From positions 1 through 45,525 of IMG/VR virus record IMGVR_UViG_2531839662_000040: a DNA stretch of 45,525 nt; one strand, 5' to 3'. Shown piece after piece: positions 1 to 45,525 of this stretch (position 1 is the first letter of the stretch; each line of letters opens with the position of its first letter). A model generated the notes under the pieces. The model ran no database searches, was not told the origin of the DNA, and worked only from the letters and a program-made list of their open reading frames with translations. Position numbers and translations under genes: made by a program. The stretch is from a virus. Taxonomy: Duplodnaviria; Heunggongvirae; Uroviricota; Caudoviricetes.

Positions 1-234
1 ATGGTTAGAAATGAAGTAATGAACAAAGACTGGCACCGCGAGTACATCGTTGCCGCTGTGCACACCAAAGGTTTTACATTGCGTGAACTTTCTGAACGCG
101 CTGGTCTAAAAAAAGACTCTTTAAAAAATGCACTGTATCGCTCATGCCCTAAATATGAACGCATCATAGCCGATGCTATTGGTGTGGAACCTGCGGAGAT
201 CTGGCCAAGCCGGTATGCCAGTAAGGCGGCGTAA
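1..234 (+). CDS. ner: Ner-like DNA-binding transcriptional regulator (Mu early negative regulator family)
   Basis: 77 aa; motifs DWHR...LKK...WPSRY resemble Mu Ner/Nlp; sits immediately upstream of the transposase with a TAATG overlap. Confidence 0.75.
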   Translation: MVRNEVMNKDWHREYIVAAVHTKGFTLRELSERAGLKKDSLKNALYRSCPKYERIIADAIGVEPAEIWPSRYASKAA

Positions 235-2276
235 TGTTTTATCCAGCCAATGAGCTGGCCGGTCTTCCTGGTTTGCCCGGTACAGTTCAGGGGGTGCGCT
301 GGACGCTCAATCGGATCACAGAGACGCACCCGGAATGGAAGCGCAAGCGTGAAGGCACAAAAGCATTCGAGTATCACATCGACTGCCTGCCCGCTGAAGC
401 GCAGAAAGTTTTACGTAAGCGCCTGACCCATCAGGTCCTGGAAGATACGCAACTGCCCGCAGTGGTTGAGCAGAAGGCAGTTAAAAACGTCACCGTTCGC
501 GATGAACTGGAGGTGATGGTCAAATGCCCGGAACTGGCATTACGCGAAGTCCAGGCACTGACCGACAAGCAAAAGGCCATCGCTGATGCGCGGATATTGC
601 TGGCTACCGAAGTGCATAAACTGCGTGAATACGCAGGAATGTCCAGGACGGCGGCGATAAAACACATCGTTGATGGTATCCGCCAGGAGGCTTTGCCCGA
701 GCGTGTTATTGTGGCAGGTAATACTGCTAATGCCCGACAGGGTAAACGGACTGGCGTCAGTACAGGGAGTTTACAGGAATGGTATTCCGCCTGGCTGATG
801 GCGCGCGGTGATGCCAATCAGTTACTGGCGTTACTGGCTCCCGGTCATCATAAGGGAACACCGTGGGAGCAGGTCTGGTGGTTGAGCGATTTCTTTATGT
901 TCTATCGCTCATGGAAGCGCCCGACCGTTGAATATGCGTATCGCGAGTTTTCAGCCTGGTGGCATGAAAAACACGCGAACGATGCGGGAATGCTGGCGGC
1001 ACTGCCTTCAGTTCACGCAGTAAGACGGGTGTTAAGCAGCGTCCCGGTGATTGTTAAAGAGCGTTTCCGCTCCACCGGTTCAGCCTGGCGTTCGCTCAAT
1101 CCCTTTGTGCGGCGCGACTGGACATCATTACCGGTTAATGCGGTATGGGTCGGGGATGGTCACTGTATGAAAATGACCGCGTTTAACCCCCTGACCGGCA
1201 ATATTTTCCGGCCAGAAGTGACGCTGGTTATGGATGCGGGGCAACGCTTTGTTGTGGGCTGGTCACTGTCCCTGTCGGAGAACGTGATAGCCGTTGCTGA
1301 TGCGTTACGTTACGGCATGGCGCAGCACGGGATACCGCTGATTTATTACTCCGATAACGGGGGCGGTGAAAAAAACCGGGTGCTTGATGCCGATATTACC
1401 GGGATTCTGCCCCGGCTGGGTGTGGAACATCACACGGGGATACCAGGTAACCCGCAGGGGCGCGGGGTGATTGAACGGGCAAACAAAGGAATACCCAAAG
1501 ACGTGGCTCTGAGTTTCCAGACGTACTGCGCAAGGGATGCAGACAAGGAAACCGTAATGATGCAGCAACGGATTATGCAGTCAGCCATTAAGGCCACCCA
1601 CAAAGGGAAAGAGCTGACAAAACGGCAGGTTAAGGCGAGGGATGAAATCCCTACCTTTGAGCAACTGATGGCCGCCATAGAGCTGGAGGTCAGACGCTAT
1701 AACAACCGGCCACACAGCAGCCTACCCCGCAAAGAGGATGGCGAATATTACAGCCCGGCAGCGTATCGCCGGAAACTGATAAAAGAGCAGAATGTTGAAA
1801 TTGATTTCCTGTCGCCGGAAGAACTGCATGAAATGTTCAGACCGGAAGTGACGCGCAAAACATTTCGCGGGGAAATTCAGTTATTCAACAATATTTATTA
1901 CTCGTATGAGCTGGCCGCAGAGCACGGGAATGAAGTCAGGGTCAGTTACGATATTCATGATGCAAACAGCGTCATTGTCCGGCGGGCTGATGGCTCTTAT
2001 ATCTGCGATGCCATCTGGAACGGTAACAAGGTTGATGCCTTCGCTAAACCAGTTATCGAACAAAAACTGGAGAAACGCGTCAGGGGCCGCATTGCACGGG
2101 CCACGCAGAAAATCGAAGAGGCTAAACGCGAGCTTACCCCGGCCATTACGCAGAAGCCTGACTTTAATCTGGGATATGGACTGGAACGTCAGGAGAAAAA
2201 GGAAAAAGAAGAACTTTATTTATTCGTGTCTGACCGTGAGCGCAATTTAAAGAAAAACGGCACAAATAATCGTTAA
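234..2276 (+). CDS. Mu A-like DDE transposase
   Basis: 680 aa, size and position (after ner, before B-like ATPase) match MuA; Mu-type synteny throughout. Confidence 0.85.
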   Translation: MFYPANELAGLPGLPGTVQGVRWTLNRITETHPEWKRKREGTKAFEYHIDCLPAEAQKVLRKRLTHQVLEDTQLPAVVEQKAVKNVTVRDELEVMVKCPELALREVQALTDKQKAIADARILLATEVHKLREYAGMSRTAAIKHIVDGIRQEALPERVIVAGNTANARQGKRTGVSTGSLQEWYSAWLMARGDANQLLALLAPGHHKGTPWEQVWWLSDFFMFYRSWKRPTVEYAYREFSAWWHEKHANDAGMLAALPSVHAVRRVLSSVPVIVKERFRSTGSAWRSLNPFVRRDWTSLPVNAVWVGDGHCMKMTAFNPLTGNIFRPEVTLVMDAGQRFVVGWSLSLSENVIAVADALRYGMAQHGIPLIYYSDNGGGEKNRVLDADITGILPRLGVEHHTGIPGNPQGRGVIERANKGIPKDVALSFQTYCARDADKETVMMQQRIMQSAIKATHKGKELTKRQVKARDEIPTFEQLMAAIELEVRRYNNRPHSSLPRKEDGEYYSPAAYRRKLIKEQNVEIDFLSPEELHEMFRPEVTRKTFRGEIQLFNNIYYSYELAAEHGNEVRVSYDIHDANSVIVRRADGSYICDAIWNGNKVDAFAKPVIEQKLEKRVRGRIARATQKIEEAKRELTPAITQKPDFNLGYGLERQEKKEKEELYLFVSDRERNLKKNGTNNR

Positions 2277-2294
2277 TTTAAAAGGTATTTAATT

Positions 2295-3188
2295 ATGAGT
2301 TTAATTACGCAATTAAATGACGTAATGGCCCGTCGCGGCTTTACGCAGACCCACGTTGCCCGTGCTATTGGTCGTAGCAGCGCCGTTATCAACCAGTATT
2401 TGCAGGGCAAATATCAGGGCGATATGGCTGATATTGAAGAACGTATTTCTGCCTTTGTGACCCGTGAATGGGAAAAGGAAAACAACCGCCGTATTAAAGT
2501 GCGATTTGTCACCACCGGCATGGCCGCCAAAGGGCTGGAGGTGCTGACCTACGCCCATCTGGAGTGTGATATTTGCGTGCTGTATGGCGCGGCGGGTCTG
2601 GGTAAAAGCATGATTCTGAGTGAATATGCCGCCAGAAACCGGGATGTAGTGCTCATTGAAGCCGATATTGGCTATACGGCCAGAAAGTTACTCGATGAAC
2701 TGTGCCGTCAGCTTGGGGTAAAGGTTCACGGCGATATTCGCGAGAAGATTGATGCCTGTGTGCGTGAACTGCGTGGGTCAGGTCGTCTGCTGATGGTGGA
2801 TGAGGCTGAACTGCTCCCCTATCGTGCACTGGAGGTATTGCGCCGTCTGCATGACAAAGCGGGTATCGGGATTGTCCTGGCGGGTATGCCTCACCTTCTG
2901 ATTAACCTTAAGGGCCGTTGTGGTGAGTTCGCTCAATTATACAGCCGCGTGGCGCTGGCGCTTAACCTGGGCGATACGCTGACGCAGGAAGATTTTAACA
3001 AGATTGCCACAGACATGATGCCGGAAGCGGCGGACCCGGAAATTGGTGAGGCACTTTACACACGTTCGCTGGGTAATGCCCGTCGTCTGTTCAAGCTGGC
3101 GCGCGGTGTGTACCGGATTTGTGATATCAGCGATGCACCGGTCAGTGTGCAGGCCATTGATAAATATTCAGAAATGTTAATTCACTGA
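2295..3188 (+). CDS. Mu B-like AAA+ transposition ATPase
   Basis: 297 aa; N-terminal HTH-like region, Walker A GAAGLGKS, Walker B-like LLMVDEAE; directly follows transposase. Confidence 0.8.
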   Translation: MSLITQLNDVMARRGFTQTHVARAIGRSSAVINQYLQGKYQGDMADIEERISAFVTREWEKENNRRIKVRFVTTGMAAKGLEVLTYAHLECDICVLYGAAGLGKSMILSEYAARNRDVVLIEADIGYTARKLLDELCRQLGVKVHGDIREKIDACVRELRGSGRLLMVDEAELLPYRALEVLRRLHDKAGIGIVLAGMPHLLINLKGRCGEFAQLYSRVALALNLGDTLTQEDFNKIATDMMPEAADPEIGEALYTRSLGNARRLFKLARGVYRICDISDAPVSVQAIDKYSEMLIH

Positions 3189-3427
3189 TGGAGAGCAAGA
3201 CGATGGACAAGCAGACCATTAACGCCGTCCGTTCCCGTGCCCGTGTGGCCATCCACACCACTGGCGGTCGTGTAACGGGGCAGCATCACCGTTTACCTGT
3301 GGTTTATGCCTGCCCGCCCGTGGGTGGTCCTGTATGGCCGGTAACGGAAATCATCCAGACATTCAGCGGCCTGCGTCGTGTGGTTAAAACGTCCTGTATC
3401 GACGGCTGTACCGTCGTATGGCAATAA
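3188..3427 (+). CDS. hypothetical early protein (Cys-containing, 79 aa)
   Basis: ORF with TGATG coupling to B stop; alternative ATG at 3203; no recognisable domain. Confidence 0.3.
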   Translation: MESKTMDKQTINAVRSRARVAIHTTGGRVTGQHHRLPVVYACPPVGGPVWPVTEIIQTFSGLRRVVKTSCIDGCTVVWQ

Positions 3428-3442
3428 AACGAGGAATTAAAA

Positions 3443-3694
3443 GTGAGCGTGAAATTAACAATAGTATTTACCGACCTGGGTAATAACCAGTGCCATAACC
3501 TTATTCGGGTGGAAAATGGCGACAATGCCACACTCGAAGAAGCGGCAAGAACTCTGGGGACTGTTGGCGCTATTTGTACGATTCTGAAGGAGAAACACGG
3601 AAATGAACGGCTTGATCTGCAAATCTACCATGACTACGTGAAACAACTGGCACAGGGATGTCCGTATATTCCTCAAGAAACACAAATGCATTGA
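3443..3694 (+). CDS. hypothetical early protein
   Basis: GTG start preceded by GAGGA; N-terminus MSVKLTIVFT resembles that of ORF 3886..4101, suggesting paralogy. Confidence 0.35.
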   Translation: MSVKLTIVFTDLGNNQCHNLIRVENGDNATLEEAARTLGTVGAICTILKEKHGNERLDLQIYHDYVKQLAQGCPYIPQETQMH

Positions 3695-3704
3695 GGGATG
3701 AAAT

Positions 3705-3896
3705 ATGTCACTGGAGCTTGAATTAACTTTCAGCCTGGACAGGCCAGGTAAACCGGAGAAAGCCGTCGCGACGTATCAGTTGCCGCCTGATGTCACGGGA
3801 GAGCAGGTTTCCGACATTATCATAAAAACTCACTGTTTTATGAACGAAATTATTTTTAAATCGTTTGATTTCAAAGGAGAAAAACATGGCGGTTAA
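3705..3896 (+). CDS. hypothetical early protein
   Basis: ATG preceded by GAGGGA; 63 aa. Confidence 0.3.
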   Translation: MSLELELTFSLDRPGKPEKAVATYQLPPDVTGEQVSDIIIKTHCFMNEIIFKSFDFKGEKHGG

Positions 3897-4101
3897 GTTG
3901 GAAGTAATTATCTATACCAATGAAAAAGGCAGGGTTTTAACCCAGATTACAGGAAGTTATTTGAAGGATGGCGCTTCTGAAAGGGAGTTTCAGGTGGCAA
4001 CAGGATTGCATGATGTTATCAAGGAAGCACTGAGAAATGACTACAACGGCGTGAATATTTTTTCTGAAAACGCTGCGCCCTGCGCACATAACACAAATTA
4101 A
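3886..4101 (+). CDS. hypothetical early protein
   Basis: ATG at 3886 preceded by AAGGAG at good spacing (the ORF track's 3865 start is TTG); N-terminus MAVKLEVIIYT similar to ORF 3443. Confidence 0.35.
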   Translation: MAVKLEVIIYTNEKGRVLTQITGSYLKDGASEREFQVATGLHDVIKEALRNDYNGVNIFSENAAPCAHNTN

Positions 4102-4130
4102 TCTGTAAATATCACTGAGGTAATTTAATT

Positions 4131-4775
4131 ATGACGACTGAAAATAAAGTTAAGCAATACACGAAAACTCAAGCACCTGAAGGTTACTGGGTGGATGCCC
4201 GTGGCGTAATGACACCTGAAAGCCTTATCAAAGATATTGACCGCGACCGTGAGCAGCTGGTCGGTGAGCTTGTGGAGATGGTGATTGCTGCCTCTGCCTC
4301 ACTGCGTGAACTGAAACTACGTGCCTTTGGTGATATTCAGGCGTTTATTGACCTGTCGGCGAAAAAATACGGCGCTGTGAAAGGCGGTAAAAAAGGGAAT
4401 ATCACGCTGTACAGCTTTGACGGGCGTTACAAGATTCAGCGCGCCATGCAGGACCGTATCGCGCTTGATGAACGCATTCAGACCGCGAAGGCACTGATTG
4501 ATGACTGCCTGGCTGACTGGACGGAAGGTGCACGCCCTGAAATTAAAGCCATCATCAGCGAGGCATTCAGCACGGACAAGGAAGGCAACATTAACACCGG
4601 GCGCGTTCTGGCTCTGCGTCGTCTCGATATTACGGAGGAACGCTGGGATAACGCCATGAAACTGATTGGTGAAGCCGTCCAGGTGGTTGGCAGCAGAAGC
4701 TATATCCGCGTGTATGAGCGCGTCGGTGATTCTGATGAATACCGCGCAATCCCGCTTGATATTGCAGGGGTTTAA
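4131..4775 (+). CDS. DUF3164-like Mu-like prophage early protein
   Basis: 214 aa; recalled resemblance to the DUF3164 family common in Mu-like early regions; not similar to Mu Gam. Confidence 0.45.
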   Translation: MTTENKVKQYTKTQAPEGYWVDARGVMTPESLIKDIDRDREQLVGELVEMVIAASASLRELKLRAFGDIQAFIDLSAKKYGAVKGGKKGNITLYSFDGRYKIQRAMQDRIALDERIQTAKALIDDCLADWTEGARPEIKAIISEAFSTDKEGNINTGRVLALRRLDITEERWDNAMKLIGEAVQVVGSRSYIRVYERVGDSDEYRAIPLDIAGV

Positions 4776-4776
4776 C

Positions 4777-5010
4777 ATGCATCAGGATATCAAAGAGTAC
4801 AGAGCCGGAAATAGTTGCGCGGCGTATTCGCTGGGCGCGTCCAGAGCAGAACAACGCGGCGATTATGCCGAGGCTGAAAAGCTGTGGCGTAAGGCAGCGC
4901 AAAGCCCGTGTAGTACTCTGCGCCGCATCTGGGCAGAACACCGGGCACAGTTCTGTGCTAATGCTCACCAGAAAGGATGGAAGCCGATTCATGAACGCGA
5001 AACGCTTTAA
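4777..5010 (+). CDS. hypothetical early protein
   Basis: ATG at 4777 two nt after preceding stop; 77 aa. Confidence 0.3.
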   Translation: MHQDIKEYRAGNSCAAYSLGASRAEQRGDYAEAEKLWRKAAQSPCSTLRRIWAEHRAQFCANAHQKGWKPIHERETL

Positions 5011-5182
5011 TCAGTTATATCCGCCTGGTACTCGTTTCATGCACATTGCACATCAGGCGGTGCGTGGTGGTCGGGTGGTAAAAACTGTTGCACCGGCCAG
5101 AGATTTTAAATGTGGTTGTGTGGTTGAAATTAATGTCGAGCCTTATTTCGTAAAAGTCGAAACACTGAAAGCACCGCATTAA
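4991..5182 (+). CDS. hypothetical small protein
   Basis: internal ATG of ORF 4865..5182; overlaps previous ORF end by 20 nt. Confidence 0.25.
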   Translation: MNAKRFNQLYPPGTRFMHIAHQAVRGGRVVKTVAPARDFKCGCVVEINVEPYFVKVETLKAPH

Positions 5183-5212
5183 TTTAATTTGTTTTTAATT
5201 GTTATTTAAAAC

Positions 5213-5247
5213 AGGCGTAAACCCGTCGGGCTGGCTTACGCCTGAAT
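5213..5247. repeat. intergenic hairpin element, copy 1 (GGCGTAAACCCGYCGGGCTGGCTTACGCC)
   Basis: 7-bp stem GGCGTAA/TTACGCC with 15-nt loop, preceded by AT-rich tract, about 15 nt upstream of the next start; near-identical copy at 5837..5871. Confidence 0.4.
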
Positions 5248-5262
5248 TAAGGGGATTTGTAT

Positions 5263-5751
5263 ATGAAAGATAAAGTCTGGGATTTTATTGTTACTCCTGA
5301 AGGTTTTGCTACCCGTTCATCTGAGAAGTTAACCAATGTAACGTTATGGGCGTCATCATTGCTGGGCCATCTGGGAGCACCTGCCGATTTTATGTATGTG
5401 GTACTTGATGCACAGATTGCCGGGAATGCTATGGCCAGTAAGGGGGCTTATATTCAGGGGGATTTGTTCGCCATGATGGCGAATGACACAGCAGCGCTGT
5501 ATATCGCCACACGGAACATACTGACAAGAATATCCATGCTGTCTGACTGTAAGGATATGGAAGACCTCGCATACATCCTTGAAGATGATTTGCTCACTAT
5601 CTCAGGTGTGCAGGAATCCCTCCCGCGTCAGTTGCGGTTTATTGACCTGGTGGAGTCATATAAAGATAAGCCTGATTTTTTCAGATTCGATTCAGTGGAA
5701 TGGAACTGCTGGATGAATATTATCCGCTGGATTCGATTGCCCGTGATGTGA
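5263..5751 (+). CDS. hypothetical protein, possibly frameshifted at 3' end
   Basis: ATG at 5263 with AAGGGG RBS; last ~20 codons are W/C-rich while an overlapping frame (about 5676..5807) reads as ordinary protein. Confidence 0.4.
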   Translation: MKDKVWDFIVTPEGFATRSSEKLTNVTLWASSLLGHLGAPADFMYVVLDAQIAGNAMASKGAYIQGDLFAMMANDTAALYIATRNILTRISMLSDCKDMEDLAYILEDDLLTISGVQESLPRQLRFIDLVESYKDKPDFFRFDSVEWNCWMNIIRWIRLPVM

Positions 5752-5836
5752 AGGCGTTCGTAAAGTCTGTTGACCGTCATTACCGGAAAGCTGAACGTCG
5801 TAGTTAATAAGTCTGTTTTTAATTTTATTGGTATAT

Positions 5837-5871
5837 GGCGTAAACCCGCCGGGGCTGGCTTACGCCTGAAT
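5837..5871. repeat. intergenic hairpin element, copy 2
   Basis: same stem and loop as 5213..5247 with one loop substitution; again just upstream of an ORF start. Confidence 0.4.
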
Positions 5872-6083
5872 CAGAGAGAGTTTATTTATGAATATCGCTA
5901 AGCAAAAAAAGTTCGCCCGCGAAATTAATCTGACAATCGTTTGTTTTAATCGTCTTGCGACCAGTTCTCAATCGACAGCAGATGTTCATTCAGTACCGCA
6001 GCCAGAACGAACTCCCCACGTTCCTGATGGCCGTGCCGGAAGTTGCGTAATTCAGAATTCAGGATGCTGAGGTTCAGACGACC

Positions 6084-6794
6084 ATGAAAGATAAATACAT
6101 TGCCAAAATCAAAAAACTGTTACGCCTTGCCAGAGGAACATCAAGCCCGGAAGAAGCCGCTAACGCTATTGCAAAAGCCCAGGTTTATATGCGCCAGCAT
6201 GGTATCAGCGAAAACGACGCTGAATTGTTCGACATTCAGGAAGCTGCCAGCGCGGGTGCGCCGAGTGATGCCAGTACGCCGCCGCGTTATATGCACATCC
6301 TGTGTGACCTGGTCTGTAAAGCCTTCGGTGTCGAGTGTTACATCTCCGGTGAGTACCGGGCTTCTGGTTCACTCAAACGTCACGTGCGTTTTTATGGCTC
6401 TGACAGCCGCCCGGAAATCGCGGCTTACGCGTTTGATGTGCTTTCCCGTCAGATGATGGCAGAGCGCAAGAAATATCAGGATAAACACTGCAAACGTTGC
6501 GGTCCGTCCACGCGGGTAGCCCGTGGCGACCAGTTCTGCGAAGGCTGGGTCTTTGGTGCCCGTGATGTCATTGCGGTGTATGACGTCTCCCCGGAAGAAA
6601 AAAGCCGCCTTGAGCTTTACAGAAAGAACCTGCACAGCACTAAGGGACTGCGCGACGGGGATATGCGCACAGCTAAAGCGTGTCGGGGTGCAGAGTTTGC
6701 CGCTACTGCGGGTTTTATCGCCAGGAAAAACGCCAGACTGCATCAGGGGGTTAATGGTCAGAGCAACAGACCGCTGGCACTGGGGAGGGTGTAA
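6084..6794 (+). CDS. DUF2786-family protein
   Basis: N-terminus KIKKLLRLARG...EEAANAIAKAQ matches the recalled DUF2786 signature; 236 aa. Confidence 0.5.
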   Translation: MKDKYIAKIKKLLRLARGTSSPEEAANAIAKAQVYMRQHGISENDAELFDIQEAASAGAPSDASTPPRYMHILCDLVCKAFGVECYISGEYRASGSLKRHVRFYGSDSRPEIAAYAFDVLSRQMMAERKKYQDKHCKRCGPSTRVARGDQFCEGWVFGARDVIAVYDVSPEEKSRLELYRKNLHSTKGLRDGDMRTAKACRGAEFAATAGFIARKNARLHQGVNGQSNRPLALGRV

Positions 6795-6796
6795 CG

Positions 6797-7024
6797 ATGG
6801 CTTTTAAACTTCTCAGTGTTACCGAAGCAATATACCAGCCTCCCGGAGAACGCCACGAATACAGGATGAATGACGGTAGCGCGGCGGTTGAGTTTCCCAA
6901 ATATCCGGGGGCTTCCCGGTGGCGGTTCTATGACAGTGCGGGACGCCGGATTATTAAAAGAACCGTGCACAACGCCATGAAAGCCGCCGTAGAACGTCAC
7001 AAAAGAAGGTTTAACTGCAAATGA
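6797..7024 (+). CDS. hypothetical protein
   Basis: 75 aa ORF immediately following previous stop. Confidence 0.3.
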   Translation: MAFKLLSVTEAIYQPPGERHEYRMNDGSAAVEFPKYPGASRWRFYDSAGRRIIKRTVHNAMKAAVERHKRRFNCK

Positions 7025-7240
7025 ATATTGAATTTTATGACTACGGAGTCACCGCAAAAATCATTGTTACATGCTGGTTCTGGGAGTTCCGCGCTATTGC
7101 CGGGTTGTGGATGCGGCGCTGTTTGTGGCCCCTGAAGTACACCATCAGAGCGGTGGAGGTCTTTTAATGAGAACCGTCATCACCGGTAAAACGGTCCCGA
7201 TGTTACGGGCGTTTAAAGTGGCAAAACAGGAGGCGACACG

Positions 7241-7555
7241 ATGAGCATTGATAAAACGATAACGATAGATGTAGCCATGAATACAGGTCTGGCGCTTATC
7301 GGTTATGGCTATATCACTTTTATGTCATTCAGGTGGTTGATTTCTTCGGTCTTTAAACAATGTGAAAAACGTCGCTGCAAAGACAAGCGCGTGAAGGCAC
7401 TAAATGCGTTTAATGACGCTTTTGATATTGACCGTATGCAACAGGGCGACCCGGCACGCGTAATTACCCGGGGAGATGTCGTGATTTTGGTATACCGGAG
7501 TGAAAAAATGAGCAGGAGGCGGCGCAGTGAACCAGCAAACCAGAATAAGCGATAA
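7241..7555 (+). CDS. small membrane protein (one predicted TM helix)
   Basis: hydrophobic segment NTGLALIGYGYITFMSFRWLISSVF followed by basic tail; RBS AGGAGG upstream. Confidence 0.35.
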   Translation: MSIDKTITIDVAMNTGLALIGYGYITFMSFRWLISSVFKQCEKRRCKDKRVKALNAFNDAFDIDRMQQGDPARVITRGDVVILVYRSEKMSRRRRSEPANQNKR

Positions 7556-7715
7556 GAGTCTGACCAGACTGATTGCCGATGCGGACAAGGTGCTGGAGCG
7601 GAACACCCCCGTTGCCGATGAGGAATGGTGGCAGGATTTCCGGGCCGCAATGCTGGAACTTCAGGAGCGCCGCAGGGCTGACAGTACAGAGTCAGTAGTA
7701 AATACAGGAGAATGA
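7527..7715 (+). CDS. hypothetical protein
   Basis: GTG-start ORF, acidic 62 aa. Confidence 0.25.
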   Translation: MNQQTRISDKSLTRLIADADKVLERNTPVADEEWWQDFRAAMLELQERRRADSTESVVNTGE

Positions 7716-7719
7716 AACG

Positions 7720-7896
7720 ATGAAAAACCGTAAAGCAATACGACTTCTTTTACAGCGACCTGTGTGTATGGTGTCGCTGGTTATCAGCAACCATAAGATA
7801 GCTGTACTCCATCCATTTGGTCAGGTGGCTTTTACCGTAAATCGTAAACCCACCGCGTCACAGAACAGGCGGAAGAAAGGGTACGCAGTAAGATGA
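7720..7896 (+). CDS. small basic protein (MKNRKA paralog 1, 58 aa)
   Basis: ATG just after AGGAG; not in the ORF track (<60 aa); shares start and C-terminal QNRRK motif with the next ORF. Confidence 0.25.
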   Translation: MKNRKAIRLLLQRPVCMVSLVISNHKIAVLHPFGQVAFTVNRKPTASQNRRKKGYAVR

Positions 7897-8069
7897 AAAA
7901 CCGTAAGGCAAAAATTCTGTTAGCTCGCAGAAACGGTGTTGGGGTCTGGCGATGGTTGAGGATTAGTAACAGACGAGTGAGGTTGACGGGGTGTTGCGGG
8001 GTGATGTTGCACAGCTGTTGCAAAAAGCCCAGCGCGGCGCAAAACCGCAGGAAAAATCACGGTATGTAA
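7893..8069 (+). CDS. small basic Cys-rich protein (MKNRKA paralog 2, 58 aa)
   Basis: ATGA overlap with paralog 1 stop; first 19-21 nt near-identical to paralog 1. Confidence 0.25.
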   Translation: MKNRKAKILLARRNGVGVWRWLRISNRRVRLTGCCGVMLHSCCKKPSAAQNRRKNHGM

Positions 8070-8081
8070 AGGAGGTGCCAG

Positions 8082-8492
8082 GTGAAGAAAATGGTTTTTG
8101 TGGCGGCATTGCTGACAATTACCCAACAGGCGCAGGCTTCAGCAGTTATTGTGGCATCTGCCGCTGCGACCACGGCTGCTGTAGCTGCTGCAAACTCTGC
8201 GAATATCGCAAGCCAACAGGAGCGAGACGCTGCTAACGCATCAGCCAGTGCTCTCCCGATTTCTGTTAAGGGCAGTAAGCAACATCTGGGGTTCATAACG
8301 TGCGGTAAGCGTTCTTATGAAGCTGTAGGCTCACTGGGATGTACGGTATATGGCGACAGTGAGAGCAGAGAAATTCCATGGAAAACGTGGCCCGGATACG
8401 TTCTTGGCTCGAAGCTCCCGGCCAGTTATGAGGTAAACGCCGTGTCGTTTGATCACTATAACGGCGTGGCAACTGTCTATTTCACATACTGA
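8082..8492 (+). CDS. secreted protein with N-terminal signal peptide
   Basis: GTG start 6 nt after AAAGGAGG; MKKMVFVAALLTITQQAQA signal-like N-terminus followed by Ala-rich region. Confidence 0.5.
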   Translation: MKKMVFVAALLTITQQAQASAVIVASAAATTAAVAAANSANIASQQERDAANASASALPISVKGSKQHLGFITCGKRSYEAVGSLGCTVYGDSESREIPWKTWPGYVLGSKLPASYEVNAVSFDHYNGVATVYFTY

Positions 8493-8596
8493 GGCCCGGC
8501 ATGAAATTTTCTGAATCACGGAGCAACAACACGATGAAAGCCATCACCGTAACTCGACGTTCCTGATTTCGCGGGTTGTTTAAACAGTAATCAAAT

Positions 8597-8624
8597 GCAG
8601 ACCAAAACATATGTTTTGGTCTGC
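8597..8624. promoter_or_regulatory. perfect 28-bp palindrome GCAGACCAAAACATATGTTTTGGTCTGC
   Basis: read directly; second partial half-site TTTTGGTC 12 nt downstream; sits before ORF 8647. Confidence 0.35.
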
Positions 8625-8646
8625 CAAAAGTAGTGTTTTGGTCATT

Positions 8647-8925
8647 ATGAAGATTGAACAAATCGGAATAGCTGCTTTCAGGCAGCAGGCTGAAAGCGGT
8701 GGCGTGGATGAGTTCGTTGTGCAGCGGTTCGGTGGTGTGTATCACCTCTTCGCTGTGAATCGCCACGCCGGGGTGTCCTATTTTCTACAGGAACGCCGTG
8801 GCGATTACAAGACATGGCTGTCTCTTGACCGTGCCGCTGCGTTCTTGTCAGGGATTGGCGTTTCACGTTTTACCGTGCGTTTTGAGGATAACAAACATGC
8901 TGAAAAAGATGATCGGGGCCATTAA
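8647..8925 (+). CDS. hypothetical protein
   Basis: ATG at 8647 (ORF track 8611 start lies inside the palindrome); 92 aa. Confidence 0.3.
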   Translation: MKIEQIGIAAFRQQAESGGVDEFVVQRFGGVYHLFAVNRHAGVSYFLQERRGDYKTWLSLDRAAAFLSGIGVSRFTVRFEDNKHAEKDDRGH

Positions 8926-9295
8926 AGCCGGTCAGGCGTATCTGGGGTGGGATGATGCCCTTTATCGCCAGACGCTGGCCCGCCTGACCGGTAAAACCAG
9001 CACCACACGCTGCAATCTCGATGAACTGCGCATCATCCGGGAATACATGCACGAACAGGGATTCCCGCGCAAGGCACCCGCTGGTAAAGGTCGCCGCCCT
9101 CGTGTTGCAATGAGCAGAAAATCAGTATTATCCAAAATTGAAGCGTTGCTGGCTGATGCCGGTCGTTCCTGGGCGTATGCAGAAGGACTGGCATCTCACA
9201 TGTATAAGCAACATGTGATCGAATGGCTGACGGATGAACAGCTTTTTGGAGTGATGGTGGCGCTGGTTAAAGATTCAAGAAGGAGAAATCAATGA
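8897..9295 (+). CDS. GemA-like (Mu gp16 family, DUF1018) regulatory protein
   Basis: internal ATG of ORF 8798; LGWDDALYRQTLARLTGKTS...ELRIIREYMHEQGF resembles recalled GemA N-terminal signature. Confidence 0.5.
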   Translation: MLKKMIGAIKAGQAYLGWDDALYRQTLARLTGKTSTTRCNLDELRIIREYMHEQGFPRKAPAGKGRRPRVAMSRKSVLSKIEALLADAGRSWAYAEGLASHMYKQHVIEWLTDEQLFGVMVALVKDSRRRNQ

Positions 9296-9768
9296 TGAAA
9301 AAATGGTTGTTTTGTTTAGTAGGGGTTATTTTCTCTTGTTCTGTGCTGGCACAGACAGAGGAACAGGCGCAAAAGGAACTGAAACGTTATCAGGATATGA
9401 AGCCATTGGCTGAACAGATGCTTCGGGAAAGTGGAAAACTTTATTACGCTATGCCAGAAGCTGCATCGCAGTATCAGCAGGGAAATATTGAAGAGTGGAA
9501 GAATATCAAAAAAGGACTAAAACAACTGGATGAACAGGCCAGTAAACTGGGGGACGACCCGCTTGATCCTGTGTATGGTTCCTGCATAAAAATGAAAAAC
9601 CAGCTACAGGATTACTGGTCTAACGTTATCAGGGATGACAGGCAGTTTCTGGAGCGTTCAAGAAATCAGTTTAAAGAATATCGTATGGATTGTTTTGATT
9701 CGTTTGTTTTTGGTAAAGAGCAAATAGAATCAAGAAAAGGCCTGGTTATTCTAGACCTGACTAAATAA
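9292..9768 (+). CDS. secreted or periplasmic protein with signal peptide
   Basis: MMKKWLFCLVGVIFSCSVLAQ signal-like N-terminus; followed by a strong terminator. Confidence 0.45.
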   Translation: MMKKWLFCLVGVIFSCSVLAQTEEQAQKELKRYQDMKPLAEQMLRESGKLYYAMPEAASQYQQGNIEEWKNIKKGLKQLDEQASKLGDDPLDPVYGSCIKMKNQLQDYWSNVIRDDRQFLERSRNQFKEYRMDCFDSFVFGKEQIESRKGLVILDLTK

Positions 9769-9779
9769 GACTTAGTTTA

Positions 9780-9806
9780 GCCCCTGCCATGCAGGGGCTT
9801 TTTTGT
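9780..9806 (+). terminator. rho-independent terminator
   Basis: GCCCCTGC-CATG-CAGGGGC stem-loop followed by TTTTTTG. Confidence 0.6.
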
Positions 9807-9810
9807 GGTC

Positions 9811-9839
9811 TGTACAGGCGATCATGTATGGCTATAATA
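9811..9839 (+). promoter_or_regulatory. candidate sigma70 promoter upstream of Mor/C-like gene
   Basis: TGTACA, 17-bp spacer, TATAAT; about 29 nt upstream of ATG 9868. Confidence 0.3.
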
Positions 9840-9867
9840 ACAGTAAGTTACTACCGGAGACGCCATC

Positions 9868-10335
9868 ATGCAGACCTTCAGTGAAACAGATCTTCGCGAT
9901 GCGCAGGCACTGCTGCCCGATTCCGTGCAGCAACTGATTAGCGTGATTGGCTTCCCCGCCCTGACCCGGTTAATCCGTTCTTTTGGTGGCGTGACGTTAA
10001 GCGGTAAAACCGGCGCACACGCCGGACGCACCGGCGGTGTCCATGCCCTGTTACATGATGTGCTGACCGAAGACGAAATCAACAAACTGATCCGTTTTCT
10101 TGGCGGCGCACCGTTTTACATTCCCCGTTGCGATCATGCGTTACGTGCCCTGCGTAACACCCGTTTTATGGCTGATTTACAGCAGCATGTAAAAGGCGGA
10201 TGCTCACACCGGCAGGCGCTGGCACTGCTCTGTCCCCGTTACGGGATTTCAGACCGGTACGCATGGCAGCTGATACACCGACGACAAAAACAGACTTCGC
10301 TGAAAAGCCCCACCCAGGTGGGGCTTTTTGATTAA
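9868..10335 (+). CDS. Mor/C-family transcriptional activator
   Basis: 155 aa; FGG...YIPR core and C-terminal HTH-like GISDRYAWQLI typical of the Mu Mor/C family; positioned before the lysis/late genes. Confidence 0.65.
   Translation: MQTFSETDLRDAQALLPDSVQQLISVIGFPALTRLIRSFGGVTLSGKTGAHAGRTGGVHALLHDVLTEDEINKLIRFLGGAPFYIPRCDHALRALRNTRFMADLQQHVKGGCSHRQALALLCPRYGISDRYAWQLIHRRQKQTSLKSPTQVGLFD
10307..10329 (+). terminator. stem-loop plus T-tract inside the 3' end of the Mor/C-like CDS
   Basis: GCCCCACC-CAGGTGGGGC followed by TTTTT. Confidence 0.4.
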
Positions 10336-10360
10336 TGGGCCTCAGAAAAAGGAGACACTT

Positions 10361-10639
10361 ATGACCAACTATACGGCACTTGGCGAGTATACAGCCTACT
10401 CAGAGCAGGCCAGGGATGCTGCCGGACGCCGCTTCGCTTATATGAAAAATCTGGCCAGCCAGCTAAACCGAATGGCTGAACAACCGGATATGGTTGTTCA
10501 GGAAGAAGCGTTGCAGTGTGCCATTGCTGACATCATCGCCAGCGAAAACGAGATGCGCGCAGCGATGGAAAAGGCGAACGCCTCTGCTCCGCTTTGTAAT
10601 AAACCTCTTATTACGCCGGATTCTCTTTCCCGCTTCTGA
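10361..10639 (+). CDS. hypothetical protein
   Basis: ATG at 10361 preceded by AAAGGAG; 92 aa. Confidence 0.35.
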   Translation: MTNYTALGEYTAYSEQARDAAGRRFAYMKNLASQLNRMAEQPDMVVQEEALQCAIADIIASENEMRAAMEKANASAPLCNKPLITPDSLSRF

Positions 10640-10659
10640 TTTATCACCCCGCCGCCGCG

Positions 10660-10686
10660 GGGTGCTGAACTCCCCCAGCAGTACCC
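10660..10686 (+). promoter_or_regulatory. conserved late-operon motif, copy 1 (GGGTGCTGAACTCCCCCAGCAGTACCC)
   Basis: one of three copies sharing the 9-nt core GTGCTGAAC (copies 1-2 share 23 of 27 nt); upstream of the lysis cassette; TTATC element about 20 nt upstream. Confidence 0.4.
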
Positions 10687-10822
10687 ACCACACCAGACCG
10701 TTTACCCTGTCCACTCAGACCACAAGGCACCTTAAGGGATAGCGCCCGGCAAAAGTCATTCTGTGCCTTTGACCGGGTGTTATTTACGGGCCGTCAGTGG
10801 CTCAGATTTACAGGAGAAACTC

Positions 10823-11215
10823 ATGTCTGAACCCTTATCAGGCGGCGGAGCTGTGGCAGTCACCATCGGTGGTGCCAGTGTGTTTGGTCTTCTCACCAAT
10901 ACCGATTTCGGGGTCGTGGTGGGCGCGTTTGCCGGGGCGCTTTTTGTTGTCACGCAGCAGAAAGAAATCCCGGTCTGGCGAATGGCCATCCACCTGCTCG
11001 TCGCGTTTGTGGTTGGCGTTCTGGGGGCTGGCGTGGCTGCGTCACTGATGCAGTGGCTGACCCACTACAACGACAAGCCGCTAGATGCATTGTGTGCGGT
11101 CGGTGTCTCGGCGTTATCCATCAAGATACTGACCTTTCTTTATCAACAGGAAATTTCATCGCTGTTCGGCCTGTTTTCCAGACTGCGCGGCGGAGGGGGT
11201 GGAAATGGAAAGTAG
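10823..11215 (+). CDS. holin-like membrane protein
   Basis: ATG at 10823 after CAGGAGAAAC; several hydrophobic helices; first gene of lysis cassette. Confidence 0.4.
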   Translation: MSEPLSGGGAVAVTIGGASVFGLLTNTDFGVVVGAFAGALFVVTQQKEIPVWRMAIHLLVAFVVGVLGAGVAASLMQWLTHYNDKPLDALCAVGVSALSIKILTFLYQQEISSLFGLFSRLRGGGGGNGK

Positions 11216-11501
11216 CCTTGCCGGTATCGTGAACGTCTGGCTGTGTCTCGCCATTGTATTGGGGTTGTTTGTGTATCGCCGCCACGGTGCGGCGCATAAA
11301 CCGATGATTACCTGGCTGGCGTACTGGCTGATGCTCGGATACATCATCATCCCGTTCCGCTGGCTGTCCGGTACATACACGCACTCCAGCTGGCTGGTTG
11401 TGGCGCTGAATCTGGTTTTCTGTGCGCTTATCGTGTGGGCGCACGGGAATTTGTCAAAAATCCTTTCGTTACTGAGGCATCCACATGAAATCAAAAGATG
11501 A
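11199..11501 (+). CDS. small membrane protein (holin or antiholin candidate)
   Basis: 100 aa with about three hydrophobic segments; overlaps endolysin start. Confidence 0.4.
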   Translation: MEMESSLAGIVNVWLCLAIVLGLFVYRRHGAAHKPMITWLAYWLMLGYIIIPFRWLSGTYTHSSWLVVALNLVFCALIVWAHGNLSKILSLLRHPHEIKR

Positions 11502-12030
11502 CATTTTTGATGAAGTCCTGGGCAAAGAAGGCGGTTACGTCAATCACCCTGACGATAAGGGCGGTCCGACCAAATGGGGCATTACGGAAAAAGTCGCCCG
11601 CGCCCACGGATATCGTGGCGATATGCGCGATTTAACCCGCGAACAGGCGCTGGACATCCTTGAAGCTGATTACTGGTATGGCCCGCGATTTGACCAGATC
11701 GCCGCATTATCCCCTGATATTGCCGCAGAGCTGTGTGATACCGGTGTGAATATGGGGCCAACCGTGGCGTCCAGAATGCTTCAGCGCTGGCTGAATGTGT
11801 TCAATCTGCGCGGCAGGATGTACCCGGATATGGACGCAGACGGACGCATCGGGCCTCGTACCATCAGTGCATTGCGCGCCTTCCTGAATTATCGCGGTCA
11901 GGACGGCGAACGGGTGATGCTGAAGGCCCTGAACTGCACGCAGGGTGAGCGCTATCTGGAACTGGCAGAGAAACGCGAGGCTAACGAATCGTTTGTTTAT
12001 GGCTGGCTGGAGGGGCGCGTGGCGGTATGA
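11485..12030 (+). CDS. endolysin, GH108 lysozyme with C-terminal peptidoglycan-binding domain
   Basis: N-terminal EGGYVNHPDDKGGPTKWGIT is the GH108 signature; 181 aa. Confidence 0.8.
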   Translation: MKSKDDIFDEVLGKEGGYVNHPDDKGGPTKWGITEKVARAHGYRGDMRDLTREQALDILEADYWYGPRFDQIAALSPDIAAELCDTGVNMGPTVASRMLQRWLNVFNLRGRMYPDMDADGRIGPRTISALRAFLNYRGQDGERVMLKALNCTQGERYLELAEKREANESFVYGWLEGRVAV

Positions 12031-12209
12031 CGCGTCAGCACTGGACACACAGAACGCCACGTAAAGCTGCGCGCTGTGTTCTGGCCCTGTTTCTGATGAT
12101 GTTGCTTCCGGTGGGATGCACAGACATTAACAGAGCGGGCCAGCTGTTTGACGCGGCGGCGCAGGTCTGCCGGATTATTGACGGCATCCGGCAGTGTTCA
12201 CAGAACTGA
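12027..12209 (+). CDS. small lipoprotein (possible outer-membrane spanin-like lysis component)
   Basis: signal peptide with lipobox LLPVGC; ATGA overlap with endolysin stop; mature part lacks the Pro-richness of typical Rz1. Confidence 0.35.
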   Translation: MTRQHWTHRTPRKAARCVLALFLMMLLPVGCTDINRAGQLFDAAAQVCRIIDGIRQCSQN

Positions 12210-12229
12210 TTTTTTGAAGGTCTGACACA

Positions 12230-12436
12230 GTGAGCATTATCAGATTTACAGAATGCGCAGGCTCAGGGAGCGCCAGCGCTGTCATGGTAGTCGCTGAACG
12301 CATCACCCATTTTTACCGTCAGTGCGGTGCATATGGTGGCACGGTCATTGAACTGGATACCGGGAAAAACGTGTTTGTTCTTGAAAATCCCGACGAAGTT
12401 AAATGCCTGATTGAACAGGCTCAGAAGGACACTTAA
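12230..12436 (+). CDS. hypothetical protein
   Basis: GTG-start 68 aa ORF. Confidence 0.25.
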   Translation: MSIIRFTECAGSGSASAVMVVAERITHFYRQCGAYGGTVIELDTGKNVFVLENPDEVKCLIEQAQKDT

Positions 12437-12936
12437 TGGCGTGGTCACAGGATATCAGGGACAAAGTCCGTAACGGGTACATCTTTGACCAGCTTCCGCT
12501 GGATATCGTCGCCATGAAGTACGCCGTGCCGCACGACACCGCGCGGCGCTGGAAAACGCAGGCAATGAAGAACGGCGACGACTGGGACAAGCTGCGGGCC
12601 GCGCACGCGCTCGCCGGTGACGGGCTGGAAAGTGTCGCCCGCACCGTGCTTATCAGTCTGGTGGTGAAGTGTCAGACGACGCTTGAACGGCTGAACCAGA
12701 ACCCGGACATCCCGCCGCAGGAGTCCGTCGAACTGCTGGCGAGTCTGTCTGACAGTCTCAGTAAGGCGGTGGCCAGCAGTAAAAAAATCCTGCCGGAAAC
12801 CGACCGGCTCGCCACGGCACTGGAAGTGGTGCAGCGGCTCGGCGCGTTCATCAAGGAGCGTCACCCGGCACAGTATGCCCCGTTTCTTGAGGTGCTCGAA
12901 GGCTTCGCTAAAGAGCTTGAGGATAATTTCAGTTAA
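12436..12936 (+). CDS. small terminase-like protein (Mu gp27, DUF1804-like)
   Basis: 166 aa immediately upstream of large terminase, as in Mu. Confidence 0.45.
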   Translation: MAWSQDIRDKVRNGYIFDQLPLDIVAMKYAVPHDTARRWKTQAMKNGDDWDKLRAAHALAGDGLESVARTVLISLVVKCQTTLERLNQNPDIPPQESVELLASLSDSLSKAVASSKKILPETDRLATALEVVQRLGAFIKERHPAQYAPFLEVLEGFAKELEDNFS

Positions 12937-12970
12937 CCACAGCGGCCCGGTTTTCCGGGCCGTCTGATAT

Positions 12971-14629
12971 TTGTATACCAGGTGTGACGTGGCAAAACGT
13001 AAACTTTCCATTAAAGAGTTTCAGAGAAGCCTGCAGGAGTACATCGCCAACCTCCGCCAGACCATCGAGGCTGAATGTCTGGGGTTCGATGTTAACCCGC
13101 AGGCCACACAGGCCCGCCGGGCGGCAGTCTGCGACCCGGTGACGGGCTACGATTATTTTGTCGAAAACTATTTCCCGCACTACGTCCGCAACCCGGCAAA
13201 AAGTGAGCTGCATAAATACCTGTTCAGCCGTCTGCCACAGGTAGTGGCAAGCCCGGACCCGGAGAACGACGCCATCGCCGCGCCTCGTGGTGAGGCAAAA
13301 TCCACGCTGGTGACTCAGCTGTTTACCCTGTGGACCATTATCCGGGGTATTAAGCATTATCCGGTCATCATTATGGACAGTATCGACCAGGCTTATCCGA
13401 TGCTGGAAGCCATCAAGGCTGAACTGGAATTTAACCCCCGTTTAAAAAACGATTTCCCGGAAGTGTGCGGGCAGGGTCGCGTCTGGCGTATGGGGACCAT
13501 CGTCACGGCCAACAATATCAAGGTGACCGTTGCCGGTAGTGGTAAAAAGCTGCGTGGTCTGCGCCACGGTCCGTACCGTCCTGACCTGGTTATCCTTGAC
13601 GACATCGAGAACGACGAGATGGTGCGTAATCCGGAGCAGCGCGACAAGCTGCATGACTGGCTCACCAAAACCGTGATGCCGCTGGGCGAGGCTGGCGGTA
13701 AAACCGATATTATTTATATCGGAACCATCCTGCATTACGACTCCGTGCTGTCGCGCACGCTGAATAACCCGATGTGGAAAACAGCCCGCTTTAAGGCCGT
13801 TATTCAGTGGCCTGCCAATATGAAGCTGTGGGACGAGTGGGAAGAACTCATCCGCAACAAACAGCCGGAAGCAGCGGAGGCACTTTACCGACAGAACGAA
13901 GCCGACATGCTCGCCGGGTCGGTGGTGTCATGGGCGGCGCGTCCCCTGCTGGCACTGATGAAAATCCGTGTTCGTGACGGTCATGACACCTTTGATTCTG
14001 AATACCAGAACGACCCGGTCAGCGGTGAAGATGCGCTGTTTGCGGGCTGCATTAAGTTCTGGGTTAACCGTCTTGATGAATGGGTGTTCTACGGCGCTGT
14101 TGACCCCAGCCTCGGGAAGAAGAATAAAAACCGCGACCCGTCGGCCATTCTCGTGGGGGGCTTTAACCGCTTTACCGGCATTCTGGATGTGGTTGAAGCC
14201 GATATCCGCCGACGTCTGCCGAATAAACTTATCGAAGACGTGATCAAGTATCAGCGTGAATATCACTGCCTGTGCTGGTCGTTTGAGTCCGTCCAGTTTC
14301 AGGAGTTTCTGCGTACCGTGCTGGTTGAGCGTTCGGCGGCGCTGGGTGTGCCGGTTCCGGCGCTGCCGGTCATCCCGCTGGAGGATAAGGCGCTGCGTAT
14401 CGAATCCCTTCAGCCGCATATGGCCAACGGCCTGATCCGCATCAGTCACACACATCAGACACTGATTGACCAGCTGCGCCACTACCCCAAAGCCGACCAC
14501 GATGATGGCCCGGACTGTCTGCACATGCTGTGGACGCTGGCGGTATCGCGCAGCGCAAAATTTCAGATACACACCCCACGCAGCACCGGGCGTGACCGTG
14601 GCGGGCGTTTTGGTTCAGGAGGATGGTAA
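12971..14629 (+). CDS. terminase large subunit (Mu gp28-like)
   Basis: 552 aa; position and size match; true start could be slightly downstream. Confidence 0.75.
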   Translation: MYTRCDVAKRKLSIKEFQRSLQEYIANLRQTIEAECLGFDVNPQATQARRAAVCDPVTGYDYFVENYFPHYVRNPAKSELHKYLFSRLPQVVASPDPENDAIAAPRGEAKSTLVTQLFTLWTIIRGIKHYPVIIMDSIDQAYPMLEAIKAELEFNPRLKNDFPEVCGQGRVWRMGTIVTANNIKVTVAGSGKKLRGLRHGPYRPDLVILDDIENDEMVRNPEQRDKLHDWLTKTVMPLGEAGGKTDIIYIGTILHYDSVLSRTLNNPMWKTARFKAVIQWPANMKLWDEWEELIRNKQPEAAEALYRQNEADMLAGSVVSWAARPLLALMKIRVRDGHDTFDSEYQNDPVSGEDALFAGCIKFWVNRLDEWVFYGAVDPSLGKKNKNRDPSAILVGGFNRFTGILDVVEADIRRRLPNKLIEDVIKYQREYHCLCWSFESVQFQEFLRTVLVERSAALGVPVPALPVIPLEDKALRIESLQPHMANGLIRISHTHQTLIDQLRHYPKADHDDGPDCLHMLWTLAVSRSAKFQIHTPRSTGRDRGGRFGSGGW

Positions 14630-14632
14630 TTA

Positions 14633-16228
14633 ATGGCACAGCTTGTTGATATTTACGGACGCCCGCTGAAACGTGAGGCACTCAAAACCACGCAGTCGGT
14701 CAGAGTGGCGGAACGGCTGCGCATTTATCCCGACCACCCGTCCCGTGGTCTGAACATCAGAAAACTGCCACGCATTCTGGAAGCTGCCGAACGCGGCTAT
14801 CTTCCGGCGCAGGCGATGCTGTTTGCGGATATGGAAGAGCGTGATGGTCATCTGTTTGCCGAGATGGAAAAGCGCAAAAAAGCGTTGCTGACGCTGGACT
14901 GGTCGGTGGAGCCGCCCCGCAATGCCTCGAAGGCAGAAAAGGAGCTGACTGCCGCCGTGGATGAGTGGCTGCACGGCATCCCGGACATGGAGGACATCAT
15001 CCTCAACGGGATGAGCAGTGTCGGTTACGGCTTCAGCTGTCAGGAAATCAGCTGGGCGTTCGTGGATAAAACGTGGTTACCGGATGCGGTGACACTGCGA
15101 CCGCATAACTGGTTTATTACCCTGCCGGAACACAATGACGAACTCCGGCTGGATGACGGCAATCGTGGGGAAGATGGTAAAGACGGTTCCGCGCTGTGGC
15201 CGTTCGGCTGGCTGGTTCACCGTTACAACGCCCGGTCGGGGTTCCTGGGTTCATCCGGCCTGTTCCGCGTACTGGTCTGGCCGTATCTGTTCAAAAACTT
15301 TGCGCTGCGTGATATGGCAGAATTTCTGGAGATTTACGGTCTTCCGGCGCGCATTGCCTACTATGCACAGGGCACCAGTGACGAGGACCGGGACAACATT
15401 CTCGAAGCCCTGGTTAATCTGGGCCATGAAGCGGTGGCAGCCCTGCCGCAGGGTAACGAAATCGAGTTCAAGGAAGCCGCGTCCGGCGGGCCCGAGGCGT
15501 TCATGTCGATGGTGGAATGGGCGGAGCGTACCACCTCAAAAGTGATTCTGGGCAGTACGCTGACCAGCCAGGCTGACGGTAAAACCTCCACCAACGCGCT
15601 GGGTAATGTGCATAACGAGGTCCGGCACGACATTCTGGCCGCCGATGCGCGCCAGCTGTCCGGCATGTTCAGCAGCCTGATACAGATGATGGCCAGCCTC
15701 AACGGCTGGCAGGATATCCCGCCACGCCGTCTGCCGCGTCTGGTGTTTGATGTGCAGCAGGAAGCCGACATTAAGGGCGTGGCGGACGCCGTCAACGTGC
15801 TGGTCAACAATGTGGGGATGAAGGATATCCCTGTGTCGTGGGTACGCAAAAAAACCGGTATCCCCACCCCGAAAGACGGCGAAGAGGTACTGGTGCCGGT
15901 GGCACAGCATCTCCCTGTGCAGGCGGGCCTCAGCCAGCTGCGTGAGCGGCTGAATGTTGCCGCGCTCAGTCAGCAGGACAACGGGGAGGACGACCCGGCA
16001 CAGCGCGCCATCGACCGGGCAGAGCTTCCGGCAGAGGCCATCGCGCAGGGGATGAACGAACTGGTGGCCCCACTGGTGCAGGCCATACAGGAAGGCCGGG
16101 ATGCAGACGAGGCCATGAACGTACTGGCGGAAGCATGGCCGGAGCTGCCGGATGACACGCTGCGGCAGTTGCTGACGCAGGCATTTTTTGTGGCGGATAT
16201 CTGGGGGCGACTGAATGCCGACAGCTGA
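14633..16228 (+). CDS. portal protein (Mu gp29, DUF935-like)
   Basis: 531 aa directly after terminase. Confidence 0.75.
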   Translation: MAQLVDIYGRPLKREALKTTQSVRVAERLRIYPDHPSRGLNIRKLPRILEAAERGYLPAQAMLFADMEERDGHLFAEMEKRKKALLTLDWSVEPPRNASKAEKELTAAVDEWLHGIPDMEDIILNGMSSVGYGFSCQEISWAFVDKTWLPDAVTLRPHNWFITLPEHNDELRLDDGNRGEDGKDGSALWPFGWLVHRYNARSGFLGSSGLFRVLVWPYLFKNFALRDMAEFLEIYGLPARIAYYAQGTSDEDRDNILEALVNLGHEAVAALPQGNEIEFKEAASGGPEAFMSMVEWAERTTSKVILGSTLTSQADGKTSTNALGNVHNEVRHDILAADARQLSGMFSSLIQMMASLNGWQDIPPRRLPRLVFDVQQEADIKGVADAVNVLVNNVGMKDIPVSWVRKKTGIPTPKDGEEVLVPVAQHLPVQAGLSQLRERLNVAALSQQDNGEDDPAQRAIDRAELPAEAIAQGMNELVAPLVQAIQEGRDADEAMNVLAEAWPELPDDTLRQLLTQAFFVADIWGRLNADS

Positions 16229-17381
16229 CGATGTTGACCTGGGGTATGCGTACACCCTGAAACCGGAAGAAGCGATTAAGTATTTCGAAAGCAAGGGATA
16301 CGTTATCGGCTTCCGCTGGCACGATGTGAAGGACATCGCACACGCCCGGGCGTTCACGGTGGCGGGCGTGCTGAAACTGGATGTGCTGAAGGATATCCGT
16401 GATGGCCTGACGGCGGCACTGGCTGACGGCGGGACGTTCCGGGAGTTTGCTGCACAACTGGAGCCGTTACTGGAGAAAAAAGGCTGGCTGGGTAAACGGC
16501 TGATTGTGGACGAGGACACCGGCGAACTGCACGGCAGACAGCTGACGCCGCGCCGGTTGCGCACGATATTTGATACCAATATTCAGTCGTCATACAACGC
16601 CGGACGTTATCAGCAGCAGATGGCGAACGTGGCTGACCGGCCTTATTTTGAGCGCGTGGCAGTGATGGACCTTCACACACGCCCGAAACACGCCGCCCTG
16701 AACGGCTTTACCGCCCGGGCGGATGACCCGGTCTGGGAGTATTTCTACGCGCCTGACGGGTACGGATGCCGCTGCCGTATCCGGGCGCGTTCGGCGTCTG
16801 ATGTGGAGAAATATGGCCTGACGGTGCAGAGCAGCGAGGGGCGACTGGTTGAGGTTGAACAGGAATATGGCCAGCCGGGCCAGACCATCAGAACAATGGG
16901 GCTGAAGATGCCGGACGGTTCCGTGTATACCGCCGACCCGGGCTTCGGATTTAATCCCGGTCGGGTGGCATGGCAGCCGGAACTGGAAAAATACGATTAC
17001 CGCAGCGCCCGCCAGTATGTCACCGGCACCCTGACCGGGCCGGATTTTGCCCGGGGACTGGCGAACGTCAGCGAACTGGATGCGCGCCAGCGATATCCGC
17101 TGGCCATCCGTTCACCGGAACAGGTCGCCGCCACGGGGGCCGCACGGCAGACGGTAAACCTTACGGCTGACGTTATGAAGCGCCTCAGTGCAACAGACAC
17201 GCCCCCGACCGCCGCCGACTATGTGCTGATGCAGCAGACCATCGAACGGGCGGAGCATGTCACGCAGGACGGCAACGCGTGGCGGTATGCGTTACAGTCT
17301 GGCGACCGCTGGTCAGTGGCGACGGTTGAGGATGACGTGCTGACAGACTGGGTTATGCAGGACACCCCGGAGGCATCATGA
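16215..17381 (+). CDS. Mu F-like head morphogenesis protein
   Basis: 388 aa; GYGCRCR motif region typical of Mu F-like proteins; follows portal. Confidence 0.7.
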   Translation: MPTADDVDLGYAYTLKPEEAIKYFESKGYVIGFRWHDVKDIAHARAFTVAGVLKLDVLKDIRDGLTAALADGGTFREFAAQLEPLLEKKGWLGKRLIVDEDTGELHGRQLTPRRLRTIFDTNIQSSYNAGRYQQQMANVADRPYFERVAVMDLHTRPKHAALNGFTARADDPVWEYFYAPDGYGCRCRIRARSASDVEKYGLTVQSSEGRLVEVEQEYGQPGQTIRTMGLKMPDGSVYTADPGFGFNPGRVAWQPELEKYDYRSARQYVTGTLTGPDFARGLANVSELDARQRYPLAIRSPEQVAATGAARQTVNLTADVMKRLSATDTPPTAADYVLMQQTIERAEHVTQDGNAWRYALQSGDRWSVATVEDDVLTDWVMQDTPEAS

Positions 17382-17929
17382 GCGGCGGTAAACTGGATAT
17401 TAAGATTGATTTAAGCGCGTATAACACCACGCTGGGGAAACTGATTCGTTCCGTGAAGGACCGGCGCGACCTGATGACGGCACTTGCAGGCTCCATGCTG
17501 GATGCGGTTGAGACTAACTTTGAACAACAGGGTCGCCCGAAATGGATGGGCTGGAGTCCGGCTTATGCGAAGCGACGCGGCCCCGGGCAAATCCTCCAGA
17601 AGTCCGGGCGACTGGCTGCCAGTATCCGCTCTGCGGTTAACAATAACGAGGCCACGGTCGGGACAAACGTCCGTTACGCCCGTATCCACAACGAAGGCGG
17701 CGAAATCCGCCATCAGGCACGGACGCAGAACCTGTATTTTAAACAGTACAAAAACGGCAGCGTCAGCACCCGCTTTGTGAAAAAGCGCAACAGTAATTTT
17801 GTGCAGAGCGCAACGGTCGGAGCGTATACGGTCAACATGCCCGCGCGTCCCTTCCTTCAGCTTGTGCAGGACGACATCGACGAGCTGGAGAACACTGCAA
17901 ACCGCTATTTTGCGCGTGTGATTGACTGA
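17378..17929 (+). CDS. Mu G-like virion morphogenesis protein
   Basis: 183 aa, position after F-like gene. Confidence 0.55.
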   Translation: MSGGKLDIKIDLSAYNTTLGKLIRSVKDRRDLMTALAGSMLDAVETNFEQQGRPKWMGWSPAYAKRRGPGQILQKSGRLAASIRSAVNNNEATVGTNVRYARIHNEGGEIRHQARTQNLYFKQYKNGSVSTRFVKKRNSNFVQSATVGAYTVNMPARPFLQLVQDDIDELENTANRYFARVID

Positions 17930-18020
17930 ATGGTCACAAACGCGCTGTAATCGTCTGTGACAACATAAACGCCTCACGGATGAGGCATTACAGCACCGCA
18001 CCCCATAAATGCCGTCAGAA

Positions 18021-18045
18021 TCGTTTTTAAAAGGGTTTTAAAAAC
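18021..18045 (+). terminator. AT-rich palindromic hairpin CGTTTTTAAAA-GGG-TTTTAAAAACG
   Basis: perfect 11-bp arms followed by T-rich tract, between G-like and I-like genes; second hairpin GCCTCA-CGGA-TGAGGC just upstream. Confidence 0.3.
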
Positions 18046-18082
18046 GGTTTTATTTCCCATTTTATCCTTTCCCGTTATGGCT

Positions 18083-18109
18083 GGGTGCTGAACACCCTCA
18101 ACAGTACCC
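18083..18109 (+). promoter_or_regulatory. conserved late-operon motif, copy 2 (GGGTGCTGAACACCCTCAACAGTACCC)
   Basis: 23 of 27 nt shared with copy 1; overlaps the GTG start of the I-like gene. Confidence 0.4.
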
Positions 18110-19254
18110 CGTTTTCTCCTTCCGTCATCATGCCGCGTATGAAGATGAACATTGCGGCGTTAAGCCTCGAAATCACCAAAGCAACTCACAGCGAAATCCA
18201 GCTGTTTCCGGCAGGCGAGTTCAGTGCGGTGGATGGTCGCCCACATACCGATGAAGTCGAAAGCGGTAAATGGGTGCTGACTGCCGAACTGGCCGCGCAG
18301 CTTGTCGCACAGGTGGCAGCCCGTACCACGCCTTTTGTCATTGATTACGAACATCAGACGCTGCGCGCCGTAAACAACGGCAAGCCCGCCCCGGCGGCGG
18401 GCTGGTTCAGCCAGGTGGAATGGCGTGAAGGTGTGGGCCTGTATGCCACCGGTGTGGAGTGGACGGAGAACGCGGCGGCCATGATTGCCGCCGGTGAGTA
18501 CAAATTTATTTCCCCTGTTTTTGCCTACAACAAGCGCGGCGAAGTGCTGGAGCTGTTACATGCTGCGCTGACCAATACCCCGGCGCTGGACGGTATGGAC
18601 GCGGTCATGCTGGCTGCGGCCAGTCGTCTGGCGAGTCTGTCAACTGAAACGGAGACCACAACGGTGGATGAAGAACTGTTAAACGATTTGCTGTCCAGTC
18701 TGCGCTGGATGCTTAACCTCCCGGTGACCTCAACGGCGGAAGATATCAAAAGCGAGCTGCAAAAGGTCGTTGACATGATTTCGAACGGTCAGGGAACGGC
18801 GGCGGCATCCGTCAGCCTGCTGGCCCTGCTGAATCAGAAAGACGAGCAAATCGCCAGCCTGTCAGCAAATGCCTATGACCCGACGAAGCATATCCCTCTG
18901 ACGGCATATGAAGAACTTCAGGGACGTTATGCCGTACTGGCGCAACAGTCCGGTGAAGCCGAAGCCGGGGCACTGATTCAGGCGGCGCTGTCTGACGGGC
19001 GACTGCTTCCGACGCTGGAAGACTGGGCGAAAGATTACGCTCGTCGCGATATTAACGGTTTTAAAACCTGGCTGGATAAAACCACCCCGCTTGCCGCACT
19101 CAGCAGCACCCAGACCGGCGGCAAACCACCCAAAACGCCGTCACCGGCCCCGGCGCAGATTAAAACCGGCGATGACGTCGATGTCGATATCGCCATTTGT
19201 TCAATGATGGGCGTTGATCCAGAGGATGTCGCCCGTTACGCAGGAGACAAGTAA
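18085..19254 (+). CDS. Mu I-like head protease/scaffold protein
   Basis: 389 aa; position between G-like and major head gene; true start may be an internal Met (MPRMKMNIAAL). Confidence 0.65.
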   Translation: MLNTLNSTPFSPSVIMPRMKMNIAALSLEITKATHSEIQLFPAGEFSAVDGRPHTDEVESGKWVLTAELAAQLVAQVAARTTPFVIDYEHQTLRAVNNGKPAPAAGWFSQVEWREGVGLYATGVEWTENAAAMIAAGEYKFISPVFAYNKRGEVLELLHAALTNTPALDGMDAVMLAAASRLASLSTETETTTVDEELLNDLLSSLRWMLNLPVTSTAEDIKSELQKVVDMISNGQGTAAASVSLLALLNQKDEQIASLSANAYDPTKHIPLTAYEELQGRYAVLAQQSGEAEAGALIQAALSDGRLLPTLEDWAKDYARRDINGFKTWLDKTTPLAALSSTQTGGKPPKTPSPAPAQIKTGDDVDVDIAICSMMGVDPEDVARYAGDK

Positions 19255-19650
19255 ATGGATCGCAATACCCCCTACCGTGACGGCGAACTGAACCCGGTGC
19301 CGGTTGCCGCTGCGACCGAAATTTTTGGCGGTCATATGGTGGCCGTTAACGCATCCGGTTATGCCGTTCCGGCCAGTGCCACGGCCTCACAGATTACGCT
19401 GGGCGTGTCTGATGGCTGGGCGGATAACAGTACCGGCAGCGATGGCGATGTCACCGTTCTGGTGCGTTGCGGCAAAGATTTTCTGATGGTGAACAGCACC
19501 TCAGACCCGGTCACACAATCGCAGGTCGGCAAGCTGTGCTACGTGGAAGACAGCGTGACCGTGGCAAAAACCGACAACAGCAGCGCCCGTCCTGTCGCAG
19601 GGAAAGTGATCGGCATCTGTGGCGATGGCGTCTGGGTTCATTTCAGTTAA
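19255..19650 (+). CDS. hypothetical head-associated protein
   Basis: 131 aa between protease and major head gene. Confidence 0.4.
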   Translation: MDRNTPYRDGELNPVPVAAATEIFGGHMVAVNASGYAVPASATASQITLGVSDGWADNSTGSDGDVTVLVRCGKDFLMVNSTSDPVTQSQVGKLCYVEDSVTVAKTDNSSARPVAGKVIGICGDGVWVHFS

Positions 19651-19660
19651 GGAGCAAAAC

Positions 19661-20569
19661 GTGTTAGTCAACGTTAAAAACGTCAAACAGATTTTTATCA
19701 ATCTGAAGGCCACCTTCCAGAAAGCCTTCGACCAGTCGCCAACTGACTGGCAGAAGGTGGCAATGGAAGTGCCATCAAACGGCAAGGAAAACGACTACAG
19801 CTGGTTAAGTCGTTTCCCGAAAATGCGCGAGTGGATTGGTGACAAGGTCGTCAAATCACTGGCGGCATTTAACTACACCATCCGTAACAAGGACTGGGAA
19901 GCCACGGTTGAAGTCGATCGTAACGACATCGAGGACGACCAGATTATGGGCTATGCCCTTCAGGCGAAAGGAGCCGGACAGTCGGCAGCAGAGCTACCGG
20001 CAGATATTGTGGCGTCCCTTATCAGTAACGGTTTTACCAATCTCTGTTATGACGGTCAGCCGTTCTTTGATACCGACCACCTGGTCGCCGGTAAATCGGT
20101 GTCCAACAAAGGCACCAAAAAACTCAAAGTTGGCTCGCTTGCCGAGGCGAAAGCCTCCTACGGTGCCGCCCGTACGGCCATGCGTAGTCTGAAAGATGAC
20201 GAAGGCGCATCCCTCAAAATTCGCCCGAATCTGCTGGTTGTGCCACCGGCGCTGGAGGATGACGCGAACTACCTGATGACCGCCGAGAAGTTCCCGGACG
20301 GCACGCCGAACCCGTACCGCAATACCGCCGAAGTGCTGGTGATGCCGGAGCTGGCGTCGGATTCTGCGTGGTTCCTGTTTGACACCACCAAACCGGTGAA
20401 ACCGCTGATTTATCAGCTGCGTAAAAAGCCTGTTTTTGTGGAGCAGACGGACTACAACAGCGACAACGTGTTCAAGCGTAAGAAGTTCCTGTTTGGTGCC
20501 GAAGCGCGCTGTAACGGCGGTTACGGCTTCTGGCAGATGGCATTTGGTTCAGATGGTACGACGGAGTAA
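19661..20569 (+). CDS. major head subunit (Mu T-like)
   Basis: GTG at 19661 preceded by AGGAG; about 303 aa; position after I-like gene. Confidence 0.75.
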   Translation: MLVNVKNVKQIFINLKATFQKAFDQSPTDWQKVAMEVPSNGKENDYSWLSRFPKMREWIGDKVVKSLAAFNYTIRNKDWEATVEVDRNDIEDDQIMGYALQAKGAGQSAAELPADIVASLISNGFTNLCYDGQPFFDTDHLVAGKSVSNKGTKKLKVGSLAEAKASYGAARTAMRSLKDDEGASLKIRPNLLVVPPALEDDANYLMTAEKFPDGTPNPYRNTAEVLVMPELASDSAWFLFDTTKPVKPLIYQLRKKPVFVEQTDYNSDNVFKRKKFLFGAEARCNGGYGFWQMAFGSDGTTE

Positions 20570-20572
20570 TGC

Positions 20573-20914
20573 ATGGAAAAGGTGATTGAAATTACCGCCC
20601 GCCGTGAGGGTTTTCGCCGCTGCGGTGTGGCACACAGCGCAACCACGAAGGCATGGCCTGTGGATGCGTTCACCCCGGAACAGCTGGCGGTGCTGAAGGC
20701 GGACCCCATGCTGATTGTGGTGGAGCGTGATAAAGCGTCCGGCCAGAACGACGCGGACCAAAGTGATGAACTGGTCGCACAACTGGATGCCGAACGCCAG
20801 AAAGTCAGCGAACTGACGGCGCAACTGGAAGAAGAACGCCAGAAAGTCAGTGAACTGACCGCACAGCTGAACGCCGCACAGAAAACACAAAAAGCGGACA
20901 AAAAGGAGAAGTAA
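20573..20914 (+). CDS. hypothetical coiled-coil protein with internal tandem repeat
   Basis: 113 aa; ERQKVSELTAQL repeated twice. Confidence 0.4.
   Translation: MEKVIEITARREGFRRCGVAHSATTKAWPVDAFTPEQLAVLKADPMLIVVERDKASGQNDADQSDELVAQLDAERQKVSELTAQLEEERQKVSELTAQLNAAQKTQKADKKEK
20792..20869 (+). repeat. 42-bp-period direct repeat inside CDS 20573..20914
   Basis: GAACGCCAGAAAGTCAGYGAACTGACSGCRCARCTG twice. Confidence 0.5.
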
Positions 20915-20917
20915 CCC

Positions 20918-21349
20918 ATGTCTTACGCCACACCGGAACAGTTCATCAGGGCGTTCAGTGAACGAGAGGCACGCACACTGACGGATGAAGACATGACGGG
21001 ATTCATCGACGAAGAAAAGCTGGCCTCCGCGCTTGCGCGCGCCAGTGCCCAGATTGATGGCTATCTGGTGGGGCGTTACCGGACCCCGTGGCCTGACAGC
21101 CCGGGGATTCTGGTGGGTTACTGCTGCGATATCGCCCGTTACCACCTGGCGACCGATTACCGTATCTGCTCAGAAGAAATTCAGATGCGCTACCGGGATG
21201 CCATCCGCTTTCTGGAGAAAGTCGCGGCAGGACAAGTCAACCTCGGACGGGATACGTCCGGCAGCGTGATCCAGTCATCGTCACAGGTGCGTATCCGCTC
21301 CGGCTCCCGTCAGTTCGGGCGTGAGTCCACGCGGGGAGGTGCATTCTGA
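20918..21349 (+). CDS. Mu gp36-like protein (DUF1320 family)
   Basis: 143 aa; synteny after major head gene. Confidence 0.55.
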   Translation: MSYATPEQFIRAFSEREARTLTDEDMTGFIDEEKLASALARASAQIDGYLVGRYRTPWPDSPGILVGYCCDIARYHLATDYRICSEEIQMRYRDAIRFLEKVAAGQVNLGRDTSGSVIQSSSQVRIRSGSRQFGRESTRGGAF

Positions 21350-21402
21350 TTACTGACATTGAACGGGCGCTGGTTGAGCGTCTGCGCTGTGGTCTGGGGC
21401 AT

Positions 21403-21984
21403 ATGGTGCAGGATGTCCGCACCTATGCCGGTGAACTGGATGAAGACCCTGGCCGGATTGTTCGCAGCCTTCCGGCAGCCTGGGTGACGTTCGGCGGCAT
21501 CGTGAAAACCGAACGCTATTCCACGTCGCGCCGGAAATACATTGCCACCGGACGCTTTGTGGTTGTGGTGGGTGATTACAACACCCGCAGCGAACAGAGC
21601 GCCAGACAGGGAGGCTCTGTCCGGGATGAAGTCGGGACAAACCAGCTGGTTGAATCCGTCCGTCGCCTGCTGACCGGTCAGGATTTGGGGCTGGAGATTG
21701 ATTATTTCGAACCCGGGCGGGTCAGGACGCTGTTTAACACCGGCGTGGCAGAGCGGGCAATGTCCGTGTTTGCCTGTGAGTTCGATACCCGCTGGGTGGA
21801 GCACGCGCTGGAGAACGGCAAATGGCCGGAGCGTGGCGCAGAAGCGGACCGCCTCTTCAACCGCTACCACGGCAGGCTGTCAGACCCTGACCCGGATTTA
21901 CTGCGAATTGGTACGCAATACGGCGCAGATATCTGTGGTCTGGATGAATTAAGAGAGCAACAGCATGAACAAAATGAAGGTTAA
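21403..21984 (+). CDS. Mu gp37-like protein
   Basis: 193 aa by synteny; start uncertain (frame is open back to the previous stop but without a canonical start codon). Confidence 0.45.
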   Translation: MVQDVRTYAGELDEDPGRIVRSLPAAWVTFGGIVKTERYSTSRRKYIATGRFVVVVGDYNTRSEQSARQGGSVRDEVGTNQLVESVRRLLTGQDLGLEIDYFEPGRVRTLFNTGVAERAMSVFACEFDTRWVEHALENGKWPERGAEADRLFNRYHGRLSDPDPDLLRIGTQYGADICGLDELREQQHEQNEG

Positions 21985-22207
21985 GGCGGCTCACGGGATG
22001 AAGTTCCCGATGGAGGATAACGCCCGGAAATACATCACCACGGAAGCGGTGACCGTTGAGAATACCGCTTATTACCGGCGCGCCGTTCAGGACGGTGACC
22101 TGATTCTGGTGAAGGATGAACCTGAAGCCACCGAGGTGGCTGAACAGGACGCCGTGCAGGTAAAAGCGAAGGTGAAGAAAGAGAAACAGGTGGGCTCCGA
22201 TGAGTGA
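21965..22207 (+). CDS. Mu gp38-like small protein (DUF2635-like)
   Basis: 80 aa immediately upstream of tail sheath. Confidence 0.45.
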   Translation: MNKMKVKAAHGMKFPMEDNARKYITTEAVTVENTAYYRRAVQDGDLILVKDEPEATEVAEQDAVQVKAKVKKEKQVGSDE

Positions 22208-23621
22208 AATTCAGTTTGACACCATTTCGGGCGGCATCCGTAAGCCCGGTGTGCATTTTGAGTTTAATACCCGACTGGCCGTTAACACGCTGCCGGGTAA
22301 TGAACAGCGTGTTCTGGTGATTGGTCCGATGCTGTCAGGCGGCACCGCCACGCCCCTGAATGCCGTCTCCGTGTATTCCGAAGACGAAGCGGATTTGTAT
22401 TTCGGGGCCGGTTCGCTGGCCGCTGCAATGGCGCGCGCGGCCATTAATGCCAACAGCTATCTGCAACTGGATGTTATCGGTATTGCAGACAGTGGCGCAG
22501 GAAAGGCGGCAACCGGCGCAGTTACCGTCAGTGGCACGGCAACCAGCAGCGGCACGCTGTCGGTATGGGTTGCCGGTGAGCAGGTCACGGTGGATGTGGA
22601 AACCGGTGATGAACCGTCGAAAATCATTCCGGCACTGGTGGAAGCAATGACGCAGACGCCATCGCTTCTGGTCACGGGGGAATACAAATCGGAAGCCTCT
22701 CAGCTGACGGTGACCACCCGGACCAAAGGGGCCTGGGGGGATGATATCACCCTGTCAGCGTCCACCACGGCAGGCGGTCTGACCGTGAGCGCCACGCCGA
22801 TGGCGAACGGCGAAATGGATCCGGATATTCAGCCCGCACTGGATGCGGTCTTTGCCGCCGGTCACAACATTCTGATTTGTCCGTTCAGTACCACGCCAGC
22901 CCTTGCTGCCCTGAAGCAGCATCTGGAGAAAACCGGGAACGCGATGGAACAGCGCGGCGCGATTGGCTGTGCGGGCTGGACGGGTAGTCTCGGAAACGGG
23001 ATCACCCTGGCAGCCGGTGTGAACAGCGGGCGCGTGTCCGTCCCCTGGTATCGCGGCTCCGTGAAGCTGCCAGCGGTGCTGGCTGCCATCTACGGCGCTG
23101 TGATGGCGGGCGAGGAAGACCCGGCGCGTCCGCTGAACTCGCTGGCGCTGTCCGGGCTGGATGTGGTCGCCATGTCACAGCGTGAAAGCCGTAACGAGCA
23201 GGAAAACGCCCTGCATAACGGCCTGACACCGGTTGAGGTTGGCCCGGGTAATACGGTGCAGATTGTGCGTGCAGTCAGTACCTACACGGTGAACGCGCAG
23301 GGCGTGGCTGATGTCTCGCTACTGGATATCACGTCCATCAGAACGCTGGATTACACCCGTAAGGCGTGCCGCGAACGTATCAGCCTCCGCTTCCCGCGTG
23401 AAAAACTCAGCACCCGCACTATCGCAAAAGTGGAAAGTGAACTGTATGACGTGCTGATCAAGCTGGAGGAAGCGGAAATTCTGGAGAACGTGGAAGCGAA
23501 CAAGGCAAAGCTGCGCGTTCAGCGAAACGGGAAAGATGCAAACCGTCTCGACTGCGTGGTTCCGGCGGATGTGGTTAACGGCCTGCACGTGTTTGCCGGT
23601 CGCATCGACATGATTTTGTAA
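22200..23621 (+). CDS. tail sheath protein (Mu L-like)
   Basis: 473 aa; followed by tube, chaperone and tape measure. Confidence 0.8.
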   Translation: MSEIQFDTISGGIRKPGVHFEFNTRLAVNTLPGNEQRVLVIGPMLSGGTATPLNAVSVYSEDEADLYFGAGSLAAAMARAAINANSYLQLDVIGIADSGAGKAATGAVTVSGTATSSGTLSVWVAGEQVTVDVETGDEPSKIIPALVEAMTQTPSLLVTGEYKSEASQLTVTTRTKGAWGDDITLSASTTAGGLTVSATPMANGEMDPDIQPALDAVFAAGHNILICPFSTTPALAALKQHLEKTGNAMEQRGAIGCAGWTGSLGNGITLAAGVNSGRVSVPWYRGSVKLPAVLAAIYGAVMAGEEDPARPLNSLALSGLDVVAMSQRESRNEQENALHNGLTPVEVGPGNTVQIVRAVSTYTVNAQGVADVSLLDITSIRTLDYTRKACRERISLRFPREKLSTRTIAKVESELYDVLIKLEEAEILENVEANKAKLRVQRNGKDANRLDCVVPADVVNGLHVFAGRIDMIL

Positions 23622-23633
23622 GGAGCGCGGTAA

Positions 23634-24008
23634 ATGTCCATTAAAGAATATGTCGGCTCGATTGTGCTGGAGGTGGACAGCCAGGAAATCGAGATCACCG
23701 ACTTCGATGTTCAGATCAACACCGGACGAAAGCTGGTCAAGACCATGAACAAAACCGGCAGGGCAAAAGGCTTTGCCCGTGGCATTGCCACTTACGATAT
23801 TTCAGTTTCGGCGGTTATCCCTGATACCAACGAGCCGGACTGGGAAAATCTGGAAGGTGTGAAAATCTCAATTTATCCGCTCAGCAACAGCGGTAAGCGC
23901 ACCTCCTATCTGGACTGCTTCACTGTTGAAGTGGGTGAGAAATACACCGTCGACAGTGAAGCGAAAATTGATATCAAAATGGCTGCACTCAGGAAGGTGA
24001 CAGGATGA
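23634..24008 (+). CDS. tail tube protein (Mu M-like)
   Basis: 124 aa directly after sheath. Confidence 0.7.
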   Translation: MSIKEYVGSIVLEVDSQEIEITDFDVQINTGRKLVKTMNKTGRAKGFARGIATYDISVSAVIPDTNEPDWENLEGVKISIYPLSNSGKRTSYLDCFTVEVGEKYTVDSEAKIDIKMAALRKVTG

Positions 24009-24388
24009 CTTTGATTAATACACAGACCGGCGAACTGTCTGATGGCGTGGTATTTAACGGCACCGTTCATAAAAACTTTGAGCTGCGTCTGCCGGTCATG
24101 CGTGATAACGGGCAGGCACTGGAAGAAACCGAAGAACGCTTTCAGACGGTGGACGGCTTCGCGGCAGATTATTACTACCGTTGTGCAGTGATGGCGGCAA
24201 CGCTGGTCCGTCTTGGGGATATCCCGCAGGAAGAACTGACGGCGGATCTGTTGCACGACAACATGACGCCGGACGATTTTAATATTCTGCTGGCATCACG
24301 CAACGTCCTGAAGGTAAAGCGGAACGGCGGGAATCCCGGCTCGCCGGACTCCGGCTCGCAGTCCTCATCCTCGGGCGCTACGGAATAA
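24005..24388 (+). CDS. tail assembly chaperone (Mu gp41-like)
   Basis: 127 aa between tube and tape measure; Ser/Gly-rich C-terminus; overlapping -1 frame open from 24283 to 24561. Confidence 0.5.
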   Translation: MTLINTQTGELSDGVVFNGTVHKNFELRLPVMRDNGQALEETEERFQTVDGFAADYYYRCAVMAATLVRLGDIPQEELTADLLHDNMTPDDFNILLASRNVLKVKRNGGNPGSPDSGSQSSSSGATE

Positions 24389-24550
24389 CCGAAGAGCAAA
24401 TCATGACCATGAGCCGTCCCGAGCTGGACGGCTGGCTTGCCGCCGTTGACAGGCTGAACGGCGGCGGCTCAGGAAGGAAGGACACCTCACAGACCACCCG
24501 CCAGTCATTTAAATCCCTCAGAAAGAAACGCAGAAAAGGTAAGCAGAAAA

Positions 24551-26830
24551 ATGGCCGGTAATTTCAAAGTTGGCATGACCCTGACTGCGAAGGACGAAGC
24601 CTCGCAGGTCCTGGAAAAGGGACAAAAACAGGTTATCAAAGCCACCGAAGGTGTAACAAAGGCAACCCGGAAAGCAGGCGCAGAGCAGAAGCGTACCGAG
24701 CAGGAAAGCATTAACAGCACGAAAAAGGCCGCAAAAGAGATACAGCGTGCCGCCCGTGCCCGGGAAACGCTCGGTATTCGTGCAGAACGCGAGATCCGGC
24801 GTGAAATTTATCTGACGGTTGCCAGTTATAACCGTCTGGCCCGCGCCGGTTTTGAATCTGCGCAGGAGCAGGAGCGCGCCATGCAGGCCACCCGGGAAAA
24901 AGCCCGGGCACTCAAGCGCGAACTGGATGGCGTTACTCAGGCTCAGATGAAGATGGCGAAAACGCCTGTTATCCCTGAACAGGGGCGTTTTGCGCGTGCA
25001 GCTGCATTTGGCAGGAATGCCGTGACAACAGGCGCTGGTATCGCAGCAGGTGCGGCTATTATGGCGCAGCCGGTCAAAAAGCAGATGAGCTACGAACGCC
25101 AGCTGGCAATGATGGCCAATACCGCTTTCAGTGATGGCGGCCTGGAGGGGCGCAGAGCTGGTCTTGAGCAGATGAAAAGCAGCATCCGTAACGCAGTGAC
25201 CTATGGTGGCGGTACGAAAGAGGATGCAGCCGAAACACTGGATGCCTTGCTGAAAGACGGCATTTCATTTGAAACAGCCAGTAAGTGGCTGCCCGAACTG
25301 ATGAAATACGCCACGGCTTCAGGCGCATCTGCAACAGACCTGGCTAAGGTGATGATTAAGGGCAAAAAGACCTTTGGATTCAGGGATGAAGATATTTCCA
25401 CCGTTCTGAATATGGCGATTGCAGCGGGCAAAGAAGGCAGCTTTGAACTGAACGACATGGCCCGCTGGTTATCCCAGCAAATGGGCGCTGCGTCAGCTGC
25501 GGGGATGAAAGGCAAGGATGATTTCGTCAAGATTCTGGCGCTGAATGAAGCTGCCGCCATCACGGCGGGAAGCAGTGATGAAGCCGGAAATAACGTGGTT
25601 AACCTGCTGGCAAAACTGACCAGTAAGGATATTGAAACAGCGGCTGCGGGGATAAATTACAACGGTAAGGGAATCGACTTTTCCGGTACGCTGACTGAAG
25701 CACGTGAGAATGGACTTAATCCGATAGACGCGCTGTCCAGCCTGATAGACAAAATCGTTGCCAGCGATAAACGCTATCAGGAGCTGCAAAAGAAACTGGC
25801 CTCCGCCCGGGATAAAGGTGAGCAGACGGCTGTTTATGATTCGATGGCAACACTCCTTGAAGGCTTTGGTGTCGGAAAGCTGATTGCAGACCGTCAGGCG
25901 TTGATGGCGTTGTTAGCCTACCGTAACAACCCTGAATACCGGAAAAAGGTTGAAGACGCGATTAATCAGCAGCGCACCCTGCCGGAAGGTCAGCGCGCGG
26001 GTGATGTGGATTTTAAATTCATATCAGATACGAATGATTTTAAAACCGAACAGGCTAAAAACACGCTTGAATTTTCACAAATGGACAGCGTGAAAAAGCT
26101 GGCGGATGCATCCGGTACTGTGGCCGATGCCATAAGCTGGGCGGGTGAAAAATTTCCGGGACTGACCACAGCAGTCGTGGGTGCCACGACCGCCATTGAA
26201 GCGATGACCGCAGCAGCCCTGACATGGGCCGGGATCAAAATCCTGACCGGGGGTAAACCCGGTGGCAAGGCTGGCGAGGTTGTCGGTGATGTCATTGAAA
26301 ACACGGTCAAAAAAGGCAAAGGATTTAAATTCCCCGGCATTGCCGGTGGCCTGCTTTCTTTCGGTAGCACCGTTACGGCACTGGCCACTGCAACCAGCCC
26401 GGAAGAAGACGCCGCCGTCGAAGGAAGCGAGGAGCGCTGGAAAAATATACGGGCTAAATATCCTCAGTGGCTGATTGATGCTGCCCGTGAAAAATATCAG
26501 CCGTGGTGGCAGTTTGGCGAAGGTTACTCAACAGAAAACGAGAAATGGATCCAGCAGTATCTTGACGAACTGAAAAAAACCGGGGTTATCGCCGGTGATT
26601 CTCTGCCAACACCAGAACAAGTCCGACAGCAAGCCGGAATGGCAGCGTCTGAAACGGCATCAAAGCAACCCGGACGCATCACCCAGCCGGAATACCTCAC
26701 GCACTGGGGACCACCTGCCAGCCCCATTAATTTCACCACACAACTGGTGCTCGATGGTCAGGTCGTGGCGGAAGCGGTGAATAAATACAACCTTCAGGAC
26801 GGCAACAGAGGCACGGGAGGAACTTACTGA
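24551..26830 (+). CDS. tail tape measure protein (Mu-type)
   Basis: 759 aa, Ala/Gly-rich with predicted coiled regions. Confidence 0.8.
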   Translation: MAGNFKVGMTLTAKDEASQVLEKGQKQVIKATEGVTKATRKAGAEQKRTEQESINSTKKAAKEIQRAARARETLGIRAEREIRREIYLTVASYNRLARAGFESAQEQERAMQATREKARALKRELDGVTQAQMKMAKTPVIPEQGRFARAAAFGRNAVTTGAGIAAGAAIMAQPVKKQMSYERQLAMMANTAFSDGGLEGRRAGLEQMKSSIRNAVTYGGGTKEDAAETLDALLKDGISFETASKWLPELMKYATASGASATDLAKVMIKGKKTFGFRDEDISTVLNMAIAAGKEGSFELNDMARWLSQQMGAASAAGMKGKDDFVKILALNEAAAITAGSSDEAGNNVVNLLAKLTSKDIETAAAGINYNGKGIDFSGTLTEARENGLNPIDALSSLIDKIVASDKRYQELQKKLASARDKGEQTAVYDSMATLLEGFGVGKLIADRQALMALLAYRNNPEYRKKVEDAINQQRTLPEGQRAGDVDFKFISDTNDFKTEQAKNTLEFSQMDSVKKLADASGTVADAISWAGEKFPGLTTAVVGATTAIEAMTAAALTWAGIKILTGGKPGGKAGEVVGDVIENTVKKGKGFKFPGIAGGLLSFGSTVTALATATSPEEDAAVEGSEERWKNIRAKYPQWLIDAAREKYQPWWQFGEGYSTENEKWIQQYLDELKKTGVIAGDSLPTPEQVRQQAGMAASETASKQPGRITQPEYLTHWGPPASPINFTTQLVLDGQVVAEAVNKYNLQDGNRGTGGTY

Positions 26831-28179
26831 TGGGCTGGGCTGAAAACCTGCAAAACGCCTCCTTTCGTGGCGTGCAGTTTGATGTACTGAACACGGATGA
26901 ACAAATCAGCCGCGACCATGCGGTCTATGAATACCCGTTTGTTGACGGGGCGGATTTGCACGACCTCGGGCGCAAGGCGCGACCGTTCCGCATGACGGCG
27001 TTCCTGTGGGGGGAGTATTACGAATATAAACTCGAAAAGCTGATCGCCGCCCTGGACGAAGGCGGCGATGGTGAGCTGATTCACCCGGTTTATGGCTCCG
27101 TTCCGTCGGTGATTGTGACCGGCTACAGCATTCGCCATGACGCAGAAAGCCCGGACAGCTGCACCATCGACATGAGCTTTCTGGAGAACCGCACCGGCAG
27201 CGCGTTGTTCAGCACCCCGTTACCGGAGCTGTTTGCACAGCAGTTATTTGAAGAACTGGATAAGTTACTGGCACAGTTAAGCGAATTATTTGACGCTGTT
27301 ACGGCCCCTTTAAAGACCATTAACAGCGTGATTAAAAAAATCCAGACAGTGCGCGCCACACTGGTAAATACCCTGCTGACGTTCAAAAGCGATTTTCTCT
27401 CATCCATCGACAATATGATGTCGCTGGCCAGCGAACCCGGGAAATTTATTGGCGGGCTGGCAGAGGTGCTGGAAATCCACACGTCAGATGTCGGGCACGC
27501 GGTGCCGGTGCTGGAGCGTACTGATTCCGCCACCACGACCGGACTGACCGGGGAAGACAGCGTCGCCAGTTCTGCGACAGTGATGACCTGCTGGAATGAG
27601 GTGACGGCAGATATGGATGAGCTGGTCGCGCTGCCGGTCGCACTGGTCAGCGGTGATAAAACGCCGTCTGTGGCACTTCCGCCGGATGCGTCCGTGGAAG
27701 ACGTGCAGGACGTGAAAGCGGCTTATGCGGTTCTGGCAGCCTCAGAGCTGGCCAGCGTGGCGACGGCGATACTGTCCGATGAGGCCCAGTCAGAACAGCT
27801 TATACCGGCAGATATCGGGCGACTGGTCGGGGATGTGCGCACCCGCTTACAGGCAGCCATCACGCTGTTCCGTGAACGCTATGAAAGCGAACGCGAACGG
27901 ATAACCGAAACCGCATCACCACTGGGGCTGATGTACCCGGAAATCATTCAGAGCATGAAGAACGTGGCGGCATCCGTGCAGGATGTCGGCCTGCTGGTTC
28001 TGTCACGCCGCCCACCGCTGACGCAGAAACAGGTGCAGGCGGACAGCTGTCTGCTGTTGCTGGCGTGGCAGTGGTACGGTGATTACAGCCGTGCGGCAGA
28101 GCTGCAACGTCTGAACCCGCAGCTGCGTGACCCGAACAACATAACCGCCGGGATGGTGATTAATGCCTACGCAAAATAA
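26830..28179 (+). CDS. Mu N-like DNA circularisation/tail protein
   Basis: 449 aa following tape measure, as in Mu. Confidence 0.7.
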   Translation: MGWAENLQNASFRGVQFDVLNTDEQISRDHAVYEYPFVDGADLHDLGRKARPFRMTAFLWGEYYEYKLEKLIAALDEGGDGELIHPVYGSVPSVIVTGYSIRHDAESPDSCTIDMSFLENRTGSALFSTPLPELFAQQLFEELDKLLAQLSELFDAVTAPLKTINSVIKKIQTVRATLVNTLLTFKSDFLSSIDNMMSLASEPGKFIGGLAEVLEIHTSDVGHAVPVLERTDSATTTGLTGEDSVASSATVMTCWNEVTADMDELVALPVALVSGDKTPSVALPPDASVEDVQDVKAAYAVLAASELASVATAILSDEAQSEQLIPADIGRLVGDVRTRLQAAITLFRERYESERERITETASPLGLMYPEIIQSMKNVAASVQDVGLLVLSRRPPLTQKQVQADSCLLLLAWQWYGDYSRAAELQRLNPQLRDPNNITAGMVINAYAK

Positions 28180-29374
28180 CGACGACAAAATCAGTCTGGT
28201 CATTGCCGGAAGGTCGCATTCTGACTGGAGCAGTTACCGTATTGACAGTGATTTCCTGAAAGCTGCCGACGGCTGGCAGCTTCAGTTGGGACTGCCTGAA
28301 AAGGTGTTCCCGGCGGATATCGTCCGGGGTGCGCCAGTCCGGTTGCAGGTGGGAGACGAAACGGTGCTCAGTGGTCGCGTGGACAGCGTGCGCCGCAGTG
28401 TATCCCGTCAGAGCTGCACGCTGACGCTGTCCGGGCGTGATGATGCCGCCATTCTGGTGGACTGTGCCGCGCCGGTGTTCAGCGCCAACCAGCTGACACT
28501 GGACGAGGTCATCGACAGGATAGTCAGACCGCTGGGGATACAGCGCATTCGTATTCAGGCGTCCGGTGTGTCACGTAATGACAAGGTCGTTATAGAGCCG
28601 GGGATGCGTGCGTGGGATGCACTGGCTAAAGCTGCCGCCGGTCGCGGCTTATGGCCGTGGTTTGAGCCTGACGGGACGCTGGTTGTGGGTGGCCCTGACT
28701 ACACCACCACGCCGGTGGATACGCTGATTCTGAAGCTGGACGGCACCGGGAACAACGTGATGGAGCTGGATGATACCCGGTCCATTAACGGCTGCTTCTC
28801 CGAACTTACAGTGCTGGCACAGAGCCACGCCCGCCGCGCAGACAGCAAAAAGCAGCTGGCCACAGTGCCACTGGATATCTGGAACGAGGACGGCAGCGTG
28901 CGCACATTATCCGGGCGGGACGGCGGTAATACGGACAATGGCCAGACAGGCATTCATAACATGAAAGCTGTGGCCACCGACCCCACCGTGGATTATTACC
29001 GCCCGCAGATTATCACTCAGGGTGACACCAGCAACCTGGAGCAGGTGAACTGGCGCGCCAAAAAAATGATGAGTGATGCCCGTCTGTCGGGGCTGGATAT
29101 CGTCGCACTGGTTGCAGGTCATCGCACGGCGGACGGTGTCCTGTGGCAGCCCGGCCAGCGTGTGCGGATTGTCAGCGAACCCCACGGCATCGACGCCATC
29201 TTTTTCCTGATGGGGCGTGAGTTCAGCGGAGGCCGTAACGGGAAGACAACCCGGCTCCGATTTAAGGAGGACGGCGTGTGGATACCTGACGCCTTCCCGC
29301 GCGAGAAGAAACGCCATCACCGCAGGGGCAAAAAGAAAAAAGAGGTCGCCATTGTTAAGGTCTGGGAGAAATGA
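28163..29374 (+). CDS. Mu P-like tail protein (P2 gpD-like fold)
   Basis: 403 aa; synteny N then P. Confidence 0.7.
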   Translation: MPTQNNDDKISLVIAGRSHSDWSSYRIDSDFLKAADGWQLQLGLPEKVFPADIVRGAPVRLQVGDETVLSGRVDSVRRSVSRQSCTLTLSGRDDAAILVDCAAPVFSANQLTLDEVIDRIVRPLGIQRIRIQASGVSRNDKVVIEPGMRAWDALAKAAAGRGLWPWFEPDGTLVVGGPDYTTTPVDTLILKLDGTGNNVMELDDTRSINGCFSELTVLAQSHARRADSKKQLATVPLDIWNEDGSVRTLSGRDGGNTDNGQTGIHNMKAVATDPTVDYYRPQIITQGDTSNLEQVNWRAKKMMSDARLSGLDIVALVAGHRTADGVLWQPGQRVRIVSEPHGIDAIFFLMGREFSGGRNGKTTRLRFKEDGVWIPDAFPREKKRHHRRGKKKKEVAIVKVWEK

Positions 29375-30024
29375 TGTGGGACAAAGTTAATCAGCGCGTA
29401 CAGCAGGCACTGGCCGCCGTTCGCCAGGCATTCAGGGTGGTGACCGGTACGGTGGACAGTTCGACCAAAGTACAGTTGCTTCAGCTGAACGGGCTGGCAG
29501 GCGAACAGCTGGATGGTGCGGAGTATTTCCAGCATTACGGCCTCACCACATCTCCGCCACCCGGCTCGATGGGTATTGCCGTTCCGCTGAACGGCAATAC
29601 CTCCCATACCGTCGTCGTGGCCACAGAGCACGGCGCATATCGCCTGACGGAACTGAAACCCGGCGAGGTGGCCCTGTATACCGATGAAGGCGCGAAAATC
29701 GTACTGAAACGCGGGCGGGTTGTTGAAACGGACTGTGACGTTTACCGGGTGAAATGCAAACGCTATGAGGTTGAGGCAGAGGAAAGTGCCGCATTCACGA
29801 CACCGTTACTGACGGCCAGCGATAAGCTGACGGTGGAAGGTAAAATCACCGGCAACGGTGGCATGGCCATCAGTGGGGGCAAGAAATACGCCGCCACCTT
29901 TGAAGGCAACATCAACCATGTGGGTGGTGTGATTACCTCCGTTGACGTCACCGTTAATGGCGTTAAAATCGGAACGCATAAACACGATACCCCTCACGGC
30001 ATATCTGGTCTGCCGCATAATTAA
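29371..30024 (+). CDS. baseplate spike protein (Mu gp45 / P2 gpV-like)
   Basis: 217 aa; C-terminal His-rich apex GTHKHDTPHGISGLPHN. Confidence 0.65.
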   Translation: MMWDKVNQRVQQALAAVRQAFRVVTGTVDSSTKVQLLQLNGLAGEQLDGAEYFQHYGLTTSPPPGSMGIAVPLNGNTSHTVVVATEHGAYRLTELKPGEVALYTDEGAKIVLKRGRVVETDCDVYRVKCKRYEVEAEESAAFTTPLLTASDKLTVEGKITGNGGMAISGGKKYAATFEGNINHVGGVITSVDVTVNGVKIGTHKHDTPHGISGLPHN

Positions 30025-30044
30025 GTGCTGAACCCCCTCACCTG
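30025..30044 (+). promoter_or_regulatory. conserved late-operon motif, copy 3 (GTGCTGAACCCCCTCACCTG)
   Basis: shares GTGCTGAAC core with copies at 10660 and 18083; lies between spike and gp46-like genes. Confidence 0.35.
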
Positions 30045-30077
30045 ATTCTGACCTGTCCATGCTGCCAGACTGGCGGC

Positions 30078-30428
30078 ATGGACCAGACGATTTCACCTGC
30101 AACCGGCGACTACGAACGCCGCCGGATTTATACACTCCATAACGCGGTTTATCTGCGACTGGCGACACCGCTTGGCAGTTACTGGGCGGATGCGTCGCTG
30201 GGGTCACGCCTGCACGAACTGAAGCGGGAAAAAGACGTTTCCCGTGTTCACAGGCTGGCGGCGCAGTATGCCAGCCAGGCACTTCAGCCCCTGCTTGATG
30301 ACGGGCGGGCAAAATCCATTACCGTTGACACGAAAGCGGGCCAGCGCGGCTGGTTGTTGCTGTTAATCACTGTCACGGATAACGCGGGCACACCGCAGAC
30401 GTTTGAACACCCTGTGAGGATTATGTAA
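30078..30428 (+). CDS. baseplate protein (Mu gp46 / P2 gpW-like)
   Basis: 116 aa by synteny. Confidence 0.55.
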   Translation: MDQTISPATGDYERRRIYTLHNAVYLRLATPLGSYWADASLGSRLHELKREKDVSRVHRLAAQYASQALQPLLDDGRAKSITVDTKAGQRGWLLLLITVTDNAGTPQTFEHPVRIM

Positions 30429-31507
30429 TGCCGTTTCCTGTTCCGGGCGTTGCTGAAAACACAGAACGCCAGCTACGTGATATCGCTAACGCCCTGCCGG
30501 GAGAAACCATCGACACCGGCGCTGACAGCGATTACCGCATTCGTGCAAATGCCGTATCCGGCGTGGCGGACGGGCTTTATATGCATCAGGGATGGATCCT
30601 CCGTCAGGTGTTTCCTGACACGGCAGACCCTGAATATCTGGAGCTGCACTGCCGTACGCGCAATGTTTTTCGTAAAAAAGCAACGGCCTCATCCGGTCCG
30701 GTAGTGATTACCGGCACACCCGGTAAGACGCTGCCAGCCGGTGCGGAAATTCGTGGTGAAGGTGTCAGCGTGACCACCACAGCAGACTGCACCGTCGGCG
30801 ATGAAGGCAGTGCAGAGGTGACGGTAAAAAGCTCCGCCACGGGTGCACAGACGAACGCATCCGCAACGCAGACGGCAACGCTGGTCAGCCCGCCGGAAGG
30901 CATCAACAGCACGGTGACGATTAAATCCCTGACCGGCGGAACGGACAGGGAAAGCGACGCCGACCTGCTGGCGCGTTATCTGGATATTCTGCGCAGGCCG
31001 CCCGCTGGCGGTAACAAATATGATTACAAACGCTGGGCGCTGGAAGTGGATGGCGTTACGTCTGCGTATGTGGAGCCGTTGCGTCGTGGACTGGGGACGG
31101 TTGATGTGGCCATTACGTCAGCCAATGACCTCCCTTCGCAGGAACTGATTAATGCCGTGCTGGCACATATTGAGGAAGTCCGCCCGGTCACAGCGAAAGA
31201 CACGATGGTACTGGCCCCGACGAAAAAAGCCGTTGATTTCGTTGTCCGGGTAAAAACCAGCGGCCTGACCGTTGAGCAGATAAAACCGCAGATAACTGAC
31301 GTTATCACGGATTTTATGAACCGGCTGGAGCCGGGGCAGGAATTAATTATTTCACAACTGGAAACCCAGATTTCATTAATTTCCGGTGTCAGTGACCGGC
31401 GAATCATTACGCCAGCAGACAATGTAAAAGCCATTATTAACGCGTCAACGTGGGAATGGCTGCGTCCGGGAAATATTGATATTCAGTCCTTTCCGCGTGA
31501 GGGGTGA
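30428..31507 (+). CDS. baseplate J-like protein (Mu gp47)
   Basis: 359 aa by synteny and size. Confidence 0.7.
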   Translation: MPFPVPGVAENTERQLRDIANALPGETIDTGADSDYRIRANAVSGVADGLYMHQGWILRQVFPDTADPEYLELHCRTRNVFRKKATASSGPVVITGTPGKTLPAGAEIRGEGVSVTTTADCTVGDEGSAEVTVKSSATGAQTNASATQTATLVSPPEGINSTVTIKSLTGGTDRESDADLLARYLDILRRPPAGGNKYDYKRWALEVDGVTSAYVEPLRRGLGTVDVAITSANDLPSQELINAVLAHIEEVRPVTAKDTMVLAPTKKAVDFVVRVKTSGLTVEQIKPQITDVITDFMNRLEPGQELIISQLETQISLISGVSDRRIITPADNVKAIINASTWEWLRPGNIDIQSFPREG

Positions 31508-31510
31508 TTC

Positions 31511-32083
31511 ATGAATATGGTCGATTTATTTCGCGCCATGCTGCCGCCTGTCAGTTATGACCAGAACGGAAAATATATTTCCGCAGAACTGATGGCCGAG
31601 GCTAACGTCATGGAGGCCGTGAAGGCATCAGCGGCGAGTGTTCTGGCACAAATCACCCCATTGCAGGCATCGATGACGCTGTCTGACTGGGAGCGCGTGT
31701 ACGGTGTTGTCCCCCGTGAAGGTGCCACGCAACAGGAGAGGCGGCAGAACATCCAGGTCAGGATGGCTGCCACTGGCGGGCTGTCAATTCCTTACTTTAA
31801 GAGTCTTGCCGCCAGCCTGGGCTACACCATCACCATTACGGAGCCGCGAGCGTTCCGGGTGGGGATAAATCGCTGCGGTGACCGTCTGCTGATACCGGAA
31901 ATCCGCTGGGTGTGGCAGGTCAATGTTATCGGGACAAAAACGCCGGTCTACCGTTTCAGAACGGGGGCATCGGCAACCGGCGAACCGCTGACGGCCTTTG
32001 GTGAATCCATTTTAGAAAACACGTTTAAAGACCTTAAACCGGCTTTTACAGACTGTTATTTCACATATGAGGTGGAGGAATAA
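31511..32083 (+). CDS. baseplate/tail protein (Mu gp48 / P2 gpI-like)
   Basis: 190 aa by synteny. Confidence 0.6.
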
Positions 32084-33066
32084 TGCAGAATTTAATGCCT
32101 CCGGTGAATACGCCGGATAAGCTATTTCATGATGGTGACCCCACTCAGGGAATTGAGGGAACCATCGTTTACGCCGAATATATGAATAATCATCAGGCGG
32201 CAACGCGCGATTTGCAGCAGGAGGTGATTAACGTCCTTAAAGAGGCTGGCGTAACCCCGGATCCGAAAAAACAGAATCAACTGGTTGAGGCGCTGGCCTT
32301 ATATGTCGGGAAAAAAGTTCCTGACGCATCATTAACGAAGAAGGGTATCGTTCAGCTCAGTAGTGCAACAGACAGTGATTCAGAAGAACTGGCTGCCACC
32401 CCAAAGGCAATAAAGGCGTTAGCAAAAAAAATTGCTGATTTACAGGGTACGGCTTTACCGGTCGGGACACCAATCCCGTGGCCATCTGATTCTGTGCCAT
32501 CCGGTTATGCCTTAATGCAGGGGCAAAGTTTTGATAAAGGCTCTTACCCTAAACTTGCGGTTGCCTATCCGTCCGGGGTTATTCCTGATATGCGCGGCTG
32601 GACTATCAAGGGTAAGCCTGCCAGTGGTCGTGCCGTATTGTCTCAGGAACAGGATGGCATCAAGTCGCATACCCACAGTGCCAGTGCGTCAAATACCGAT
32701 TTAGGAACGAAAACGACAAGTTCATTTGACTACGGCACCAAGACAGTCAGCACGTTTAACCACGGCACAAAATCAACAAATAACACAGGAAATCATACGC
32801 ACAGTGTCGGTGGTGTTTATGGCGGCGACTCTATCGGCGGAAAACAACGTGTGCAGGCGTCAGGGAGCAATCAGATTTCCAGTACTGCCGGAGCACATGC
32901 TCATACTGTCGATATTGGTCAGCATAACCACACCGTAGGTATTGGTGCCCATGCACACACTGTGGCATTGGGTGCGCACGGGCACACCATCACGGTAAAT
33001 CCAACAGGCAATACCGAAAACACCGTCAAAAACATTGCATATAACTATATTGTGAGGCTGGCATAA
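32083..33066 (+). CDS. tail fibre protein (Mu S / P2 H-like) with His-rich HxH repeats at C-terminus
   Basis: N-terminal [25 protein letters not shown] and collar-like [11 protein letters not shown]...PDMRG; C-terminal HTHS, GNHTHS, GAHAHTV, QHNHTV, GAHAHTV, GAHGHTI repeats. Confidence 0.7.
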
Positions 33067-33641
33067 TGACTTTCAAAATGAGTGCAGAAGCACAAACCAT
33101 TCGTGTATTTAATTATCTCGATGGCACAAATGAATTTATTGGCGAAAGCGACGCATATATTCCACCTCATACAGGTCTGCCAGCTAATTCAACAGATATT
33201 GCGCCTCCTGATATTCCGGCGGGTTTTGCTGCCGTGTTTAATGCTGATGAAATGAAATGGCATCTGATGGAAGACCACCGAGGGAAAACGGTTTATTCAA
33301 CAGAAACCGGAGTAGCTGTAACAGTGTCTGAACTGGGAAGCCTTCCTGAAAATGTGACTTCTGTTTCTCCTGATGGCGAATACCAACGCTGGAATGGCAG
33401 TCAGTGGGTGACAGATGAAGAAGCCAGGCGTAATGCGCTGATAAATCAGGCGGCAGAGAAGAAAGCGGGTCTGCTTAAACAGATGGGAGAGCAAATCGCC
33501 GTTTTACAGGATGCCGTTGATTTTGGTGAAGCGACGCCAGAAGAACAGGAACAGCTGACAGCCCTCAGGAAATTACGAATAAAGTTAAATCGCATTCAAC
33601 CGGAAAACGCGCCAGATATTGACTGGTCAGACTTTGAATAA
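33066..33641 (+). CDS. tail fibre assembly protein (lambda Tfa / Mu U-like)
   Basis: N-terminus [33 protein letters not shown] closely matches recalled lambda Tfa. Confidence 0.8.
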
Positions 33642-33649
33642 ATCAGACA

Positions 33650-33670
33650 GCCGCCCGCAGGCGGCTTTTT
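33650..33670 (+). terminator. rho-independent terminator
   Basis: GCCGCC-CGCA-GGCGGC followed by TTTTT. Confidence 0.6.
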
Positions 33671-33686
33671 ATCATTCAGAGGTTTT

Positions 33687-35303
33687 ATGTCTGTATTAAT
33701 CTCAGGCGCGCTTATTAATGGCGCTGGCGTTCCGATGGCGGAATGCAAAATTTATTTAGATGCACTGGTTAATACCAGTGAGGTGGTCACTGAATCATTC
33801 GCGGTTATTGAAACCGATGCGGCGGGACAGTATGCCTTTGAAGCGCAAAAAGGCAAATACACCGTACACATCAAGCAAAAGAACGGCCCCAAGTGCTGCG
33901 TGGGTGATATCGCTGTATACGATGACTCAAAGCCCGGCACACTGAATGATTTTCTGACCGCCCCCAATGAAGGCGACCTCAAACCCGACGTGGTGAAACG
34001 CTTTGAGGAAATGGTGGCGCAGGCGCAGCAGAGCGCGGAAGCGGCAGCGGAAAGCGAACGACAGGCCGGGCAACACGCAGCTGATGCGCAGAAGATTAAG
34101 GGTGATTGCCAGACGCTGGCAGATAATGTTCAGCAGAATACAAATGCTGTGGAGGAAAACACGCAGCGCGTTGAACAGCTGGCCTCAGAAGTTGAGCTGA
34201 ACGCCGGGCAGGTGCAGCAGGGCGTGCAGAATGTTACTGATGCGGTAAAAAAGGCGCAGCAGGCAGCAAAGAATTCTGCTGACAGTGCCACTGACTCAAA
34301 AAACAGTGCTGACAACGCCGCCCTGAGCGAACAGAACGCACAAAAACACGCGCAGAAAGCTGAACAACATGAGCAGCAGACTAAACAATATGCGCAGGAT
34401 GCAGCGACCGCCGCAGAATCAGCAGAGAACGCCAAAGGCGAAATTGACGAAATTCTGGATGGCGGCTATCTCAAGATAAAAAACAACTTTCAGGAAATTG
34501 TTGATGCTGGCCCCTCAGCACTGGCTCAGGCCCAATGGAATTTACAGATTTCCGGGGTGAAAAATAAACAGGTAATTGCCACCCCTTATACATGGCCATC
34601 CAGAACTGAGTATGAACAAAGGGTGCATCTGCCACTCGCCGGGGCTTACGGATTTGGCTACACGTTTGAAGACAAAAGCCAGGGACGTATAAACCTTAGC
34701 GAAAGTTACACCGGCTCCTGGTGGTCACAGTGGGTAAAGCCGGGGCGTTATTACGTTACAACCAGTGATAAACAATATCTGACACCAGACGGGTACACGT
34801 ACGGGGTTGTTGATGTGCTGTGGCTTAACGGTAACGCATATAATGACGCTTCGCAGGTTCTTAAAATACTGGCTTTTTACGATGGTGACGGATGCCTGCA
34901 TATCGGCAAGCGCGTTGGTCAGAGCAACTGGTCAATAAGCTGGCGCAAGCTGACATCGCTCCCTGATGTCAGGGCCATGCTGTATTCATATATTTATAAT
35001 AATTACAACAGAGAATGGCGTGACCCGGAGCTGGGAGGTTTAATTCTGGCGTCATACCAGGGAACCGCAGACGGCGACACAAATATAAAAGTATCCCGTG
35101 GTCAGACTTATCCCGGCTCACGACTTGCACCTGTGGCGATAGAATGCCAGTTCACTCCATCCGGTACGTATGCCGCAACACCGCGATTCCATATTACCGG
35201 CTGCAAGAGCAAATCACTCCCCGGAACTTATATTTCACTGTCTGGAGCACCCACAACATACAGCGACCAGGCTTTTGTGGCGCTATTCATGAGGATTGCA
35301 TGA
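33687..35303 (+). CDS. side tail fibre protein (lambdoid Stf-like N-terminus)
   Basis: 538 aa; MSVLISGALINGAG N-terminus of lambdoid Stf type; Ala/Gln-rich coiled middle; distinct C-terminal domain. Confidence 0.65.
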   Translation: MSVLISGALINGAGVPMAECKIYLDALVNTSEVVTESFAVIETDAAGQYAFEAQKGKYTVHIKQKNGPKCCVGDIAVYDDSKPGTLNDFLTAPNEGDLKPDVVKRFEEMVAQAQQSAEAAAESERQAGQHAADAQKIKGDCQTLADNVQQNTNAVEENTQRVEQLASEVELNAGQVQQGVQNVTDAVKKAQQAAKNSADSATDSKNSADNAALSEQNAQKHAQKAEQHEQQTKQYAQDAATAAESAENAKGEIDEILDGGYLKIKNNFQEIVDAGPSALAQAQWNLQISGVKNKQVIATPYTWPSRTEYEQRVHLPLAGAYGFGYTFEDKSQGRINLSESYTGSWWSQWVKPGRYYVTTSDKQYLTPDGYTYGVVDVLWLNGNAYNDASQVLKILAFYDGDGCLHIGKRVGQSNWSISWRKLTSLPDVRAMLYSYIYNNYNREWRDPELGGLILASYQGTADGDTNIKVSRGQTYPGSRLAPVAIECQFTPSGTYAATPRFHITGCKSKSLPGTYISLSGAPTTYSDQAFVALFMRIA

Positions 35304-35872
35304 TGCAGATAAAAGAAATTACCAGCCCCCACTACACCGAATCCGGTGCGATTGACTGCGAAGTTTTATTTGAAGGGATGGATGAAGCCGTTCCGTACAC
35401 AGCCACACCAGAAGACACAGCAACAACAGGCCAGCAAATTTGGCAGGAACTGCAAAGCGGCAAATGGGGCGAGATTGCCCCGTTCACCGCATCACCTGAA
35501 CTTATCGCAGCAGCAAAGGACGCCAAAAAACGGGAAATTGAGGCATGGCGCACAGAACAGGAAGCGCAGCCATTCACGTTCGAATGGAACGGCCGCACAT
35601 GGAACGCTGGCCCCGACTCAATGGCCCGTCTTTATCCTGTGGTAATGGCTGCAAAATCTGATACGGCACGAACTGCCCTTGCGTGGGGTGACGCCGATAA
35701 TCAACAGGTGAAACTGTCGATGCCGGAACTGGAAGAACTGGCAGCCGCGATGGCGCAGGCGCAGGTTGAGCGCAATGACGAGATTTATCAACGCCAGCGT
35801 GAGATGAAGGAGGAACTGAATAACCTGGATGATTTACGCTCAATCAGAGCGATGACGATTAGCAGCAGTTAG
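35300..35872 (+). CDS. tail fibre assembly protein (Tfa)
   Basis: ATGA overlap with fibre stop; 190 aa; highly similar to the Tfa at 44953..45525. Confidence 0.65.
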   Translation: MMQIKEITSPHYTESGAIDCEVLFEGMDEAVPYTATPEDTATTGQQIWQELQSGKWGEIAPFTASPELIAAAKDAKKREIEAWRTEQEAQPFTFEWNGRTWNAGPDSMARLYPVVMAAKSDTARTALAWGDADNQQVKLSMPELEELAAAMAQAQVERNDEIYQRQREMKEELNNLDDLRSIRAMTISSS

Positions 35873-35876
35873 CGGT

Positions 35877-35937
35877 CAATTCTGGACTTTTTGGGCGCAC
35901 CTGAACCGTCCAGAATTGCGCGTCAATCAGTCCAGAA
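35877..35937. repeat. inverted repeat CAATTCTGGAC / GTCCAGAATTG with third TCCAGAA copy
   Basis: 11-bp arms separated by 20 nt; third half-site about 12 nt further on; lies between a Tfa and an N-terminally short fibre ORF. Confidence 0.35.
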
Positions 35938-35955
35938 AAAAACGCGAAGTTACAG

Positions 35956-37032
35956 ATGATCAGCGACAGAGGTACGCTTATCGCGTACGGACGTTATCCC
36001 GACACCTTTTTACCAGACCAGACGGACTCCGTTATCAAGGAAGTTATTCTGACGCTGGTTCTTGGGTTGACGCACGCACAAAACGTGGTGCTGGAAGTTG
36101 ATCCGGACAGGGCCATTATTACTCAGGAAATCGGAGACAGACGCTATCTGCAACGAAAAAAGAATCTTTCGGATGTGGAAGACAAGGATGAGGCTGTTGA
36201 AAACCTCGGATTAAAACCCACGGTGGACAAGGCAAAAAATGCCGTTCAGCGTGATGGTGACACCATGACCGGGGAACTGAAAATCCGTGGTGTTAATGCG
36301 CTGAGGATTTTCAACGAGGCTTTTGGCCTGATTTTTCGTCGTTCAGAAGATTACCTGCACTTCATTCCCACGCAGGAAGACCATGGAGAAAATGGTGATA
36401 TTGGCCCACTGCGGCCCATTTCCATTAACCTGCGCCAGGGCGATGTGGTTATTGGTGACAGGATTGGCATCGGTAATGAGAACAATCTGGGTGAAAAATC
36501 ACTCACGCTCTGTGATAGCAATACCGGTTTTAAGTGGGGCGGACGCGGTGTTATTAATGTGTTTGCAGAGGGACACAACGTCTTTCGTTTTACAAAAAAC
36601 GGTGTGCTGGCATTAGAAAATCTCTCGACCGGCAATTTAAGAAAGTTCACGCTGTCGTGTGACAGTTCTTCCACGAAGAGTGCAAGATTTAATCTATGGG
36701 GAAATTCCTCAAGGCCTGTTGTTGCAGAGCTTGGTGATGATTCTGGCTGGCATTTTTACAGTCAGAGGAATACGGATAACAGCATAACGTTTGCCGTAAA
36801 CGGGCAGATGGTTCCATCAAACTACGGAAATTTTGATACCCGTTACCAGACCAGAACAGGTGGTGTGCAGGATGTGCGTCTGGGAGGTGCCATTGGTATT
36901 GGACGCGGAGGAAATGCGCCATCAGGTCATTTACTGAGTGGTGTTGATGGCGGTGAAAGTGTGGACTGGGCCAATGCACGCCCGGTGCAGGTTCTGATTA
37001 ATGGTGTCTGGCGAAATGTAGCGAGTTTGTAA
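35956..37032 (+). CDS. tail fibre C-terminal-type protein lacking Stf/H-like N-terminal domain
   Basis: 358 aa; GDTMTGEL fibre motif and Gly-rich C-terminus; weak RBS; frame open about 50 nt upstream without start codon. Confidence 0.5.
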   Translation: MISDRGTLIAYGRYPDTFLPDQTDSVIKEVILTLVLGLTHAQNVVLEVDPDRAIITQEIGDRRYLQRKKNLSDVEDKDEAVENLGLKPTVDKAKNAVQRDGDTMTGELKIRGVNALRIFNEAFGLIFRRSEDYLHFIPTQEDHGENGDIGPLRPISINLRQGDVVIGDRIGIGNENNLGEKSLTLCDSNTGFKWGGRGVINVFAEGHNVFRFTKNGVLALENLSTGNLRKFTLSCDSSSTKSARFNLWGNSSRPVVAELGDDSGWHFYSQRNTDNSITFAVNGQMVPSNYGNFDTRYQTRTGGVQDVRLGGAIGIGRGGNAPSGHLLSGVDGGESVDWANARPVQVLINGVWRNVASL

Positions 37033-37034
37033 TC

Positions 37035-37580
37035 ATGATGCACTTAAAAAATCTTACGGCACAAAACCCTAAAACAATTGAGCAATACCAGCTGGCACGA
37101 CAGCATAAATTTTTATTGTGGCTGTTCTCCGATGATGGTCAGGAATGGCACGAAGCCCAGGAAAAATTTCAGCCAGACACTCTGAAAGTTATTTATGTTG
37201 AAACTGGCGAAGTGGTCTGGGTCGGAAAAGACATCACCTCAATCTGCCCGGAAAATAAAAGTGTGATTGAGTTGCCGGATATTACCGCTAATCGTCGCAT
37301 TGAGGCGTCGGGATACTGGTTCTACCGCAATGATGAATTTGTTTTTGACTACAAACTTAAAGCGGAAGATGAGCGTGATGCACTGTTAAAACAGGTCAGC
37401 ATCATGACCAGCGAATGGGAAAAAGACCTGCTGCTGGGATTAATCAGTGACGAAGACAGGGAAAAGCTCAAAGCGTACCGCATTTACGCGAAATCGCTGC
37501 AGGCGATGGATTTCAGCGCTATTACGGATAAGACCACTTACAACAATATTAGCTGGCCTGAGCAGCCACAAAATACCTGA
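37035..37580 (+). CDS. tail fibre assembly protein (P2 G / TfaE-like)
   Basis: 181 aa; MMHLKNLTAQNPKT...VELPDITANRR resembles recalled TfaE-type chaperones. Confidence 0.7.
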   Translation: MMHLKNLTAQNPKTIEQYQLARQHKFLLWLFSDDGQEWHEAQEKFQPDTLKVIYVETGEVVWVGKDITSICPENKSVIELPDITANRRIEASGYWFYRNDEFVFDYKLKAEDERDALLKQVSIMTSEWEKDLLLGLISDEDREKLKAYRIYAKSLQAMDFSAITDKTTYNNISWPEQPQNT

Positions 37581-37599
37581 AAAAGAAGTTAATCATCTG

Positions 37600-37621
37600 A
37601 CCGCCTGAGGGCGGTTTTTTT
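37600..37621 (+). terminator. rho-independent terminator
   Basis: ACCGCC-TGAG-GGCGGT followed by seven T. Confidence 0.6.
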
Positions 37622-37634
37622 ATGGGAGAAATGT

Positions 37635-45525: not shown

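What the first reader, a model, noticed from the sequence alone, without database searches (positions are those of the whole stretch)
35877..37032. N-terminally short fibre cassette preceded by an inverted repeat with three TCCAGAA half-sites
ORF 35956..37032 has fibre C-terminal features but no Stf/H-type N-terminal domain, a weak RBS, and an open frame upstream without a start codon. Immediately upstream lies CAATTCTGGAC-20 nt-GTCCAGAATTG plus a third TCCAGAA. It could be a silent receptor-binding cassette joined to an upstream fibre N-terminus by site-specific or homologous recombination, or a decayed fibre gene. No invertase gene is visible and all cassettes are co-directional, so classical G-segment-type inversion is not supported.
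Basis: partly seen in the sequence, partly recalled or inferred. Interest (0 to 1): 0.55.

Follow-up and report, generated by a model that had tools for sequence, protein, structure and literature searches.

The report
Mu-like prophage end splitting fibre gene
The "short fibre gene with an odd repeat in front" is the back two-thirds of a tail-fibre gene of one prophage that was cut in two when a second, Mu-like transposable prophage jumped into it, and the repeat is the Mu-like phage's right end with its three presumed transposase-binding sites; this is ordinary biology.

Summary
ORF 35956..37032, the 11-bp inverted repeat with a 20-nt spacer (35877-35887 / 35908-35918) and a third GTCCAGAA (35930-35937) are all present and non-random.

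The interpretation as a silent cassette is not supported. The window is from E. coli UMNF18. Positions 1..35954 are most of a 37,086-bp Mu-like transposable prophage, which has a MuA-like transposase, a MuB-like ATPase and TG...CA ends. It inserted into the P2-type fibre gene of a resident prophage.

The ORF is codons 92-449 of that gene. It is intact at 449 aa in strain ETEC1738. Codons 1-92 lie 37 kb upstream, outside the window. A 4-bp target duplication, GATG, flanks the insert and supplies the ORF's ATG.

The three TCCAGAA sites sit at nt 18-25, 40-47 and 68-75 (inverted) from the terminus. Phage Mu's R1, R2 and R3 have the same layout, with 22-bp R1-R2 spacing. The same motif occurs three times at the left end, with L1 also at nt 18-25. 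Related prophages at five other loci conserve the sites while the spacer varies.

There is no invertase and no terminator.

One side note: this lineage makes 4-bp target duplications, against 5 bp for Mu and 6 bp for B3.

The parts
1..35954 (+). Mu-like transposable prophage, nt 1133-37086 of a 37,086-bp element. Its first 1132 nt (left end, repressor gene) lie just upstream of the window, at UMNF18 record 1364157-1365288.
   Evidence: The window maps at 100% to NZ_AGTD01000001.1. RefSeq gene content is Mu-like: Mor, DUF935 portal, gpT head, sheath, tape measure, DNA circularization protein, Gp46/47/48. Related prophages with the same ends sit at five other chromosomal loci.
234..2276 (+). MuA-like DDE transposase (680 aa).
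   Evidence: Pfam Mu-transpos_C (6.9e-17) and HTH_Tnp_Mu_1 (3.8e-10) pass their cut-offs; rve is sub-threshold. Weak sequence match to the MuA core structures 1BCM/4FCY. 40-49% identity to transposases of isolated Mu-like phages such as VW-6B, SuMu and Yersinia/Klebsiella phages.
2295..3188 (+). MuB-like AAA+ target-capture ATPase (297 aa).
   Evidence: Pfam AAA_22 (1.5e-19) and TniB (3.6e-6). Annotated as AAA family ATPase.
35300..35872 (+). Last gene of the Mu-like prophage: DUF4376 protein, partner of the side fibre at 33687..35303.
   Evidence: Pfam DUF4376 6.3e-17; RefSeq CDS.
35880..35887 (-). R3-like site: the motif GTCCAGAA on the minus strand, nt 68-75 from the terminus, inverted relative to R1 and R2.
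   Evidence: Conserved in four related right ends while the 20-nt spacer to R2 varies. Mu's R3 is likewise inverted.
35908..35915 (+). R2-like site, nt 40-47 from the terminus. It forms the right arm of the inverted repeat (35908-35918).
   Evidence: It lies 22 bp from R1, the same spacing as between the CGAAA cores of Mu R1 and R2.
35930..35937 (+). R1-like site, nt 18-25 from the terminus.
   Evidence: The left end carries the same motif at the same distance, nt 18-25, from its own terminus.
35953..35954 (+). Terminal CA-3' of the prophage (right end ...CGCGAAGTTACA). The left end starts TGTGGGG.
   Evidence: Homology with the uninterrupted gene of ETEC1738 and other genomes begins at 35955. 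All six related prophages end ...GTTACA and start TGTGGGG.
35955..35958 (+). Right copy of the 4-bp target-site duplication GATG. Its ATG becomes the start codon of the truncated ORF (Met92 of the intact protein).
   Evidence: The intact target reads CTGGG-GATG-ATCAGC. The left junction is ...CTGGGGATG|TGTGGGG and the right junction is GTTACA|GATGATCAGC.
35956..37032 (+). 3' fragment (codons 92-449) of the P2-type H-like tail-fibre gene of the resident prophage.
   Evidence: 355/358 identical to residues 92-449 of the 449-aa ETEC1738 protein. Residues 1-92 are encoded at record 1363881.., upstream of the Mu-like left end. The Pfam PF12571 match is truncated.
37035..37580 (+). Tail-fibre assembly protein (G-like) of the resident prophage. 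Sheath, tube, E, tape measure, U, X and D genes follow.
   Evidence: Pfam Caudo_TAP 4.7e-23. Same protein accession, WP_000972189.1, and same gene order as in ETEC1738.

Best explanation
The region is the right junction of a nested prophage insertion.

A 37,086-bp Mu-like transposable phage integrated by DDE transposition into codon 92 of the P2-type H-like tail-fibre gene of a resident prophage of E. coli UMNF18. That prophage has lambda-type head genes and P2-type tail genes.

The 358-codon ORF is the orphaned 3' part of that gene. It starts at an internal Met codon that lies in the 4-bp target duplication GATG. The 5' part (codons 1-92, fused to 25 codons of Mu-like left-end sequence) lies 37 kb upstream, outside the window.

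The inverted repeat plus third copy of TCCAGAA is the attR of the Mu-like phage: three binding sites for its MuA-like transposase. R1 and R2 are direct repeats 22 bp apart. R3 is inverted, 20 bp beyond R2. Together with three sites at the left end they would assemble the transpososome that cleaves at the terminal CA and joins it to target DNA.

Shown here: the insertion, its exact ends, the duplication, the repeat layout, and its conservation. Inferred: that the transposase binds these sites, and that the fibre fragment is non-functional.
For: 1. **Source and break point.** The window is UMNF18 at 100% identity. In the other genomes listed, the matching DNA starts at query 2356 or 2368, that is window 35955 or 35967, the junction. 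Only UMNF18 covers the whole query.
2. **Intact gene elsewhere.** ETEC1738 carries the uninterrupted 449-aa gene in the same gene order (I, fibre, Tfa, sheath, tube...). The ORF equals residues 92-449. The upstream fragment equals residues 1-92.
3. **Junctions.** The target is CTGGG-GATG-ATCAGC. The left junction is GGATG|TGTGGGG. The right junction is GTTACA|GATGATC.
4. **Content between the junctions is Mu-like.** A repressor and a Ner-like HTH gene, then a 680-aa transposase with Mu-transpos_C and HTH_Tnp_Mu_1, an AAA+ MuB-like ATPase, Mor, and Mu-type head and tail genes including Gp48.
5. **Mobility.** Related prophages with the same TGTGGGG...GTTACA ends sit in the aga operon, a PAAR/Rhs gene, a CP4-44-like island, an HTH gene and next to yigF. 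Each is flanked by a 4-bp duplication. The STEC316 empty site is 100% identical in more than 4500 genomes.
6. **Motif layout.** TTCTGGAC lies at nt 18-25 of both ends, at 40-47 and (inverted) 68-75 on the right, and at 92 and 143 on the left. The sites are invariant among four prophages while the R2-R3 spacer diverges.
7. **Same layout in Mu.** Read from the terminus, phage Mu's right end shows R1 and R2 direct, with cores 22 bp apart, and R3 inverted.
8. **No terminator-like site** in 35500-36300.
Against: - Binding of the transposase to the TCCAGAA sites is not demonstrated.
- The sites share no sequence with Mu's own consensus. The transposase is only remotely similar to MuA (E about 4e-4 to the core structures).
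- The target duplication is 4 bp, not the 5 bp that defines Mu.
- One relative (Z1323CEC0011) carries A-type sites at the left end and G-type sites at the right. The apparent co-variation of the six sites is therefore not strictly one specificity per phage.
- An RNA fold of the region is more stable than shuffles (z = -3.3). This is expected from three copies of one motif, but it does not by itself exclude an RNA role.
Confidence: 0.93

Rival explanations
1. Silent or alternative receptor-binding cassette. The N-terminally short ORF would be a stored fibre C-terminus, joined to an upstream fibre N-terminus by site-specific or homologous recombination at the TCCAGAA repeat (a shufflon- or G-segment-like host-range switch).
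For: - Several fibre and chaperone modules lie co-directionally within 12 kb: 32083-33641, 33687-35872, 35956-37580 and 43550-45525.
- A hix/gix-like left half-site, TTGAAAACCTCGGATT, lies inside the ORF at 36195-36212.
- Another Mu-like lineage (Sakai Sp18) does carry an invertase and an invertible fibre region.
Against: - The ORF is the exact continuation of a gene that is uninterrupted in ETEC1738.
- The break is a transposon terminus with a target duplication.
- No serine invertase or other recombinase is annotated near it in 90 kb. The only one is an unrelated tyrosine integrase about 55 kb upstream.
- The repeat has 11-bp arms 20 bp apart, not two 12-bp half-sites around a 2-bp core.
- The repeat motif also sits at the far left end of the 37-kb element, where there is no fibre gene.
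- The neighbouring fibre modules belong to two different prophages.
Confidence: 0.02
2. The inverted repeat is the transcription terminator, or another RNA hairpin, of the preceding DUF4376 (Tfa-like) gene.
For: - It begins 5 nt after the stop codon at 35870-35872.
- The RNA folds to -31.6 kcal/mol, z = -3.3 against shuffles.
Against: - No terminator-like site was found in 35500-36300.
- The loop is 20 nt and no T-run follows either possible stem.
- In AZ146 the upstream gene is a different one, yet the three sites keep their positions relative to the terminus.
- The same motif occurs three times at the left end, where no gene ends.
Confidence: 0.04
3. The fibre fragment decayed by deletion or recombination between prophages, and the flanking repeat is unrelated regulatory DNA such as an operator for a phage repressor or activator.
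For: - Prophage fibre regions are recombination hot spots.
- The resident prophage carries other defects, including a frameshifted portal gene.
Against: - Nothing is deleted. Both halves of the gene are present and, minus one GATG, add up exactly to the intact sequence.
- The sites are at fixed distances from both termini of the insert. That is the signature of transposase end sites, not of an operator.
Confidence: 0.01

Closest known systems
Phage Mu right end (attR: MuA-binding sites R1, R2, R3) and left end (L1, L2, L3)
   Same: - TG...CA termini.
- Three sites per end.
- R1 and R2 direct with 22-bp spacing, R3 inverted so that R2 and R3 form an inverted repeat.
- L1 close to the terminus, with L2 and L3 set apart from it (three sites per end with different spacings, PMC3145075).
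- Transposase and AAA+ partner genes next to the left end behind a divergent repressor.
- A genome of about 37 kb.
   Different: - The site sequence (nnCAATTCTGGRC) is unrelated to Mu's GTTTCA...CGAAA consensus.
- The R2-R3 gap is 20 bp between motifs, against about 8 bp between the CGAAA cores in Mu.
- The transposase is only remotely similar to MuA.
- The target duplication is 4 bp, not 5.
- There is no Gin/G segment and no mom.
Other E. coli Mu-like prophages that interrupt genes or other prophages (Sakai Sp18 in sorM; 'inserted Mu-like phage' regions in Stx phages LC727881 and LC727895)
   Same: - A transposable prophage inserted at an arbitrary site that splits a host or prophage gene, with a short target duplication.
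   Different: - Sp18 is a different lineage, with an invertase and a DNA modification (mom-like) gene, GGTATCAAA-type end repeats and a 5-bp duplication, CCAGG.
- The Stx-phage inserts encode a transposase only 45% identical to this one.
Mu G segment / P1 C segment / e14 P segment (Gin/Cin/Pin invertible fibre cassettes)
   Same: - Fibre C-termini with their chaperones arranged as modules.
- A relic hix/gix-like half-site at the ENLGL motif inside the fragment.
   Different: - No invertase, no pair of full crossover sites, and no oppositely oriented cassette.
- The N-terminal truncation is caused by transposon insertion, not by cassette architecture.
P2 gene H / G tail fibre and assembly pair
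   Same: - Position after the baseplate genes V, W, J and I and before sheath and tube.
- PF12571 N-terminal domain in the intact homologue.
- A Caudo_TAP chaperone directly downstream.
   Different: - Here the gene is split into a 117-codon 5' remnant and a 358-codon 3' remnant 37 kb apart.

Membership tests
Mu-like transposable phage end (att site of a MuA-family transposase) | DDE transposase of the MuA family with an adjacent AAA+ MuB-like ATPase, encoded next to one end | tested here: met
   Pfam Mu-transpos_C, HTH_Tnp_Mu_1 and sub-threshold rve in the 680-aa protein; AAA_22/TniB in the 297-aa protein. The genes lie 1.1-4.3 kb from the left terminus.
Mu-like transposable phage end (att site of a MuA-family transposase) | 5'-TG ... 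CA-3' termini | tested here: met
   TGTGGGG...GTTACA in UMNF18 and five related prophages.
Mu-like transposable phage end (att site of a MuA-family transposase) | Short direct duplication of the target, with an empty site in relatives; 5 bp for Mu, 6 bp for B3 (PMC8705779) | tested here: met
   A duplication is present and the empty sites were recovered. Its length is 4 bp in all six insertions, not 5 or 6. The same reading gives 5 bp for Sp18.
Mu-like transposable phage end (att site of a MuA-family transposase) | Insertion at many unrelated loci | tested here: met
   Six different loci in six strains. The left end was found in 46 genomes.
Mu-like transposable phage end (att site of a MuA-family transposase) | Several repeated transposase-binding sites at each end, the terminal one at the same distance from both termini | tested here: met
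   The motif lies at nt 18-25 of both ends, plus two more sites per end. The sites are conserved and the spacers variable. This is a sequence pattern only.
Mu-like transposable phage end (att site of a MuA-family transposase) | Transposase actually binds the sites and cleaves at the CA | not testable with these tools
   Needs footprinting or in vitro transposition.
Gin/Hin/Cin/Pin invertible fibre segment | Serine DNA invertase gene adjacent to the segment | tested here: not met
   None is annotated in UMNF18 1330000-1420000 or in the related prophages.
Gin/Hin/Cin/Pin invertible fibre segment | Pair of inverted 26-bp crossover sites (two 12-bp half-sites around a 2-bp core, AAACCnnGGTTT centre) | tested here: not met
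Only five one-mismatch matches to the core in 45.5 kb, which 5 of 100 shuffles also reach. One lies in the fragment (36201-36212), with a degenerate right half and no inverted partner. The consensus used was recalled from my own knowledge.
Gin/Hin/Cin/Pin invertible fibre segment | Alternative fibre C-termini in opposite orientation | tested here: not met
   All fibre modules are on the + strand. The minus-strand ORF 37589-38134 has no Pfam match.
Intrinsic terminator | GC-rich short-loop hairpin followed by a T-run | tested here: not met
   No sites in 35500-36300. The loop is 20 nt and there is no T-run.

The most novel reading that the evidence does not exclude
This widespread E. coli lineage of Mu-like prophages transposes with a 4-bp target stagger. 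All transposable phages described so far give 5 bp (Mu) or 6 bp (B3 and the Leptospira prophages).

Its six end sites carry the same purine at motif position 7 within each end: TTCTGGAC in UMNF18, TTCTGGGC in relatives. If the lineage is active, it would be a natural variant for asking how a MuA-family transpososome sets the spacing of its two strand transfers.
Probability: 0.45. Interest if true: 0.4.

Novelty: new member of a known kind. Interest (0 to 1): 0.17.

Why it matters
**For the scan.** It removes a false lead. There is no new host-range switching system here. A tail-fibre gene was knocked out when one prophage transposed into another.

**For annotation.**
- Two UMNF18 CDSs are halves of one disrupted gene: 'hypothetical protein' WP_000622492.1 and the 117-aa 'phage tail protein' WP_001013719.1.
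- The ends of this Mu-like lineage can now be placed to the base: TGTGGGG...GTTACA, with TTCTGGRC sites at fixed positions.

**For biology.**
- The insertion inactivates the main fibre of the resident prophage, which is already damaged by a frameshifted portal gene.
- The only point of wider interest is the consistent 4-bp target duplication in a MuA-family element.

Tried and rejected
- **Terminator reading.** The consensus scan found nothing. The stable RNA fold follows from three copies of one motif.
- **gix/hix-type sites.** Only a relic half-site lies inside the fibre fragment.
- **Inverted second chaperone gene at 37589-38134 (minus strand).** It has no Pfam hit and lies inside the sheath gene, so I treat it as spurious.
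- **Strict co-evolution of the six sites with the transposase.**
  - UMNF18 has A where STEC316, STEC346 and AZ146 have G in all six sites.
  - The UMNF18 and STEC316 transposases differ most densely at residues about 137-188.
  - Z1323CEC0011 mixes an A-type left end with a G-type right end. I therefore report the pattern and do not claim a specificity switch.
- **Sakai Sp18 as the same lineage.** It is not. It has different ends, an invertase and a 5-bp duplication.
- **The 681 E. coli genomes matching the right end.** Many hits are a decayed relic at the ompW locus of O157:H7 and relatives, not active prophages.
- **5-bp duplication counting the terminal A of GTTACA.** It fits four of six insertions. 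UMNF18 and STEC316, whose empty sites are known, exclude it.
- **Literature.** Searches found no report of a 4-bp duplication for a Mu-like phage. The library is incomplete.
- **Not used.** The large protein-database, structure-prediction and RNA-family tools were unnecessary.

Full report
**1. The observation**

- ORF 35956..37032 (+, ATG, 358 aa) is listed.
- CAATTCTGGAC (35877-35887) and GTCCAGAATTG (35908-35918) are perfectly complementary 11-nt arms separated by 20 nt.
- GTCCAGAA occurs again at 35930-35937, 22 nt downstream of the second arm.
- The 8-mer occurs four times in the window against 1.14 expected. Three of the four lie within 58 bp.
- In 1000 shuffles of the window, none placed even two copies within 60 bp.
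- The open frame upstream of the ATG is only 17 codons long.

**2. Where the window comes from, and the break point**

Window 33600-39700 is 100% identical to E. coli UMNF18 (NZ_AGTD01000001.1, 1398888-1404988). Window position 1 is therefore record position 1365289.

290 records of the complete-genome collection match part of that stretch. In every listed record other than UMNF18 the match starts at query 2356 or 2368, that is window 35955 or 35967, the base after ...GTTACA or a few bases beyond.

Downstream of that point the annotation is a P2-type tail cluster: fibre, tail-fibre assembly protein, sheath, tube, E-like protein, tape measure, U, X and D.

**3. The ORF is the 3' part of a split gene**

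In strain ETEC1738 the same prophage carries an uninterrupted 449-aa 'phage tail protein' between the I-like baseplate gene and the assembly protein (L004 5729..7078).
- The window ORF is 355/358 identical to residues 92-449 of that protein.
- Residues 1-92 are encoded in UMNF18 at record 1363881 onward, directly after the I-like gene. There the frame runs on for 25 foreign codons to a stop; this CDS is annotated as a 117-aa 'phage tail protein'.
- Pfam agrees. The intact protein matches PF12571 (tail-collar fibre, N-terminal) over profile positions 7-149. The window ORF matches only positions 95-149.

The 'N-terminally short' fibre is therefore a gene cut inside its N-terminal domain.

**4. 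What lies between the halves**

Between the two fragments lies a 37,086-bp element (record 1364157-1401242). The window contains it from nt 1133 to its last base, window 35954.

Gene content:
- a divergent HTH repressor and a Ner-like HTH gene
- a 680-aa transposase with Mu-transpos_C and HTH_Tnp_Mu_1 domains
- a 297-aa AAA+ ATPase
- Mor, holins and an endolysin
- terminase, a DUF935 portal, protease and a gpT-type major head protein
- sheath, tape measure, DNA circularization protein and baseplate genes through Gp48
- two fibre/chaperone pairs

It is a Mu-like transposable prophage.

Its transposase is far from MuA itself, with only E of about 4e-4 to the 1BCM/4FCY core. It is 40-49% identical to transposases of isolated Mu-like phages, namely Pseudomonas VW-6B, Klebsiella and Yersinia phages, Mannheimia 3927AP2 and Haemophilus SuMu.

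**5. The junctions**

| Site | Sequence |
|---|---|
| Intact target | ...CGTGAACTGGG-GATG-ATCAGCGAC... |
| UMNF18 left junction | ...CTGGGGATG\|TGTGGGGTGGTGATCAATTCTGGAC... |
| UMNF18 right junction | ...GTCCAGAAAAAAACGCGAAGTTACA\|GATGATCAGC... |

The element has TG...CA termini and is flanked by a duplication of exactly GATG. The ATG of the window ORF is codon Met92 of the fibre gene, which lies inside the right copy of the duplication. This explains the weak ribosome-binding site.

**6. The same element elsewhere**

Related prophages have 85-88% identical left ends and an 89% identical transposase in STEC316. They sit at unrelated loci.

| Strain | Locus | Flanking duplication |
|---|---|---|
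| STEC316 | between agaF and agaE | CCCT |
| STEC346 | PAAR/Rhs-type toxin gene | AGTA |
| Ecol_AZ146 | CP4-44-like island | CTGG |
| 08-00022 | an HTH gene | CTTG |
| Z1323CEC0011 | next to yigF | AATC |

All begin TGTGGGG and end GTTACA.

A construct of the STEC316 flanks with a single CCCT matches more than 4500 E. coli genomes at 100% over its full length. This proves that empty site.

**7. What the repeat is**

Read inward from the termini, the motif TTCTGGAC lies at the following positions.

| End | Site | Position (nt from terminus) | Orientation |
|---|---|---|---|
| Right | R1 | 18-25 | direct |
| Right | R2 | 40-47 | direct |
| Right | R3 | 68-75 | inverted |
| Left | L1 | 18-25 | direct |
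| Left | L2 | 92-99 | direct |
| Left | L3 | 143-150 | direct |

The 'third half-site' is R1.
- Among four prophages the sites are invariant apart from one position. The 20-nt R2-R3 spacer is free to vary in sequence but not in length.
- Phage Mu's own right end, read the same way, shows R1 and R2 as direct repeats with cores 22 bp apart. R3 is inverted, so that R2 and R3 form an inverted repeat. Mu ends have three MuA sites each, with different spacing at L and R (PMC3145075).
- The layout here is that of a Mu attR, with a different recognition sequence.
- No terminator-like site is present.
- The binding itself is inferred, not shown.

**8. The invertase question**

No serine invertase is annotated in 90 kb around the site or in the three related prophages whose full annotation I read (STEC316, STEC346, AZ146). 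All fibre modules are co-directional.

- two modules of the Mu-like phage (32083-33641 and 33687-35872)
- the split H/G pair (35956-37580)
- the resident prophage's own side-fibre module (43550-45525), which is homologous to the Mu-like one at 38% and 72% aa identity

A hix/gix-like left half-site lies inside the fragment at 36195-36212. It has no partner.

**9. Comparison with the known, and novelty**

Mechanistically this is textbook. A Mu-like phage transposes into an arbitrary target, here another prophage's gene. Sp18 does the same in sorM of O157 Sakai. GenBank records of Stx phages annotate 'inserted Mu-like phage' regions.

The lineage's ends had apparently not been annotated. RefSeq calls the fragment a hypothetical protein.

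One feature departs from the family definition. The target duplication is 4 bp in six of six insertions, two of them verified against empty sites. Mu gives 5 bp and B3 and the Leptospira prophages give 6 bp (PMC8705779). By the same reading, Sp18 gives 5 bp, CCAGG. I found no report of 4 bp in the held literature.

**10. Verdict**

- The 'silent cassette / recombination site' reading is rejected. The 'decayed fibre gene' option is upheld, and its cause is identified.
- Interest is low for the finding as posed. There is a modest side lead in the 4-bp stagger.

Noticed in passing
window 35955-35958 with L002 14154-14157; L005 423-426/38050-38053; L006 422-425/37815-37818; L007 210-213/36032-36035; L014-L017: All six insertions of this Mu-like lineage are flanked by 4-bp target duplications: GATG, CCCT, AGTA, CTGG, CTTG and AATC. 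Mu gives 5 bp and B3 gives 6 bp. Two were verified against empty sites. Four of the six have an A just before the left copy, which may be chance or a target preference.
   Followed up: partly
window 35886, 35909, 35931 and L002 14181, 14255, 14306, compared with L005, L006, L007, L016, L017: Motif position 7 is A in all six sites of the UMNF18 prophage. It is G in all six sites of three relatives. Z1323CEC0011 has A-type sites at the two left-end sites read (L1, L2) and G-type sites at the right end. The UMNF18 and STEC316 transposases differ most densely at residues about 137-188.
   Followed up: partly
L011 3767-4119 (E. coli O157:H7 PV15-279, ompW locus): A decayed relic of the same kind of right end lies beside a DUF4376 pseudogene and a truncated ompW. 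The GTTACA terminus is kept and the three motifs are mutated. Right-end-like sequence occurs in 681 of 5426 complete genomes, many of them O157:H7 and other STEC.
   Followed up: partly
window 36195-36212: TTGAAAACCTCGGATT, encoding the ENLGL motif of the fibre, matches the left half of hix/gix-type invertase crossover sites. Its right half is degenerate, it has no inverted partner, and no invertase is nearby. It is probably a relic shared among fibre genes.
   Followed up: partly
window 33687-35872 and 43550-45525: Two co-directional copies of a side-fibre module (phage_tail_N fibre plus DUF4376 protein) each sit at the extreme right end of their prophage, one Mu-like and one resident. The proteins are 38% and 72% identical. 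Recombination between the copies could delete the interval.
   Followed up: partly
window 32083-33066: The first fibre gene of the Mu-like prophage (327 aa, Phage_fiber_2 plus Collar domains) is annotated by PGAP as 'missing N-terminus' in UMNF18, STEC316 and STEC346. However, it has an ATG overlapping the stop of the Gp48-like gene. It may be a genuinely short fibre and not a pseudogene.
   Followed up: no
L002 4731-6253 (UMNF18 record 1354730-1356252): The portal gene of the resident prophage is annotated as frameshifted. That prophage is therefore probably defective independently of the fibre disruption.
   Followed up: no
window 37589-38134, minus strand: A 181-aa ORF has the same length as the adjacent assembly protein gene but lies on the opposite strand, inside the 5' part of the sheath gene. 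It has no Pfam match and I judged it spurious.
   Followed up: yes
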